A DNA stretch of 64,000 nucleotides, from NCBI GenBank assembly GCA_977020255.1, contig CDROCS010004715.1:1-64000 (forward strand). The letters run 5' to 3'. Below are positions 1 to 64,000 of this stretch, piece by piece (within the stretch, counting starts at the first letter, position 1; every line of letters begins with the position of its first letter). Below the pieces are notes generated by a model. The model worked only from the letters and a program-made list of their open reading frames with translations. It ran no database searches and was not told the DNA's origin. This stretch comes from Obrimoposthia wandeli (taxonomy: Eukaryota). The translations under genes and the position numbers were made by a program.

Positions 1-713
1 CAACTAACAGTGACGGTAGTGTAAGCATTCATGGTGTGATTAAAACCCGTGCGGGTGGCCATACTTGTGGTCTTGAGTGGGACGGTTCAGAGGCTGGCGG
101 CGAACGTAATGCCAAGTTTGATTGTTCTGGCAGCGCTGATCCACTAACGATTACCAGTTATACCGGTGGTTCTACTGAACGTGTTCGTATTACCTCTGAT
201 AACAACTGTGGCTTGCAGTGGGCTGGTGGCGATGCGGACAGTGATGGCGAACGTAATGCTAAATTTGATTGTGGCCCTGCTTGGGATGACATGACCTTAT
301 ATGGCGTTAAGTTACCCTCTGAATACCGTGAATTGAAAGTATTAGGCAAATGTATTGATGTCGCGCCAAGCAATTTCAGCAACGGTGCCAATGCCTACCT
401 TTGGGATTGTCACGGCGCTGATTGGCAGAAGTGGTACCACGAGCCAGGTACAGGCCTGATTCGCAGTAAGCATAATCCTAATTTCTGCTTAGACAGCACG
501 AATGGTAATGAGAACTTCACTAACGTCAGTATCTGGGCTTGTGAAAATCATCCTAATCTACAGTGGGATGTTGTTGGCGATACGATTCGTCCGCGCAAAA
601 ATCATGCGCTAGCGTTAGATATTCTGTATGGCAGCACCGATAACGGCGCTAACCTGCAGCTATACAAGGCGGACGGTAACGCAGCTCAGCAGTTCAGCTT
701 CGGCAGTAACTAA
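1..713 (+). CDS. 5'-truncated secreted-type protein: two Cys-bracketed ~49-aa repeats followed by a C-terminal ricin B (R-type) lectin domain
   Basis: The frame of ORF 36..713 stays open back to base 3 (TNSDGSVSIHG...), so the gene starts before the window. The C-terminus has ricin signatures (GKCIDV, LWDC...WQKW, FCLD, NLQW). Repeats: CGLEWDGSEAGGERNAKFDC and CGLQWAGGDADSDGERNAKFDC. Confidence 0.85.
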   Translation, partial: TNSDGSVSIHGVIKTRAGGHTCGLEWDGSEAGGERNAKFDCSGSADPLTITSYTGGSTERVRITSDNNCGLQWAGGDADSDGERNAKFDCGPAWDDMTLYGVKLPSEYRELKVLGKCIDVAPSNFSNGANAYLWDCHGADWQKWYHEPGTGLIRSKHNPNFCLDSTNGNENFTNVSIWACENHPNLQWDVVGDTIRPRKNHALALDILYGSTDNGANLQLYKADGNAAQQFSFGSN

Positions 714-736
714 ATCATCTTTTTTTAAACAATATT

Positions 737-760
737 AAGCCGCGCATTGCGCGGTTTTTT
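737..760 (+). terminator. Rho-independent terminator
   Basis: aagccgcgc-att-gcgcggtt followed by a T-run, 24 bp after the stop at 713. Confidence 0.8.
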
Positions 761-910
761 CTTATCTGTATATCTAGATTTTTTAGAAAAAATCATCGGC
801 AATAATAAAAATGAATAACGCGTTATGGCTTCGAAGGCGCATCGACCTATGAAAACGGTCAGTATTCCAAGCAGTAACTGTTATATTGTGTAAGCTCTTG
901 TTGCCAAGTA

Positions 911-939
911 TTGATATGTTGAGGGCATCTCTATAAATT
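911..939 (+). promoter_or_regulatory. Putative sigma70 promoter TTGATA-N17-TAAATT
   Basis: Both hexamers and the 17-bp spacing are kept in the second copy (5155..5183) although the spacer has diverged. Confidence 0.5.
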
Positions 940-982
940 CACAGCCTCAAATAAGCAAGCACAAAAAATTGGTCTTCACCCT

Positions 983-1540
983 ATGGCTCAACTCGGAAGT
1001 AACAACATTAAGAGTGATTTATTCTGGAACTTGCAAGAGGTTTCGAATAAAAGAGCGGGCCAAATATTAATCAAAACGCTATGTAAATACATTCCTACCT
1101 ATTCTTCAGGGGCTCAGCAAATATACTCGGAAGGTGAATGTCAATTCACCTCTATCGATCGTGTTGTTTTTCACCCGAATACTGCAGATTATACTCAGAC
1201 ATTTAGCCGTATTCCTGCATCAGCGGTTAGAAATACTTCGATTCATTTATTTACACACGCTAAGCAAGGATTAACCTTTCTGCAGCAAAAATCAGGTAAA
1301 GCTATAGGCAGCTCTGCTTTTTCAGCTACATTGAATCAAATCCTTAGCAATATTGATAAAAAGCAGGGGTTTATTCCGATATTGCAAAAATCGGATGTTC
1401 AGGATACTGCGGATAAAAAACCTTTGCTTAAACTCAGCACACTTGACATTAAATCTTTAGAAGTAGAATTTTCAAGTTTCGAAATATCTACAATGTTGAA
1501 TGAAATTAAGAAAGGGTTCATGGATTTAAACGCGCTTTAG
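983..1540 (+). CDS. Hypothetical protein, paralog 1 (185 aa)
   Basis: 177/185 aa identical to 5227..5784; many synonymous third-position differences show the frame is under selection. Confidence 0.85.
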   Translation: MAQLGSNNIKSDLFWNLQEVSNKRAGQILIKTLCKYIPTYSSGAQQIYSEGECQFTSIDRVVFHPNTADYTQTFSRIPASAVRNTSIHLFTHAKQGLTFLQQKSGKAIGSSAFSATLNQILSNIDKKQGFIPILQKSDVQDTADKKPLLKLSTLDIKSLEVEFSSFEISTMLNEIKKGFMDLNAL

Positions 1541-1617
1541 TATTACTTCACTCTGCTAGTCGCACTTTCGAAATCTTTCTTTTGTTAGAGCTGCCATATA
1601 TTCTAGAGTAGTCAGTA

Positions 1618-1815
1618 CTATACCTGCTCATCATCAGTGCTATCACTACCAGTCCTTTTGCCATCCCTGACCGTACTCACCACAATCCCCAGGAATGCTG
1701 TGATGACTAAAATAATAAACACCCATAAATGACCGATAAACCAGATAGAAATAACGAGAGTAATAGCGATTGCAAATCCTAATAGTAGTGCTCTTCTAAT
1801 CGACATGTTCACCAA
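1618..1815 (-). CDS. Small membrane protein with two predicted TM helices
   Basis: 65-aa ORF with two hydrophobic stretches and a charged C-terminal tail. Confidence 0.55.
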   Translation of the reverse strand: MVNMSIRRALLLGFAIAITLVISIWFIGHLWVFIILVITAFLGIVVSTVRDGKRTGSDSTDDEQV

Positions 1816-2040
1816 TACGTTACAATTTTAGTAAGTCATAGGGTGTTAGTGCACCCAGTACAGAGTATTTTTAGGTTGGAGCCTTTATCATAATAACCTA
1901 TAGCTTAAGTTATTAAATAGATATGTATTGTGAATGGATGAGATATCAATGTTGCTCAGGTTTCACTTCAGTCTTCTTTAATGACGCTTGGCACGGGGGC
2001 TAAGAATTTATACAATATGTCGGCATTTCAAGGAGTTTAT

Positions 2041-2958
2041 ATGTCTACTATTATCTTGCACCATTACGATGTTTCACCTTATTCAGAAAAGCTGCGCGCT
2101 CTTTTTGGTTATACCAACATGGCTTGGCAATCGTCAATCACTGAAGAAATGCCACCAAGACAAAAGTTGAAACCGTTAGCGGGTAATTATGGTCGTATCC
2201 CTGTTGCTCAAATAGGCGCTGATATATTTTGTGATTCCAATCTTATTTGCTCTGAACTGTCTCGTATAACTGCGAAACCTGAGTTAGCTTTAGAAGGCTG
2301 TAGCGCCGATGTTAATGACTTTGTGCGCAGAGTAGAGGGGGATATATTCTTTGCTTGTGTTTTGGCTGGCAGTACGAATAAGTTACATCGACGAATTTTT
2401 AAAAGTGTGGGTATTAAAGGCTTTGCTCGTTTGTTGATTGACCGATTGAATATGAGTCGAAAGGCAAAAATAAAAATGGTGAGTATGCTAGATGCAAATA
2501 AAATTGCCCTTCGTTTTTTAGAGGAGTTAGAAGGGAGGTTGGTCAGCGATTTTTTGTTTGGAAGTCAGCCTAATATTGCTGATTTTTCAGCTTACCATTG
2601 TATTTGGTTTATGCGCGATTTAGGCGGTAGAAATGTCGTTAAGAATTACCCTAGAGCTCTCATTTGGCTAGATAGAATAAAAGCGATGGGCGAAGGTGAG
2701 CGCGATGAGATTAATCCTCAGCAGGCTTTGGATATAGCAAAGCATGGAGCTCCTCGGGAGATTGCTACCGAGGATGCCCAGAGTGATTATTTGGGTAAAA
2801 CGGTGAGTATTGCTCCTAATGATTATCGACTCGATGCAACCGTTGGTATTCTTGTGGGGGAGTCGGACCAGCGCTGGATTATTGCTCGTGAGAACCCGGA
2901 TGTAGATCGGGTGCACGTTCATTTTCCTAAAACAGGATTTGAATTGGCCCTAGTTTAG
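2041..2958 (+). CDS. Glutathione S-transferase family protein with a C-terminal extension
   Basis: IILHHYDVSPYSEK start, RIPVAQIGADIFCDSNLI (cis-Pro loop and DS motif), FLFGSQPNIADFSAY. Start chosen at 2041 because of the AAGGAG RBS; the ORF track starts at 1981. Confidence 0.85.
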   Translation: MSTIILHHYDVSPYSEKLRALFGYTNMAWQSSITEEMPPRQKLKPLAGNYGRIPVAQIGADIFCDSNLICSELSRITAKPELALEGCSADVNDFVRRVEGDIFFACVLAGSTNKLHRRIFKSVGIKGFARLLIDRLNMSRKAKIKMVSMLDANKIALRFLEELEGRLVSDFLFGSQPNIADFSAYHCIWFMRDLGGRNVVKNYPRALIWLDRIKAMGEGERDEINPQQALDIAKHGAPREIATEDAQSDYLGKTVSIAPNDYRLDATVGILVGESDQRWIIARENPDVDRVHVHFPKTGFELALV

Positions 2959-3030
2959 GCTTTCAGGCTGAGGCATTGGACAAGTCTTGGGTTTTAATTT
3001 GGTTGCAGGCTAGTGATTAAGAAAAGTTAA

Positions 3031-4842
3031 TTAGAGTGGGCTGATGCTTAGCCATTTCAGCAACTTTTCTTCAATGATTTTAATCTCAATTGGCTTAGTT
3101 ATATAATCCGACATGCCTGCTGCTAAACACTTCTCTTTATCTCCTTTCATGGCATTGGCGGTCATTGCGATAATCGGTAGATTTTTATATTCGTCCTTCT
3201 CCCTCAGCTGCATGCTTGCTTGGTAGCCATCCATTTCTGGCATCTGGCAGTCCATAAATACGGCTTGATAGCGTTCGCTTCCGTTTTGCCAATTCTGATT
3301 AATCATTTCAATGGCTTGAATACCGTTTTTCGCCACATCCACTTTAATTGGAAAACCATCAAGTAATGCTTGAGCAACAATAATATTGATTTCACTGTCT
3401 TCAACTAATAATACCGGCAGGTACTTATCTTTTTCAATAATCGAGTTTTTTGAAGCTTCATCGTCGATGCATTTTTCAGCGTCTATTTTTTTAGTATCTA
3501 TTTTGTTAGTATCTATTTTTTCAGCGGCGCCCAATTCAATAGCAAAATGAAAGTGACTACCTTTTCCTTCAATACTACTCACGCCAATGAAACCTCCCAT
3601 CAATTCTGTTAACTGTTTAGAGATTGAAAGACCTAGCCCTGTGCCACCAAATCGTCTTGTAGTATTCGACTCCATTTGCAGGAAGGGAGTGAAGAGCTGT
3701 GAGATTTTATCTTGTGGAATACCTATGCCGGTATCTTTGATACTGAACGAAAGAAGGCATTTACCTTTATCTTTTTGGACCAGAGAAACGTTTAATGACA
3801 CACCACCTGAGAGAGTGAATTTAAGCGCATTGCTAATCAAGTTATCGATTACCTGTCGAAGCCGAATAGGGTCTCCAAAAACGATGTTCATGCATAAATC
3901 AATTTGGCAGTTAAGATAAAGCCCTTTTTTGTTTGCGCTCAAAGATTTTATTTGTTGAATTTCATCCAATAGCTTAGACAAATCAAAATCAATTTCTTCT
4001 AATTCAAGCTTGCCTGCCTCAATTTTATTTATATCAAGAATATCGTTGATAACCACCATTAGCGTATCTGAACTTGATCTGGCTAGGTCGAGATGGTTTT
4101 TCTGTGAGTCAGTAAGTGCTTCTTTCTTTAAAATATTCAGCATTCCGATGATTCCGTTCATCGGCGTACGGATTTCATGGCTCATATTTGCAAAAAATTC
4201 ACTTTTAATTTGACTTGCTCGTTCAGCTTGTTGTTCAGCCAGGACTCTAGCTTGAACTTCTTCAGAAAGTTTAATGACGGTATCAGATAGTTGATTTTCT
4301 GAAAAATGGATCTGTCTAAATAGACCGAATACAGAGAGTGAAATGATCACCAACTGACCCAGTTGATTAAGCCTATCTTGGCTTGCTTGAAAGCTTTCGG
4401 GCGTAATATTCTGAGGTGCACCTAGCCAATACTCCAGCAGAAAAAGGCACAGACCTGTTACGAGTGAAAATACAAAGGCAAAAATACCACCTTGCTTGCC
4501 CCCAATTAATGCACCAATTAGGGGCAGGGCCGCGAGCCACCCAGTAGCAGGGTTATCCAAACCACCACTGCTGTATGACGAATAGGCCACAGCAATACAA
4601 CAACCCGTGATCCCCAATACAGCGGCAACGGTTCTAGAACCTCCTTTTCTAAGAACAATAATACTGATAAAAACAAACCCGATACACAGAGATAGGCTTA
4701 ATACTCGGCCGTATAATTCCCATTGTAGTGAGCGAGCTAAAAAAATTGCACAAATGACTAAGATAGAATTTAACGTAAACGCCGCAGTGCGGCGCAGCCT
4801 TTCTTCGCGGATATCATGTATTTTCTTAATAAAATTGATCAT
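3031..4842 (-). CDS. Membrane-bound hybrid sensor histidine kinase (TM region, HisKA, HATPase_c, REC)
   Basis: H-box FFANMSHEIRTPMNG, N-box NLISNALKFT, G1 DTGIGI, G2 GGTGLGL, receiver VFMDCQMPEMDG. ATG 4842 preferred over TTG 4860. Confidence 0.93.
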   Translation of the reverse strand: MINFIKKIHDIREERLRRTAAFTLNSILVICAIFLARSLQWELYGRVLSLSLCIGFVFISIIVLRKGGSRTVAAVLGITGCCIAVAYSSYSSGGLDNPATGWLAALPLIGALIGGKQGGIFAFVFSLVTGLCLFLLEYWLGAPQNITPESFQASQDRLNQLGQLVIISLSVFGLFRQIHFSENQLSDTVIKLSEEVQARVLAEQQAERASQIKSEFFANMSHEIRTPMNGIIGMLNILKKEALTDSQKNHLDLARSSSDTLMVVINDILDINKIEAGKLELEEIDFDLSKLLDEIQQIKSLSANKKGLYLNCQIDLCMNIVFGDPIRLRQVIDNLISNALKFTLSGGVSLNVSLVQKDKGKCLLSFSIKDTGIGIPQDKISQLFTPFLQMESNTTRRFGGTGLGLSISKQLTELMGGFIGVSSIEGKGSHFHFAIELGAAEKIDTNKIDTKKIDAEKCIDDEASKNSIIEKDKYLPVLLVEDSEINIIVAQALLDGFPIKVDVAKNGIQAIEMINQNWQNGSERYQAVFMDCQMPEMDGYQASMQLREKDEYKNLPIIAMTANAMKGDKEKCLAAGMSDYITKPIEIKIIEEKLLKWLSISPL

Positions 4843-5090
4843 GCCTAACGACTCATACAAATTTTAATGATCCAGAATACTCTTAACAAGCGTAGCTGGG
4901 AAACGGTAAAGCAGGGGGCAAGCGGGCTACTGGTTAAGCAGTTTCGATAACTTTCACGAGAGAGCTGTGTTTATTACGTAATTTAGGTCGACAATTAAGT
5001 AGCGAAAATACTCAATGGATGCTCGTTTGGCGAAATGTAGGGCAGATTATCTACCCAAACACTTTCGTAAGTCTTTTTAGGTAAATAGGT

Positions 5091-5842
5091 CTATGACAGT
5101 GGCCGGAAAACCAAAAGGCAATCGTTAAACTTCGTAAACTGTTGTCGCCAAGTATTGATATATTGAGGCTATCGCTATAAATTAATAGAATCAAACAAGT
5201 AAACGCAAAACAGTGGTCTTTATCCTATGCCTCAACTCGGAAGTAACAACATTAAGAGTGATTTATTCTGGAACTTACAAGAGGTTTCAAATAAAAGAGC
5301 GGGCCAAATATTAATTAAAACCTTGTGTAAATACATCCCCACTTATTCTTCAGGGGCTCAGCAAATATATTCGGAAGGTGAATGCCAATTCACTTCTGTT
5401 GATCGTGTGGTTTTTCACCCGAATACTGCAGATTATACGAAAACTTTTAGCCGTATTCCTGCATCAGCGGTTAGAAATACCTCGATACATTTATTTGCAC
5501 ACGCTAAGCAAGGGTTAACCTTTCTGCAGCAAAAGTCAGGTAAGGCTATAGGCAGTTCTGCTTTCTCAGCGACATTGAATCAAATCCTTAGCAATATCGA
5601 TAAAAAGCAGGGGTTTATTCCCATATTGCAAAAATCAAATGTCCAAGATACCGCGGATAAAAAACCTTTACTGAAACTCAGTACCCTTGATATTAAATCT
5701 TTAGAAGCAGAATTCTCAAGTTTCGAAATATCGACGATGTTGAATGAACTTAAGAAAGGGTTTATGGAATTAAACGCGCTTTAGCGTTAATTCCTTCTGC
5801 TGCTCGTATTGCCGAAATATCTCTTTTGTTAGAGCAGTCATA
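5091..5842 (+). repeat. Direct repeat copy 2 (~750 bp)
   Basis: Colinear with 847..1598 at offset 4244 bp. Confidence 0.9.
5227..5784 (+). CDS. Hypothetical protein, paralog 2 (185 aa)
   Basis: 8 mostly conservative substitutions relative to 983..1540. Confidence 0.85.
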   Translation: MPQLGSNNIKSDLFWNLQEVSNKRAGQILIKTLCKYIPTYSSGAQQIYSEGECQFTSVDRVVFHPNTADYTKTFSRIPASAVRNTSIHLFAHAKQGLTFLQQKSGKAIGSSAFSATLNQILSNIDKKQGFIPILQKSNVQDTADKKPLLKLSTLDIKSLEAEFSSFEISTMLNELKKGFMELNAL

Positions 5843-5854
5843 CTCGAGATGCCC

Positions 5855-6730
5855 CTAGTATTTTTTTTGTGATTTCCGAACATTGATCAGCCCAGCCGCG
5901 ATGATAAATGCACTGCCCAGCCATGTTGTCCAAAGTGGCACCTCGTCCCAAAACAACCAGCCCATAAAAGCGCCATAGATCACCGACGAATACACATAAA
6001 TTCCAATCCTGCCTGTAGGGGCTGTGCGATAGGCTCGAGTTAGGGCTAATTGCCCTAAGGTTGCCACGGCGCCCATTAATAGAATCCAGCCCCAAGCCTG
6101 ATCGGGAACCGCCTGCCATGCATAAAAAGCTGGCGGGGCAGAAATGATTGCTGAAATCAGACCAAAGTAAAATACGATGGCAACACTGCTTTCAGTATCA
6201 CCCATTTTACGAATAGTCACCTTGGCTAGAGCTGCTAGCGCTGCCCCGATTAAGCCGATCACTGCGAAATAAGACATACTATCCGTGCCTGGTCGCAGTA
6301 TAAAAGCTACGCCGATAAAACCAATGATAATAGCCCAGCGGGTATTGGGCCCGATGCTTTCTTTTAACCAGAGGTAGGCAATTAAGGGCATGAAAAAAGG
6401 GCTGGTAAGTTTCACCAGAAATGCTTCCGCCAAAGGCATACGCGCCAGAACAAAGAAATAACAATACATGGCGCTTAATCCCACCAAAGCCCGCATCAGG
6501 TGCCAGTGAAATCTTTTGGTTTTTAGCTCAGAAAAACCCGTTTTCATCAGAATGGGCATTAGCATGAGTAAGCCCGCAGCATTGCGGAAAAACACTATTT
6601 GTTGGGTTGATAGGTCGGCAGACAAGTGTTTGATGATGCCTCCCATAATACCCAACAGAGCTTCGCCGAGTAATATCAGCAGAGCGCCTAAAATAATGGG
6701 ATGTGTGGGTAAGGCAGGGAGGCGAGGCAT
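5855..6730 (-). CDS. DMT/EamA family transporter
   Basis: About 10 hydrophobic segments in two repeats; QIVFFR, PLAEA, SPFF...LKE and IGFIGVAFILRPG motifs. Confidence 0.9.
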   Translation of the reverse strand: MPRLPALPTHPIILGALLILLGEALLGIMGGIIKHLSADLSTQQIVFFRNAAGLLMLMPILMKTGFSELKTKRFHWHLMRALVGLSAMYCYFFVLARMPLAEAFLVKLTSPFFMPLIAYLWLKESIGPNTRWAIIIGFIGVAFILRPGTDSMSYFAVIGLIGAALAALAKVTIRKMGDTESSVAIVFYFGLISAIISAPPAFYAWQAVPDQAWGWILLMGAVATLGQLALTRAYRTAPTGRIGIYVYSSVIYGAFMGWLFWDEVPLWTTWLGSAFIIAAGLINVRKSQKKY

Positions 6731-7101
6731 AATTATTGACTGACAGTTTCTTTAAGGGGAAAGGGTTTGAATCGCGCTGTATATTAAAGTATTAACGAAT
6801 TGATACTACCTCTGAGCAAAAAACTATCTCAATTTCGACTAGATTAACGCTAGCTGTTGTATTGCGGACGTTATTTGTCATTTATGGATACTGCTTCTTT
6901 TGAAAGTTATAATACGCTAACCGCGTATTATATTGCCAATGGCCAATCAAACTTTATTGGTAAGGTCATGGCTGACTTTACCGGTGGTGAGCTGATTGAA
7001 AAGGCGTTCCCATTATTTTGGTCGTCGCTTTTCTATAGTCGTTTCAAAATGAAACTTATGTTTTTTGAACTGTAAATATTACAGCTAGTGAGTCTCAATG
7101 C

Positions 7102-7893
7102 TTAGGGTTGAGACTTTTTATTGTAATTACCCTGTTTGAAATCATCAAAATACGCATCATATTGTCCCGTACTTCTGAACTTATTTAATGATTTATTAAA
7201 TAATATTGTTAAGGCTTTACTGCCTTTTAACTTTTTAGGGAATAAAAGGAAACTCGAATTGTTTAAATAGGGTTTCTTGTGGTGGGTTATCTTTTCCTGC
7301 TCTTTTTTTGAAAAATATTTTTTGAGTGTTTCCTGGCCAACATTCAGCTCAAATGGAAATAGATCTATGCGATTATACAGCAGTTTCTTAAAGTTTTGCT
7401 GGGGACGAATGACTAGGTCTATTAATACTTCTTCTTGTGATATTGCTTCGTCCAATTCAGGGCCGTAGCTGGAGGCGTTAATTCCTCCGATAGTAAAATC
7501 CTTTAAATTTTTGATTGTCTTCCAGTCAAATTGACGATCTTTGAGGTGAAAAAATACAAACTGTTCAATTAGCACTGCATCGCTGTATATAAAATCAATC
7601 TCCCTTTCTTTTTTATACATCCATACTGCTGTAACAGGAAATAATCCTTTGGCCGTATCGTTATAAGCTCTAGACCAAGGCAAAAACTGAATAGAAGCTT
7701 CTATACCTATATCTGTAAAAATATCGGTAATTATATGTGAAATAACACCATTGTGCTTTTGATCTTGTGAAATATAAGGTGGCCATTCACCCGTAGCGAT
7801 AATGATTTTTTCTTGAGCCAGAATGGCAGAAGAGAATATAAGTGAAAATAATGATATCGATATATAAGATATTAACTTGGATAATTTCATCAT
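7102..7893 (-). CDS. Periplasmic substrate-binding protein (family 3 type), orphan
   Basis: Signal peptide, ATGEWPPY, PWSRA, ERE..F.YSD motifs; no permease gene adjacent. Confidence 0.8.
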   Translation of the reverse strand: MMKLSKLISYISISLFSLIFSSAILAQEKIIIATGEWPPYISQDQKHNGVISHIITDIFTDIGIEASIQFLPWSRAYNDTAKGLFPVTAVWMYKKEREIDFIYSDAVLIEQFVFFHLKDRQFDWKTIKNLKDFTIGGINASSYGPELDEAISQEEVLIDLVIRPQQNFKKLLYNRIDLFPFELNVGQETLKKYFSKKEQEKITHHKKPYLNNSSFLLFPKKLKGSKALTILFNKSLNKFRSTGQYDAYFDDFKQGNYNKKSQP

Positions 7894-8325
7894 TTATAAA
7901 TGCCTAGAAAATCAATAAAGATAGCTTAACTTGTTGAAATTAAGTCTAGAGCCCATAGTCATTAAATCTGTATGGAAGTGATTGAAAAAACGTATCAGTG
8001 TCTGTCGTAAGTGATTTTCGCTTTGAATAGGAAGATAAGAGTCTACTATCTAACGTTGCTTATACCTTATTAGAATAAACAAGTTTTGCCAAGTGGATTG
8101 GATATTAGTCATGCAGTTTTTTTTAAAAGAGCGATTGGTAATACCAATACTCTATGCTTGTGGTATTGGTCGAATGTGTAGGGTGAAATTCGATAATTGA
8201 GAGCTGTAACGAAGAATCTCTGTATTAATAATTGTGCTCCTCTTTCGATACTGCTTTAATCTGACTCAAGTACAAATAATGTACGGCTTTAAATAATAAA
8301 AATAAAACCACTGTCAGGTATCAAA

Positions 8326-9777
8326 ATGAATAAACCACTCTTGATCAAAAAAATAGGATCAAAAGCCTTGTTGGGGCTTTTTTCCGGCTTAATCGGGTTC
8401 TCTCAAATCTCTGTCGCACATAATGATGCTGCTTATAGTCATGATTATCGCGCCGTTGCCTCTAACTCTGCCTGGATGGCGGGTGTTGATGGTAATAAGC
8501 GAGTCAGTGAATTATCGATTCCAGGTACCCACGATACGATGTCTATTCGTGCTGGCGATGCTTGGCAGAACCAAACCATGACGCTAGCACAGCAGCTAGA
8601 ATCTGGTGTTCGTGTTTTTGATATGCGTACTCGCCACATCAATAACGGCTTACGTATGCATCACGGGATTATCGCCCAAGATACGTATTTCAATAATGTA
8701 TTAAATGATATCGATGGCTTCTTAGCGGCTAATCCAAGCGAGACGGTTTTATTCCGTTTGCGTACTGAGCACACTTCAGAAAACAATACTGAAAGTTATA
8801 CTCAAACCTTGAATAAATATTTAGCCGTGAAAGGCGCTAAACGCTGGGTACCGACTAATTCAAACCCAACCCTTAATGAAATTCGTGGCAAGTTTGTAAT
8901 CTTACAAGAATTCTCTGGTTATGCGCCTGATGGTAAGCCTTATGGACTTTCTTATGGTGCGATTGATAAGCAAGACGACTATGCAATGTCGACGAACTGG
9001 GCACTGTATGACAAGTGGACGGCGGTTAAAAACCATTTAAACAAGTCAAAGAATGGTAATCGTAATACCATCTACATGAACTATCTTAGTGGTGCGAATG
9101 GTTCGTTCCCATACTTTGTTGTAAGTGGTCACTCTAGCCCAGGTACTTCGGCACCGCGTTTGGCGACTGGCCTTACGACTCCTGGTTGGAACAGTTCTTA
9201 CCCAGACTTCCCACGCGTTAGCTGCTTTATCGGTATTTGTACTATTGCCTTTGAAGGTACGAATACACTAACGGCAAACTACATCGCGAATTCAGCCTAT
9301 AACTCTGGTGTTGCCGGTATGGTGATGACAGATTTTCCAGGTAAGGGTTTTATTGAAAATATTATCCGTTTAAACAACGTTGCTGATTATCGCGAACTGC
9401 GTGATGCACGAACTGGCAAGTGTCTTGATTTTGAAGGTGTTACACCGGCTAATGGCAAGAAAGCTTTGCTTTGGGATTGTGCGAATGTTACTTGGCAGAA
9501 GTGGTCGTACGATGCGACGACAGGTCTGCTGCGTAATAAAGCGAACCCAGCTTACTGCTTAGATAATATGGGTCAGCCATATTCTGGTGGTGGCATTCAT
9601 ATGTGGCAGTGTAATGCGTCTAACGTGAATCAGCAGTGGAATTTTGTTGGTAATAACTTACGTCCTAAAGCAAATGGCTATATCTCTGTCGATGCTTATG
9701 GTCGTGATAACGGTTCTAAAGTAGGGCTTTGGTCGAATCATGGTGGATCGAATCAGCAGTGGAATTGGGGCAACTAG
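8326..9777 (+). CDS. Secreted phosphatidylinositol-specific phospholipase C (PI-PLC X domain) with C-terminal ricin B lectin
   Basis: Signal peptide; SELSIPGTHDT, QQLESGVRVFDMR and MHHG (the two catalytic His of bacterial PI-PLC); QxW-type ricin repeats at the C-terminus. Confidence 0.9.
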   Translation: MNKPLLIKKIGSKALLGLFSGLIGFSQISVAHNDAAYSHDYRAVASNSAWMAGVDGNKRVSELSIPGTHDTMSIRAGDAWQNQTMTLAQQLESGVRVFDMRTRHINNGLRMHHGIIAQDTYFNNVLNDIDGFLAANPSETVLFRLRTEHTSENNTESYTQTLNKYLAVKGAKRWVPTNSNPTLNEIRGKFVILQEFSGYAPDGKPYGLSYGAIDKQDDYAMSTNWALYDKWTAVKNHLNKSKNGNRNTIYMNYLSGANGSFPYFVVSGHSSPGTSAPRLATGLTTPGWNSSYPDFPRVSCFIGICTIAFEGTNTLTANYIANSAYNSGVAGMVMTDFPGKGFIENIIRLNNVADYRELRDARTGKCLDFEGVTPANGKKALLWDCANVTWQKWSYDATTGLLRNKANPAYCLDNMGQPYSGGGIHMWQCNASNVNQQWNFVGNNLRPKANGYISVDAYGRDNGSKVGLWSNHGGSNQQWNWGN

Positions 9778-9875
9778 TTAGTCTTAAAATTAATCGGTAA
9801 GTCATCGATTAATGTCATCTTTGGACAATGATTTTATTATAATGGGACGATAGTATTGATTTGTAATACTGTCGT

Positions 9876-9899
9876 CCTCGCCGCAGGAAGCATCTGAGG
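9876..9899 (+). promoter_or_regulatory. Conserved 24-nt leader motif, copy 1 (cctcgccgcaggaagcatctgagg)
   Basis: 22/24 identical to 11776..11799; similar distance upstream of a sphingomyelinase start. Confidence 0.6.
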
Positions 9900-9943
9900 C
9901 GGCATAAATAAAAATAATAACGTTATTAAACGAGATGCAAAAC

Positions 9944-11677
9944 ATGATTAAGAATCCCTCCAAGCTTATTTTTGCGGCAGGCGTGATGTTAATGTCTGCG
10001 GCAACCTGGGCCGAAAGCTATATTTACCTAACCAATAATACCCTTCAAACCCTAGATCTAACCATCAATCAACGTGGTTCCTCGTTGGTAAAAGGTGAGC
10101 ACTGGAAACAGCATGCTACTTCAGTTCCTCCATTAGGCACCGTTCGTTATTTAGAAACCAATCGAGATACGGGAATAAAGTGGGGCAAAGATTATTACTT
10201 TGATACCACAGTGACAGCGGAAGATGGCAGCACCGCAATGCTACAACAGAAGCTGACTGGTACTTGGAATTTTAGTGAAATCTGGCACGGGACTCAGCAA
10301 TCCCCTTGGTATGACGATCGCAATATTCATTCAGTAAAGCAAAGCTTTGCGGGTATCGATTCGACAATTGCTTTTAAAGCCGAAAGTGCTCGGGTGAATG
10401 GTGATGATTATTATTATGTAATCCATCCAAAAGAAGAAACAGTTACTCGGGGCTTAAATAATAACTTCAATGTATTGGCGTATAACGTTTGGGCGTTATT
10501 ACCGGGCTTGGTTTCTAAAAGTGTCAGTGAGCGTTTGAATTTATTGAAAGATAAATTGAATGGTTATGATGCCATTGTCTTTTCTGAACTGTTTGATAAC
10601 AGCCGCCGCAGTACTTTCTTGAATGCACTTAAAACTGAATACCCTTATCAGACTCGTGTTGTCGATCGTTCAGGGTCTATTGAGGATGGTGGTGTATTAA
10701 TTGTTAGCCGTTATCCGATTGATAGCGAATCTCAAATTGCTTTTTCTGACTGTGATGCAGAAGACTGTATGTCAGCGAAAGGCGTGATTTACGCGAAAAT
10801 TAATAAGGGCGGAAACCCTTACCATGTTTTTGGCAGCCATACACAGGCTTGGAATGCAGAAAAAAACCAGGCGACACGTTTAAGCCAATTCCAGCAAATG
10901 CGTAATTTTATTGATGGCCGCTCAATCAGTACGAACGAACCTGTGATCATTGCGGGTGATTTAAACGTCGACAAAATTAACTTTCCGCAAGAATACAATA
11001 CGATGTTGAATGTATTGAATGCTGAAGAAGCCCCTCGCAATGGCGGCTATGCGTCGTCGTATAATGGTAACGTGAATGCTTGGACAGATGGCGCACCTGA
11101 AGATCTAGATTATGTTCTATATTCTACTGCTCACCTACAGCCGACTTCTTCGAGCTCTAAAGTATTAACGCCACGCAGTATTCATGCGGATGTTTTTACT
11201 AAGTATGATTTGTCTGACCATTTTGCTGTTGCCGGTAATTTAACCTTTGATACCCCTGAAGGCCAGATTGAAACTTCTTTAGTTTATAAAGAGTTGCGTG
11301 ATGGACGTTCTAATAAGTGTTTAGACTTTGAAGGGGCTAGTCCTTCTAATGGTAAGCAAGCTTTGCTTTGGGATTGTGCTAATGTTGCTTGGCAAAAATG
11401 GGCTTATGATCAATCAACAGGCCTATTACGTAATAAAGCCAACCCGGATTATTGCTTAGATAATATGGGCCAGCCTTATTCAGGCGGTGGTATCCATATG
11501 TGGCAGTGTGATGAAAATAATACTAATCAGCAGTGGGATTTTATTGGCGACCAGTTGGTGCCACGTTCAAATCATTCTATTGCAGTAGATGCGTATGGTT
11601 CGGATAACGGTTCTCAAGTTGCTCTTTGGTCAACACATAGTGGTGCTAATCAAAAATGGACTTGGGGTAATCAGTAA
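9944..11677 (+). CDS. Secreted sphingomyelinase C-type phosphodiesterase (EEP family) with C-terminal ricin B lectin
   Basis: Signal peptide ending ATWA/ESY; NVLAYNVW, SELFD, SAKG, GSHTQA, AGDLN, LDY and SDH motifs; ricin domain closely similar to that of the PI-PLC. Start 9944 inferred from the shared cgagatgcaaa(a)cATG context; the ORF track starts at 9935. Confidence 0.88.
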   Translation: MIKNPSKLIFAAGVMLMSAATWAESYIYLTNNTLQTLDLTINQRGSSLVKGEHWKQHATSVPPLGTVRYLETNRDTGIKWGKDYYFDTTVTAEDGSTAMLQQKLTGTWNFSEIWHGTQQSPWYDDRNIHSVKQSFAGIDSTIAFKAESARVNGDDYYYVIHPKEETVTRGLNNNFNVLAYNVWALLPGLVSKSVSERLNLLKDKLNGYDAIVFSELFDNSRRSTFLNALKTEYPYQTRVVDRSGSIEDGGVLIVSRYPIDSESQIAFSDCDAEDCMSAKGVIYAKINKGGNPYHVFGSHTQAWNAEKNQATRLSQFQQMRNFIDGRSISTNEPVIIAGDLNVDKINFPQEYNTMLNVLNAEEAPRNGGYASSYNGNVNAWTDGAPEDLDYVLYSTAHLQPTSSSSKVLTPRSIHADVFTKYDLSDHFAVAGNLTFDTPEGQIETSLVYKELRDGRSNKCLDFEGASPSNGKQALLWDCANVAWQKWAYDQSTGLLRNKANPDYCLDNMGQPYSGGGIHMWQCDENNTNQQWDFIGDQLVPRSNHSIAVDAYGSDNGSQVALWSTHSGANQKWTWGNQ

Positions 11678-11775
11678 AACAGGCATTAAAACTTGTCGTA
11701 GGATGGCATTAGACTGTCACCTTACGACAATGTAGTGAACGTTAGAGTTGGGTATTTTAATGATTAGAATACCCG

Positions 11776-11799
11776 CCTCACCGCAGGATGCATCTGAGG
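11776..11799 (+). promoter_or_regulatory. Conserved 24-nt leader motif, copy 2 (cctcaccgcaggatgcatctgagg)
   Basis: cctca/tgagg stem enclosing CAGGAUG; 22/24 identical to 9876..9899. Confidence 0.6.
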
Positions 11800-11841
11800 T
11801 AAATTGAATAATAAAAACAATACCTTACTCGAGATGCAAAC

Positions 11842-13572
11842 ATGCGAACAGTGTCCTCTAAGAAATCTTCAAAACGCGCTTTTTCTGCGGCTTCCGTTTT
11901 ATTAACCGCGATTGCTTCTTTATCAAGCGCTTCTGCTTGGTCTGAGAGCTATATCTACCTAACCAATAATACCGATCAAACGTTAGATCTAACGGTTAAT
12001 CAGCGTGGCTCTTCGTTGACTAAGGGCGATCATTGGAAGCAGCACGCCACGTCTATTTCTCCTTATGGAACTGCACGTTATTTAGAAACAAATCGAGATA
12101 GCGGAATTAAGTGGGGTAAGGATTATTATTTTGATACCACTGTAACCGCAGAAGATGGCAGCACGGCGATGTTGCAGCAGAAGCTGACCGGTACGTGGAA
12201 CTTCAGTGATATCTGGCACGGTACGCAGCAATCTTCTTGGTATGATGACCGCAATATCCATTCTGTGACTCAAGACTTTGTCGGCGCTAACAGTACAATT
12301 GCCTTTAAAGCAGAAGCCGCTCGCGCTAATGGCGACGATTATTATTACGTTATTCAGCCGCAAGAAGAAACGGTTACGCGTGGCTTGAATAATAACTTAA
12401 ATGTACTGGCTTATAACGTATGGGCTTTGTTACCAGGTATTGTTTCAAGAAGCGTTGGCGAACGTTTAAATCTGCTAAAAGACAAGTTGAACGGCTACGA
12501 TGCGATCGTATTCTCTGAGCTGTTTGATAATGGCAGTCGTGAAACTTTGCTTAACGCACTTAAAACTGAATATCCCCATCAGACTCAGGTCGTTGATCGC
12601 TCTGGTTCAATTGAAGACGGTGGTGTATTAATCGTTAGCCGTTATCCTATTGATTCAGAATCTCAGATTGCTTTTAACGACTGTGATGCAGAAGATTGTA
12701 TGTCTGCAAAAGGCGTGATCTACGCCAAGATAAACAAGGGCGGAAATCCTTACCATATTTTCGGTAGCCATACACAAGCTTGGACAGCGGCAGAAAATCA
12801 GGCAACTCGCCTAAGCCAGTTCCAACAAATGCGTGACTTTATTGATAGCCGAAATATCAGCAGCAACGAACCGGTAATCATTGCGGGTGATTTAAATGTT
12901 GATAAAGAAGATTTTCCACAAGAATACAACACTATGTTAAGTGTTTTAAATGCGGAAGAAGTGCCTCGCAGTGGTGGTTATAAATATACAGCTGATGGCC
13001 GTATTAATAACTGGACTGATGGTGATCCAGAAATTCTGGATTATGTATTGTATTCAACAGCGCACCTGACACCTATTTCCTCTTCTGCAAAAGTATTGGT
13101 GCCTCGTAGTATTCATGCCGATGTATTTACCAAATATGATTTGTCCGATCACTTCCCGATTGCAGGTAACCTGACGTTTAATACTGCGGAAGGTTCTGCT
13201 GAACCAGTGCCTTTTACCGGCACTATTAATGGAAGCTGGAGTGATTCTGGCGGCCGTGATCGTTCTTCGAGCAATAACCCAAGCTACATTTTAACGGTGG
13301 CTGAAGGTACGAATGTCACTATCGATCTGATGTCGAGTATTGATACGTATTTATATATCGAAGAGATTACGACTGGTGCGCAATCTGATAACGATGATGG
13401 TGGTGAAGGTTATAACTCGCGTATTAACTTAGATACTAATTCTGGTGACGGTTTAGATTATTACAAAATCACAGCAGCGACATATTCCAGTGGTCAAGCG
13501 GGTGACTTCACCGTGAAAGCGAGTGCAGGAATTAGTTTTGTTGCGGAAAGTGAATTTCCAGGCGTGAAGTAA
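11842..13572 (+). CDS. Secreted sphingomyelinase C-type phosphodiesterase paralog with a C-terminal PPC-like (pre-peptidase C-terminal) beta domain
   Basis: Same catalytic motifs as 9944..11677. The C-terminus has no ricin repeats and instead reads VTIDLMSSIDTYLY...DNDDGGEGYNSRI...Y.I.A, typical of PPC-like domains. Confidence 0.85.
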   Translation: MRTVSSKKSSKRAFSAASVLLTAIASLSSASAWSESYIYLTNNTDQTLDLTVNQRGSSLTKGDHWKQHATSISPYGTARYLETNRDSGIKWGKDYYFDTTVTAEDGSTAMLQQKLTGTWNFSDIWHGTQQSSWYDDRNIHSVTQDFVGANSTIAFKAEAARANGDDYYYVIQPQEETVTRGLNNNLNVLAYNVWALLPGIVSRSVGERLNLLKDKLNGYDAIVFSELFDNGSRETLLNALKTEYPHQTQVVDRSGSIEDGGVLIVSRYPIDSESQIAFNDCDAEDCMSAKGVIYAKINKGGNPYHIFGSHTQAWTAAENQATRLSQFQQMRDFIDSRNISSNEPVIIAGDLNVDKEDFPQEYNTMLSVLNAEEVPRSGGYKYTADGRINNWTDGDPEILDYVLYSTAHLTPISSSAKVLVPRSIHADVFTKYDLSDHFPIAGNLTFNTAEGSAEPVPFTGTINGSWSDSGGRDRSSSNNPSYILTVAEGTNVTIDLMSSIDTYLYIEEITTGAQSDNDDGGEGYNSRINLDTNSGDGLDYYKITAATYSSGQAGDFTVKASAGISFVAESEFPGVK

Positions 13573-13927
13573 CTTTTATAAATACTCTTATAATCACTTT
13601 TGTAATAATTATTTTATTTGATACTTTATTCTTCAGTCATTAAAAACGGCGTTACATGAAAGTGGCATCAATGAACAATAAAGTGTCATGTAAGAGAATT
13701 GAAAAACACTATTTGAAATGCGTTAATTGTTATGTTGATTAATGCTTGGATCCCGGTTAATCAATCTGTCTGTCTTTACACCTAATCTTTAGTATCTAGA
13801 AATGGGTGTCTCATACGTTTTTGTTTTGCGTATTAAGGCTTGTCTTGAACCCACAAGCCTCTTTTTTATTCCTTTATTTATTCCTTTATTTATTTCTTAA
13901 ATTTCTCATTGTGTATACTGAAAAATT

Positions 13928-14944
13928 CTATAAACGTCGACTAAAGCGTGTGCGATATTCTGTGGGTGTTACTCCCGTTTTCTTTTTGAATAATCGTCGG
14001 AAAGAACTGGCGTCTTCATAGCCTATTTTGTTCATCACGGTATCGACGTTGAAATCACTTTCTTCTAACATTTTTCTGGCTCGTTCAATACGAACCGATT
14101 GCAGATAGGTATTGGGTGGCATGTCTAAGGCTTTATTAAAGCGGCGAATTAGCGTTCGTTGAGAAACATTATACTGTTCTGCCAAATCGTCGATGCTTAA
14201 CGAAATAGTACAGTCCTGTTCAATTTGAGCTTGAATCTGGTGTACTAAGTCATCTTGATGAGGTTTAGCGATTAACATCAGTGAATACGACAACTGGCTA
14301 TCGCGACGATAATCAATGACAAATGCTTTGGCGGTTTGCATGGCGGTTTCAAAATCGACGCAGCGTTCAATAATATGCAAGCCTAAATCAAACCAAGCAA
14401 TGCCTCCACCCGCACAAAAAATATTGCCATCACGGGTTATCAGTTGTTCGGCCTGTAGCTTAACGAGCGGGAAGCGTTGCTTAAATTCAGCTTCAAAACC
14501 CCAGTGCGTCGTCGCTGACTTGCCATCTAAAATACCGGCTTCTGCTAAAAAGAAGTTTCCTGTGCAATTACCGGCGATAGTCCAGCCTGCGATGTGGGCT
14601 TTACGTAATAATTGGATTAATTCAGGGTTATTGTCGAGTGCTTGCTGAATCGGTCCGCCGATAGTGGGAACAATTAATATATTGGATTCTGCAGCCGTTG
14701 TGGAGGTCTTAGAGCTCAAGGCATTTTCTAAATCGGTGAAGCTGTAGTGTGCGGCAAGCTGTAAGCCGTTTATGCATTGAATGTTGTTCTTCTGCTCACT
14801 GGCGAGGCGCACATTAAAGGCCACTGTCGTCTCTTGCTGCTGTATGCGATTCCAAGTAACACCAGCTAAGGCAAAAAGATCAACGACTCCGGTAATGGCG
14901 GATGCGAGAGCATGATCAGATCCTAGGACATATATGTTTATCAT
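13928..14944 (-). CDS. GlxA/FtrA family transcriptional regulator (DJ-1/PfpI domain plus AraC HTH)
   Basis: CTGNFFLAEAGILDGKSATTHW; C-terminal VSQRTLIRRF and IGYEDASSFRRLFKKKTGVTP. Confidence 0.92.
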   Translation of the reverse strand: MINIYVLGSDHALASAITGVVDLFALAGVTWNRIQQQETTVAFNVRLASEQKNNIQCINGLQLAAHYSFTDLENALSSKTSTTAAESNILIVPTIGGPIQQALDNNPELIQLLRKAHIAGWTIAGNCTGNFFLAEAGILDGKSATTHWGFEAEFKQRFPLVKLQAEQLITRDGNIFCAGGGIAWFDLGLHIIERCVDFETAMQTAKAFVIDYRRDSQLSYSLMLIAKPHQDDLVHQIQAQIEQDCTISLSIDDLAEQYNVSQRTLIRRFNKALDMPPNTYLQSVRIERARKMLEESDFNVDTVMNKIGYEDASSFRRLFKKKTGVTPTEYRTRFSRRL

Positions 14945-15004
14945 TGTTGGTGCTTACCGTGAGTAGTGATGTTTGCCGTGGCTAGTGTTCGAAATTTGTG
15001 AAGG

Positions 15005-15038
15005 TGGCACTATTGACCCTATATGTGTCTATATTGAC
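15005..15038 (+). promoter_or_regulatory. Tandem direct repeats at 21-bp period, putative AraC-family operator
   Basis: tggcactattgac (15005-15017) and tgtctatattgac (15026-15038) between the divergent regulator and the acyl-CoA dehydrogenase; the second overlaps TTGACA. Confidence 0.45.
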
Positions 15039-15100
15039 AATTCAAAGTCGTCTTGGCAAGTCGGATACTAGACCTTAGATTTATTCTTAGGGTGATAATT

Positions 15101-16891
15101 GTGTCGAACTTAATTAATGCGAAAGATTTAGAATTTTTATTGTATGACGTTTTTCAAGCACAGCAGCTGACTGAACTGCCTTTTTATCAAGACCATGATA
15201 AGGGAACCTTCGATGGCGTTATCGCCACTGCAGAAAAAATTGCCACTGAATATTTCTTACCGCATAACGCCAAAGCGGATGCTAATGAGCCTCAGTTTGA
15301 TGGTAATAAAGTAACCACTATCGATGAAGTTAAGGTTGCATGGCAGCATTATTCACAATCAGGTTTGTTGGCTGCTCGTCACAGTTATGATGATGGTGGT
15401 ATGCAATTACCTGCGATTATCAATACCGCGTGCGTGAGCTACTTTATGTCGGCTAATCCATCAACGTCGGGCTATCCCTTTTTAACCAGTGCGGCGGCGA
15501 ATTTAATTAATGCCTTTGCGGCAGATGAGCATAAGAAAAAATATTTACCTGCAATGTTTGATGGCCGCTTTTCGGGCACGATGGCGATGACAGAGCCTGA
15601 TGTGGGTTCGTCTTTAGGAGACCTGACCACAAAAGCCACGCCGCAAGACGATGGTAGCTATCGCATCAAAGGCCAGAAAATGTATATTTCTGGCGGTGAT
15701 CAAGACATTACGGAAAACATTGTTCACCTGGTATTGGCGAGAATTGAGGGTGCACCTAAAGGCGCAAAGGGGATTTCATTATTCATCGTGCCGAAAATAT
15801 TAACGCATGAAGATGGCACATTAGGTGAAGCTAACGATGTGAAGCTGGTGGGCCTGTTGCATAAAATGGGCTATCGCGGCACCACGAGTACGGTATTGCA
15901 GTTTGGCGAAAATGGGCAGTGCCAAGGTTTTCTAATCGGCGAAGCGAATCATGGCTTGAAGTACATGTTCAAAATGATGAATGAAGCGCGTATAGGTGTC
16001 GGTACGGGCGCGGCTATGATTGGTTATCGGGGTTACTTAGAATCATTAGATTATGCAAAAAATCGTCCGCAAGGTCGCTCGGTTGCGAGTAAAGACCCAA
16101 ACAGTAAGCCGCTCAATATCATCGAACATACCGATGTGAAGCGCATGTTATTAGCGCAGAAATGTTTTGTCGAAGGATCTCTGGCCTTGTGCTTATTAGC
16201 GGCGCGCTTAGTGGATGAATCGGAAGTGGGCGGAGATGTTGATAGTGGCCTGTTATTGGATTTATTAACTCCTGTGGTGAAATCATTCCCGTCTTATTAT
16301 GGCCCTAAAGCGAATGATCTTGCGATTCAGGTTTTGGCTGGGGCAGGTTATACCAAGGATTATCCGGTTGAGCAGTGCTATCGTGATAATCGCTTAAATC
16401 CAATCCATGAAGGCACCCATGGTATTCAGTCATTGGATTTATTAGGGCGTAAATTATGGCTGCATAACGGTAAGGGCCAGCAGCTACTATTGCAAAAAAT
16501 TCAGAAAACACTGCGGTCGGCAAAAGAAAAGTCAGAATTAACTAAATTAGTTTCTGAATACCAAAACTTCCTCGATCTGTTTATTAAAACCACGATGACT
16601 CTAGGCGGCGCCTTGCAAAAAGGTGAAGTTGAAAAAGGCTTAGCTAACTCGGCTGTTTATCTGGATATGATGGGCAAGATGGTCGTTGCTTGGTTGTGGA
16701 TTGAAATGGCCGATAAGGCAATAGATAGTTTTGCTGGCTCGGATTCAGAAGAAGATCAGAAATTCTTATCAGGCAAATTACAAGCGGCCCAGTATTTCAT
16801 TCGTTGGGAATTACCTAAAGTCGAGCATCAAGCCAATTTGTTGCAAGGTTTCGATGAGACTTGCATGTCGATGCAAGCTGATTGGTTTTGA
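15101..16891 (+). CDS. Acyl-CoA dehydrogenase (long, FadE-like family)
   Basis: GTMAMTEPDVGSSL, GQKMYISGG, KMGYRGT, MMNEARIGVG, IQVLAGAGY, IHEGTHGIQ. GTG start at 15101 after an AGGGTG RBS; the ORF track starts at 15053. Confidence 0.93.
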   Translation: MSNLINAKDLEFLLYDVFQAQQLTELPFYQDHDKGTFDGVIATAEKIATEYFLPHNAKADANEPQFDGNKVTTIDEVKVAWQHYSQSGLLAARHSYDDGGMQLPAIINTACVSYFMSANPSTSGYPFLTSAAANLINAFAADEHKKKYLPAMFDGRFSGTMAMTEPDVGSSLGDLTTKATPQDDGSYRIKGQKMYISGGDQDITENIVHLVLARIEGAPKGAKGISLFIVPKILTHEDGTLGEANDVKLVGLLHKMGYRGTTSTVLQFGENGQCQGFLIGEANHGLKYMFKMMNEARIGVGTGAAMIGYRGYLESLDYAKNRPQGRSVASKDPNSKPLNIIEHTDVKRMLLAQKCFVEGSLALCLLAARLVDESEVGGDVDSGLLLDLLTPVVKSFPSYYGPKANDLAIQVLAGAGYTKDYPVEQCYRDNRLNPIHEGTHGIQSLDLLGRKLWLHNGKGQQLLLQKIQKTLRSAKEKSELTKLVSEYQNFLDLFIKTTMTLGGALQKGEVEKGLANSAVYLDMMGKMVVAWLWIEMADKAIDSFAGSDSEEDQKFLSGKLQAAQYFIRWELPKVEHQANLLQGFDETCMSMQADWF

Positions 16892-16957
16892 GCGTGTAAT
16901 AGATAAAGAGTATGTAACTATTCAGGTTGTTCAAATCAAGACAGAATAAGATTCATT

Positions 16958-17048
16958 ATTGGGTGTTTGTGGAGCAAATATGCGAGGCAGGAGCCGAACT
17001 AAGGCTACAGGGAAGTATTTACGCCGTTTTGTGGAATAAATACCCAAT
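16958..17048. repeat. ~91-bp intergenic element with terminal inverted repeats (MITE/REPIN-like)
   Basis: attgggtgttt (16958-16968) and aaatacccaat (17038-17048), 10/11 complementary, enclosing a more GC-rich core. Only one copy is visible in this window. Confidence 0.4.
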
Positions 17049-17127
17049 CATGGATCGTTTTTAAAACCTGCGGAATAGTTACGATAGAATTTAATAATTA
17101 TGTCGTTAAAGAAATATGGATGCCGCT

Positions 17128-17910
17128 ATGAGTGAAAAGTTAATTGTAGAAGTCAGTGATCACATTATGACGATCACCTTCAATCGCCCAGAAATGTATA
17201 ACCCGCTTGATCCAGAAAGCTATTTTTTATTAGCCCAAGCGATGTATCGGCTACAGCATGATGATGAGCTGCGAGTTGCGGTTGTGCAGGCTAACGGTAA
17301 GCATTTTAGTTCTGGGTTGGAGTTGGATAAATGGGCACCTATCTTTGCCAATGGAGAATACCCAGATTTACCACCAGAGCATCTGGATCCTTATGGCAAT
17401 AAAGGTGAAGTATTAACCAAACCGGTGATTATGGCGGTGCAGGGTATCTGTTATACCTCAGGTTTGGAGTTGTTATTGAATACCGATATTCGTATTGCGA
17501 CGCCAGAAGCTAGATTTGCTCAGTTAGAAGTTCAGCGTGGCATCTATCCTTGTGGTGGTGGCACCGTGCGGTTGCCACGAGAAATCGGCTGGAGTAATGC
17601 TCAGCGTTATATCTTAACGGGTGATGAGTTCAGCGCACAGCAAGCGTTAGAGTGGGGTATGGTGCAAGAATTGGTTGAGCGAGATCAGTTGCATGAGCAT
17701 GCCCGTGCTATCGCCTTGAAGATCGCTAAAGCCGCGCCATTAGGTGTTCAGGCCGCGTTACGCTCAGCAAAAACATGTCGGGTGCATGGCCAAGAAGCTG
17801 CGTTGAAGACGTTGTTTGCAGACTTGCCGAAAGTGATGAAGAGTGACGATGCCAAAGAAGGCATCGCCTCGTTCCTGCAGCGCCGAGAAGCAAAGTTTAC
17901 AGGTAAGTAG
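17128..17910 (+). CDS. Crotonase / enoyl-CoA hydratase family protein
   Basis: TITFNRPE, FSSGLEL, GLELLLNTDIRIA, EVQRGIYP.GGG; alternative start at 17116. Confidence 0.92.
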   Translation: MSEKLIVEVSDHIMTITFNRPEMYNPLDPESYFLLAQAMYRLQHDDELRVAVVQANGKHFSSGLELDKWAPIFANGEYPDLPPEHLDPYGNKGEVLTKPVIMAVQGICYTSGLELLLNTDIRIATPEARFAQLEVQRGIYPCGGGTVRLPREIGWSNAQRYILTGDEFSAQQALEWGMVQELVERDQLHEHARAIALKIAKAAPLGVQAALRSAKTCRVHGQEAALKTLFADLPKVMKSDDAKEGIASFLQRREAKFTGK

Positions 17911-17936
17911 GTCCAGATCTTGATCCTTAGTTTTGC

Positions 17937-17963
17937 TTATGTCGCTTTTAAATGGCGACATAA
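17937..17963 (+). terminator. Stem-loop downstream of the crotonase gene
   Basis: ttatgtcgc / gcgacataa 9-bp inverted repeat. Confidence 0.5.
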
Positions 17964-18097
17964 AGCATTTAAATAATGGAGAGTGGGAGGAAAGTCTAGT
18001 TAAAAATAAGCCTCTTAAAGGCTAAGTTTCTTGGGGTTTATAGGATTACCCACCACAATTAAGTAGGAAAACTGATTTGAAGCAGGTTTTATTTAGT

Positions 18098-18113
18098 GCG
18101 AACAGATGTTCGC
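18098..18113. promoter_or_regulatory. FabR/DesT-like operator upstream of the delta-9 desaturase
   Basis: Perfect GCGAACA-ga-TGTTCGC palindrome resembling the E. coli FabR site (GCGTACA-N2-TGTTCGC), 15 bp before a TAGAAT -10-like hexamer. Confidence 0.7.
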
Positions 18114-18218
18114 TGAGATAAAATCGGTTAGAATGACCATTAAGGTTCGCATACTGGTAAGATAGTCACTCTTATCGTTTATTAGTTTTTTTACTAGATT
18201 TTGAAAATCGGGTTGTAT

Positions 18219-19385
18219 ATGGATACTCAAAATACAGAGCAAAAGCCACCCCTGAATTGGGTGCCTGTGATTATGTTTTCGATCAGTACTTTGGTCTTAT
18301 TGACCTTGGTGCCCTTGTACGGATTTATGTATGGCTACAATACCTCTGCGATCATCGCTTTTGTTGCCATTACTTGGTTAACAGGAATGTCTATTACGGG
18401 TGGCTACCATAGATTGTGGTCCCACAATGCGTATGAAGCTCATCCTATATTGCGTGTCTGGTATGCCTTGTGGGGCGCAGCTGCGATGCAAAATACTATT
18501 TTAGACTGGTGCTCTGGTCACCGAGTCCACCACAGACATTGTGATGATATCGATCTAGATCCTTATTCCGCTAAGCGTGGTTTATGGTTCTCTCATATGG
18601 GTTGGATGCTGCGTAAATACCCTAGTGGCTTAGTTAACTTTGATAATGTTAAAAACCTGATGAATGATCCTATTGTTATGTGGCAGTACAAATACTACAT
18701 GCCAATTACTCTATCCATGAATTTTGGTATACCGATAGTCCTAGGTTTGATTTTTGGTGATGTTCTTGGAATGTTGTTACTAGCGGGGGTTGCTCGTTTG
18801 GTATTGGCCCATCACATTACCTTCTTCATTAACTCTATTGCTCATAAATGGGGTTCGCAACCTTATACGGATGAAAATACGGCTCGTGATAATACGTTCT
18901 TTGCCTTCTTAACTCATGGTGAGGGCTATCATAATTATCACCATATTTTCCAAACAGATTACCGTAACGGCATTCGTTGGTTCCATTGGGATCCCACTAA
19001 ATGGTTTATCAAAGCTTGCTCTTGGGTTGGATTGACTAAAAACTTGAAAAGAGTGCCTGATTTTAAAATTCAGCGTGCAAAAGTGAAGATGCAATTCAAG
19101 CGTGCTAATGAACAGCTTGCTAAAGCTACGAGCACCGATCAGTTCTCAGAGAATATTGAACAGTGGAAGCTGACTCTCGAAAAAGAATATGACGATTTTA
19201 AGGTCCTATTAAATGAATGGACTGAATTACAAACAGGTAAATATCAGGATACGTATAAATCGTTGCAAGAAAAATGGCAGGGTGCTTCGATACATGTTCG
19301 CTTTCAAGAAATTGAAGAAGGTTTGAGATTGCAAAATAGACGTTTACAGCAGTTTAATGCTCAGTTTGCTTTCGCTAAAGCATAA
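18219..19385 (+). CDS. desA: Delta-9 acyl-lipid/acyl-CoA fatty acid desaturase (DesA-like)
   Basis: His boxes HRLWSH, HRVHHRH, HNYHH and a coiled-coil C-terminus; ATG 18219 preferred over TTG 18201. Confidence 0.9.
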   Translation: MDTQNTEQKPPLNWVPVIMFSISTLVLLTLVPLYGFMYGYNTSAIIAFVAITWLTGMSITGGYHRLWSHNAYEAHPILRVWYALWGAAAMQNTILDWCSGHRVHHRHCDDIDLDPYSAKRGLWFSHMGWMLRKYPSGLVNFDNVKNLMNDPIVMWQYKYYMPITLSMNFGIPIVLGLIFGDVLGMLLLAGVARLVLAHHITFFINSIAHKWGSQPYTDENTARDNTFFAFLTHGEGYHNYHHIFQTDYRNGIRWFHWDPTKWFIKACSWVGLTKNLKRVPDFKIQRAKVKMQFKRANEQLAKATSTDQFSENIEQWKLTLEKEYDDFKVLLNEWTELQTGKYQDTYKSLQEKWQGASIHVRFQEIEEGLRLQNRRLQQFNAQFAFAKA

Positions 19386-19410
19386 TTTAAAATAGCGTTA
19401 TTTCATATTA

Positions 19411-19434
19411 AGAGCCTCAATTGAGGCTTTTTTT
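19411..19434 (+). terminator. Rho-independent terminator
   Basis: agcctc-aatt-gaggct followed by a T-run. Confidence 0.8.
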
Positions 19435-19495
19435 ATGTCTGTATGATTTGTTATAACAGAAAGTTTATCGAATTCTGAGCCTTTAATAAAAGAGA

Positions 19496-20005
19496 ATGCG
19501 AATGGAGAAAATATTAATCAGTGCCTGTTTTTTGGGCAATCCTGTTCGCTATGATGGCAGCTCTTTAGATGTTGCAATTAAAGCAGGGCTTGAGTCCCAA
19601 GCAATCATTGATGGTTGGCAAAGAGAGGGCCGTTTAGTCTCTATATGCCCTGAGGTAGCGGGTGGGCTATCGACACCTAGAGCACCTGCCGAAATACAGT
19701 TATCTGAATCAGGCAGCTGTGTACTTACTGAAACAGGAGATGATGTTACCGACTCGTTTATCCGAGGTGCGAATTTGGCTGTACGTTTATGTAAACAACA
19801 GAATGTGAGAATGGCTATTTTGACGGAATCTAGTCCATCTTGTGGCAGTACTAATATCTACAATGGAGCGTTTGAAGGTCTTAAAGTCTCTGGTGAAGGT
19901 ATCACTACTAGAGCATTGAGGCAGCACGGAATTGAAGTTTTTAGCCAATTTAGCCTAAAGAATGCAAAGGAGTATTTAATGAAATTGGAGGTCGTTGATG
20001 AGTAA
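19496..20005 (+). CDS. DUF523 family protein (2-thiouracil desulfurase-like, Fe-S)
   Basis: ISACFLG..VRYDG, CPEVAGGL.TPR, SPSCG, GEG.T motifs. Confidence 0.88.
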   Translation: MRMEKILISACFLGNPVRYDGSSLDVAIKAGLESQAIIDGWQREGRLVSICPEVAGGLSTPRAPAEIQLSESGSCVLTETGDDVTDSFIRGANLAVRLCKQQNVRMAILTESSPSCGSTNIYNGAFEGLKVSGEGITTRALRQHGIEVFSQFSLKNAKEYLMKLEVVDE

Positions 20006-20348
20006 CCGCAAAAAGGTAAAGAGATCCTATAAAGCAGCTTGGGTCTCAGGGTTAATTTTTCCTGGGGCGGGCTATTTCCTGTTAAACAAGCCGAAGCACG
20101 GCGCTATAGTGATGCTGATATCAGTTGCTTGCATATATGGGGTGATCCAGCTGAGTATGATGAAATATTTCACCTTGATGGATTTATTAGTGCGAGGAGA
20201 AGTTGCACAAGATTTGGCTTCACTTTTGATTGCAATACAGGAGATGCCTGTATTATCTATAGGTTGGCAGGATTTTGCGGGCTATGGTTTTGCTCTTTGC
20301 TGGGCGGTAAGTGTTTTTGATGCTATTCGATTAGCAAAGAAAATTTGA
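19998..20348 (+). CDS. Hypothetical membrane protein
   Basis: Overlaps the DUF523 stop; SGLIFPGAGYF motif and three hydrophobic segments. Confidence 0.7.
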   Translation: MSNRKKVKRSYKAAWVSGLIFPGAGYFLLNKPKHGAIVMLISVACIYGVIQLSMMKYFTLMDLLVRGEVAQDLASLLIAIQEMPVLSIGWQDFAGYGFALCWAVSVFDAIRLAKKI

Positions 20349-20545
20349 GCTTACTTAGCTGTGAGGATAAGTGTAGGCCTTAAGTAGGATTGGAAACTAT
20401 CCACCTTTAGACGTGTTCGAAAATGGCCGTTTAACCGGGTTGTCTATCGCCATTCATTGATACTGACCCTAAATACCTCGCATCTTTACGTATCAATAAT
20501 AATGATGGGCGCTTGAAAAACTGTCTGAATTATTTGTTAAAGAAT

Positions 20546-22339
20546 TTAAAGTTGATTGGCTTTTCTATAGTGTCCTTGATAATCAAAAACTCTTTCTTTT
20601 ATACGCCAATAATATTTTTGCTTTCGCGCCACAACAAAATCAGGTGAAGGGAAATACTCTGCAATCGCTAGGGCTTGAGGGATGTCTTTAATTACTATGT
20701 CTTTGTCCGTAGATAAGTTTATTTTTAAACGATTAGAGAATAGCTGATTAAATTTTTGTACTTGGCTGGGTTTCGTGAAATCAAAAGATTCACTCAGCTC
20801 GCTACCTCCTTCGTCGTGATAAACAACCTGCAACTTCCCCTCTTTTTCTATAAGGCTTGTGCCCGCACAGCGTAGAACTTTTGCATCTTTAAGTTGTAGC
20901 GCTTTTCTTAACATATCATCTGGATCAACCAGTACTTCTAAGCAATGTAAGCACTTACGGGCTGCGATATCATTTTCTTGACCGCAATGGGTGCATTCTT
21001 TAAATACGAAGCGGTAATCGCATTGTAGGCCTTCGATCAATGCTTGGCAGCGGCGACCGTAGTGTTCAACAAGGTCACCGTCGTCATCGCAAATCCCCCA
21101 AAAGATATTCGGGTGTTCACAGCTAGGACACAGAACTTGAACGGGTTGAGATTGGCTATTAGGCTTCTTCTCTCCAACTTCAGGCTGATAAAGGTCGAAA
21201 TCGTTACCGGTGTAATCAATAATTAAACAATCTTTTTTGCCTTCGTAAAGTCGTAAGCCTCGACCGATAATCTGTTGGTATAAGCTAACGGATTGTGTCG
21301 GTCTCAGAATTGCAATCATATCGACATGTGGAGCATCAAATCCAGTGGTTAATACCGATACATTCACTAGGTATTTAGTGTTCTGTTGCTTGAAATCCGT
21401 GATCAACTGATCACGATCTTTGCTTTCGGTGGCACCGGTTATCAACGCGGATTGTGACGCGGGAAGATAGCTTTTAATTTCTTCAGCATGCTCAACAGTG
21501 GCCGCGAAAATCATTACCCCTAGTCTCTTCTGCGCAAGCTCAACGACTTGCTCAATAATGCCTTGTGTCACACGATGATTTTTGTCTAATAAATGGTTGA
21601 TATCACTTTGCTTATATTCACCCACCTTATTTTCTTGAAGACTACTAAAATCATATTGCTCGATCGTTGCATCAACCAACTTTGGTTCAGTTAAATATTG
21701 CTTTTTAATGAGGTAGCGCAATGGCAGTTCATAGATACAATGCTCAAAAGGCCGTGATTCTTCACTGCGAATAATACCTCGGTAATGCTTTCGGTAAATC
21801 CAACCCATTCCAAGGCGGTAGGGGGTTGCGGTCAATCCTAATAACTTAACGTGAGGGTTAGATTTTTTTAATTGATTAATCACTTGCTGATATTGGTTAC
21901 TATCCTTTTCACTTTCTTTCTCCTTATCTTGCCCCTTATCTATATTAGCTTCTTTGGCTTTTTCAATATTAACCCGATGACATTCATCGATTATGATTAA
22001 GGAATAATTTTGGGTGAAGTCAGAGAGATTTCTGGCGGCAGATTGAATGCTAGCAAAGGTTATTTGTTTGTCGTTGTTTTTTTGTTTTAAACCCGCAGAG
22101 TAAATATCCGCTTGTAGTCCGAAACTTTCGTATTTCTGGTGGTTTTGCTCAACTAATTCTTTAACGTGGGTTAATACCAGTATTTTACCTTTCGCGAGGC
22201 GAGCAAGTTCAGCAATGACCAGGCTTTTTCCTGAGCCTGTGGGCAAGACAATAACGGCGGATTCATCGCTTTTTTGAAAGTGTTTAATCGTTGCAGAGAC
22301 GGCATCACGTTGATAATCTCTTAGTTGGAAGCTCGCCAC
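20546..22339 (-). CDS. radD: SF2 helicase-like DNA repair protein RadD (YejH)
   Basis: QLRDYQ, PTGSGKS, DECH, TATP, VLTTGFDAP, QIIGRGLR, C-terminal Cys-pair zinc fingers. Confidence 0.93.
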   Translation of the reverse strand: MASFQLRDYQRDAVSATIKHFQKSDESAVIVLPTGSGKSLVIAELARLAKGKILVLTHVKELVEQNHQKYESFGLQADIYSAGLKQKNNDKQITFASIQSAARNLSDFTQNYSLIIIDECHRVNIEKAKEANIDKGQDKEKESEKDSNQYQQVINQLKKSNPHVKLLGLTATPYRLGMGWIYRKHYRGIIRSEESRPFEHCIYELPLRYLIKKQYLTEPKLVDATIEQYDFSSLQENKVGEYKQSDINHLLDKNHRVTQGIIEQVVELAQKRLGVMIFAATVEHAEEIKSYLPASQSALITGATESKDRDQLITDFKQQNTKYLVNVSVLTTGFDAPHVDMIAILRPTQSVSLYQQIIGRGLRLYEGKKDCLIIDYTGNDFDLYQPEVGEKKPNSQSQPVQVLCPSCEHPNIFWGICDDDGDLVEHYGRRCQALIEGLQCDYRFVFKECTHCGQENDIAARKCLHCLEVLVDPDDMLRKALQLKDAKVLRCAGTSLIEKEGKLQVVYHDEGGSELSESFDFTKPSQVQKFNQLFSNRLKINLSTDKDIVIKDIPQALAIAEYFPSPDFVVARKQKYYWRIKERVFDYQGHYRKANQL

Positions 22340-22477
22340 GTTTACAGTAAAACCTTATAATCAATATATTGAGCTCATGCTACTGTGTGAGATAAAATAT
22401 GTCATCTGTTATAAACTGAAAATTAAGTAGAAGCGCTATAAATAAGGCTTTAGCAGCGCTCCTCCATTCAAAAATTA

Positions 22478-23440
22478 CTATTTGCTTTGAAAGACTGTCG
22501 TTTTATTACGGCCATTACCTTTAGCGTGATAAAGGGCTTTGTCCGCAGCTTCTATCCATTGTGTATGTTTCGTGAAATTGCTGGAATATTCAGCAATACC
22601 AGAGCTAATGGTAAATTTAATTTCTTTATCGTCGACATTAATAACTAAAGCAGCAACTTTTTTACGTAAACGCTCAGTGAAAACGGTTGCTGCGGCAGCA
22701 TCGGTATCAACTAATAGGATAGTGAACTCTTCACCCCCATAGCGACCGCAAATATCAGTCTCTCGAGCAGTTTGCCTAACAATCGAAGCTAGGGTTCTTA
22801 TGACCTCATCACCTGCTTGATGTCCATGTGTATCATTAACATTCTTGAAATGATCGATGTCGAACATCACTAAGCTACAAGGAGTTGACGTTCTAATACA
22901 ACGTTTGTGTTCTCGCTGAAATTCTTGTTCCCAAAAACCACGATTAAATAGCTCTGTTAAGGCATCGGTTTGGCTTAAATAAGCCAGATGGCCATTAGCA
23001 CTGGTTAAATCTTCTTGATTGACGGCAATGTCAGTCACATCATAGATTATTAAGCATATATGGTTAACTTCACCATTGACCGACTCTAAGGGAATGATGC
23101 TGCTATTTTGATACATGGTTGAGGCGCGCCCAGTAATTGGACGATAATTTTTAAATTTAAAAAGATAAGGTCGCTGCTCCCAAATGGTAAAGGTCCGGGT
23201 TTTTAATTCGAAAACAGGTTCTGATTTTTGTCGAAACCATGTTTCTGGTATGTCTTTAAAAGACTCAAATAAGGGTTTGTCGTGTACTTGGTCAGGGCGA
23301 AGTCCACTGTGGTTTTCCATAAAACCATTCCATAGTTGAATCTTGTAGTCTTTATCTAAAATTACTAAGCCTACATCAATACTTTGCAGTACATCCATCA
23401 GCCAGTGCATCTCTGCAAATTCAAAGCTTGCTTTGGTCAT
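22478..23440 (-). CDS. PAS-domain diguanylate cyclase
   Basis: N-terminal PAS; DIDHFKNVNDTHGH, intact GGEEF and RxxD I-site (RETD). Confidence 0.92.
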   Translation of the reverse strand: MTKASFEFAEMHWLMDVLQSIDVGLVILDKDYKIQLWNGFMENHSGLRPDQVHDKPLFESFKDIPETWFRQKSEPVFELKTRTFTIWEQRPYLFKFKNYRPITGRASTMYQNSSIIPLESVNGEVNHICLIIYDVTDIAVNQEDLTSANGHLAYLSQTDALTELFNRGFWEQEFQREHKRCIRTSTPCSLVMFDIDHFKNVNDTHGHQAGDEVIRTLASIVRQTARETDICGRYGGEEFTILLVDTDAAAATVFTERLRKKVAALVINVDDKEIKFTISSGIAEYSSNFTKHTQWIEAADKALYHAKGNGRNKTTVFQSK

Positions 23441-23455
23441 GTAATTATCAATCCC

Positions 23456-24067
23456 TTAGTCTAATAAATAGTCGACTTGTTGATTAATTTTGGCTACTGA
23501 ATCTTCTGTGAATAACAATAATAAATCACAACTTATATTCACATTTTCGATTTCATAATGTATTTCTATTGCTAAGGTTTGAGACCATTGGTGATTGCCC
23601 GATTTGACAAGGTCATCAACATGGCAATGCTGCCCAAGAACGACAGGGTGCCCTTGATTAAAGGAAATTTCCATTTGCTCACCAATACCATGAATACAGG
23701 CTCCGATAAGTACTGAGCTAACATCCATTAATACTTCTAACTCTCCATGTCGATCAAGTGGACCTTTATAGTTCATCAGTTTTGCTAGATCCGAAAAGCT
23801 AGCATCATTAAAAACCAATAGAGCTTCACCTGCGATACCTGATCCGATAAAACCCTGGCATACAGCGGATACGTTTTCATTGGTGGTTGTATCGGCTAGT
23901 GCCATGTGAAGCTCACTGGCACTGATCATATTGACTTTGGGAATAGGAAGAATAACGAATACGTTCAAAAGTCTGGCTAAGCGATCTGCTGCTTGCCCCA
24001 TAGCGATATTAGTAATTTCTTGGTAACAGTCACGCTGGTCTTCATTTATCATTGCAAGAGCTCCCAT
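23456..24067 (-). CDS. CheC-like phosphatase
   Basis: DCYQEITNIAMGQAA and ELEVLMDVSSVLIGA (CheC D/S-x3-E-x2-N repeat, second copy degenerate). Confidence 0.8.
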   Translation of the reverse strand: MGALAMINEDQRDCYQEITNIAMGQAADRLARLLNVFVILPIPKVNMISASELHMALADTTTNENVSAVCQGFIGSGIAGEALLVFNDASFSDLAKLMNYKGPLDRHGELEVLMDVSSVLIGACIHGIGEQMEISFNQGHPVVLGQHCHVDDLVKSGNHQWSQTLAIEIHYEIENVNISCDLLLLFTEDSVAKINQQVDYLLD

Positions 24068-24444
24068 TATTCAGTGACCGACAAAATGCCAAACTCAATT
24101 AATATTTGAGTAGCTTTTGCTTTATCAATGGGTTTTTTTACAAATGCCATCGCTCCAAGCTTTTGAACTCTTGCTTGGGCATCCGGTTGAATATCACCGG
24201 AAACAACAATCACCATCGCGGGTAAATCCTCTTTACGAATTAGCTCTAAAACACCATAACCATCCATTACTGGCATAGTAAGGTCGAGGAATACAACTTC
24301 GCCTTTGCCTTCACGGATGGCATCAATACCTTCTTGGCCGTTGCCTGCAAAAGTTACTTCGACATCCCAATTATCGGGAAGGGCGCGTTTCATTTGCTTG
24401 CGTGCGAAGCTTGAATCGTCACAAATAAGAACAGGTATTGCCAT
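24067..24444 (-). CDS. Single-domain response regulator
   Basis: ICDDS, FLDLTMP, VSGD, KKP; TAATG overlap with the CheC-like gene. Confidence 0.92.
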   Translation of the reverse strand: MAIPVLICDDSSFARKQMKRALPDNWDVEVTFAGNGQEGIDAIREGKGEVVFLDLTMPVMDGYGVLELIRKEDLPAMVIVVSGDIQPDAQARVQKLGAMAFVKKPIDKAKATQILIEFGILSVTE

Positions 24445-24663
24445 GGGATAGAGTCACCAAATTTTGTAATACTCTAAGTAATAGACGTTAATAGCTGATA
24501 TCTCAAGTGAGTATAGAAATAGAGGGTTAAAAATCTATTACCCGATGGTTGGGCTTATATTTTCGAGATGTCAGTTTAATTGCACAGAAATACCAATGCG
24601 GAGGGTGACAATCAACGATGATCGGTTAAAATGCGCCACAATATTTTCAGTTAGATAAGAGTT

Positions 24664-25230
24664 GTGCTGTATATGATCGGTGAGATTTTACGTTCCTTTG
24701 TTCTTAATAAACGAAATAAACGAAATAATAGTTTTCAGAGCTTACCGTTTACCAACGCTATTAAGCGTAATTTCCGAGTAGGGTTAGCCGATATTGATTT
24801 TAACATGCACATCAATAATGCACGTTACATGGTCTTTATGGAGCGAGCTCGCTGGGATCATCCTGTTCAAACAGGCACCTGGGATATCATGCTAAAAGAG
24901 AAGCTGAATTTCATTGTTGCAGGTATAGAGATGGGCTACATCCGTGAAATTAGGTTGGCTAAAAAGTTTCATGTAGAAAGTCGTTATTTAGGTTGGGACG
25001 AGAAGTATTTTTATTTAGAGCAGCGCTTTGTCGCTGACGGTAAAATCCACGCCTATGGAATGGTTAAAGCTGTGTTTTTACAGCACGGTAAAATGACCGC
25101 TCCAGACAAGGTGGCAGAGCTGTTGGGTATTACTCATGCGCCGGATGCTTTGCCAGAGCATATGGATCTATGGAAGCGTTTGAGTGCCGCTAAGCGTGTT
25201 TATTCTACACCTGCCGGTAAAGTAGTTTAA
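24664..25230 (+). CDS. Acyl-CoA thioesterase (hotdog fold, 4HBT family)
   Basis: DIDFNMHINNARY motif; start uncertain. Confidence 0.85.
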   Translation: MLYMIGEILRSFVLNKRNKRNNSFQSLPFTNAIKRNFRVGLADIDFNMHINNARYMVFMERARWDHPVQTGTWDIMLKEKLNFIVAGIEMGYIREIRLAKKFHVESRYLGWDEKYFYLEQRFVADGKIHAYGMVKAVFLQHGKMTAPDKVAELLGITHAPDALPEHMDLWKRLSAAKRVYSTPAGKVV

Positions 25231-25272
25231 AAGAGGGGGAATAAAAGGTCTCTTTTAATCAATTTCTCATTT

Positions 25273-25294
25273 AAGGCCTTTATTCAAAGGCCTT
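25273..25294. terminator. Bidirectional terminator-like hairpin between convergent genes
   Basis: aaggccttt-attc-aaaggcctt. Confidence 0.55.
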
Positions 25295-25341
25295 TGATCA
25301 ATATTCAGTACAGTGCTATTCATCAGTACAATTCGTATTAG

Positions 25342-27003
25342 CTACTCATAAAGAGGGCTTAGCTCTGGTTGATCAGTCGCAGTATTCGATTGGCTTTTCT
25401 TTATTGCTTGGGACAAATTGTTCCACAATAATTGGCCGTTAAATGCACTGTTTTTACTGTCCTGATAAAGAACACTATCCAATTCACTCAAGCTGTTTGA
25501 GAGAGCAACGGCATTAAATTGCTGGCTAAGTTGATCTAGACTGCTTATTCCCCACTCTTGTTGCGACCAATTTTTTAAGGATTGGCGAATCAGCACAGGA
25601 TCATTTTTCTGACACGCTTTTTTGATTTGCTTCAGCCGTTCTTTATTGGAAGGCTCTGAACTCTGAGTCTCGGTCTCAATTGGCTTACTTCCTCTATTCC
25701 ACAATAGGAAGGCGCTGATTAAATTCGTTATCAATAGGAATAGCGTTGCTGCAATCCAGTAACCTGAAGTATTGGGATTCTGTGCGTCAGCTTGGGACGA
25801 CGTCCCTGTGTTTGAGTTCTGCTGGCTACTGTCCATTTTTATTGCAGAGTCAGGAGCAGCGACAGTGACTGTTTGTGCCGGTAAAATTGCATACTCCAGA
25901 CGATTAGTTTCTACATTCCACCAGGGAATACGCATCTCAGGCGTAGTAACACGGCCACTTTTGGTGGGTACAATGGCTAAGGACTGTTGTAAAACACCTT
26001 CAATTCCTTGGCTATCAGTTTTATCATTATGTTCAGATTGATCTGGGTAGTACTTCAAACCCGCTACGATCGGTAAGTCGATTTTAGGCAACTGGCTGCC
26101 AGAAAGTCCTTGAGCGTTGATGGTAATGGTACGAGTTACAGGTTCGCCGACTTGCCACTCACTATAGGGCTTGCTCCAGCGATCAGAGATACTAATTTGT
26201 GGACTAGGCAGCCAAGCAGCTTGAGGGTAGGTAGAAGGTGTAGATTTAACCTTGATGCGCGTTGGTTGTGCAACAATGCTCACAGGGCGTCCACGACTCC
26301 AGCGATTGTAAGAGTTCACTATGTTGGCTGTGAATTTTTGCCCAGGAATAACCATTTCACCACTTTCTTCGGCAAAAACAGCAAAACGACGTTCATAAAC
26401 GCCCATACGTTGGCCATTGATGGTGGTATTGTATTGGCGTACTTCTCCTAACGGCATGACGTGTGCGTTGCTGACTTTAAATTCAGAGAGTGTGGCATCT
26501 TCATGATTCACACTGTAATACAGCTTTTCAGTATAGATAACCTGCGCTTGTACATAGGTGCTTTGGTTGTCTACGTCGATATCAAAAAAGAACTCTTTAG
26601 CAATTTGATCTTTTACCGTTTGAGAAAGTTCATTAACGGTGACCTGAATCTCTTGGCTACGCTGGCCATCAAACTCAACCGCAGGAATGATTAACGTGCC
26701 TGTTCGCAACGGAGTTAACATCAGTGTCCACTCGGTGAAAGACACCGTTTTCCCATTCATTGAACGAAACTGATTAGAGCGTTGCTGGTTAATAACACGG
26801 AATTCTTTTTTAAGCGCCGTCAAATCAGGTTGGCCAAAGCCGACTTGTTCGTCATAGCGAAGAAATAAACGAAAACTATCGTTCTCTGTAATCTCCTTGC
26901 GGTCAACACTTGAGGTTAACGTACCTGCGATAGCGCTATTGGTTAACAATAATAATGCTAAGGTTAGGATTGAAAATAATTGGGTGAGGGGCGTCTTTAC
27001 CAT
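25342..27003 (-). CDS. BatD family protein
   Basis: Signal peptide, SSVDR..I..N(D/E)SF, C-terminal TM; last gene of the moxR operon. ATG 27003 preferred; the ORF track starts at 27069. Confidence 0.85.
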   Translation of the reverse strand: MVKTPLTQLFSILTLALLLLTNSAIAGTLTSSVDRKEITENDSFRLFLRYDEQVGFGQPDLTALKKEFRVINQQRSNQFRSMNGKTVSFTEWTLMLTPLRTGTLIIPAVEFDGQRSQEIQVTVNELSQTVKDQIAKEFFFDIDVDNQSTYVQAQVIYTEKLYYSVNHEDATLSEFKVSNAHVMPLGEVRQYNTTINGQRMGVYERRFAVFAEESGEMVIPGQKFTANIVNSYNRWSRGRPVSIVAQPTRIKVKSTPSTYPQAAWLPSPQISISDRWSKPYSEWQVGEPVTRTITINAQGLSGSQLPKIDLPIVAGLKYYPDQSEHNDKTDSQGIEGVLQQSLAIVPTKSGRVTTPEMRIPWWNVETNRLEYAILPAQTVTVAAPDSAIKMDSSQQNSNTGTSSQADAQNPNTSGYWIAATLFLLITNLISAFLLWNRGSKPIETETQSSEPSNKERLKQIKKACQKNDPVLIRQSLKNWSQQEWGISSLDQLSQQFNAVALSNSLSELDSVLYQDSKNSAFNGQLLWNNLSQAIKKSQSNTATDQPELSPLYE

Positions 27004-27034
27004 CTCACTATAAAATGTTTTACCATAAAATGTC

Positions 27035-28987
27035 TTACCATGAGACTTCGCCTTCGTCTTGATGATCACGTTGTTTGTATTGATATAAGAACTTTCGTTT
27101 TAGTAGGCCGCCAGGGTCATCTGGGATGCGGTTGAGCCATTGCTCTAATGCCTGCTTTTCTTCTCGGGATAGTTCGTCTCCTGCTTGAGCTTGCTGAGCT
27201 TCTTTCTCTTCAGCTGATTGATCTTTTTCATCACTCTGTTCAGATTCTTTTTCCTGTTGAGCTTCTTTCTCGCGCTCTTCTTCGGATTTTTTATCTTTCT
27301 CAGCTTGAGACTCATTTTCATCAGATTCTTTTTCTTCACCTTCTTGCTCATCAGACTCACTTTGCTGATCTGATTCTTTTTCTTCAGAATCCTGTTGTTC
27401 AGAGTCACTGTCGTCTGAGCTTTCTTTGTCGGAGTCTTGTTTTTCAGAATCACTCTCGTCAGAATTTTCTTGATCAGACTCTTGCTCATCATCTGACTTT
27501 TCTTGGTCGTCTTTATTCTTTTGTTCTTCTTGCTGCTGTAATAACTGCTCCGCGAGTGATTTATTGAATTCAGCATCAGCCAGTTCGTTGTCCAAAGCGA
27601 GTGATTGCTCATAGGCTTCAATCGCTTTTTCTAATTCGCCTGCTTTAGCTAGGGCATTACCACGATTAAAATGACTTTCGGCTTGCTGTTCATTAGAACT
27701 GGACGGATCAGCCGCAAAGTTTTCGGCGGCCTGCTCATAATCCTCAGCTCGGTAGAAGCTAGAAGCTTTCCAGTTAGGATCTTCAAAAATCTCTGCAGAC
27801 TTTGCAGGGTCTTGTTCAAATGTTTGTTGCGCTTGCTGATCTTTTGTTTGCCAAGCATCGTCCCATAAACCGGCATAACTCGTTTCAGGTTGTAGTGTTA
27901 CCAAGAATACGATGGATAATAACCAGCCACGTCGAAACGATAGGGCGGCAATAATAATGACAATAAAAATAAGCCAATACCCTTGGTCAGCCCATAGGTC
28001 GAATTGCCTTTCTAATCGTTTTTGATCAGAAGAGGCTTGCTGATCTGTGGCGGCATTCGATTGTTCATTATTTGCTGAGTTATTTAGCGCATCATTAGGA
28101 AGGCTGCCAGCAAGTCCATTAATTTTTAATAGGTAGTGCCAATCAGTGTCATCAAAACTCATCTGGTGCCAACGAATGCCTAAGGCTGAAGCCAATTGCT
28201 TAATCGTGCTTAAATCCAGTTTTGGTAAAACAATATTACCCTTGCTATCACGTTTAAATCCTCCTTCCTGCATCGCAATAGGGGCACCTTCTTCAGTCCC
28301 AAGGGTTAATACGGATAGCTGTTGTTTTTTATTGCCTAAAACTTTTTCTATACGGGCAATATCTTTTACTTGGATACCATCCGTGATCAATAGAAATTTA
28401 GCACTTGTTAGACCTGCATCTAGAATAAGTTTGTCTGCTAGTGCAAGTGCTTTATCGGGACGGCTGCCCATAGCGGGCATAATAAAAGGCGTTAGGGCTG
28501 GCACAAGATTAATAATGGTTTCAGCGTCATCGGTTAAGGGAGTGACTGTATAAGCATCCCCAGCGTAAACGACTAATGCGGTAAGGCCTTCATTGCGCTG
28601 CTTTAATATATCGATGACTTTCTGACGAGCTCGGGTCGCTCTATCAGGGCTCACATCTTGGGCAGCCATTGATAATGACATGTCTAAAACAATGACCAGA
28701 GCATCTTCTTTTTTCTGTACGGGCTGAGGAAGCTGCTCCCAAGCTGGGCCTGACAGTGCAATGCTCGTGAATACCCAAGCAAACAAGATAAACCATAATG
28801 GCCAACGGGATTGTTCACTGGGCATCTGATCTAAGACATGAGGCATTAACGATTGATCAATAATGCCATGCCAGCGTGCGGATGCTAATTTACGCTTAAG
28901 CAATAAAACAAAAAGTGCCAGTGCAGGGATTAATGCCAGCAACCATAGCGGGCGTAATAAATGAAATTGTGAAAAAAATAACTCCAT
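27035..28987 (-). CDS. vWA plus TPR domain protein (BatB/BatC-like) with an acidic linker
   Basis: DMSLSM MIDAS, TPLT.D, ITDG; TPR HFNRGNALAKAG; IPDDPGGLLKRKF tail. Confidence 0.9.
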   Translation of the reverse strand: MELFFSQFHLLRPLWLLALIPALALFVLLLKRKLASARWHGIIDQSLMPHVLDQMPSEQSRWPLWFILFAWVFTSIALSGPAWEQLPQPVQKKEDALVIVLDMSLSMAAQDVSPDRATRARQKVIDILKQRNEGLTALVVYAGDAYTVTPLTDDAETIINLVPALTPFIMPAMGSRPDKALALADKLILDAGLTSAKFLLITDGIQVKDIARIEKVLGNKKQQLSVLTLGTEEGAPIAMQEGGFKRDSKGNIVLPKLDLSTIKQLASALGIRWHQMSFDDTDWHYLLKINGLAGSLPNDALNNSANNEQSNAATDQQASSDQKRLERQFDLWADQGYWLIFIVIIIAALSFRRGWLLSIVFLVTLQPETSYAGLWDDAWQTKDQQAQQTFEQDPAKSAEIFEDPNWKASSFYRAEDYEQAAENFAADPSSSNEQQAESHFNRGNALAKAGELEKAIEAYEQSLALDNELADAEFNKSLAEQLLQQQEEQKNKDDQEKSDDEQESDQENSDESDSEKQDSDKESSDDSDSEQQDSEEKESDQQSESDEQEGEEKESDENESQAEKDKKSEEEREKEAQQEKESEQSDEKDQSAEEKEAQQAQAGDELSREEKQALEQWLNRIPDDPGGLLKRKFLYQYKQRDHQDEGEVSW

Positions 28988-30033
28988 TACTGAGACCCTT
29001 TTTGCTTAGTAGTTGCTTTAAGTGCTGATTTAAATGTAAACGTGAGATAGCGAAAGAGCCCAAGAGCTTGCAGTGAAATTATAAAACTAATAATGAGAGC
29101 GATAGCCAGTGGCCAATAATACACATTTATTTGAGGACGAAAGATTTCAGGATCTTTTTCGGTAGGCTCTAGTTGATCAATCATGTCATAGATTTTCTCT
29201 AGCTCTTTACTGTCTCTAGCGCGGAAATAGTGGCCACCGGTGAGATCAGCCATTTTTTGTAAAGTCCCTTCGTCAAGGTCTCGCGAAGGATTGACTTTAC
29301 GTGTACCAAAGAAGCTTGAAACCTCCATAGCATCAGCCCCTAAACCAATAGTATATATTTTCACGTTACTTTGTTGAGCGAGTTCTGCGGCCTTTAATGG
29401 TTCAACTTCGCCAGACGTATTTGCACCATCGGTTAATAAAATAACCACACGGCTTTGTTCTGGATGTGACTGTAAGCGTTTAATCGTCAGGCCAATTGCA
29501 TCACCAATGGCCGTCTTCTTACCGGCTAAACCTATTTGGGCTTCGTTCATTAATGTTTGCACCGTTTGCCAATCAAAGGTGAGTGGAGCTTGTAAATACG
29601 CTTGACTACCAAATAACACTAACCCCAATCGGTCACCCTGACGCTGGCTAACAAAATCATTTAAAACTTTTTTTACGGTAAATAAACGGTTAACGGGACG
29701 GCTCTTCCATCGCATGTCTTCAATATCCATACTGCCTGATATATCAATGGCCAACATTAAATCGCGGCCAGAAGTAGGAAGTTCTACGACTTCGCCAAGA
29801 ATATGGGGACGAGCGAGTGCCGTTAACAATGCAACCCACAGTAGTATCGGTAAGACTAACGATGGCCAGGTTTGTTGTGTTTGTATTTGAGCCGAGTGTG
29901 TAGACGTTTGCCATAACGAAAGATTCGGAACTTTTAACGCCGCTTCTTGTTGCTTTACTTTAGGTAATAGCCAGAAAATAATAAGCGGCAAAGGCAGTAA
30001 ATAAAATGCCCAGAGCCAATGGAAATCAATCAT
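28987..30033 (-). CDS. vWA domain protein (BatA-like)
   Basis: AIDISGSM, DRLGLVLFG, TAIGDAI, LLTDG; TAATG coupling to the next gene. Confidence 0.92.
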   Translation of the reverse strand: MIDFHWLWAFYLLPLPLIIFWLLPKVKQQEAALKVPNLSLWQTSTHSAQIQTQQTWPSLVLPILLWVALLTALARPHILGEVVELPTSGRDLMLAIDISGSMDIEDMRWKSRPVNRLFTVKKVLNDFVSQRQGDRLGLVLFGSQAYLQAPLTFDWQTVQTLMNEAQIGLAGKKTAIGDAIGLTIKRLQSHPEQSRVVILLTDGANTSGEVEPLKAAELAQQSNVKIYTIGLGADAMEVSSFFGTRKVNPSRDLDEGTLQKMADLTGGHYFRARDSKELEKIYDMIDQLEPTEKDPEIFRPQINVYYWPLAIALIISFIISLQALGLFRYLTFTFKSALKATTKQKGSQ

Positions 30034-30565
30034 TTGAATGTCCTATTGAATGTTCGATGGTTACATCTACTTCAACGTGTTTGTTATTTTTAATCCAACT
30101 GTCACAAGCCGCATAAAGTTCATCAACATCGTACTGGCACTTTGCTTGATAAAGGCCCTGGCTTATAGCGCTGGCTAAACCTTCATTAAAAAAGGTTTTC
30201 TCACTATGGCGTATTAAAAAATCAGTCCACGCTAATCCCGATAGGCTGATCGCGGCAGGATATTGCTTAAGGCAGTAGCGTTTTAGTATTTCATTTGATT
30301 GTTGTAAGAATGCTTGAGAGTCTTGGGTGGATTTAAATTGAGAATATTTCAGCGCTAATAAGCTGAGTGCGGCTTTTTTATTCGCATTTTTGATTTTATA
30401 GTGGCGCCAAAAATAGATGCCTGCACCGATTGAAATGATAATCAGCGTTAGCAGAGCCCACCAACCAAATGATATCGGCCAATCACTAATTACATTGGGT
30501 AAATGAATGTCTTTTAGTTGAGAAATATCGGCGGGTGGGGCGGAATTGGTATTAGGTGCATTCAT
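30026..30565 (-). CDS. DUF4381 family protein
   Basis: QLKDIHLP..ISDWP...GWW followed by a TM helix; usual position in moxR operons. Confidence 0.85.
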   Translation of the reverse strand: MNAPNTNSAPPADISQLKDIHLPNVISDWPISFGWWALLTLIIISIGAGIYFWRHYKIKNANKKAALSLLALKYSQFKSTQDSQAFLQQSNEILKRYCLKQYPAAISLSGLAWTDFLIRHSEKTFFNEGLASAISQGLYQAKCQYDVDELYAACDSWIKNNKHVEVDVTIEHSIGHSND

Positions 30566-31548
30566 TATTTATTGCCCTTAGTAGCATCAGCTTTGATCAT
30601 TTTTATCTGACTCAAGCCTAAGCCCTTGCGTAATACCGTAACAATATCATCTTGAGCTTGTAAGCTAATGAGAGGGATACCCAACTTCAACGTCCGTTGC
30701 TTCAGTTCCTGCTGGCGTTGCTCAAAGGCTTGTTGATGTTCTAAACCTTGAGACTTGGAGTAGCATTCAAGTTGTAAGCGTTGCTTACCATCGGTAAGGG
30801 GATAGCTGCCCAAGGGTAAAATATTTTGCTCAAAGGCATCAAAAATATTAATAGCAACAACATCATTATGCTTGCTGATTTGGTGCAGTTGGCGCTCACA
30901 ATCTAAATCAAAGTCCTGCCAATCAGAAATTAGATAAATAGTACTACCAGGGCGCGTAACACGTCGTGTATGACGAAGCATGTCAGCTAAGCGACTTATC
31001 GATGATTCTGTTGTATTAGGATCTTGCTGTTGTTTGAACTGAGATAATTCATGTAAAACATGCATTACTTGTTTACGTCCAGGCTTAGGACGAATGTCTG
31101 TCTCATGATTATCGTCAAACAACAGTGCGCCAATACGATCGCCGTTATTTAAAGCCGACCAAGAGAATAAGCTGCAAATATCGGCGGCTAAAACGGATTT
31201 AAATGCATGCTGGGTACCAAAAAACATACTAGAACGTAAATCGCAGACAGCCATAATGGGGCGTTCACGCTCTTCACGAAACACTTTAATATGCGGCTTT
31301 TGCGTTCGAGCAGTAACCCGCCAATCCATCGCGCGAATATCATCGCCGGGTTGATAGCTGCGCACTTCTGAAAAATCCACCCCTCGACCCCTTAGGTTCG
31401 AGGTATGAATACCTGCCATTTCATTCAGTACTTTCTTTTGCTTATGAATAGGCAAAAGTTTTGCTAGATGACGAATAGCCACTAGATTGTCGGTACTGAT
31501 AAGTGCGCCTTTGGATAAGCCGCCATTACTATCCATTTTTAGAGCCAT
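30565..31548 (-). CDS. DUF58 family protein
   Basis: RGRGVDFSEVRSYQPGDDIRAMDWRVTAR, DLRSSMFFG, ISDW. Confidence 0.92.
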   Translation of the reverse strand: MALKMDSNGGLSKGALISTDNLVAIRHLAKLLPIHKQKKVLNEMAGIHTSNLRGRGVDFSEVRSYQPGDDIRAMDWRVTARTQKPHIKVFREERERPIMAVCDLRSSMFFGTQHAFKSVLAADICSLFSWSALNNGDRIGALLFDDNHETDIRPKPGRKQVMHVLHELSQFKQQQDPNTTESSISRLADMLRHTRRVTRPGSTIYLISDWQDFDLDCERQLHQISKHNDVVAINIFDAFEQNILPLGSYPLTDGKQRLQLECYSKSQGLEHQQAFEQRQQELKQRTLKLGIPLISLQAQDDIVTVLRKGLGLSQIKMIKADATKGNK

Positions 31549-31550
31549 TG

Positions 31551-32546
31551 TTACGCAACCGGAACGCGAGTAATCAGTTCATTGATGACCTTGTTGGTGG
31601 TCATGCCACTGGCTTCAGCTTCAAAACTTAGCAGTATGCGATGGCGTAGCACATCATGGGCAATCGCTTGCACATCATCAGGGCTTACGAAGTCACGGTT
31701 ATTTAGCCATGCATGTGCACGGGCACAGCGCTCTAATGCGATCGTGCCACGAGGGCTCGCGCCATAATCGATCCAGTTCGCCAGATCTTCACCATATTGT
31801 TCTGGGTTACGGGTAGCCATAACCAGTTGTACAATATATTGCTCTACGGATTCACTTAAATGTAAGTTTAATGTTTCTTGGCGAGCGGCAAAAATATCGA
31901 CTTGAGTCATTGTTTCACCGATATGCGGTGCTTGATCCATGGCTTCTCCACGGACTAACCGTAAAATCTTCTTTTCGGCTTCGGCATCGGGGTAGCCAAT
32001 AACAACGTGCATCAAGAAGCGGTCGAGCTGCGCTTCAGGCAATGGGTAGGTGCCTTCTTGCTCAATTGGGTTTTGGGTTGCCATTACTAGAAAAAGTTTT
32101 TCTAGTTTCATGGTATTGCCACCCACAGAAACTTGGCGCTCGGCCATCGCTTCTAATAACGCACTTTGCACTTTAGCGGGGGCGCGGTTAATTTCGTCGG
32201 CTAAAATTAAATTATGAAAAATAGGGCCTTGTTGAAATTTGAAGCTGCCTTCTTCCGGGCGATAGATTTCAGTACCGGTAATGTCACCGGGTAATAAATC
32301 AGGAGTGAACTGAATGCGTTTGAAGTCACCTTCAATATGATCGGCCAAAGCATTAATCGCTTTGGTTTTTGCAAGGCCAGGAGCACCTTCTACTAATAAA
32401 TGGCCATCCGCCAAAAGAGCGATTAATAAGCGATCAACTAGGTGTTGTTGGCCAATGATGTTGGCGCTCAATGCTTGCGATAGTTGTTTGAATCCTTGCT
32501 GCATCTTGCTGCTCACTTTCTTTGCGATGTAATTATTTGATTTCAT
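31551..32546 (-). CDS. moxR: MoxR family AAA+ ATPase
   Basis: EGAPGLAKT, RIQFTPDLLPGD, LADEINRA, ATQNPIEQEGTYPLPEAQLDRF, GASPR. Confidence 0.95.
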   Translation of the reverse strand: MKSNNYIAKKVSSKMQQGFKQLSQALSANIIGQQHLVDRLLIALLADGHLLVEGAPGLAKTKAINALADHIEGDFKRIQFTPDLLPGDITGTEIYRPEEGSFKFQQGPIFHNLILADEINRAPAKVQSALLEAMAERQVSVGGNTMKLEKLFLVMATQNPIEQEGTYPLPEAQLDRFLMHVVIGYPDAEAEKKILRLVRGEAMDQAPHIGETMTQVDIFAARQETLNLHLSESVEQYIVQLVMATRNPEQYGEDLANWIDYGASPRGTIALERCARAHAWLNNRDFVSPDDVQAIAHDVLRHRILLSFEAEASGMTTNKVINELITRVPVA

Positions 32547-32776
32547 ACAAGATTTTATTGAATGAAACGCTCAGGTCAATCCTTGTGAGGCAAGATATGA
32601 GGTAAAAGTTCGTTTCTTCACACTACTTTACAAGGAGTTGAAGCTTGTTTGTTTACTATTTAATCAACGGGTGGATTGAACATTAGGATTTCTGCGATAA
32701 ATCAATCACCAATAGATTTCTTTGGTCTAAGCTAAAAGTAAGGAACCTTGTCGAAAATTCAGTAGGAATAGCTTAA

Positions 32777-35700
32777 ATGAGCAATGCAAAGCCAATGAAT
32801 AAACCGGATTTATCTGCGCTTAATCGATTGATCGATGATCGCAACGATAAAGCCCAGGCACAAAGAATCAAAACGTTTGCTGAACTATATTATGATGCAG
32901 CGCCCGCCGCGGATCTAAATGCTCGTAATCCTGATGACTTATATGGGGCAACGGTTTCTTGCTGGCAGTTTATTCAAGAGAATAATATTTCTAAGCCGAA
33001 AGTGCGAGTATTCAATCCAGACTTTGAAGCTCATGGCTGGCAGTCAACGCATACTGTGATTGAAATTCTCGCAAAAGAAATGCCGTTTTTGATTGATTCG
33101 GTACGCTTGGAATTGAATCGCCGCCTAATGTCTATTCATGCTATTCATTCTTGTGTTGCTCATATAGAACGGGATTCAAAGCATAAGAAAAAGTCCAGTT
33201 CACCCTTTTTTAAAGCGAACGATAAAAGCCAAGCAGAAGCCATTATTTATATCGAAGTCGATCGCCATACTGATAGCGACATGCTTGACGATTTGACGAA
33301 TACTTTGGTTCTTATTTTAAACGAAGTCAGTCATTGCGTTGAAGATTTCTCTGCCTTAAAAGAAAAAGTAGTTTTGGTTTCGGCGGAACTCGGTAAATTA
33401 CCTTGTGATAAACCGAAAAAAGAAATTAAAGAATCTCAGGATTTTTTAGCTTGGTTAGGGAATGAGCATTTTACGTTTTTAGGCTGTGATGAATTTACCG
33501 TCGAAAAGAAAGACGGTAAGACCTTTATTGTTAGAGAAGAAGCTAATGACTTAGGTATCTTTCGTTATCACAAAACAGATACCCAGCGTCGAAAACTAGA
33601 AGAGTTACCCAACGAAATTCAAGCGTTTGCACTGAGTTCTGACATTGTAAACTTCTTTAAATCTGGTGCTCGCAGTCGTGTGCACAGGCCTGCTTATCCA
33701 GATTATGTCGTAGTAAAGCGTTTTAATGAGGCTGGCGAGGTTGTCGGTGGCATTCGTTTTATGGGCTTATATACCTCAATGGTGTATATAGAAACGCCCA
33801 ATAGCATCCCACTCATTCGCCAAAAATTAGAGCAAGTTCGTAAATTAGCAGGGTTCGATGCAGGCAGTCATGGTGGTAAAGAGCTCAATCGTATTCTGGA
33901 AGTTTATCCTCGAGATGAATTGATTCAGTCAACGTCTGAGCAGCTTTATCATACCGCGTTAGGTATTTTGAATATTCAGGAGCGCCGCCAAACTCGAGCA
34001 TTCACTCGTAAGGGTACTTATGGCAAGTTTTTATCTTGTATGGTTTTCACTCCACGAGATATTTATAATACGGAATTGCGTACTAAAATTCAGGGGATTT
34101 TGGAGGAAGCTTGTGATCCAGAATTCGTCGAATTCAATACCTATTTCTCCGAGTCCATTTTAGCAAGAACGCACTTTGTTTTACGCTTAAAAAATAGTGA
34201 AAGTGGTGATGTCGATCATCAAGAGTTAGAACGCAAAATTCAGCAGGTCGCCCGCTCTTGGGGAGATGATTTACACGCTAGTTTAGTCGAGCAGGTCGGT
34301 GAAGAAAAAGGCAATCGCTATCACCAAATGTATCGTGATACTTTTCCTGCGGGTTATCGTGAGGATTTTGGGTCTCGTACCGCGGTTGCAGACATTCAAC
34401 ATATCGAAGACTTGAGTGAAAATCCTGAAAAAGGCATCGCGATGAGCTTTTATCGCGAAATCGAAGAAGGGGATAACCAGCTTCGTTTTAAGCTGTTTAA
34501 TCTTGATAATGTTCTACCGCTTTCCGATATTTTACCCATTTTAGAAAACCTTGGATTACGAGTTATTGGCGAGCATCCTTATGGTCTGCAATTTGAAAAT
34601 GGCAGTAAGGTATGGATTCATAACTTCTTATTGGAATATACCTTGGCTGAGCGCATCGATATGCAAGCGGTTAAGTGTTTATTCCAAGAAGCCTTTAAAA
34701 ATATTTGGCATGGCCATGCTGAAAATGATGCTTTCAATAAACTCGTTTTAGGCTCTGAGCTGGGGTGGCGAGATATTGCGATGTTGCGTGGTTACGCACG
34801 TTATATGAAGCAAATTCGATTCGGCATTAGTGAAGCTTATATCGGAGAAACATTAAGTCGTTATATCTCGGTTAGTCGATTACTTGTAAAAGCCTTTGAG
34901 GTTCGTTTTGGTCTGCATACCGATTGGACCAAAGAACAGCGTGAGTTGGCTTTCAACGCGATAGAGCTAGAAATAACCGATGCACTTGATAACGTAGAGC
35001 AACTCAACGAAGACCGTATCATTCGTCGTTATTTAGAGTTAATAAAAGCAACGTTGCGAACAAATTTTTACCAATGCGATGAGCAGGGTAATCCAAAAGA
35101 TTATGTCGCCTTCAAACTTAATCCTAGTGTTATTAGTGATATGCCGTTACCTAGGCCTATGTTTGAGATATTTGTCTATTCACCTCGTGTCGAAGGGGTG
35201 CATTTACGAGGTGGTAAGGTAGCTCGGGGTGGCTTGCGTTGGTCTGACAGAAATGAAGATTTCCGTACCGAAGTATTAGGCTTGGTTAAAGCACAGCAAG
35301 TTAAAAACGCGGTTATTGTGCCTGTGGGTGCGAAGGGCGGATTTGTCGCTAAAAACCTTAATCAAGACATGAGTCGTGATGAATGGTTAGAAGAAGGTAT
35401 CGCATGCTATAAGATTTTTATCAGCTCATTATTGGATGTTACTGATAACTTATTAGAAGGAAACGTAATTCCACCTGAAGAGGTGGTTCGCCATGATGAC
35501 GATGATGTGTACTTGGTGGTTGCTGCCGATAAAGGGACTGCCACCTTCTCTGATATATCAAACGGTATTGCCGTTGAACGTGGCTTCTGGCTTGGCGATG
35601 CATTCGCTTCTGGCGGCTCGATTGGTTATGACCATAAAAAGATGGGCATTACCGCACGCGGTGCTTGGGTTTCAGTACAGCGTCATTTCCGTGAATTAGG

Positions 35701-37654
35701 ACACAACGTTCAAGAAGAGGATTTCACCGTAGTCGGTGTTGGTGATATGGCGGGGGATGTATTTGGTAATGGCATGTTGTTATCAGAACACATTCAGTTA
35801 ACCGCTGCCTTTAACCATATGCACATTTTTATTGATCCTAATCCCGATTCAGCGTCTAGCTTTATTGAGCGTAAGCGATTATTTGAATTACCTCGATCGA
35901 CTTGGGATGATTATGAAAAATCCTTAATTTCAAAAGGCGGAGCAATTTTCTCTCGTAGCGCTAAGTCGATTAAGATCAGTCCTGAAATGAAAGAACGCTT
36001 TGATATTCAAGCAGATGCACTTACGCCGACGGAGTTGATTAAATCCTTACTCTTGGCGCCAGTCGATTTACTTTGGAATGGTGGCATCGGTACCTACATT
36101 AAAGGCAGTAGTGAAACCCATGCCGATGTCGGTGATAAGGCGACGGACGCTGTTCGAATTAACGGTAATGAGGTTCGAGCCAAAGTGATCGGCGAGGGTG
36201 GGAACTTAGGTATGACTCAGTTAGGTCGTGTTGAGTTTGCCTTAGCGGGTGGTTCATCTTATACCGACTTTATTGATAATGCGGGTGGTGTAGATTGCTC
36301 TGATCATGAAGTGAACATCAAAATCATGCTTAATGAATTAGTCGCTTCTGGTGATATGACGATGAAGCAGCGTAATGCTGTTTTCATGGAAATGACCGAT
36401 GCAGTATCTGATCTAGTATTGACTAACAACTATCGTCAGACGCAAGCCATTGCTTTGGCTCATCGTGAATGCCAAGAACGTTTAGACGAATACGTTAATT
36501 TAATTCATGACTTTGAAGAGTCAGGTAAGCTCAATCGCGCATTAGAGTATTTACCAGACGAAGAAACCATCGCAGAACGTCGTATTAAGGAGCAAGGGTT
36601 AACCAAGCCAGAATTGTCGATATTGATTTCTTATGCCAAGGCTGATTTGAAAGAGCAGTTAAACCTTGAAGAAATTAGCCAGGATCCATATTTGTGTAAA
36701 ATCGTAGAAACGGCTTTCCCGCAAAAGTTGGTCGATGAATTCAATAGCCCCGTAATGAACCATAAATTACGTTCCGAAATTGTGGCTACTCAACTAGCCA
36801 ACGATCTCGTTAACTATATGGGTATTACGTTCGTGAACCGTTTAACCGAATCAACTGGCGCAACCGTTGTGGAAGTTGCGAGAGCGTATGTTGCCGCTAG
36901 AGATGTATTTGGTTTACATGAGTTATGGTCAAAAATCGAAGCCTTGGATTACCTTATTCCTGCCAAAGTACAGGCGGATATGATGAGTCGCTTAATGCGC
37001 TTAGTGCGTCGTGCTAGTCGTTGGTTCTTACGTAACCGTCGTTCGGATATGGATGTCGCGAGTGAAGTAGAATCATTCAAAGCCAGTGCAGACTCCGTGC
37101 GTAATAATCTCTCGCAATGGTTGCAGGGATCTACGCAAGAAACGTGGCAAGGACGATTCGATCAATACTCTGCTCAAGGGGTGTCAGATGAAGTATCGGC
37201 TTTGGCAGCAGGCACAAGTTCATTGTTCTCAGCATTAGGAATTATTGAAGCATCGCATCAAACCAATCGCCCAGTTGAGCGAGTCGCAGAAGCTTATTTC
37301 TGTGTGGGTGAAACCTTGTCATTGAACTGGTTTATGGAGCAAATAAATACTTTGGATGTTAACTCTCATTGGCAAGGTCTTGCGCGTGAAGCCTTCCGTG
37401 ATGATATGGATTGGCAGCTACGTTCATTAACGGTTTCAGTACTTAATAGTGAAGTGAAGCCTGATATGCCAATGGATGAACTAATGGCGACGTGGAAGAC
37501 CGCGCACCCTAACTTAGTAAGCCGTTGGCAGCGTATGTTGGATGCGCTTCGCGCTTCGGATAAGGCAGAATATGCTATGTACTCTGTGGCGCTTCGTGAG
37601 CTACTGGATTTGGCTCAGGCGAGTAAGCATCAAACTACTGATAATTGTAGTTAA
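32777..37654 (+). CDS. gdhB: Large NAD-specific glutamate dehydrogenase
   Basis: 1625 aa; HLRGGKVARGGLRWSDR, VPVGAKGGF, VVAADKGTATFSD, GYDHKKMGITARGAW, EGGNLG. Confidence 0.96.
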   Translation: MSNAKPMNKPDLSALNRLIDDRNDKAQAQRIKTFAELYYDAAPAADLNARNPDDLYGATVSCWQFIQENNISKPKVRVFNPDFEAHGWQSTHTVIEILAKEMPFLIDSVRLELNRRLMSIHAIHSCVAHIERDSKHKKKSSSPFFKANDKSQAEAIIYIEVDRHTDSDMLDDLTNTLVLILNEVSHCVEDFSALKEKVVLVSAELGKLPCDKPKKEIKESQDFLAWLGNEHFTFLGCDEFTVEKKDGKTFIVREEANDLGIFRYHKTDTQRRKLEELPNEIQAFALSSDIVNFFKSGARSRVHRPAYPDYVVVKRFNEAGEVVGGIRFMGLYTSMVYIETPNSIPLIRQKLEQVRKLAGFDAGSHGGKELNRILEVYPRDELIQSTSEQLYHTALGILNIQERRQTRAFTRKGTYGKFLSCMVFTPRDIYNTELRTKIQGILEEACDPEFVEFNTYFSESILARTHFVLRLKNSESGDVDHQELERKIQQVARSWGDDLHASLVEQVGEEKGNRYHQMYRDTFPAGYREDFGSRTAVADIQHIEDLSENPEKGIAMSFYREIEEGDNQLRFKLFNLDNVLPLSDILPILENLGLRVIGEHPYGLQFENGSKVWIHNFLLEYTLAERIDMQAVKCLFQEAFKNIWHGHAENDAFNKLVLGSELGWRDIAMLRGYARYMKQIRFGISEAYIGETLSRYISVSRLLVKAFEVRFGLHTDWTKEQRELAFNAIELEITDALDNVEQLNEDRIIRRYLELIKATLRTNFYQCDEQGNPKDYVAFKLNPSVISDMPLPRPMFEIFVYSPRVEGVHLRGGKVARGGLRWSDRNEDFRTEVLGLVKAQQVKNAVIVPVGAKGGFVAKNLNQDMSRDEWLEEGIACYKIFISSLLDVTDNLLEGNVIPPEEVVRHDDDDVYLVVAADKGTATFSDISNGIAVERGFWLGDAFASGGSIGYDHKKMGITARGAWVSVQRHFRELGHNVQEEDFTVVGVGDMAGDVFGNGMLLSEHIQLTAAFNHMHIFIDPNPDSASSFIERKRLFELPRSTWDDYEKSLISKGGAIFSRSAKSIKISPEMKERFDIQADALTPTELIKSLLLAPVDLLWNGGIGTYIKGSSETHADVGDKATDAVRINGNEVRAKVIGEGGNLGMTQLGRVEFALAGGSSYTDFIDNAGGVDCSDHEVNIKIMLNELVASGDMTMKQRNAVFMEMTDAVSDLVLTNNYRQTQAIALAHRECQERLDEYVNLIHDFEESGKLNRALEYLPDEETIAERRIKEQGLTKPELSILISYAKADLKEQLNLEEISQDPYLCKIVETAFPQKLVDEFNSPVMNHKLRSEIVATQLANDLVNYMGITFVNRLTESTGATVVEVARAYVAARDVFGLHELWSKIEALDYLIPAKVQADMMSRLMRLVRRASRWFLRNRRSDMDVASEVESFKASADSVRNNLSQWLQGSTQETWQGRFDQYSAQGVSDEVSALAAGTSSLFSALGIIEASHQTNRPVERVAEAYFCVGETLSLNWFMEQINTLDVNSHWQGLAREAFRDDMDWQLRSLTVSVLNSEVKPDMPMDELMATWKTAHPNLVSRWQRMLDALRASDKAEYAMYSVALRELLDLAQASKHQTTDNCS

Positions 37655-37677
37655 GAGAGGGTAGTAGGGTTCAGGTG

Positions 37678-37711
37678 GGGCTAGCGTTGCATTGCAGCGT
37701 TAGCCCTTTTT
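37678..37711. terminator. Rho-independent terminator between gdhB and the convergent speD
   Basis: 13-bp stem gggctagcgttgc / gcagcgttagccc (two G-U pairs) plus a T-run. Confidence 0.8.
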
Positions 37712-37748
37712 ATATGAAGAGTTAAATTTATGATTACAAGCTCGTGGA

Positions 37749-38150
37749 TTAAGAAAGATAGCTTCCACGTTGTTTCGTTGTACTGATCACTTTCTTAGCT
37801 TTAAAGCGTTCTTGAAGTATATCTACGGCCAACTCAGGCTCAGCGTTTCCGCACATAAAAATATCAAATGCAGCAAAGTTTCTTTCTGGCCAAGTATGAA
37901 CACTGATATGCGATTCCGAAAGAACAGCAACTCCAGTAACTCCATGGTTAGGAGTGAAGTGATGTAAGTAAATATGCAGCAGGTTAGCGCCACATGTTTC
38001 AACGCATTCACGCATCACTTTTTCAATTAACTCAATATCGTCTAAATGCTCAGCTTCATACAGGTCGACAATAATATGCATACCTGCAAATGTTTTCCCA
38101 TCACGAAGCATCAGTGAGTCAGATGCAGAATCTTCTTGGGTATTATTCAT
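37749..38150 (-). CDS. speD: S-adenosylmethionine decarboxylase proenzyme (short class 1B type)
   Basis: GMHIIVDLY, HHFTP.HGVTGVAVLSESHISVHTWPE (E-S-H self-cleavage site), DIFMCG. Confidence 0.93.
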   Translation of the reverse strand: MNNTQEDSASDSLMLRDGKTFAGMHIIVDLYEAEHLDDIELIEKVMRECVETCGANLLHIYLHHFTPNHGVTGVAVLSESHISVHTWPERNFAAFDIFMCGNAEPELAVDILQERFKAKKVISTTKQRGSYLS

Positions 38151-39192
38151 GCTCAGCGCCGAGAATATCTAAACTGATATTGTTTATTCGGTTTGGGGCT
38201 GTATAGAATATCGCCATGCCGGGTTGCAGTTGCGTTGTCAGGCATGGATTAATCGCAACAGAGGTATCTTTAATGGCTAACGCGAGCGCACCGTATTTAA
38301 GTTTCATATTAAAAAATACATTTTTGAACGTGCTAGAGAAATCACTGGTAGGATCAATATCAAATCGATACAGATTTTCTCCTTTTAGGTTTGATATGAG
38401 CTGCTGAATAACGGTGCTAGATTCTCTATCCTGCAGTTCTTGCGCCATGAGAAATACATTGACTGGCAGTATGACTTGATTCAATGAAACATCATTGGCA
38501 GGTAATTTCGTGATCTTTGTTTGATGTTCTTCGTTATTTAAGTAGCAAACCATATGAGCCGAATGGTTGATATCGCGGAAAGAGAAAGCGGTAATGAAGG
38601 TCTGGTTATCATCTCGACCGTGCACGATCACACTTTTAGCCTTGTCTGCACTTGAACGTATTAAAACATCTTCTGATGACAGCTCACCTTTAATGAATAC
38701 AATTTCTGAATTGCTTAAAGGATTTGTTTCTTGTTCTTCTGAGCAGAGGATTATTATCTCATTAGGATTGTTTTCAAGTAATTCGGCAATAACTTTTTCA
38801 GTACTGCCTTTTCTATAGCCCATCAATAACGTGTGGTTCTCAGTACTCATTATGCCTAATCCTTTATTCTTTTTGTTTGCCAGACTAATGATTAGCTCTG
38901 ACAGTTTACCAATTATAATTGCAACAGCACCAATACCCGATGCCATAATGAATCCCGCAATGATTCTGCCTTCGGTAGAACTGGGCGCGAAGTCGCCATA
39001 GCCTACGGTCGTAATCGTTACGACAAACCACCAGGAATAATTATTAATAATATCTGTTTCATTAAAGGCAACCATTCCCAGTAAACCAAAAATGTAGGTG
39101 AATGATATGGTGATTAATAAAGTCATCCACGCGTGATCATAAAGTTTAAATAATGCTTTTCTATACGTTTTGCTTAACAGCGAAAAAATCAT
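38143..39192 (-). CDS. Two-TM potassium channel with a cytoplasmic RCK/TrkA-like domain
   Basis: WWFVVTITTVGYGD selectivity filter; EDVLIRSSADKAKSVIV RCK segment. The ATG at 39192 overlaps the TGA of the upstream gene. Confidence 0.88.
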   Translation of the reverse strand: MIFSLLSKTYRKALFKLYDHAWMTLLITISFTYIFGLLGMVAFNETDIINNYSWWFVVTITTVGYGDFAPSSTEGRIIAGFIMASGIGAVAIIIGKLSELIISLANKKNKGLGIMSTENHTLLMGYRKGSTEKVIAELLENNPNEIIILCSEEQETNPLSNSEIVFIKGELSSEDVLIRSSADKAKSVIVHGRDDNQTFITAFSFRDINHSAHMVCYLNNEEHQTKITKLPANDVSLNQVILPVNVFLMAQELQDRESSTVIQQLISNLKGENLYRFDIDPTSDFSSTFKNVFFNMKLKYGALALAIKDTSVAINPCLTTQLQPGMAIFYTAPNRINNISLDILGAEHE

Positions 39193-40859
39193 TCTACTTG
39201 CCAACTCCTATCGGTATATGCGGTTAATAAGCAAGGTTCCATTAATGTATTAATGCAGGGTTTTTTAGCACTAAGCTCACCTTTGCCGAATGCAAAAGAA
39301 GACGCTAATAATTCAGGTGTAATAAAATCAGTTTCTACGGCGAACGTTTCAAAATGAGACAAACGTTGTTTTAATTCGGCGGGTTTTTCTGCTGCAGTCC
39401 ATGCAATGTAATAACCCCAATCTCCAAATGAAGGAATGTTTTGGCGATAAGGTAATGTATTAAAACCTGCTGCCTTTAGCGTATTGCCAATTGCGAGGTA
39501 GGCTTCTTTTGCATGGTAAGGCGATGTCGATTGAATTGAAATGTAGGCCTCGGGGGTAAGGTATCGTTTCAAGTTCTGGTAAAACTGCTTGCTGTACAGT
39601 TTGCTTATTTCAATGCCAGAAGGGTCAGGTAAATCGATGATTACCGCATCCCATTTTTGCTTAGGTTTATTTCTTAAGAATAAGTCCGCATCAATATTAT
39701 AGACAGTGATAGCCGCAACCCATTCAGCTTTTTCTTCCGATCCATTCTCTGATAAATAAATTCCCTGCTTTGCTCCAGAGTCTATAAGTTGGAAAGGTAA
39801 GGTTTCTAGTTTTGCATTCTTGAATGAATCATTGTTTAAATTAGTTAACAGCTCATTCGTGGATGCAATTTTCACCATATCAGGATCCAAGTCGACAAGT
39901 GTCACGCTATGAACATCAGCGTATTTGTTAACCTCTCGTAAGGCTAGTCCATCACCCCCACCTAAAATTAGAACGTTGTCTCTGGACGGGGTGGCCGCCA
40001 TTAGAGGATGAACAAGGAAATCATGGTATCTCTCCTCATCCAGTGATGAGAACTGAGTATTACCATTAATATACAGTCGGGTATCACCTGAGCCCGAATT
40101 ATGAGTGATCACTAAATGCTGATACTTAGTAGTCTCTTTATGAACGATGGGGTCTTCATAGAAGCGCTGCTCAAGTAGGCTACTAATATCCCTGTTGCTT
40201 ATGAAACCCATTATTAATAATACCGAAGTAACTACGAGTAGAACGACATAGATAACCGGTTTTGGAATGAGTTTTTGCTTCAGGAAATAAATAATAGTGA
40301 TTGAAGCAACCATAAAGTTAAAGCCGGCGACGATGAAACTGATCTCGGTTAAAGGATAGTTTTTAAGTAAATATTCTACCCAAATCACAGCACCCACAAA
40401 CGCGCCGATATAGTCCATTGCGTAGACAATGGTTAAGTTCGTTCTTAGCTCTATTTTATGTTGGTCTATGATTCTCATGACCAGAGGGATTTCGAAGCCA
40501 ATCAAAAAACCGACAGACAATACAAAAAAGTAGTGAACTATTTGAAAACTATTTTCTAAATAGCCGTATGCCGCGTAGATTGCTAAAGGCGCAAAGCCCC
40601 CCAGCAAAGCCATGATAACTTCCACCGCAATAAACTTTTGTAGAAGGTTGTTATCAGACATCTTACTCTGAACAAGACCTGAAACCCCCATCATTAGCAT
40701 CATGCTGGCGATCACCATCGAGAACTGTTCTATGGAGTTCCCAAGTATGTACGTGGTTATCGTTGCAAGAACATATTCATTTACTAATCCGCTTGCGCCT
40801 GTCGTGAACATACAGAACGCAAGTAAAATGGGTAAGAATCTTGGCATTCTTCTTTGCAT
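39189..40859 (-). CDS. speE: Membrane-bound polyamine aminopropyltransferase (spermidine-synthase-like, multi-TM N-terminus)
   Basis: ~220-aa hydrophobic N-terminal half; YING.TQFSS.DE.RYHD, LILGGGDGLALREV, VDLD, IIDLPDP, KLYS.QFY. Confidence 0.88.
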   Translation of the reverse strand: MQRRMPRFLPILLAFCMFTTGASGLVNEYVLATITTYILGNSIEQFSMVIASMMLMMGVSGLVQSKMSDNNLLQKFIAVEVIMALLGGFAPLAIYAAYGYLENSFQIVHYFFVLSVGFLIGFEIPLVMRIIDQHKIELRTNLTIVYAMDYIGAFVGAVIWVEYLLKNYPLTEISFIVAGFNFMVASITIIYFLKQKLIPKPVIYVVLLVVTSVLLIMGFISNRDISSLLEQRFYEDPIVHKETTKYQHLVITHNSGSGDTRLYINGNTQFSSLDEERYHDFLVHPLMAATPSRDNVLILGGGDGLALREVNKYADVHSVTLVDLDPDMVKIASTNELLTNLNNDSFKNAKLETLPFQLIDSGAKQGIYLSENGSEEKAEWVAAITVYNIDADLFLRNKPKQKWDAVIIDLPDPSGIEISKLYSKQFYQNLKRYLTPEAYISIQSTSPYHAKEAYLAIGNTLKAAGFNTLPYRQNIPSFGDWGYYIAWTAAEKPAELKQRLSHFETFAVETDFITPELLASSFAFGKGELSAKKPCINTLMEPCLLTAYTDRSWQVE

Positions 40860-40872
40860 TATGAAACGGGCC

Positions 40873-41724
40873 TTACAATATAGCGTTGCTAAGAATCATC
40901 GCCATGCCGATTTTGGCACCTGATAGCTGTAAGGCTGGAACCATACGATCTTCAAGCAGTATCTCTTTCACATTAGAAGAGGTGATAATTAATAGATCAA
41001 TTAAATACTCAAAGACATAAAGAAATAGCATTCCTGTTACGGCTAAAAGTAAGTACTCAGACATCATATAAGACAAGGTCGCATCGGTTGAATTTCCGGC
41101 AATCGCGGATTTCAGAATAAGAGCGTAAGCAATCAACTTACCACCGATATAAATGCCAGAAGAAGTATTGCCATTACTAATACTTTCAATGATGTTGAAG
41201 TCTCGCAAGATTGCCTTTTCATAAAATAAAACAAGGGCTACTAACGTGATTTGACCTGCAATGAAATAGCCTAAGCTGGATAGGATGCCGCCACCTTCAC
41301 CAACAATACTTGAATGAGCAATAATGCCGGTACCGACAAGCATGCCAAACTCTACAATCCCAACGGCGATGTTGTTGTTTTTAATTGCATTCGTATTATC
41401 GATACCTGGTGTGACAAGGCGATCTGTAAATACAAGAGAGCTCAACATAAATACCACGGCAAGTGCGCCATAAATGCCGGTAGTAATAAGGTCTTCTACT
41501 AATGACTCACTATTTGCCCCAGAAAGCAGTCCCATAAACGCAATGGCGAGGCCAAACTGAGCACCTGTTCTACGCAGTCCTGCGGCAAGATTTCCACCGG
41601 CCAGCTCTTCGTCTGCATTGTAGTGTTTAGCGGCCATAAAGTTTAAGGCGTACTTTAAAGAAATCATAAATGCCAAATAGACAAATGCGTATAAAATATA
41701 AATTCCGTATTGTTCGATGTTCAT
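40873..41724 (-). CDS. DUF350 family membrane protein (internally repeated)
   Basis: Repeated GNLAAG / NNIAVG / GNTSSG motifs each followed by a TM helix. ATG 41724 chosen; the ORF track start at 41802 overlaps the upstream gene. Confidence 0.75.
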   Translation of the reverse strand: MNIEQYGIYILYAFVYLAFMISLKYALNFMAAKHYNADEELAGGNLAAGLRRTGAQFGLAIAFMGLLSGANSESLVEDLITTGIYGALAVVFMLSSLVFTDRLVTPGIDNTNAIKNNNIAVGIVEFGMLVGTGIIAHSSIVGEGGGILSSLGYFIAGQITLVALVLFYEKAILRDFNIIESISNGNTSSGIYIGGKLIAYALILKSAIAGNSTDATLSYMMSEYLLLAVTGMLFLYVFEYLIDLLIITSSNVKEILLEDRMVPALQLSGAKIGMAMILSNAIL

Positions 41725-41749
41725 AATATTACCTTTAAAAATTATTGGG

Positions 41750-43378
41750 TTACTTACCGCCGCCAGAAGGGCCTCTGCCTCGACTGGAAGGACCTGCACC
41801 ACGAACAGAATTGCTTACCCTAGAAATTTTGCCTGATCTAACACCTTTCACAACGTTAGGATTTCTGCGCGAGTACGAGCTGTTTTGATATCTAGAATCT
41901 GAATAAGTACGAGATCCGTAAGTGCCATACGAGTTATTTCGACCGTAATAAGATGAGCTTCTGCTTGCCGAATTATAACCATTCCACTGGTTGTAGGAAT
42001 ATCGAGAGGGCATGAAGGCGTTAAATAGGCTGTACATTCCGTAGTAATGCCAAAAGGAATTACCATTAGATTGTCGCCATTCACCATGTTGGTTGGACCC
42101 AGTTGCTTGGCCGTTGACCATCGTTGGCTTAGCAATCATCGACATGCCGACAGGTTCTGCAGAAGTAATTATTTCAGATTCATAAAACCCTAAAGGTTTG
42201 GAAACAATCGCCATACCGAGGTCGGCTTCATTTTTCCAATAGTCTTCATTACTAACACGTTCCCAGTCAGTATCTTGAGTCTTTCCATTTTCAATGATCG
42301 TATATTTTTGATAGGTGGCTGCAAGAGTTTTATCCACCCAGAACTCAGCATAGCCGTGGTTTCTAGGCCAGTTTTTTCTAGCAGAAATGTTGAGTGCATC
42401 CCAGCGAGCTCGCGGAATGTTATAGCTCAGGCTTCCCCAGCCTTTATCAGCAATTGTTGAAACGGTAAGCGCTTCAAAATATTCGAAAGTATTCGCATCG
42501 ACAGGTGCTTCAGGGAATCGATAGTTACTTCCCGCGCCACAACCATCAGCCTCGCACCAGGTTGCTCGACCTATAACAATATAATAATCTACCTTTTGGT
42601 CAGCAAGAACCTTAACGTAGTTTCTATCAAGCTGTCGAAGCAGGACTTTGTTTTCTTTTACATTTTTTTTCAGTAATTTATCTTGCGCTAAAATGGCTTG
42701 GTACGTATCGCCATAAAGAGCAAAGTCGGTATTGGTCGAGGCGTGCTCTTTAGATAAAATAGATTTTTGATCACGTAAAGTCTGCAGTAAAGTCTGTGCT
42801 ACGACTATTTTACTATTAATATCGTCAGTCTTTTTGGGATGTGCCTTTTTGGACCTTGATCCTGCATTAATAAACCCATCCAGAGTCCGTATTGCACTAG
42901 GTTCAATCTTTTCTATCTGTTTAAAGTAAGGATCTTTATTTTTACGAGCGTCGAGTATAAGTCTCGATCTTTCGTAAGAATAGTTAGAGTATTTTGACGA
43001 CGTCGTTATTAACGCACTGGCCTTAGAGATAGCAGCAACTAATGGCTTAATATCATCTTCATGGTCACGGTCCGTAATAGGAGTAATAACGTCAGTATTG
43101 AGCTTAGTTGCTGCCGAAAATTCAGTTCTTGCTGATGTTAATGTGGCTGCCCACTTTTCACGATCCGCATAAGGTTTCAAAAACTCCCAATCTTCTGTGG
43201 ACTGAAGAGCTTTGAAGTCCTTCTCAGATTGTGTCAGTTGAAATTTTTGAGCATTGTAGGAACGCTGAAAGTCATTCGCTTGTTTCACATATTCATCGGG
43301 TAGGGCATAGACTGCTTTATACCCGATGTATAAAAATAAACCGATGACCAGAAGAACAATGATTTTAGATGGCTTCAT
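41750..43378 (-). CDS. Membrane-anchored hypothetical protein: helical stalk, Cys-pair domain and Gly/Ser/Arg/Tyr-rich tail
   Basis: N-terminal TM (IIVLLVIGLFLYIGY), helical region, WCEADGC, GEWRQSNGNSFWHYYGMY, low-complexity C-terminus ending SSRGRGPSGGGK. Confidence 0.85.
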   Translation of the reverse strand: MKPSKIIVLLVIGLFLYIGYKAVYALPDEYVKQANDFQRSYNAQKFQLTQSEKDFKALQSTEDWEFLKPYADREKWAATLTSARTEFSAATKLNTDVITPITDRDHEDDIKPLVAAISKASALITTSSKYSNYSYERSRLILDARKNKDPYFKQIEKIEPSAIRTLDGFINAGSRSKKAHPKKTDDINSKIVVAQTLLQTLRDQKSILSKEHASTNTDFALYGDTYQAILAQDKLLKKNVKENKVLLRQLDRNYVKVLADQKVDYYIVIGRATWCEADGCGAGSNYRFPEAPVDANTFEYFEALTVSTIADKGWGSLSYNIPRARWDALNISARKNWPRNHGYAEFWVDKTLAATYQKYTIIENGKTQDTDWERVSNEDYWKNEADLGMAIVSKPLGFYESEIITSAEPVGMSMIAKPTMVNGQATGSNQHGEWRQSNGNSFWHYYGMYSLFNAFMPSRYSYNQWNGYNSASRSSSYYGRNNSYGTYGSRTYSDSRYQNSSYSRRNPNVVKGVRSGKISRVSNSVRGAGPSSRGRGPSGGGK

Positions 43379-44027
43379 CGGCGCCCTCACTATTACGGGT
43401 CATTATTAGTTCAGTCTGTAGCACTTTTATGGCAGATGCCGCCAGTTCTTTGCTGATGAAAGCTTCACGTTCAGGTTTAGAGTCTTCTTCTTCCCAAAGC
43501 TCTAGCGTTAAGCAAGTCCCATCATCGCCTTTAAATTCATACATTCGAACCTGTAGAGGCTCATCTGTTGCACTACGGTAAAAGAGTGCAGCCCAAGTAT
43601 CGTCTTCAATATAATGGAAGTTTTTTCCTTTATATTTAACGGTCCCAGATTCCTCTTCGGCAATATCATCAAGCATATTACGAGTTAAAGGTTTACCATT
43701 TTCAGTAAGGTCTTTAAGTTGCACCTCTGAAACGGTTTGGCTAACTTCAAGTTCATCATCAAATTCCCACTCGATGAACGTCTTCTCGCCCGTCAAGACG
43801 TTTAAAAGCTGAAGCTCGGTTACCCAATATTCGTTCTTCTTCTTTTTAAAAGAACTCCACTTAACTTCCAAATAACGAAAAGCTTCAGAGACTAGATAGG
43901 TATTTCCCTTGATCTCTAAATATCCGCCTTTTTTAACGTGACGAATATCTTGCTTGCACTGTCTGAGGTCAGCGTCTGGAGAAAGACCACGAATGGCTTG
44001 AAATTGTGTGGCTAAATTATTTTGCAT
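43365..44027 (-). CDS. DUF4178-like domain protein
   Basis: GYLEIKGNTYLV...W.TEL.L...FIEWEFDDEL and YKGKNFHYIE...MYEF...LELW pattern. ATG 44027 overlaps the telA stop region; the ORF track start at 44147 lies inside telA. Confidence 0.6.
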   Translation of the reverse strand: MQNNLATQFQAIRGLSPDADLRQCKQDIRHVKKGGYLEIKGNTYLVSEAFRYLEVKWSSFKKKKNEYWVTELQLLNVLTGEKTFIEWEFDDELEVSQTVSEVQLKDLTENGKPLTRNMLDDIAEEESGTVKYKGKNFHYIEDDTWAALFYRSATDEPLQVRMYEFKGDDGTCLTLELWEEEDSKPEREAFISKELAASAIKVLQTELIMTRNSEGADEAI

Positions 44028-45198
44028 CACTACCACCAATCTTCGGAGTAGAAGCATCTGCAATTTTAGCGGTGGAATCAGTGCCAACATCTTGCACATC
44101 TTTAATGCCATTTGACGACGAACGCGCATCGCGCATGCCATCAGCAACAGGAGATAGTTGGGCTGTCATGTCGGCAAGACGATCACTTGTTTCACGAGCT
44201 TTAGCCGTACTAGTACTCATTGTCTCGTTGGCAATTTTAACGGCGTTCATGAGTCTATCGAAGCCTTCTTCCATTTTCTCTAAAGCAATTACAGGATTGT
44301 TGTAAAGGTCGCCCACTTCTTGAGCGGCTTTCTCAATGGTGCCTGCATTCTGAGCCATCATGTCGCCAAGACCTGCTTGGAACTGTTGCACAGCATCCTT
44401 CACGGTTGCTTGCTGCGCTAATGCAGCTTGAATGCGTAATGCATTGTTCATAACCATTGGGCCAACGGTCAGTGCGCTGTCGATTGATTCATCTAATAAC
44501 GAGTTGGTCGCGATTGTTTGATCAATACTAATAAAAAACTGTACAGATGCTTGCTCCATTGTGCGCAAATCGCGAATTCGACGCATGGCTTGGTTTTTAA
44601 CCGTTGCGAACTTTTGCTTTTCTTGAATTTCATCCGCTTCGGTTAGGGCATCTTGAGCATCGACTTGCTGAATGAATAATTCACCAATATAAATCTCAGA
44701 TTCAATTTCTTTTTTGGCTTCGGCTATTTCGTTATATTGCTGTTCTAGCGCAAGGTTTGATTCTAAAAGATCATCTTTACCATTACGAAGGCCGTCAAAG
44801 ATTGCGTCTACATGGCTTTGCATTGGTTGATACTGACGAACAAAACGGCTAACAGCTTTACGCTTAATTCCACTTGGCATCCATGAAAACCACCAAGAGT
44901 TATGCAAAGAGTGAGGGTTTAGCTGGTCCATGGTTGAACGTAATTCAAGCAACTTTTCCCCTGCAGGTGATTTACCGTCTAGGCCTTTCAGTAAGCTATT
45001 AACGTTGCCTTTCATTAGGTCGTTAGCAGAAGACATTTTCGTCTGAGCGGATGCGCCAATATTACTAACAATGCGACTTAGGGCAGGGCCGCCATTTTCT
45101 TTAGTTGATTCAATGAGATCTTGTGAGCGCTTTTGCATCAGCTCAACTTTATCTTCAGAAGCCCATTTTGGAGATTTTAATGTGTTATCGGTCGTCAT
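44017..45198 (-). CDS. Toxic anion resistance protein (TelA/YaaN family)
   Basis: LLELRSTMDQLNP, RFVRQYQPMQSHVDAIFDGLRNGKDDL, RIRDL; long coiled coils. Confidence 0.8.
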   Translation of the reverse strand: MTTDNTLKSPKWASEDKVELMQKRSQDLIESTKENGGPALSRIVSNIGASAQTKMSSANDLMKGNVNSLLKGLDGKSPAGEKLLELRSTMDQLNPHSLHNSWWFSWMPSGIKRKAVSRFVRQYQPMQSHVDAIFDGLRNGKDDLLESNLALEQQYNEIAEAKKEIESEIYIGELFIQQVDAQDALTEADEIQEKQKFATVKNQAMRRIRDLRTMEQASVQFFISIDQTIATNSLLDESIDSALTVGPMVMNNALRIQAALAQQATVKDAVQQFQAGLGDMMAQNAGTIEKAAQEVGDLYNNPVIALEKMEEGFDRLMNAVKIANETMSTSTAKARETSDRLADMTAQLSPVADGMRDARSSSNGIKDVQDVGTDSTAKIADASTPKIGGSDAK

Positions 45199-45701
45199 TA
45201 CGCTTTTCCTTCTGCATTGAATTTGGCTTTTAAGAATAGCGATTTATTATCGAATTCTTTTTGATCATTTTTTGCTAGTAGAGCTTCAATATCAACGAGC
45301 TCTTGTTCTAATGTTTGTAGATTGTTAACAAACTCCTCAGAAGCACCTTCGCGAGCATCGTCCTTTAAATTAATGTAAGGAAGTACACACTTGTTCGGTA
45401 AATATTCTGAGGCAATCCGATTCACGGTCCAGGAAAATTCACCACTGGCACAGACGTGATTTTCAAGTCGAGGGAAAATGGCGATTAATTGATCGATAAT
45501 GGCTTCGCATCTGGAGGTCAGTTTTGATCCAATGGCGGCTTTTCTGATGACTAAATTAAGTTCTAATAAATTCTGTTCCGGAGTAGGCGGCACAATCTCA
45601 GAAGATGCTGTTTCAGGTTTTGTTTTGGAGTAATGTTTTATTAACGAATAGGCAGCGACAGCGATGATAGCAATGACTATTAAAATGATAACCGGGTCCA
45701 T
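45198..45701 (-). CDS. XpaC-like (BCIP-hydrolysis family-like) membrane-anchored partner of TelA
   Basis: N-terminal TM, helical body with a SEYLP...LPY..L motif; TAATG-coupled to the TelA gene, as in xpaC-yaaN pairs. Confidence 0.5.
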   Translation of the reverse strand: MDPVIILIVIAIIAVAAYSLIKHYSKTKPETASSEIVPPTPEQNLLELNLVIRKAAIGSKLTSRCEAIIDQLIAIFPRLENHVCASGEFSWTVNRIASEYLPNKCVLPYINLKDDAREGASEEFVNNLQTLEQELVDIEALLAKNDQKEFDNKSLFLKAKFNAEGKA

Positions 45702-45782
45702 TTAAGCTTCCTTTATGAGTATTTTGTATGATCAAGCAAGTATCAAGTAAGCCCACACTTCGTGGACTTTAATATAATTAGG

Positions 45783-46787
45783 TTATAGCTGGCAGATTGC
45801 AACCTTCAAAGGTGGATTGCCATCTGGGCTAGGGAAGTCAGCATCCGGTATTAGCATTTCTATGCTTTTAAGTGGGCGACCTGTTTTGATAGCGCAACGC
45901 TTAAGTGATTCAATCCATTCATCACGATCAACCTGGGCTACATTATTACAGCAGATTAATTGACCGCCTTTCTTTGTGGCTAGCAAGCTGGGCTTAAACA
46001 GTGATTGATAATCACGGATTAAATCAACATTACCAAAAGCACTTTTTGCCCATCGCGGTGGATCTAGAAAGACAATATCAAATTGCTCTGGGCCATGCTT
46101 AGGGTATTTGGGTAGCTTCTTGCCGCGACGAACGCTAATAGGCATATTGGCAAATTGCTTGATGGCTGGGAATACATCGGACTGAATGAACTCAACTTGC
46201 TTGAGATCGTTCAGGCGCGCGTTTTCGATTCCTACCGCTAAAGACGACTCAGCGAAATCAACATTCACTACGCGCTTAGCACCACCAACGGCGGCAGCGA
46301 TACCGATACCACAAGTATATGAAAACAAGTTTAGTACGGTTTTGCCTTCGCTAATCGATTTAACATAGCGGCGGCCGGCGCGTAAATCCAGAAATAACCA
46401 TGGGTCTTGGCCTTGGTGACGACCTTGAACTTGATATTTAATACCAAGCTCATGTCCTTCCATAGGAATCGAGTCCATTTCACTAACATCATCATCCGTA
46501 TTCTGAATACGAGAGTTGCCCTTGCTGCGATCGTTATAAACCAAGTGCAGGTCAGGGAATTCTTCAGACGCAAACTCACGCACCTGAATAAGCTCATCTT
46601 CTGATACAGACTGGTGGAAGGTTTGTAAGATTAACAGCGGGCCATAACGGTCTACCGTAGTGCCCGGTAAGCCTTCGTTAGTGCCGTGGAAAATTCGATA
46701 ACAATCGGTTTTTTCTTCATGCCATTGAGCTTTTAAATCAGAGCGATTCTGCCAAGCTTGGCTGATTAGGTTTTTTAATTCATTCAT
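45783..46787 (-). CDS. Class I SAM-dependent rRNA methyltransferase (RlmI-like, apparently without a PUA domain)
   Basis: GLPGTTVDRYG, FLDLRAGR, VLNLFSYTCG, VNVD, FDIVFLDPP. Confidence 0.85.
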   Translation of the reverse strand: MNELKNLISQAWQNRSDLKAQWHEEKTDCYRIFHGTNEGLPGTTVDRYGPLLILQTFHQSVSEDELIQVREFASEEFPDLHLVYNDRSKGNSRIQNTDDDVSEMDSIPMEGHELGIKYQVQGRHQGQDPWLFLDLRAGRRYVKSISEGKTVLNLFSYTCGIGIAAAVGGAKRVVNVDFAESSLAVGIENARLNDLKQVEFIQSDVFPAIKQFANMPISVRRGKKLPKYPKHGPEQFDIVFLDPPRWAKSAFGNVDLIRDYQSLFKPSLLATKKGGQLICCNNVAQVDRDEWIESLKRCAIKTGRPLKSIEMLIPDADFPSPDGNPPLKVAICQL

Positions 46788-46896
46788 CGCGCCATTCTAT
46801 CAGCTTCGGTCAGTGGCTAGAAGGCTATGAGTAGGCTAAGCGCTTGAAGTACGGCTACTTTACGCTACTTTACCCAGTTACTTGATGGAATAATCG

Positions 46897-47139
46897 ATGT
46901 TGGTTATTATCGCGCCTATGAAAGAAATTATTGTCTCATTACATATCTCTGCAGAAGACTATCTCACTGTTTATCAAGGGCAGGTGAAAGACGTGGTTGC
47001 CACCGCTCAAGATGGGCGTGTCGTAAGATTCCCGGCTGCCATCCTTAAAGGTATGGTCGGTCATGAAGGAATAAGCGGAACCTTCAAAATTAAATTCGAT
47101 GCTAATAATAAGTTTGATGTCATCGTTCGAATCAAATAG
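46897..47139 (+). CDS. DUF2835 family protein
   Basis: SLHISAEDYL.VYQG, DGRVVRFPA, GTFKIKFD; immediately upstream of pyrD; alternative start at 46918. Confidence 0.75.
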   Translation: MLVIIAPMKEIIVSLHISAEDYLTVYQGQVKDVVATAQDGRVVRFPAAILKGMVGHEGISGTFKIKFDANNKFDVIVRIK

Positions 47140-47302
47140 CACGCATAAAATCCCTCGAATCAAGTGACTTAAATTCAATAGCGTGAACTTGCTATAAATA
47201 GTACGTTTAAAATACGCACTTTTGTCGTATAATTCGCGCGCGTTTTTTAGCGTGCGCAAAGCTTTCTAGCAACTTTTAAACAAATGTCATAAGGCGAAGA
47301 TA

Positions 47303-48343
47303 ATGTCAGGTCTCGATTGGTACGGTTTAGTACGAAAAGTAATGTTCAAAATGAGCGGCGAAACCTCTCACGAACTGGGTCTTGATATGCTTGGCGCTGC
47401 AGAGCGCTTGTCTTTGCTTTCTTATATCGCCCCTAAAATTCCTGACTGCCCAGTCGAAGTCATGGGCATTACTTTCCCAAACCCAGTAGGTTTGGCAGCA
47501 GGATTGGATAAAAATGGCGATTATATTGATGCCTTTGCTCGTTTAGGCTTTGGTTTTATTGAAATCGGTACCATTACACCACGCTCTCAGCCAGGTAACC
47601 CTAAGCCGCGCTTGTTCCGTCTTGCTGAGAAGCAAGCGATTATCAACCGCATGGGCTTCAACAATAAAGGTGTCGATCATCTTGTTGAGCAGGTTAAAAA
47701 AGCCAAGTTTAAAGGCGTACTAGGGATCAATATCGGTAAGAACTTCGATACCCCAGTAGAAAACGCAGTAGACGATTACCTGATTTGTTTGAATAAGGTT
47801 TATCAGCACGCAACCTACATTACCGTGAATATCTCTTCACCGAATACGCCAGGGCTACGTGATTTACAGTTCGGCGATACACTTGATCAGCTATTAGCAC
47901 CGATCAGAGCTCGTCAGCTAGAGCTAGCAGAAGAATTTGGCTACAAGCCAGTATTAGTGAAAATTGCGCCAGATATGGATGAAGAAAACGTTCACCTGGT
48001 TGCAGAAACACTGATCAAAAATAACATCGATGGTGTTATCGCTACGAATACGACGCTATCGCGTGAAGGCGTAGAAGATCACAAGTTCGGCAGTGAAATG
48101 GGTGGCTTAAGTGGCGCACCACTAGAAGATTCCGCAACTGAAACCGTAGCTGCTTTGGTTGCTGCACTAGACGGCAAAATGCCTGTTATTGGTGTTGGTG
48201 GCATTTTAGATGGCGAAGGTGCGGTTGAAAAAATCAATGCCGGTGCTGAATTAGTACAAATATACAGCGGATTTATTTACCGTGGACCAGAATTGATCCG
48301 TGAAAGCGTTGATGCAATTGCTGCTCGTTTTGCAACTAAGTAA
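47303..48343 (+). CDS. pyrD: Quinone-dependent dihydroorotate dehydrogenase (class 2)
   Basis: [58 protein letters not shown]. Confidence 0.97.
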
Positions 48344-48379
48344 GACGTTGGGTAAATAAAGAGCAAGCGATAGATAAAA

Positions 48380-48406
48380 GAAAACCCAGACAATGGCTGG
48401 GTTTTC
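48380..48406. terminator. Bidirectional terminator between pyrD and rmf
   Basis: gaaaacccag-acaatgg-ctgggttttc. Confidence 0.8.
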
Positions 48407-48457
48407 ATTTTTAAAGTCTCCCAGAAGGGGAGAACTGAACTATTTGTCGTGTAAAGA

Positions 48458-48652
48458 TTAAAGAGTCAGTCTGTGAATACCAGAAACACCCGTCATCCCG
48501 TCCCAGTTGTCTGATCGACCTTCTCGCCAGCCAGACATCCATGATTCATGGGCTGGACCTGGTGGGGCAAGATCTTTGGAGCGACGCTCGGCGCCGGCTA
48601 AGTAACCACGTGTAAAAGCGCGTTGCTGTTGGTCGCGTTTCTGTTTCTTCAT
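48458..48652 (-). CDS. rmf: Ribosome modulation factor
   Basis: MKKQKRD...RAFTRGYLAG...RSKDL...W.SGWREG; pyrD-rmf-rlmKL synteny. Confidence 0.92.
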   Translation of the reverse strand: MKKQKRDQQQRAFTRGYLAGAERRSKDLAPPGPAHESWMSGWREGRSDNWDGMTGVSGIHRLTL

Positions 48653-48873
48653 AGAGTATCCTCACTCAAAATATTAAACAGTAAGCCTGCTAAGCTAAAG
48701 GTCATAAAGAACCTTCAGCAAACCTTCGCAGGTCTTTGGTCGGGCATTAAGAATGTGCACTCATATTCTTAATGCCGTGACATAGTTGTACCGCGTTATT
48801 GGCTTGGCTGTAACGATTATTTTTTTCTATTAAAACTGGTTTTTAAAACAATCAGCTATTTGACAAATTAGGT

Positions 48874-51207
48874 GTGCAGAGCATGCAAGAACTTACAATC
48901 GGTCAGCCGCGCGAAATATTTGCCGTATGTCCAAAAGGCGTAGAACTACTTTTAGCTGATGAAATCAGACAGTTAGGCGGAGAAGTGATTAAAGAAAGTC
49001 ACTTGGGTGTTAGCTGGTTAGGCGACCTTGAACTGGCGTACCGTTTTTGCTTGTGGACAAGGCTCGCCACACGCTTATTGCTGCCATTGAAAGAAAGTCA
49101 GGTAGACGATGTGGACCAAATGTACGATGTGGCGTATGACATCCCATGGTCTGAATTGTTCACTGTAGACAACAGCATTCGTATCGATTTTCACGGCAAA
49201 TCCGACTTCGTTAACAATACTCAGTTTGGCGGCCAGAAGATTAAAGATGCGATTTGTGACCGTTTCCGTGCTGATGTCGGCTCACGTCCGAATGTTGATA
49301 AAGATGCCGACGTAAAGATTGAAGTACAGCTGCGTAATGGCCGTATCACCATCAGTCTGAATATTGCGGGTGATAGCTTACACAAGCGTGGCTATCGCCT
49401 AATGCCAGGTCAGGCACCGCTTAAAGAAAACTTAGCAGCGGCATTATTGATTCGTGCGGGCTGGCCTGCACGTGCTGCCAAAGGTGAAAACTTACTCGAT
49501 CCAATGTGTGGTTCAGGTACGTTATTGATTGAAGGCATGCTGATGGCCGCCGACATTGCGCCGGGCTTGAATCGTCAAATACAGGGCTTTGAAAACTTAA
49601 AGCTGCACGACCGCGGATTGTGGAAGACCATTGTCGATGAAGCGCGTCAGCGCCGTACCGATGGCCTTGCAGCGATGGAAAGCCAGTTCTTTGGTTATGA
49701 AAATAACCCTTATCAAGTTGAAGCAGCGCTCTCTAACTTCTCTCGTGCCGGTGTGGGCGATGATACCTTAGACGAAAAAATTCAGATTCAATCTAAGCCT
49801 TTCCAGGAATTATGGTTGCGTGAAAGCGTGATCAAAAAGGGCGGTTTGATTATCTGTAACCCACCTTACGGTGAGCGTTTGGATGAATTACCTCAACTTG
49901 CACCTTTGTATAATGAATTAAATGAAGTAACGCGTGCGACTTTACCTGATTGGGGTATGGCGCTGATTACGGGCAATGTTGATTTGGCGCGCAGTATTCG
50001 CCGCCCAATGCATAAAAAGTACAGCTTCTATAACGGTGCTATTCCTTGTACGTTCTTAGTCTTCAATGCTTGTGATGAGCGTTCTATGACGGTTCTGACA
50101 ACCGCAATTAGAGGCCCAGTTGAAGCCTTTGCTAACCGCTTGAAGAAAAATCTTAAGCCACTGAGAAAATGGGCAAAGCGCGAAGATATTAACTGTTACC
50201 GAATTTATGATGCCGATTTACCAGAATATTCTGTAGCTATTGACCTGTATAACGATCGTTTGCACGTACAAGAATACGTAGCGCCTAAGACGATTGAGCC
50301 AGCTAAAGCTGAGCGTCGCATCTTAGATCTTTTGGCGGTATTGCCAGAAGTGACAGGCATCGCTAAAGAAAACATTGTACTGAAGCGCCGCGAGCGCCAG
50401 TCAGGTAAAAAGCAATATCAGCGTAATAGTGATTTTCAAGAGACAGCTGAATCACACCGCATGGAAGTCATTGAAGGCAACGCTAAGATCTGGGTGAATC
50501 TACAAGATTACCTCGATACGGGCTTGTTCCTAGATCACCGTCCAACGCGTATGAATATTGCCTCTATCGCTAAAGGCCAGCGCTTCTTAAACCTGTTTTG
50601 CTATACCGCAACGGCCAGTGTGCATGCTGCGGTTGCTGGGGCGAAAACAACCACATCGGTTGATTTGTCGAAGACCTATTTAAACTGGGCTGAAGATAAC
50701 TTCCGTTTAAATGGTTTGATGGGAAATACGACGCAGGGGAATCAAGGTAAAGTTGCCGCGATGCCAAGCAAAGAAAATACTCGTGGCAGCTCTCGTGGTG
50801 TAACTAATCCTTGGGGTAATCAAGAGCAGGCGAAAAAGAGCGATGAGAAGCACCAGTTCATCGAAGCCGATTGTCGCGAATGGTTGAAGACCATTCAAAA
50901 GCAAACGGAAGATGAAAAGTACGATTTGATCTTTATGGATCCGCCGACGTTCTCTAATTCAAAGAAAATGGAAGGCATTTTGGATATTCAGCGCGACCAC
51001 GTTGAATTGATCGAAATGGCGATGGCGCGCTTAACCAAGCACGGTTTATTGATCTTTTCTAACAACCTTCGTAAGTTCGATATGGATGAGCGTGCACTAA
51101 AACAGTTCACTATTGATAATGTAAGCGCTAAATCAGTGCCTCATGACTATTCGCGTCGTGCAAATATTCACCACTGTTTCGAGATTCGTCACGCAAAGAA
51201 GAAGTAG
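48874..51207 (+). CDS. rlmL: Bifunctional 23S rRNA methyltransferase RlmKL
   Basis: THUMP region, LHKRGYR, APLKENLAA, DPMCGSGT, NPPYGER, YRIYDADLPEY, DTGLFLDHR, DPPTFSNSK. Confidence 0.96.
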   Translation: MQSMQELTIGQPREIFAVCPKGVELLLADEIRQLGGEVIKESHLGVSWLGDLELAYRFCLWTRLATRLLLPLKESQVDDVDQMYDVAYDIPWSELFTVDNSIRIDFHGKSDFVNNTQFGGQKIKDAICDRFRADVGSRPNVDKDADVKIEVQLRNGRITISLNIAGDSLHKRGYRLMPGQAPLKENLAAALLIRAGWPARAAKGENLLDPMCGSGTLLIEGMLMAADIAPGLNRQIQGFENLKLHDRGLWKTIVDEARQRRTDGLAAMESQFFGYENNPYQVEAALSNFSRAGVGDDTLDEKIQIQSKPFQELWLRESVIKKGGLIICNPPYGERLDELPQLAPLYNELNEVTRATLPDWGMALITGNVDLARSIRRPMHKKYSFYNGAIPCTFLVFNACDERSMTVLTTAIRGPVEAFANRLKKNLKPLRKWAKREDINCYRIYDADLPEYSVAIDLYNDRLHVQEYVAPKTIEPAKAERRILDLLAVLPEVTGIAKENIVLKRRERQSGKKQYQRNSDFQETAESHRMEVIEGNAKIWVNLQDYLDTGLFLDHRPTRMNIASIAKGQRFLNLFCYTATASVHAAVAGAKTTTSVDLSKTYLNWAEDNFRLNGLMGNTTQGNQGKVAAMPSKENTRGSSRGVTNPWGNQEQAKKSDEKHQFIEADCREWLKTIQKQTEDEKYDLIFMDPPTFSNSKKMEGILDIQRDHVELIEMAMARLTKHGLLIFSNNLRKFDMDERALKQFTIDNVSAKSVPHDYSRRANIHHCFEIRHAKKK

Positions 51208-51300
51208 TAAAAAATAAAGCTTCTTTCTAGGGCGCTTCATTGCTGGTATTGCACAGTAATGACGCGCCTTTTTTGTTTTAGTTTCGCCAAAGTCGACAAA

Positions 51301-51317
51301 TTGGTACGAAACCTGCT
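51301..51317 (+). promoter_or_regulatory. Putative sigma54 (-24/-12) promoter of amt
   Basis: TTGGTACGAAACCTGCT with GG-N10-GC spacing, about 90 bp upstream of the amt start. Confidence 0.65.
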
Positions 51318-51408
51318 ATCTCTAAGCATAAAATTAATATCCGACCAATTTAGTTGGGCATTCTAAAAAAGACTGTCATAGCAAAAGACATAGAGAGAGG
51401 GCCTTAAC

Positions 51409-52656
51409 GTGGCGACTGAAAGCATAGCAAGTGTATCCAGCGCGGTAGAAACTTTAGTTCAAAGTTCAAATACCATGTTCATCTTATTAGGAGCGATCAT
51501 GGTTTTGGCCATGCACGCAGGTTTCGCCTTCCTTGAAGTGGGTACGGTTCGTCATAAGAACCAAGTAAACGCCTTGGTTAAAATCTTAACTGACTTCGGT
51601 ATCTCGACCATTGCCTACTTCTTCGTAGGGTATCAGATTGCTTATGGCATGGACTTCTTCGTCGGTGCTAACGAGTTAGTAGAAAGTAACGGCTATGAGC
51701 TGGTTAAATTCTTCTTCTTATTAACCTTTGCTGCTGCAATCCCTGCGATTGTTTCTGGCGGTGTAGCTGAGCGTGCTAAGTTCTATCCAATGTTAATAGG
51801 CTCTTCTTTAATCGTTGCTTTGGTATATCCATTCTTCGAAGGCATTATTTGGAATGGCAACTCGGTATTCGGTTTTAACTTCCAAGGGTGGTTAGAAGCG
51901 ACATTCGGTGCAGGCTTCCATGATTTCGCAGGCTCTATCGTAGTGCACGGTGTGGGTGGTTGGATTGGTTTCGCTGCAATTATCGTATTGGGTTCTCGTA
52001 AAGGCCGCTATCGTGATGGCCGTGTTGTTGCTTTCGCACCTTCAAACATTCCTTTCCTAGCACTAGGTGCTTGGATTCTAGCCGTAGGCTGGTTTGGCTT
52101 TAACGTGATGTCCGCACAAACAATGGATGGCATCTCTGGCTTAGTGGCTGTAAACAGCTTGATGGCAATGGTTGGCGGTATCATCGCAGCCATGATCGCA
52201 GGTAAAAAAGACCCAGGTTTCATTCATAACGGCCCATTGGCTGGACTCGTTGCGGTTTGCGCAGGTTCAGATGTAATGCACCCAATGGGCGCGTTGATTG
52301 TAGGTGCGATTGCGGGCGGATTGTTCGTACTGACCTTTACTTATGTGCAAAACAAATTCCCTAAATTCGATGACGTATTAGGTGTGTGGCCTCTACACGG
52401 TCTTTGTGGTTTGTGGGGCGGTATCGCTGCCGGTATTTTTGGTCTAGAAGCATTCGGTGGTATGGGCGGTGTTAGCTTTATGTCTCAGGTGATTGGTTCA
52501 CTGGCAGGTATTGCTGTTGCAGTGATCGGTGGTTTCTTGGTATACGGAATTATCGATAAGGTTGTTGGCATTCGTTTAGACGAAGAGTCTGAATACAACG
52601 GTGCTGATTTATCGATTCACAAGATCGGTGCAAACTCTGAGCCTTCTAATTATTAA
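51409..52656 (+). CDS. amt: Ammonium transporter (Amt family)
   Basis: GFAFLEVG, DFAGSIVVH and FDDVLGVWPLHG (both pore His present); no glnK gene adjacent. Confidence 0.95.
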   Translation: MATESIASVSSAVETLVQSSNTMFILLGAIMVLAMHAGFAFLEVGTVRHKNQVNALVKILTDFGISTIAYFFVGYQIAYGMDFFVGANELVESNGYELVKFFFLLTFAAAIPAIVSGGVAERAKFYPMLIGSSLIVALVYPFFEGIIWNGNSVFGFNFQGWLEATFGAGFHDFAGSIVVHGVGGWIGFAAIIVLGSRKGRYRDGRVVAFAPSNIPFLALGAWILAVGWFGFNVMSAQTMDGISGLVAVNSLMAMVGGIIAAMIAGKKDPGFIHNGPLAGLVAVCAGSDVMHPMGALIVGAIAGGLFVLTFTYVQNKFPKFDDVLGVWPLHGLCGLWGGIAAGIFGLEAFGGMGGVSFMSQVIGSLAGIAVAVIGGFLVYGIIDKVVGIRLDEESEYNGADLSIHKIGANSEPSNY

Positions 52657-52690
52657 GACGGCGAGTTTTTTAGACGATTAGATTTGAACG

Positions 52691-52715
52691 AGGTCAGCTT
52701 ATGCTGGCCTTTTTT
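52691..52715 (+). terminator. Rho-independent terminator
   Basis: aggtcagc-ttat-gctggcct followed by a T-run. Confidence 0.8.
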
Positions 52716-52770
52716 GTTTTACAAAGCCCACAATGTATTAGTAGTATTAGCGATATCAATTTAGACACGG

Positions 52771-53370
52771 ATGCCTGTAATGAAAATAATGCAGCGAAAT
52801 ATTATAAAAAAAATTTTCTGGTCGTCAACAATTTCACTTATTGTATTTGGTAGTTTAGGTATAGGCACGTTAGCTACAAGCATTATCGCGTATGTTATGT
52901 TGATGGTTATTCTTATCATCGCATGGGGTTTGTCTACAGGTTATGGGGCGATTAAGAATAAACTGGCCGAGTCAAAGCTTAAGGATGGCCTCAAACGTTA
53001 TGATTATAATAAAATAGACTATAAGCTTTTTAACAAAAAGATTGGTTTTTTTCGTTTAATATTCAAGACCGTTGCTCATACTTGGAGGATTGTCAGAAGT
53101 AATGATGATGTAGAGCATATCACTCGCTTTGATAATGAATTGCTTATTCAATATCCAGTTAATCCAAATATCTCAGAAGGCGATTATTATCATGTTCAGG
53201 CACTCTCTGTAGACAGGCTAATTAAACAAGATAATAAAATAGTCATTTTGCAGGGCTATTGTCACGAAATGAAGCGTATTTATAATTTCGAAATTGATAA
53301 AATTCAGCAGGTCTTTGATTTCCCTTCGGGCCTGCCATTTGAAGTATCGAAATTAACAATAAATAAATAA
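52771..53370 (+). CDS. Hypothetical membrane protein with a C-terminal WYL-like segment
   Basis: Two N-terminal TM helices; LIQY...LQGYCHEMKRIYNFEIDKIQQV. Confidence 0.6.
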   Translation: MPVMKIMQRNIIKKIFWSSTISLIVFGSLGIGTLATSIIAYVMLMVILIIAWGLSTGYGAIKNKLAESKLKDGLKRYDYNKIDYKLFNKKIGFFRLIFKTVAHTWRIVRSNDDVEHITRFDNELLIQYPVNPNISEGDYYHVQALSVDRLIKQDNKIVILQGYCHEMKRIYNFEIDKIQQVFDFPSGLPFEVSKLTINK

Positions 53371-53390
53371 TTTGAGAGACTTCTTCTTAG

Positions 53391-55466
53391 TTAACACTCA
53401 AGTTCAGTTAATGACTCGGATGCTGCGTGTTTTTGTTGCTGTATAAAAAATGCATCGATTAACCGATTATTTTGTTCGGGCTGTGAATGGTATTCATCTA
53501 CAATTTCATCGATATGCTCTGGATCGTGCAAGTAGGCCGTTTCTAGTAGGGTGGCTAAGCTAGCGGTATCATAGTGTTTAGTCACGTATTCTTCTAATGC
53601 TCCAGGCCAGCAGTCAAATAACTCACTATAAAGGTGCTGGCCTCCCAGGTAGGTCATGGCAATAACAAACTTTAGTTTATTTTCATCCCACTGGTCACCA
53701 GATAATATGTCCCCACACATTTCAGTATTAATAACATCGTGATCCATATCTACGCTAGCCAAGTAACGAAGATAGAGGGGCTGATACTGATCACCTAAGC
53801 TTAATAAATGCTTCATCGCATAGGCGAGAAAAGTAGTCTCGCTATCGTGGTAAAGCGCTTCACTGTCGGCATATTCACAAAACCAGTTAATTAACTCAAC
53901 CAGCTCAGGTGCAATGTCTTCACCAAATTCGCTAAGCTTTTCGAAAAAACTTTGATCATCAAGCTTCTCTGAATATTGTTTGGACTCTGAACTGTATCCA
54001 ATATGAACATAAACGTTAATTTCATAGTCAACGATAAGAGCCTTTATATCTGTTCGAACTAATGCCAAATATTGCTTTAGTGCAAACTTAGCACTGGCTA
54101 AATTCCATTGTGGGATTTCTATGATATTGGAGATTAATTTCTCAGGTGGGCTAAAAAGATGCTTACTTTCTTTTTTCTGTGTACCTTGTTCTAGTAACGA
54201 ATAAGATGGTTCATTAAAGCAGTTCGCTTGATCGGAAGATAAGGGGGTAATTTTAATGTTGGATGATGAAATTTCTACGTTTAAGAGCTCATCGTTTTTG
54301 AACTCTAAAATGAACCCGATAGATTTTTTAGCGATTCCTAGCGATGAAATAACGTCTTTCGTTAGATTTGGATAAAAGGTTACGTTTTTTAATTCATTAT
54401 AAAAACGATCGAATGTTTTGCTAAATTCTCTCTCAGGAAAGTTAGGTATTGTATTTTTGGCTTCTGGATTAACACGTTCCATTAAAAAATCGTATTCTTT
54501 GAACACTTCACCTGATCTTAATAACTCTAAAACTAATCCGTTTTTCTTATCTTCTAGTTCAGTTTTAGTGAATTGTCTGACTTCTAGAAAAATTATGTTG
54601 TTACCGCTATTAATATCAAAAATCTCAATGTTATACGGTATGTAATCTTCATTTTTAGTTTTAGCTTCAGAATAAACACTATTGTTAGTGGTGCTGGGTT
54701 TAATGAAACTTGGATTTAAATAGTTTGGACGAATACCTATTTCATACTGTACTGAAATAAAAATAGGTGGTGTTCGGTATCTAGAGAATTTATGTTGCGT
54801 TTTAAAGCAACCTTCGCTGACCAAGCCTTGTCTCTTACTTTTTTTAAAATCAACGGATACAAGCCCAGAGTGATCCCTTTTGGAATAGGCATAATCACTA
54901 CAGTATAAATATAACTTATCTCTATTTAGCCAGAAGCCTAGTTGTTCATCTTTACCCAGTGAATTGGGGAATAATTCATAATCATCATCAACTCGAACCT
55001 GATGGTTGATGACGAAGTTATGGTAATCAAATTGATAGAGTGTATTTGTGCGCGGGCTGTAATCTTTAGGTTCTTCACCTTCAGCATAAATTTCACAATC
55101 CGTGAGGATGTATAAATACTCCTCATTACACTGAATATTTATATCGTCTCTAGAGTTAAAATGCTGGTGTGATAAGCACACTTGAAACTCGCAGTCATAA
55201 AGATATATGTTGCTTTTACTGTCTAGAACTACAACTTGATCCTTATTATTAAGGGTTAGGAATAGAAGGTCTGCATTACGACGATGAACTCTAAAATACC
55301 AATCAGGCCTTTTGCTTTTAAGGTATCTGACACGAATAATAGAAACCTGGTTAATTTCTTGCTTTTCGACTAGGTAAGGTTTGGATGCTAAAGGCGGCTG
55401 GAAGGTATTCAGTTTTGCCTTATATTTGCTTAAATAAGGCTTTAATTTGGCAAAAGCTGTATTCAT
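53391..55466 (-). CDS. Hypothetical protein (691 aa)
   Basis: Long uninterrupted AT-rich ORF with an AGGGA RBS; beta-rich N-terminus and helical acidic C-terminus. Confidence 0.8.
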   Translation of the reverse strand: MNTAFAKLKPYLSKYKAKLNTFQPPLASKPYLVEKQEINQVSIIRVRYLKSKRPDWYFRVHRRNADLLFLTLNNKDQVVVLDSKSNIYLYDCEFQVCLSHQHFNSRDDINIQCNEEYLYILTDCEIYAEGEEPKDYSPRTNTLYQFDYHNFVINHQVRVDDDYELFPNSLGKDEQLGFWLNRDKLYLYCSDYAYSKRDHSGLVSVDFKKSKRQGLVSEGCFKTQHKFSRYRTPPIFISVQYEIGIRPNYLNPSFIKPSTTNNSVYSEAKTKNEDYIPYNIEIFDINSGNNIIFLEVRQFTKTELEDKKNGLVLELLRSGEVFKEYDFLMERVNPEAKNTIPNFPEREFSKTFDRFYNELKNVTFYPNLTKDVISSLGIAKKSIGFILEFKNDELLNVEISSSNIKITPLSSDQANCFNEPSYSLLEQGTQKKESKHLFSPPEKLISNIIEIPQWNLASAKFALKQYLALVRTDIKALIVDYEINVYVHIGYSSESKQYSEKLDDQSFFEKLSEFGEDIAPELVELINWFCEYADSEALYHDSETTFLAYAMKHLLSLGDQYQPLYLRYLASVDMDHDVINTEMCGDILSGDQWDENKLKFVIAMTYLGGQHLYSELFDCWPGALEEYVTKHYDTASLATLLETAYLHDPEHIDEIVDEYHSQPEQNNRLIDAFFIQQQKHAASESLTELEC

Positions 55467-55611
55467 CGGATTCCCTGTGACAAAAATGAAAGCAAATGCT
55501 ATTGCTTTTAGTCGGTTATTATTAGTAGAAATGATTTTAACGCTAAAGTTGAGTTTTACAATATTTAGGTGTTAAAAGTGAGATTGCTGTCCTTGTTTGT
55601 GTATATAGCAT

Positions 55612-55740
55612 TGGTTTATGCGTGTCTTAAATGAAGCTATTGCTCGTGAAGCTAATGCTGAGGATGATTGTACTGGGCCTTTCTGGAAAGGGCGTTTAAA
55701 ATCTGAAACCCTATTGGATGAAGCTGCCTTTATGGCGTAA
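55612..55740 (+). pseudogene. Internal fragment of a REP-associated tyrosine transposase (RAYT, IS200-like Y1 family)
   Basis: Translates to WFMRVLNEAIAREANAEDDCTGPFWKGRLKSETLLDEAAFMA*, matching the remembered RAYT motif WFMRxLNExIARxANxEDxCTGRFWEGRFKSQxLLDE; in-frame stops on both sides. Confidence 0.75.
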
Positions 55741-55791
55741 AGGCGGCTGATCTTTTTATCCATGGAATTGTGCTATTTAAAAGAGGTAAAA

Positions 55792-56709
55792 ATGAACGAC
55801 AAACACTGCATTTTAATCGTGGGGGTTACTGGTACTGTAGGTCGTGAAGTATTACAGGCGGCTCGTGCAAAAGGCCTTCGCATTCGCGTGCTGGTTCGCT
55901 CTACGGTACGTGCAGGAGAATTCCCACCAGATGTTGATGTTGTAGAAGGGGATTTGTCTGATCCAGTTGCGGTAAAGCGTTCATTAAAAGGAGTTAGCGC
56001 TGCCTTTTATCTATCGCCGCATTTAATTGACGAAGAGAACATAGCAGAACAGTTTACGACTTTTTGTAATGCACGATCGATTCGGATGGTTTTCGTGGGA
56101 GTGCATGTGGATGGTGCGAACAGAGTATCGCGCTGGATAAAGCGCACCGCTTTTGGCACCGTTATGAGTCACTATAAATCCAAACTTAGGCTCTCTGAAA
56201 GAGTGCGCCAATTGGGTTCTGATGTTGTGATTCTTATGCCAACAAATTTTTATCAAAATGATGAGTTAATACGAACCAGTATTCTTGAAAATCACATATT
56301 TGCTCAGCCGCTGGGTTTAAAGGGCATTAATAGAGTAGACAGTAAAGACATTGGTGAAGCGGCCGTCGCAGCATTAACCGACACCTCTATAGTGGCTGGG
56401 GCTTATCCTATTGTTGGACCAGAATCATTAACAGGGCCTCAATGTGCTGCTGTGTGGAGTGCGGCTATGGGCAGAACTGTGAGCTATTGCGAAGATGACA
56501 CCCTATGGGAGCCCCTTGTAAAATCGTCTTTAGAAGGTAAAAAACTGATCGACATACTGAAAACCTATCGACTAATCCGAAAGTATAAATTAACTACAAA
56601 CCCAAAGCAGGTTGCCGTAACCAGCAGGTTATTAGGTCGCCCACCGCGTAGTTATCAAACCTATGTAGTAGAAACGATTAAACAATGGCAACGCGATACA
56701 ACGTCTTAA
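55792..56709 (+). CDS. NmrA-like / atypical SDR NAD(P)H-binding protein
   Basis: ILIVGVTGTVG Rossmann motif, VEGDL, VDSKDIGEAA; GAGG RBS before 55792. Confidence 0.88.
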   Translation: MNDKHCILIVGVTGTVGREVLQAARAKGLRIRVLVRSTVRAGEFPPDVDVVEGDLSDPVAVKRSLKGVSAAFYLSPHLIDEENIAEQFTTFCNARSIRMVFVGVHVDGANRVSRWIKRTAFGTVMSHYKSKLRLSERVRQLGSDVVILMPTNFYQNDELIRTSILENHIFAQPLGLKGINRVDSKDIGEAAVAALTDTSIVAGAYPIVGPESLTGPQCAAVWSAAMGRTVSYCEDDTLWEPLVKSSLEGKKLIDILKTYRLIRKYKLTTNPKQVAVTSRLLGRPPRSYQTYVVETIKQWQRDTTS

Positions 56710-56862
56710 GTGGTTAGCTGACGTATTAGCAGGGGTGTTAATGAATATCTTAACTATTAATACCACTCATAATGCAGTTCTTGATGTATATCAGCTTATA
56801 TATATACCCATGTCAGGTATCTTAGGGATAGATAAAAATCTAGATAAATAGAGCCGACCAAT

Positions 56863-57252
56863 ATGATTAAAAATCAAGCTGCACGATTAATCCTACTCCC
56901 GCTACTGGCATCACTTCTGTTAATGGCAGGGTGCTCTGAAACCGTCAATATCCAGCTGGAATCGGAAGTCGGTGCCTACCTAGTTACCGATAGTAAGACA
57001 AAGATAAATCTAGTTGAAACGGATCTAGCGCATCTTGAACTCAATAATTGGTTAGAAGAAAATCAAACGGGCTGGCACAAAACCTCGGGGCGATTTCAAG
57101 GAGGTGTTTATATAAAATCGGGTGTTAACGGAATTCAAGTCACCGGGGTGGAGATTATTATCTACTCAACTACAGGATTAGAACCTGAAGCAAAGTTTGT
57201 TAGATTTCTAGGTAAAACTGAACTTCCCCTCGTTAGAGCAATAGGGCAGTAG
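56863..57252 (+). CDS. Putative lipoprotein
   Basis: Signal peptide with a lipobox-like LMAG/C. Confidence 0.7.
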   Translation: MIKNQAARLILLPLLASLLLMAGCSETVNIQLESEVGAYLVTDSKTKINLVETDLAHLELNNWLEENQTGWHKTSGRFQGGVYIKSGVNGIQVTGVEIIIYSTTGLEPEAKFVRFLGKTELPLVRAIGQ

Positions 57253-57390
57253 TTTTACTGACAGAATAAGTGTTTTCATTTGAGTGGTGTGACCAGAAGT
57301 AAATGGTCATGTTATGCGCAGTTGCACGGAAAGAGTATTCTTAATGCGCGTATGTACTAGCAGTGTTTAAAATGATTCCACTTTCAACCA

Positions 57391-57421
57391 GAAAAGACTC
57401 CACCGTATGGTAAGGAGTCTT
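57391..57421 (-). terminator. Terminator downstream of desB
   Basis: aagactcc / ggagtctt stem with a T-run on the minus strand. Confidence 0.65.
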
Positions 57422-57443
57422 ATTCATCTTACTATTAATCGGC

Positions 57444-58502
57444 TTAAGCTGATTTTGGCTCTGGAAAAGAGTGTACTACAATGCGTTTAAGTACACTGGT
57501 GTACTGCTTGAAGAATGATCCTGTGTGATAGGGGATACCTAGCTCTTTTGCTATCTTTTGTACTTTTGGTGATATTTCTGCATAGCGGTGTGCTGGTAGG
57601 TCCGGAAATAGGTGATGCTCTACTTGAAAGCTAAGGTTGCCACTTAATGTGTGTAATAACGGGCTGCCTTGAAAATTGGCTGATCCCAGCATTTGACGGT
57701 AATACCAATGCCCTTTAGTTTCGTTTTCACACTCTTCAATAGAGAAGGTTTCTACTTCTCCTGGGAAGTGGCCACAAAAAATAATGGTTGAGGTCCACAA
57801 GTTGCGAATTAGATTGGCAGCGATATTACCTAGCAATACGGGTAAGAAAAATGGGCCAGCAATGAGCGGGAAAAATATGTAGTCTTTAAATATTTGGCGC
57901 GCTCCTTTTCTGCCAAATTGCTTTAAGAAAGGCTTCTTTTCTTTTAGGCTTACGTCGCCCTTCAGGATGCCACCAAAATTCAATTCATGTAGCGCAACGC
58001 CCCACTGGAAAAATATACTGAGCAAACTGTAATAGATCACTTGGAATAAGTTGGCAGGGTGCCATTTTTCTTTATGGGTTAGGCGCAGCAGGTCATAACC
58101 ATAGTCGCGGTCTTTGCCCAGAATGTTGGTATAGGTATGGTGTTCGTGGTTGTGTGTTTCTTTCCACGACTCGCCAGGGCAGGCGGTATCCCAGTCATAG
58201 GTCTTGGAATTGATATGTGGGTCATTCATCCAGTCGTATTGGCCGTGCATAACATTGTGACCAATTTCCATGGTCTCCAATATTTTTGAAAGGCCTAACA
58301 ATCCTGCGCCTGCTGCCCAGGGTATCGGATTAAAGCCGAACATGAGGAGTAGTCTGCCGCTTATTTCGCAGCTGCGCTGTATGCGGATGATTTTGTGTAT
58401 ATGTTTAGCATCGCGATCACCCAAGTCGGTGATGACTTCATCACGAATAGCATTAAGTGATTGCTCTAATTGTAATAATTTTTCTGCATTAGGTTTTGGC
58501 AT
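57444..58502 (-). CDS. desB: Acyl-CoA desaturase (DesB family)
   Basis: His boxes HNVMH, HNHEHH, QVEHH; GNLSFQVEHHLFPDLP. Confidence 0.92.
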   Translation of the reverse strand: MPKPNAEKLLQLEQSLNAIRDEVITDLGDRDAKHIHKIIRIQRSCEISGRLLLMFGFNPIPWAAGAGLLGLSKILETMEIGHNVMHGQYDWMNDPHINSKTYDWDTACPGESWKETHNHEHHTYTNILGKDRDYGYDLLRLTHKEKWHPANLFQVIYYSLLSIFFQWGVALHELNFGGILKGDVSLKEKKPFLKQFGRKGARQIFKDYIFFPLIAGPFFLPVLLGNIAANLIRNLWTSTIIFCGHFPGEVETFSIEECENETKGHWYYRQMLGSANFQGSPLLHTLSGNLSFQVEHHLFPDLPAHRYAEISPKVQKIAKELGIPYHTGSFFKQYTSVLKRIVVHSFPEPKSA

Positions 58503-58514
58503 AATTAGTTCCTT

Positions 58515-59624
58515 CTAAAGCTCTATTGTTACTTCACCGACCGGTACCGAGACACATAGTTGTATGTCTTCTTGCCCTGTGTCGGAATAGCTGTCTGTCA
58601 AGGTGTTATAAACCACACCACTTTTTTTGCGGCAGGAGCACTTGTGGCAAATGCCCATGCGGCAGCCTGATTCAGGTTGTAATCCGTTGTTTTCTGCTAG
58701 GTCTAATAGGTTGGTATTGGTACCCAACTCGGCGCTCTTACGCGATTGGCTGAAGTTCACTGTGCCCGCTTTTTTCAACTTGCTGAAATCGACAGGGGCG
58801 GGGCCAAAGCGCTCTATATAAATATTTTTTTCATTTACTTTGGCGTTTAGCAGTAACTTGTTAACTTCTTGAATCATGCTGTTTGGGCCACAGAGGTAGA
58901 TGTCGTAATCACGATAATTGGGATACTTTTTCTTCAAATGTTTTAGAGAAAAATGCCCCATTTCTGTAGTACTGATTAAATGAGTATCTAAGTTCTTGTT
59001 GCCGTAACTGATGCTGTTCAGTTCTTTATTGAATAAGTGCTCATTCGGATTGCGAGCGTAATAGAGCAAGCTTGCCTTTTGAGTGGGTCCTATATTTGAC
59101 TGATTGCGTAAATAGCTGCGAAATGGCGTGATACCACTGCCACCAGCAATCATAAGAATAGGGCGTGACCTATCTTTAATGATGAAGTCGCCTTGAGCAG
59201 CAGACAGTCCGACTGTGCTATTTTCATTTAGGGCTTGTTTTAACCACGGGGTGATACGGCCTTTGTCTTGGGCGCGGATGGTTAACTCTATCGTACCAAG
59301 CTGAGTGTACTGTTCGGGTGCCGAAGATATGCTGAAACAGCGCGATACTTTTGCGCCGTTTTTGATGACTTGCAGCTCTACATATTGCCCCGGCTGAAAA
59401 CCCTGCCATTTTTTAGTAGGCTTAAGTACTAAGGTGTAGCAATTTTGGCTTTCGCTACGCACTTGTTTTACTTGGGCGCGATAGTCGTTGGCGCTCCACA
59501 ACGGGAATAGTGGTTGAATTAATGGTTCGGCATACGACTTTATATTGGCATTGTTGACTAGGGCCATTGATAGTTCGGTATAGGCTTTGCGTAACCATGT
59601 GTTTTTGTCTTGTATGTTAGGCAT
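58515..59624 (-). CDS. Ferredoxin reductase (FAD/NAD domains plus C-terminal 2Fe-2S), electron donor for the desaturase
   Basis: RCFSISS, IAGGSGITPF, YLCGP, CRMGICHKC...C; ATG 59624 after a GGAGG-like RBS. Confidence 0.92.
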   Translation of the reverse strand: MPNIQDKNTWLRKAYTELSMALVNNANIKSYAEPLIQPLFPLWSANDYRAQVKQVRSESQNCYTLVLKPTKKWQGFQPGQYVELQVIKNGAKVSRCFSISSAPEQYTQLGTIELTIRAQDKGRITPWLKQALNENSTVGLSAAQGDFIIKDRSRPILMIAGGSGITPFRSYLRNQSNIGPTQKASLLYYARNPNEHLFNKELNSISYGNKNLDTHLISTTEMGHFSLKHLKKKYPNYRDYDIYLCGPNSMIQEVNKLLLNAKVNEKNIYIERFGPAPVDFSKLKKAGTVNFSQSRKSAELGTNTNLLDLAENNGLQPESGCRMGICHKCSCRKKSGVVYNTLTDSYSDTGQEDIQLCVSVPVGEVTIEL

Positions 59625-59647
59625 CGATCGCCCTCCCTTCCTTAAGT

Positions 59648-59663
59648 GTGTACAGTTGTACAC
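59648..59663. promoter_or_regulatory. DesT/FabR-like operator of the reductase-desB operon
   Basis: Perfect GTGTACA-gt-TGTACAC palindrome 23 bp upstream of the reductase start. Confidence 0.72.
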
Positions 59664-59852
59664 TTATATTGTAATTTTTACCAGCGAGGGATTTGGCGTA
59701 TTTGACCGTGTATTTAGAATAGTTCAATTAAAACAGTAACTTAGTGCAGGTTGCGGGTATAAAAAAAAGTGCACAAATAAGAACTAAGTTGTATTTGTGT
59801 CGGTTTTTAGGCCAAGAGTATCGTGATGGATGATCGTTTGTTGTTGTTTTTT

Positions 59853-59868
59853 GTGTACACTTGAGCAC
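59853..59868. promoter_or_regulatory. DesT/FabR-like operator upstream of desT (autoregulation)
   Basis: GTGTACA-ct-TGAGCAC, same geometry with 2 mismatches. Confidence 0.55.
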
Positions 59869-59914
59869 ATGTTAAGGTGCAGTGAAATGCAACCGTTTAA
59901 TGAATGGGAAGGGT

Positions 59915-60598
59915 ATGGTCAGTCAGGTAGATAGAAAATTAAGAACCCGTAAAGCCCTGATGGATAGTGCCTTGGCGCTGGTCGCAGAGGGTAGCCACTA
60001 TTCTAGCTTGAGCTTACGAGAAGTGGCTAAACGCGCGGGAGTGGTGCCGAATGCCTTTTACCGACACTTTAAAGATTTAGATGAGTTGGGTTTGGCTTTA
60101 GCTGACGAATTTGGCTTGTTGCTGCGCCAGATTATGCGTCAAGCTCGATTACAAGGCTTGGCCGCAGACAGCATGATTTCTGATTCGGTTAACTTCTATA
60201 TAGAGCATGTACAAAAAGATCCCGCGTTGTTTCGCTTTATGGCACAAAGTCTTACGGGGGGGTCAGCCGCTATGCGTGAAGCCATGCGTAATGAACTTGG
60301 GCACTTTGCTAAAGAGATGGTAATGGATCTGAGCCGTCTAGGCATACTTACCCATATCAGTGGCATAGATATGGATATGCTAGGGCACCTAGTTGTCCAT
60401 ACTGTTTCTGGCACGACGACTGAAGTATTAGATCTGCCAGAAAGCAGTGGCAATATGATTGAGGCCGTTCGTGAGCGCACCATTAAGCAGGTACGCTTGA
60501 TATTTTTGGGGGCAAGCGTCTGGGATGTTGAAAGCGAGAAGCAAAAAAAGCTAGAAGATAAGGCTAATCGCAAAAAAAAGAAGCCTAAATCAGAGTAA
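59915..60598 (+). CDS. desT: TetR family regulator (DesT/FabR-like)
   Basis: SLSLREVAKRAGVVPNAFYRHFKDLDELG HTH; divergent from the desaturase operon. Confidence 0.85.
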   Translation: MVSQVDRKLRTRKALMDSALALVAEGSHYSSLSLREVAKRAGVVPNAFYRHFKDLDELGLALADEFGLLLRQIMRQARLQGLAADSMISDSVNFYIEHVQKDPALFRFMAQSLTGGSAAMREAMRNELGHFAKEMVMDLSRLGILTHISGIDMDMLGHLVVHTVSGTTTEVLDLPESSGNMIEAVRERTIKQVRLIFLGASVWDVESEKQKKLEDKANRKKKKPKSE

Positions 60599-60734
60599 AT
60601 AGAAAAGCTTTTAGATCGATGCTTAAGAGGGATTGCACCGACTCTTAGGTACTCGCCCAAGATGCCGTGTACACTGCACGGTGTATGACGCTATTTTTAA
60701 AAGTCTGCGCCCCTATTTCATGAGAAGTCACCCT

Positions 60735-62096
60735 ATGTCAACCCCCCCTATATTAAGTCAAGAGAAGCAATCTATTCCGCGTGCGCTGATCGTCGCGGTG
60801 CAATTAGACAGTGTTAGCGATGTTGAATTCGAATCGTCGCTGTCCGAATTGGCTGATCTGGCAAAGACCTTAGGGCTAGAGGTGGTGGGTCAATTTACCC
60901 AAAAGCGTTCGGCTTTCGATTCGACGGCGTATATGGGGGTCGGTAAGCGTGATGAGATACGACAATTTTTAGAAGGTGACAAAGCTGACTCGGCTAGGTT
61001 GTCGCGGATTGACCCGCAGGCGGCGACTAATCCAATAGAGTATGTTCTAGTCGATCATGAAATCTCGCCGTCGCAGTCACTCAATCTGGAAAATGAAGTT
61101 GATTGCGAAGTAATGGATCGCACGGTGGTGATTCTCGAGATTTTTCATCGAAATGCCAGCTCTCACGCCGCTAAGGTGCAAGTTGAGATTGCACGCCTAA
61201 CCTATATGGCGCCGCGTTTACGTGAAGCAGCCAAGCGCGAAGGGCCGTCAGGAAGACAGCGTAGCGGTACCGGCGGACGTGGTACGGGGCAGTCACGTGC
61301 CCAGACCGATAGTCAAAAAGTTCGCGATCGTATTGCTGAGCTGCAAAAAGAAATTGATGCCATGGAGGCGGCGCGCGATACCCAGCGAGCATTGCGTCTA
61401 GGGCAAGCGGGAGTATCACAGGTGGCGTTGGTCGGTTATACCAACGCGGGTAAATCAACCTTGATGCGCGCTTTGACGGGTAAAGAAATTTTAGTGGCGA
61501 ATAAGCTGTTTGCCACGCTGGATACTAAGGTACGCACCTTGATACCCGCCAGTGTGCCGAAGGTATTGGTGAGCGATACGGTTGGTTTTATCAAAAACTT
61601 ACCTCACGGGCTGGTTGCTTCGTTTAAGTCAACGTTAGACGAAGCCCTTAGCGCAGCGCTGTTGTTGCACGTTATTGACGCAGGCGACCCAGGGTTTGAG
61701 GCGCAGCTTGCAGTAACCGATAAGGTATTGGCTGAGATTGGTGCTGATGTTGTGCCGCGCATTCGGGTATTCAATAAAATTGACTATTTACCCGATGCGG
61801 CCTCAGAAGAAGAACGTACTGCGGAGCTAGAAGCCAAATATCCTGGCTGTATTGTTCTTAGTGCGCGCCGTAAAGACGATATAACGCAGTTGCATCAGTC
61901 GATTGTGAAATTTTTTCAAAAGGATCTGATTGAATCTGAACTCTTTTTACCTTGGTCAGCACAGGCGTTGCGTGGCGAGATTTTTACTACTTGCGAAGTG
62001 CTTGAAGAACGTGCCGATGAAGAGGGTGCATTTTTCCGCTTTCGCGCCTCAGCGGATGTGGTCGATCGGTTGGATAAGCTTGTAGGCGATGCGTGA
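60735..62096 (+). CDS. hflX: HflX-family GTPase (stand-alone paralog)
   Basis: DRT.VILEIF, QVEIARL.Y, GYTNAGKST (G1), LFATLDT (G2), DTVGF (G3), NKID (G4); no hfq/hflK/hflC neighbours; the ORF track starts at 60633. Confidence 0.92.
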   Translation: MSTPPILSQEKQSIPRALIVAVQLDSVSDVEFESSLSELADLAKTLGLEVVGQFTQKRSAFDSTAYMGVGKRDEIRQFLEGDKADSARLSRIDPQAATNPIEYVLVDHEISPSQSLNLENEVDCEVMDRTVVILEIFHRNASSHAAKVQVEIARLTYMAPRLREAAKREGPSGRQRSGTGGRGTGQSRAQTDSQKVRDRIAELQKEIDAMEAARDTQRALRLGQAGVSQVALVGYTNAGKSTLMRALTGKEILVANKLFATLDTKVRTLIPASVPKVLVSDTVGFIKNLPHGLVASFKSTLDEALSAALLLHVIDAGDPGFEAQLAVTDKVLAEIGADVVPRIRVFNKIDYLPDAASEEERTAELEAKYPGCIVLSARRKDDITQLHQSIVKFFQKDLIESELFLPWSAQALRGEIFTTCEVLEERADEEGAFFRFRASADVVDRLDKLVGDA

Positions 62097-62190
62097 TGAT
62101 ATTCTGCAAGTGCCTTATAGCAAATTGCTTGAGGCGCTCGTAGATTTACTTTTCTGTTAAGTAGATAAGAAATTAACAAGGAACGTTATT

Positions 62191-62601
62191 ATGGGCTCTA
62201 TGAAAACAAATCGATCTCTAACCATTTGGATTATTACCGTACTCTCTGTGTTGTTTGGTTTACTCACTATAAAATCTGGCGGTTCGGTTTTATTTATTGA
62301 TGGTATCGCACGTGAAGAAGCCGGAAATTACGTTCCCTTTGTACTCTGGTTTAATTTTTTAGCTGGATTTATCTACCTGTTTGCGGGAGCAGGTTTGTTC
62401 ATGCAGAAGCGCTGGGCAGCTTGGCTAGCAATGATCATTGCTAGCTCTACTATTTTCGTCTTTATATACCTTGGGTTTCATATATTGAATGGTGGGGCGT
62501 TTGAAGCGCGAACGGTTGCTGCGATGAGTTTACGTAGTTTAGTTTGGGCATTGATTTCTATATTTGCTTATCGAAAAATTATTAAGTCGTTACTGGTATA
62601 G
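62191..62601 (+). CDS. Hypothetical membrane protein (about 4 TM)
   Basis: AAGGA RBS; hydrophobic helices; GNYVPFVLWFNF motif. Confidence 0.75.
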   Translation: MGSMKTNRSLTIWIITVLSVLFGLLTIKSGGSVLFIDGIAREEAGNYVPFVLWFNFLAGFIYLFAGAGLFMQKRWAAWLAMIIASSTIFVFIYLGFHILNGGAFEARTVAAMSLRSLVWALISIFAYRKIIKSLLV

Positions 62602-62623
62602 GGTATTTAGATATGTGTAACGT

Positions 62624-63220
62624 ATGAAAAATTTATTTATCTTGTTGATAGTCATTACTGCTGGTTGGAAGCTTTTCAATTATTCAGGTCAAGTAGTGCT
62701 GGGGCCTGGGGTATTGGCTAAGGAGTTACCTTTTCAAGTCGCGATTGGCTCATCGGCCATTCGCGAGATAGGTGAATATTCAATTACTGAATTGGCAAGA
62801 TTTAGTATTAAAGCAAAAGTGCTGTCAAAAACAGATTATTACTTTGATCGAGGTGCTGATCTATCACCGACTGATTTAGCCTTGGGCTGGGGGAGGATGT
62901 CGGATGAAGGGGTTCTCGAGACTATTGATATATCGCAATCGGGCCGATTCTACCGTTGGTATGTGGATGCGTTTCCAATTCCACGGGGTGAGATACAAAC
63001 GCATAGCGCCAATATGCATCTCATTCCCGCTAATGATTCCGTCGCAAATGATATTGCCAGCGTTCGAGCAGGGGAGATTGTTGAGATATCGGGCAGTTTG
63101 GTCGAGGTAAAGTCTAACGATGATGGTTGGCGCTGGAGAAGTTCCCTTACGCGTAAGGATACTGGAGACGGAGCCTGCGAGTTGATTTTGGTTGAGAGTC
63201 TGCGAATTGTTTCTCCATAA
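62624..63220 (+). CDS. Hypothetical exported or membrane-anchored protein
   Basis: N-terminal hydrophobic segment; SPTDLALGWG, SANMHLIPA, SSLTR.DTGDGACE motifs suggest a conserved family. Confidence 0.75.
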   Translation: MKNLFILLIVITAGWKLFNYSGQVVLGPGVLAKELPFQVAIGSSAIREIGEYSITELARFSIKAKVLSKTDYYFDRGADLSPTDLALGWGRMSDEGVLETIDISQSGRFYRWYVDAFPIPRGEIQTHSANMHLIPANDSVANDIASVRAGEIVEISGSLVEVKSNDDGWRWRSSLTRKDTGDGACELILVESLRIVSP

Positions 63221-63324
63221 GAAGGTAATCAAGGCGTGCGCTTCCTAACACATACACCAGTTCTTGAGCGTTAGGCCTATATTGACTACAATGGGTCACT
63301 TTTATATTTTACGTCAGGCCAAAC

Positions 63325-63573
63325 ATGAACGACACTAGCTCACTACCTGCTTTACCAGATCGCCTTTCGGGTAATGCCCGTAGCCCATTCCACGTGGAAG
63401 AAATTTTCGAGCACAATATTCGTATACTGCTTAACGATAAAGAGCGTTTTGATGTTGAGGAATATTGCATCAGTGAAGGCTGGGTAATGGTTCCTTCTCC
63501 TAAAGCGTTGGATCGTCGCGGACAGCCGTTGATGATGAAGTTGAAAGGAAAAGTTGAAGCCTTATACGGTTAA
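63325..63573 (+). CDS. DUF3297 family protein
   Basis: LPDRLS...SPF, KERFDVEEYCISEGWV, DRRGQPL...KGKVE. Confidence 0.8.
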   Translation: MNDTSSLPALPDRLSGNARSPFHVEEIFEHNIRILLNDKERFDVEEYCISEGWVMVPSPKALDRRGQPLMMKLKGKVEALYG

Positions 63574-63583
63574 GACTTATTTG

Positions 63584-63607
63584 TCTCAAATACTCCTGTA
63601 TTTGAGA
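63584..63607 (+). terminator. Stem-loop after the DUF3297 gene
   Basis: tctcaaatac-tcct-gtatttgaga perfect 10-bp stem. Confidence 0.5.
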
Positions 63608-63870
63608 TGTGTTGTTGATAGCTCAGATTTGCTATCAGCAACCCTTACTAATCAAGCAGCTCTTATTAATCAAGCAACTTCTCAAGCACCGTTCTGTATT
63701 CCTTCCTAAACACTTATTTTGTTAATTTTTATAACTTCTCAAGACTATTGCGACGAAAAAACCGATAATCCCCACCATTAAGATCAATTCGCTGTCTGGT
63801 CGTTATATGCCTTAATTAAAGTAGGGATATAGCGTTTCCATGTGCAGAGCTCTACGGTGGAAGCCAATCA

Positions 63871-64000
63871 ATGGAAATCAAAGTAAATTTTCTCGACAAC
63901 CTCAGACTTGAAGCTAAGTTTGACGATTATACTGTCATCACTGATCAGCCTATTCGCTACAAAGGTGATGGTTCAGCGCCTAGCCCGTTTGATTATTTCC
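63871..64000 (+). CDS. 3'-truncated OsmC-domain protein (N-terminus typical of OsmC/YcaO-domain fusion proteins)
   Basis: Not in the ORF track; MEIKVNFLDNLRLEAKFDDYTVITDQPIRYKGDGSAPSPFDYF runs off the window end. Confidence 0.8.
   Translation, partial: MEIKVNFLDNLRLEAKFDDYTVITDQPIRYKGDGSAPSPFDYF

What the first reader, a model, noticed from the sequence alone, without database searches (positions are those of the whole stretch)
37749..45701. Eight-gene coupled operon joining TelA/XpaC envelope-stress proteins, DUF4178/DUF350 membrane proteins, a membrane aminopropyltransferase, a K+ channel and SAM decarboxylase
Seen: eight minus-strand genes abut or overlap (TAATG at 45198; overlaps of 11, 14, 4 and 8 nt; gaps of only 25 and 13 nt) and end at a terminator at 37678-37711, so they look like one transcript. 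Order: XpaC-like, TelA, DUF4178-like, 542-aa anchored protein, DUF350, TM-SpeE, TVGYG channel, SpeD. Known: SpeD makes the decarboxylated SAM used by aminopropyltransferases. DUF350 genes occur with polyamine-related enzymes in two settings I recall: the E. coli yjfJ(PspA-like)-yjfK-yjfL-yjfM-yjfC cluster with a glutathionylspermidine-synthetase-like ligase, and actinobacterial clusters with DUF350 and a TM spermidine synthase. Neither has an established function. Inference: this is a self-contained membrane-damage or toxic-ion response that makes or attaches aminopropyl groups at the membrane and links them to K+ flux. It is the best candidate in the window for an undescribed system.
Basis: partly seen in the sequence, partly recalled or inferred. 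Interest (0 to 1): 0.85.

Follow-up and report, generated by a model that had tools for sequence, protein, structure and literature searches.

The report
Envelope aminopropyltransferase operon with TelA
A real, tightly packed eight-gene operon, conserved in many bacterial phyla, joins a membrane-stress protein pair to a membrane-bound polyamine-type enzyme whose likely target is the lysine-ended tail of an exported protein encoded in the same operon.

Summary
Eight minus-strand genes (37749-45701) abut exactly as described, and seven of the eight family labels pass curated thresholds. "XpaC-like" does not.

The core order X-TelA-DUF4178-(DUF2617)-exported protein-DUF350-7TM aminopropyltransferase recurs in 43 of 80 related loci from about ten phyla. 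All eight genes recur in window order in 7 loci.

The kind is not undescribed. Ravi et al. 2024 described the PspA-headed version, and Li et al. 2019 linked AdoMetDC, the fused synthase and DUF350. This is the TelA-headed variant with its own SpeD and an RCK K+ channel. No function has been shown experimentally.

New leads found here:
- The 542-aa exported protein carries a disordered C-terminal tail ending in Gly-Lys in 148 of 150 family representatives. The tail also sits on unrelated Chloroflexota proteins at the same operon position.
- E. coli DUF1190 lipoproteins, encoded beside peptide-spermidine ligases whose substrate is unknown, carry a similar tail ending Gly-Gly.
- The synthase has 7 TM helices, and its charge bias places the catalytic domain outside the cytoplasm.

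The tail lysine is my best candidate for the aminopropyl acceptor. This is untested.

The parts
45718..45746 (-). Promoter-like site (TTGATA-17-AATACT) in the 81-bp gap after the upstream rRNA methyltransferase gene. It is followed by AAGGAA and the ATG at 45701.
   Evidence: This is a consensus match only.
45198..45701 (-). g1 'X': 167 aa, one N-terminal TM helix (N-out) and a cytoplasmic domain of about 140 aa. Invariable partner of TelA. Uncharacterised family.
   Evidence: No Pfam or NCBIfam hit. 51 homologues lie next to TelA. K/R residues follow the TM helix. XpaC membership not met.
44017..45198 (-). g2: TelA-family protein, 393 aa, cytoplasmic.
   Evidence: PF05816, E=6.5e-42, 144 bits.
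43365..44027 (-). g3: DUF4178 protein, 220 aa, cytoplasmic.
   Evidence: PF13785, 36.3 bits. The Mtb analogue Rv2597 was not recovered as exported.
41750..43378 (-). g4 'G4': 542-aa exported protein with an N-terminal anchor (a lipobox Cys in most homologues), a helical bundle at 28-249 and a beta-rich domain at 254-445. No Pfam family.
   Evidence: AF2 pLDDT 90.2. No PDB fold match. 1037 clusters at 50% identity. 109 of 150 representatives have a lipobox.
41753..41818 (-). C-terminal tail of G4 (residues 521-542), disordered and Gly/Arg/Ser-rich, ending Gly-Lys-COOH. Candidate aminopropyl acceptor.
   Evidence: Among the two most conserved 20-residue blocks, with pLDDT<50. Motif in 65 of 12751 ORFs: 54 G4-family proteins, the L049 G4 homologue, 9 unrelated Chloroflexota proteins at the same operon position, and 1 chance hit. 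148 of 150 representatives end in K.
40873..41724 (-). g5: 8TM protein made of two DUF350 (YjfL) repeats, 283 aa, N-out/C-out.
   Evidence: PF03994 twice, E=5e-39. Loop K/R counts alternate between high and low along the protein.
40167..40859 (-). g6 N-terminal domain: 7 TM helices carrying conserved intramembrane polar and acidic residues. E80, E123, D149, Q64, N141 and N181 are invariant; E28 is at least 90% conserved.
   Evidence: AF2 helices 9-39, 43-66, 72-100, 102-133, 138-167, 170-194 and 201-231. Conservation.
39189..40166 (-). g6 C-terminal domain: aminopropyltransferase fold with donor and catalytic motifs intact (Q247, Y278/H279, GGGDG 300-304, D323, D390, D409-x-x-D412-P). Cys535/Cys543 pair present.
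   Evidence: PRK03612 at 574.7 bits. Foldseek match to T. thermophilus SpeE, E=2.5e-16. Residue alignments. Cys pair.
38143..39192 (-). g7: 2TM K+ channel (TTVGYGD filter) with a cytoplasmic RCK/TrkA_N domain, 349 aa.
   Evidence: PF07885 + PF02254. Linked to the cluster in 36 of 80 loci.
37749..38150 (-). g8: class 1b S-adenosylmethionine decarboxylase (SpeD), 133 aa, with the Glu-Ser self-processing motif (LSESH).
   Evidence: TIGR03330 at 130 bits against a cut-off of 75.65. Sequence.
37677..37707 (.). 14-bp GC-rich hairpin between the operon and the convergent gdh gene. The T-run is on the + strand only.

Best explanation
**What it is.** This is the TelA-headed variant of a widespread envelope module. 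It lies in a housekeeping chromosomal region of an Oleispira-like gammaproteobacterium.

**Shown here.** The operon anatomy, the family memberships, the conservation of gene order, the intact donor and catalytic motifs, and the conserved tail.

**Inferred mechanism.**
1. SpeD makes decarboxylated SAM in the cytoplasm.
2. The 7TM-fused aminopropyltransferase, working with the 8TM DUF350 protein, transfers the aminopropyl group to an acceptor held at the envelope. It does not build the cell's bulk spermidine from free putrescine.
3. The best candidate acceptor is the near-invariant C-terminal lysine of the co-encoded exported protein G4. A lysine side chain is a tethered analogue of putrescine, so the product would be a protein-borne chain resembling spermidine.
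4. The membrane-anchored X protein and TelA act on the cytoplasmic face. They occupy the slot that a CesT/Tir-PspA dyad holds in sister operons, so they probably sense or stabilise a stressed inner membrane.
5. The RCK-gated K+ channel is an accessory that couples the process to ion flux or membrane potential.
For: **Operon and conservation.**
- Operon anatomy.
- Conserved order in about ten phyla.
- The same gene set, permuted, on an Alteromonas plasmid.
- The PspA dyad replaces X-TelA in L060 and L061.

**The enzyme pair.**
- The transferase keeps all dcSAM and catalytic motifs and has a 7TM domain with conserved buried acidic residues.
- SpeD keeps its processing motif.

**The tail.**
- Among the most conserved parts of G4, although disordered.
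- Specific: 65 of 12751 ORFs carry the motif.
- Ends in Lys in 148 of 150 representatives.
- Present on unrelated Chloroflexota proteins at the same position.
- The Mtb analogue Rv2599 is experimentally exported.

**E. coli parallel.**
- E. coli DUF1190 lipoproteins sit beside peptide-spermidine ligases whose substrate is unknown.
- They have a similar tail ending Gly-Gly. It is near-invariant in 34 of 34 intact YjfM orthologues.
- A shared relaxed motif matches none of 12690 background ORFs.

**Literature.**
- Ravi et al. propose aminopropylation of non-polyamine substrates, citing Li et al. 2019.
- As I recall the Li et al. abstract, the fusion protein did not complement an E. coli speE mutant and spermidine was absent. 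The paper is not held here.
Against: - No experiment exists on any member.
- The catalytic pocket looks like that of an ordinary polyamine synthase, so free diamines or triamines cannot be excluded as acceptors.
- Ralstonia and some Bryobacterales loci show TM-SpeE (with an amine oxidase beside it) and no G4 or DUF350 within reach. Ensifer keeps DUF350 and SpeD but has no tail protein. The tail therefore cannot be the acceptor for the whole enzyme family.
- The shared G4/DUF1190 tail motif was defined after seeing the sequences. A tail HMM had no power.
- Compartment problem. The tail is exported and dcSAM is cytoplasmic. The ATP-dependent E. coli ligases must act in the cytoplasm.
- The EXIT screen did not recover Mtb Rv2601 fusions as exported. 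This is weak evidence, because fusions needed the native promoter, which I estimate lies more than 2.7 kb upstream.
Confidence: 0.55

Rival explanations
1. **Local free-polyamine production for envelope protection.** SpeD and TM-SpeE make spermidine or a related free polyamine at the membrane. The 7TM domain and/or DUF350 exports it to coat or stabilise the envelope under stress. This would resemble the PmrAB-regulated speD2/speE2 genes of P. aeruginosa. G4, DUF4178 and TelA would be sensors or scaffolds.
For: - Canonical catalytic residues. The closest folds are broad-specificity and long-chain polyamine synthases.
- NCBIfam names the family polyamine aminopropyltransferase.
- A flavin amine oxidase is paired with TM-SpeE in 15 Acidobacteriota/Latescibacterota loci and in Ralstonia. 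An arginase-family gene and a solute-binding protein lie next to it in Ensifer.
- Buried acidic residues in the TM domain suit the passage of polycations.
- Surface spermidine is known to protect the P. aeruginosa outer membrane (Johnson et al. 2012, cited).
Against: - It does not explain the near-invariant Lys-ended tail, or its transfer to unrelated scaffolds.
- By my recollection of Li et al. 2019, bacteria with the fusion lacked spermidine and the fusion did not complement speE. This is unverified here.
Confidence: 0.27
2. **The tail lysine is a peptidoglycan anchor and the enzyme acts on something else.** The terminal lysine is a peptidoglycan-attachment site (as in Braun's lipoprotein) or a docking peptide. 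The aminopropyltransferase acts on another envelope amine, such as a lipid head group or peptidoglycan.
For: - Braun-type lipoproteins are cross-linked through a C-terminal Lys (established knowledge; see also the LppB preprint listed).
- G4 is a lipoprotein in most lineages.
- TM-SpeE occurs without G4 in some genomes.
Against: - The tail is conserved in Chloroflexota, Acidobacteriota, Cloacimonadota and Campylobacterota, where Lpp-type linkage is not known.
- The related E. coli tails end in Gly-Gly, not Lys, and sit beside a ligase that acts on peptide C-termini.
Confidence: 0.1
3. **Ordinary speED housekeeping pair next to unrelated genes.** The pair happens to lie beside unrelated stress and membrane genes, and tight spacing only reflects genome compaction.
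For: - speE-speD adjacency is common.
- The region is chromosomal and has the window's average composition.
Against: - Colinear conservation in 43 of 80 loci across about ten phyla, and a permuted but complete set on a plasmid.
- The TM fusion.
- The K+ channel and SpeD join the cluster repeatedly.
Confidence: 0.04

Closest known systems
CesT/Tir-PspA + 7TM-spermidine-synthase + DUF350 (8TM) + Ctha_1186 lipoprotein + DUF4178 operon (Ravi et al. 2024, mSystems, PMC11237479; Shewanella oneidensis example)
   Same: - The same core: DUF4178, an exported or lipoprotein component, a double DUF350, and the 7TM-fused aminopropyltransferase, in one operon.
- The same proposed link between membrane-stress proteins and aminopropylation.
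- The PspA version sits in the same slot in L060 and L061.
   Different: - Here the head dyad is a TM-anchored unknown protein plus TelA, not CesT/Tir plus PspA. 'TelA' does not occur in that paper.
- DUF2617 is absent from the gammaproteobacterial clade.
- SpeD and an RCK K+ channel are appended.
- I could not test whether G4 equals the 'Ctha_1186 domain'.
E. coli yjfIJKLMC and ygiBC (PspA-family YjfJ, DUF350 YjfL, DUF1190 lipoproteins YjfM/YgiB, peptide-spermidine ligases YjfC/YgiC; Pederick et al. 2023)
   Same: - DUF350.
- A stress dyad at the head of the operon.
- An exported protein with a conserved Gly/Ser/Arg-rich C-terminal tail.
- An enzyme that builds a polyamine conjugate.
   Different: - The enzyme is an ATP-grasp ligase that joins spermidine to a peptide carboxylate, not a dcSAM-dependent aminopropyltransferase.
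- The tails end Gly-Gly, not Gly-Lys.
- No ligase, YjfK, YjfI or YjfJ homologue occurs in any of the 80 loci.
Mycobacterium tuberculosis Rv2597-Rv2601 (DUF4178, DUF2617, DUF4247, DUF350, TM-SpeE)
   Same: - The same order of cytoplasmic DUF4178/DUF2617, an exported small protein, DUF350 and TM-SpeE.
- Rv2599 is exported in vivo (EXIT screen).
   Different: - No TelA or PspA dyad.
- A single 4TM DUF350.
- The exported protein belongs to a different family (DUF4247). I could not check its C-terminus.
AdoMetDC + fused membrane/SpdSyn-like protein + DUF350 clusters (Li, Kurihara, Kim, Liang, Michael 2019, Biochem J 476:2579)
   Same: A class 1b SpeD clustered with a membrane-fused SpdSyn-like protein and DUF350. 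The proposed acceptor is not a polyamine.
   Different: - The paper is not held here, so details are from memory.
- The window protein belongs to NCBIfam PRK03612 and scores below the cut-off for the 'fused MFS/spermidine synthase' model (24.9 against 40).
xpaC-telA (yaaN) dyads of Firmicutes
   Same: A small membrane-anchored protein is encoded immediately upstream of TelA. The dyad is implicated in tolerance of membrane-active antibiotics (E. faecium daptomycin abstract, PMC6811118).
   Different: Gene 1 shows no detectable sequence relationship to XpaC/PF10112.

Membership tests
TelA (PF05816) | Pfam model above the gathering score over most of its length | tested here: met
   144.2 bits against 30; profile positions 16-326 of 332
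XpaC / Halogen_Hydrol (PF10112) | Detectable match to the family model, for the protein or its homologues | tested here: not met
   No hit for g1 even at E<=10. 1 of 49 homologues at E=0.0067, below any threshold. No PF10112-bearing protein among the profile-search hits.
DUF4178 (PF13785) | Pfam model above the gathering score | tested here: met
   36.3 bits against 25
DUF350 / YjfL (PF03994) | 4TM DUF350 unit; here two units (8TM) | tested here: met
   Two stretches, 133.8 bits. Eight hydrophobic segments with alternating K/R loops.
Membrane-fused polyamine aminopropyltransferase (NCBIfam NF002956 / PRK03612) | Full-length match above the curated cut-off | tested here: met
   574.7 bits against 472; residues 9-554
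Membrane-fused polyamine aminopropyltransferase (NCBIfam NF002956 / PRK03612) | dcSAM-binding and catalytic residues of SpeE enzymes retained | tested here: met
   Q247, D274/E275, Y278/H279, GGGDG, D390, D409 and D412 are invariant in 56 homologues; D323 is at least 90% conserved. All align with solved SpeE structures.
Membrane-fused polyamine aminopropyltransferase (NCBIfam NF002956 / PRK03612) | Makes spermidine or another free polyamine from a free amine acceptor | not testable with these tools
   Needs an enzyme assay or polyamine profiling.
Fused MFS/spermidine synthase (NCBIfam NF037959) | Match above the curated cut-off | tested here: not met
   24.9 bits against 40. Distantly related only.
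Class 1b AdoMetDC (TIGR03330, PF02675) | Model above the cut-off, and the Glu-Ser self-cleavage site | tested here: met
   130.1 bits against 75.65. LSESH motif present.
K+ channel with RCK domain | TVGYG selectivity filter, pore domain, TrkA_N/RCK domain | tested here: met
   TTVGYGD in the sequence. PF07885 42.9 bits and PF02254 38.1 bits.
PspA-polyamine operon, group 2 of Ravi et al. 2024 | 7TM-SpeE + 8TM DUF350 + DUF4178 + exported lipoprotein in one operon | tested here: met
PspA-polyamine operon, group 2 of Ravi et al. 2024 | CesT/Tir-PspA dyad at the head of the operon | tested here: not met
   The head genes are an unknown TM protein and TelA. PspA (PF04012) occurs at this position only in L060 and L061.
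PspA-polyamine operon, group 2 of Ravi et al. 2024 | The lipoprotein carries the 'Ctha_1186 domain' | not testable with these tools
   No model of that domain is available in the libraries. G4 has no Pfam hit.
yjfIJKLMC-type ligase operon | Glutathionylspermidine-synthetase-like ATP-grasp ligase present | tested here: not met
   No YjfC, YjfK, YjfI or YjfJ homologue in the window operon or in any of the 80 loci.
Known anti-phage defence systems (PADLOC) | Any component matches a defence-system model | tested here: not met
   Only a generic methyltransferase-fold hit for SpeE (mad2, 50.9 bits). Nothing for the other seven proteins.

The most novel reading that the evidence does not exclude
**Proposal.** The operon carries out a protein modification not described before. 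The catalytic domain of the 7TM aminopropyltransferase lies outside the cytoplasm. dcSAM reaches it through the acidic 7TM conduit, possibly helped by DUF350. There it aminopropylates the epsilon-amine of the near-invariant C-terminal lysine on the flexible tail of the exported protein G4. This would put a tethered chain resembling spermidine in the periplasm.

**Parallel system.** The E. coli-type operons (DUF1190 plus the peptide-spermidine ligases YjfC/YgiC) would reach nearly the same product by ligating spermidine onto a Gly-Gly terminus. If so, the adjacent DUF1190 tail is the long-sought substrate of those ligases.

**Support for the outside location.**
- Seven TM helices.
- About 7.8 against 1.2 K/R per sequence on the two faces, with the same bias in relatives of 33-42% identity.
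- A Cys535/Cys543 pair present in all 34 sequences of the gammaproteobacterial clade. Elsewhere it is mostly replaced by Asp/Glu paired with Arg, Lys or a hydrophobic residue.
- Low Cys density, like that of exported G4.
Probability: 0.3. Interest if true: 0.9.

Novelty: new variant of a known kind. Interest (0 to 1): 0.72.

Why it matters
**Open questions it bears on.** Two remain open in the literature I could read:
- What does the membrane-fused SpdSyn-like enzyme aminopropylate, if not putrescine?
- What is the physiological substrate of the E. coli peptide-spermidine ligases YgiC and YjfC? The 2025 TolC review says it "remains unknown".

**What this operon family offers.** It points to one answer for both: the conserved C-terminal tail of the exported protein encoded alongside. 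That can be tested directly by mass spectrometry of one peptide.

**If true.**
- Polyamine-type modification of envelope proteins would be a widespread bacterial stress response. The G4 family alone has at least 760 clusters at 50% identity (E<=1e-10).
- Relatives exist in Mycobacterium tuberculosis and E. coli.
- A dcSAM-dependent enzyme acting outside the cytoplasm would be without precedent.

**If false.** The operon still provides a TelA-for-PspA module swap, which supports a PspA-like membrane role for TelA.

Tried and rejected
- **XpaC membership of gene 1.** Pfam at E<=10, a scan of 49 homologues, a profile search of 5.8 billion proteins and a PDB profile search gave no support.
- **Fold of G4.** The AF2 model is confident, but Foldseek against the PDB gave nothing below E=0.06. 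A sequence profile against the PDB gave only coiled-coil noise.
- **PDB relatives of TelA and DUF4178.** None.
- **Tail HMM to link G4 and DUF1190 tails.** No statistical power for a 26-residue low-complexity profile. I fell back on a regular expression defined after seeing the sequences, with a background count. This is weaker evidence.
- **Experimental topology from Mtb.** The EXIT supplement shows Rv2599 exported and Rv2601 not recovered. The design needs the native promoter on fragments of 0.5-5 kb, so the negative result is weak. The APEX cell-wall proteomics paper has no supplements held.
- **Defence-system reading.** PADLOC negative.
- **Riboswitch or leader RNA.** Rfam found nothing.
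- **Li et al. 2019.** Not held.
- **Actinobacterial DUF4247 sequence, to test the terminal-Lys prediction.** No route was left.
- **Housekeeping speED reading.** Rejected on synteny.

Full report
**1. The observation**

The eight minus-strand ORFs exist. Taking the start codons that match homologue lengths (g3 ATG 44027, g4 ATG 43378, g5 ATG 41724, g7 ATG 39192), the junctions are:
- a TAATG one-base overlap
- overlaps of 11 and 14 nt
- gaps of 25 and 13 nt
- overlaps of 4 and 8 nt

These are exactly as reported. Promoter-like and terminator-like sites inside the block are at the level of shuffled sequence.

A promoter-like site and a Shine-Dalgarno sequence sit in the 81-bp gap upstream of gene 1. 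The hairpin at 37677-37707 is shared with the convergent gene, a 1625-aa NAD-glutamate dehydrogenase. It has a T-run only on that gene's strand.

Composition matches the rest of the window. The neighbours are housekeeping genes: an rRNA methyltransferase, pyrD, rlmKL, amt and a MoxR/Bat operon. This is chromosomal core, not an island.

The organism is an Oleispira-like member of the Oceanospirillaceae. The closest locus is an Oleispira sp. MAG with the same eight genes and a SpeE 90% identical.

**2. What the genes are**

Seven labels pass curated thresholds:
- TelA
- DUF4178
- a double DUF350 (8TM)
- a membrane-fused aminopropyltransferase of NCBIfam family PRK03612
- a TVGYG/RCK K+ channel
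- a class 1b AdoMetDC with its LSESH processing site

The transferase is only distantly related to the "fused MFS/spermidine synthase" model.

Gene 1 is not demonstrably XpaC. It is an uncharacterised family with one TM helix (N-out) and a cytoplasmic domain, and it always lies next to TelA.

Gene 4 ("G4") has no Pfam family. AlphaFold2 gives a confident model (pLDDT 90) with four parts: an N-terminal anchor, a long helical bundle, a beta-rich domain and a disordered tail. It has no PDB counterpart. Most homologues have a lipobox, so it is an exported protein. The family is large: 1037 clusters at 50% identity, of which 760 have E<=1e-10.

**3. Conservation**

A scan of one genome per species with a TM-SpeE alignment found 360 loci, of which 80 were kept. 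I searched them with HMMs built from the window proteins.

Counts among the 80 loci:

| Component | Loci |
|---|---|
| X | 48 |
| TelA | 48 |
| DUF4178 | 51 |
| DUF2617 | 32 |
| G4 | 56 |
| DUF350 | 68 |
| K+ channel | 36 |
| SpeD | 19 |

- 43 loci keep X-TelA-DUF4178-(DUF2617)-G4-DUF350-SpeE colinear. 7 keep all eight genes in window order. Many of the remaining loci are cut by contig ends.
- Lineages include Gammaproteobacteria, Campylobacterota, Cloacimonadota, Acidobacteriota, Chloroflexota, Desulfobacterota, Gemmatimonadota and Bipolaricaulia.
- The gammaproteobacterial clade lacks DUF2617 and is where SpeD joins the operon.
- The K+ channel needs at least 10 gains or losses on the SpeE tree, so it is a recurrent accessory.
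- An Alteromonas mediterranea plasmid carries the whole set in permuted order: SpeE-SpeD-X-TelA-DUF4178-G4-DUF350.
- In two Chloroflexota loci a PspA gene plus a 186-aa gene replace X-TelA.
- In 15 Acidobacteriota/Latescibacterota loci, and in Ralstonia, a flavin amine oxidase is paired with TM-SpeE.

**4. What was already known**

- Ravi et al. 2024 describe the PspA-headed version of this operon. They also describe sister operons with a GSP-synthetase-like ligase, a K+ channel, DUF350, DUF1190, AdoMetDC and polyamine oxidase, as well as the mycobacterial DUF4247/DUF2617 variant. They propose that PspA systems monitor polyamines or "aminopropylation of other substrates", citing Li et al. 2019.
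- I could not read Li et al. 2019. As I recall its abstract, the AdoMetDCs in such genomes are active, spermidine is absent, and the fusion protein does not complement an E. coli speE mutant.
- TelA does not appear in the Ravi paper. TelA-headed loci are nevertheless the great majority among relatives of this SpeE: 48 against 2.
- xpaC-telA is implicated in daptomycin resistance in E. faecium.

The window operon is therefore a new variant of a kind that has been described computationally but never characterised experimentally.

**5. New leads**

*(a) The tail.*
- G4's last 22 or so residues are disordered (pLDDT<50). They are nevertheless among its most conserved blocks, and the final Gly-Lys is 99% conserved.
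- A strict tail motif occurs in 65 of 12751 ORFs in all loci. These are 54 G4-family proteins, the L049 G4 homologue, 9 Chloroflexota proteins, and one chance hit.
- The 9 Chloroflexota proteins are about 330 aa, share nothing else with G4, and sit at the same position between DUF2617 and DUF350.
- Among 150 representatives at no more than 50% identity, 148 end in Lys. One has a single extra residue and one is truncated.

*(b) E. coli.*
- RefSeq now names YjfC and YgiC peptide-spermidine ligases. This follows Pederick et al. 2023. A 2025 review says the physiological substrate is unknown.
- The DUF1190 lipoproteins encoded immediately upstream, YjfM and YgiB, end in a similar Thr-Val-x-Arg-Gly-Gly ... 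Gly-Gly tail.
- The tail is near-invariant in 34 of 34 intact YjfM orthologues, while the preceding sequence drifts.
- A relaxed motif covering both families matches 44 of 59 G4 proteins, both E. coli proteins and none of 12690 background ORFs. I defined this motif after seeing the sequences, and a tail HMM lacked power.
- The chemistry fits. A ligase needs a terminal carboxylate (Gly), as in glutathione. An aminopropyltransferase needs a primary amine, and a lysine side chain is a tethered aminobutyl group like putrescine. Both routes would give a chain resembling spermidine on a protein C-terminus.

*(c) Topology.*
- AF2 gives seven TM helices.
- Over 56 homologues, the loops on the N-terminal face carry about 7.8 K/R per sequence, against about 1.2 on the other face.
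- The bias holds in relatives of 33-42% identity: 9-13 against 0-2. It does not depend on how helix 1 is read.
- By the positive-inside rule, the catalytic domain is extracytoplasmic.
- Cys535 and Cys543 are both present in all 34 gammaproteobacterial sequences and absent elsewhere. There the pair is mostly Asp/Glu with Arg, Lys or a hydrophobic residue. This pattern suits a contact pair that could form a disulfide.
- Cys density matches exported G4 rather than SpeD or the channel.
- Conserved acidic and polar residues inside the helices (E80, E123, D149, Q64, N141 and N181 invariant; E28 at least 90%) could line a path for a cation such as dcSAM.

**6. Difficulties**

- dcSAM is made in the cytoplasm. 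No dcSAM-dependent enzyme is known to act outside it.
- The E. coli ligases need ATP, so they would have to modify the tail before export.
- One alternative covers both systems: the C-terminal tail is modified in the cytoplasm before the last part of the protein is exported. That would contradict the charge-bias topology of TM-SpeE.
- The EXIT screen recovered Rv2599 (the G4 analogue) as exported. It did not recover Rv2601, although 16 in-frame fusions lay in its catalytic domain. Fusions needed the native promoter on fragments of 0.5-5 kb, so this negative result is weak.
- Some genomes have TM-SpeE without a tail protein. The tail cannot be the only acceptor for the whole enzyme family.
- A terminal Lys could instead be a peptidoglycan anchor of the Braun-lipoprotein type.

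**7. Verdict**

Best explanation (confidence 0.55): an envelope-stress module whose dedicated dcSAM supply and membrane aminopropyltransferase modify an envelope-located acceptor rather than supplying bulk spermidine. TelA plus X play the PspA-like role, and the K+ channel is an accessory.

The specific reading is aminopropylation of the G4 terminal lysine on the periplasmic side. I give it about 0.3. It is directly testable and, if true, would also identify the substrate of the E. coli ligases.

Noticed in passing
L087:12388-13026 (E. coli yjfM) and L088:3745-4416 (ygiB): Both DUF1190 lipoproteins lie immediately upstream of the peptide-spermidine ligases YjfC and YgiC. Both end in a conserved Thr-Val-x-Arg-Gly-Gly ... 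Gly-Gly tail, which is near-invariant in 34 of 34 intact YjfM orthologues. This makes them candidate physiological substrates of those ligases.
   Followed up: partly
L038, L039, L043, L044, L046-L048, L050, L058 (Chloroflexota), about 7950-8940 in each: Proteins of about 330 aa lie between DUF2617 and DUF350. They share only the last 40 or so residues (the Lys-ended tail) with the G4 family, so the tail behaves as a portable module.
   Followed up: partly
L069:8287-9879 (-) and 14 other Acidobacteriota/Latescibacterota loci; L085:9529-11151 (Ralstonia): A flavin amine oxidase or NAD(P)-binding protein is consistently paired with TM-SpeE. In Acidobacteriota it is divergent and upstream; in Ralstonia it is immediately downstream. 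In several loci G4 and DUF350 are not nearby.
   Followed up: partly
L084:8971-15629 (Alteromonas mediterranea plasmid pAMCP48-600): A complete but permuted copy of the module (SpeE-SpeD-X-TelA-DUF4178-G4-DUF350, no K+ channel) lies on a 600-kb plasmid. The module is therefore mobile.
   Followed up: partly
L086:6415-10192 (Ensifer sp. plasmid): A reduced variant: DUF808, SpeD, double DUF350, a 220-aa TM-beta-TM protein without the tail, then TM-SpeE. An arginase-family gene and a solute-binding protein lie next to it.
   Followed up: no
L042:11669-14685: In one gammaproteobacterial MAG an SdiA-regulated-family protein sits between SpeE and the K+ channel, and a TerC/DUF475 membrane protein follows the channel. 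TerC next to TelA echoes tellurite-resistance gene sets.
   Followed up: no
window 32777-37654 (+): A 1625-aa NAD-specific glutamate dehydrogenase (Bac_GDH family with ACT domains), convergent with the operon and sharing its terminal hairpin.
   Followed up: no
window 25342-32546 (-): A MoxR AAA+ / DUF58 / VWA / BatA-BatD-type 'aerotolerance' operon.
   Followed up: no
window 53391-55466 (-): A 691-aa ORF with no Pfam hit at E<=1e-5.
   Followed up: no
L007, L031, L072, L035, L037, L049, L053, L076: MAGs labelled Paracoccaceae, Polaribacter, Nanoarchaeota or CPR phyla carry clusters that nest among gammaproteobacterial or other bacterial sequences in the SpeE tree. These contigs are probably mis-binned, so the phylum counts are approximate.
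   Followed up: no
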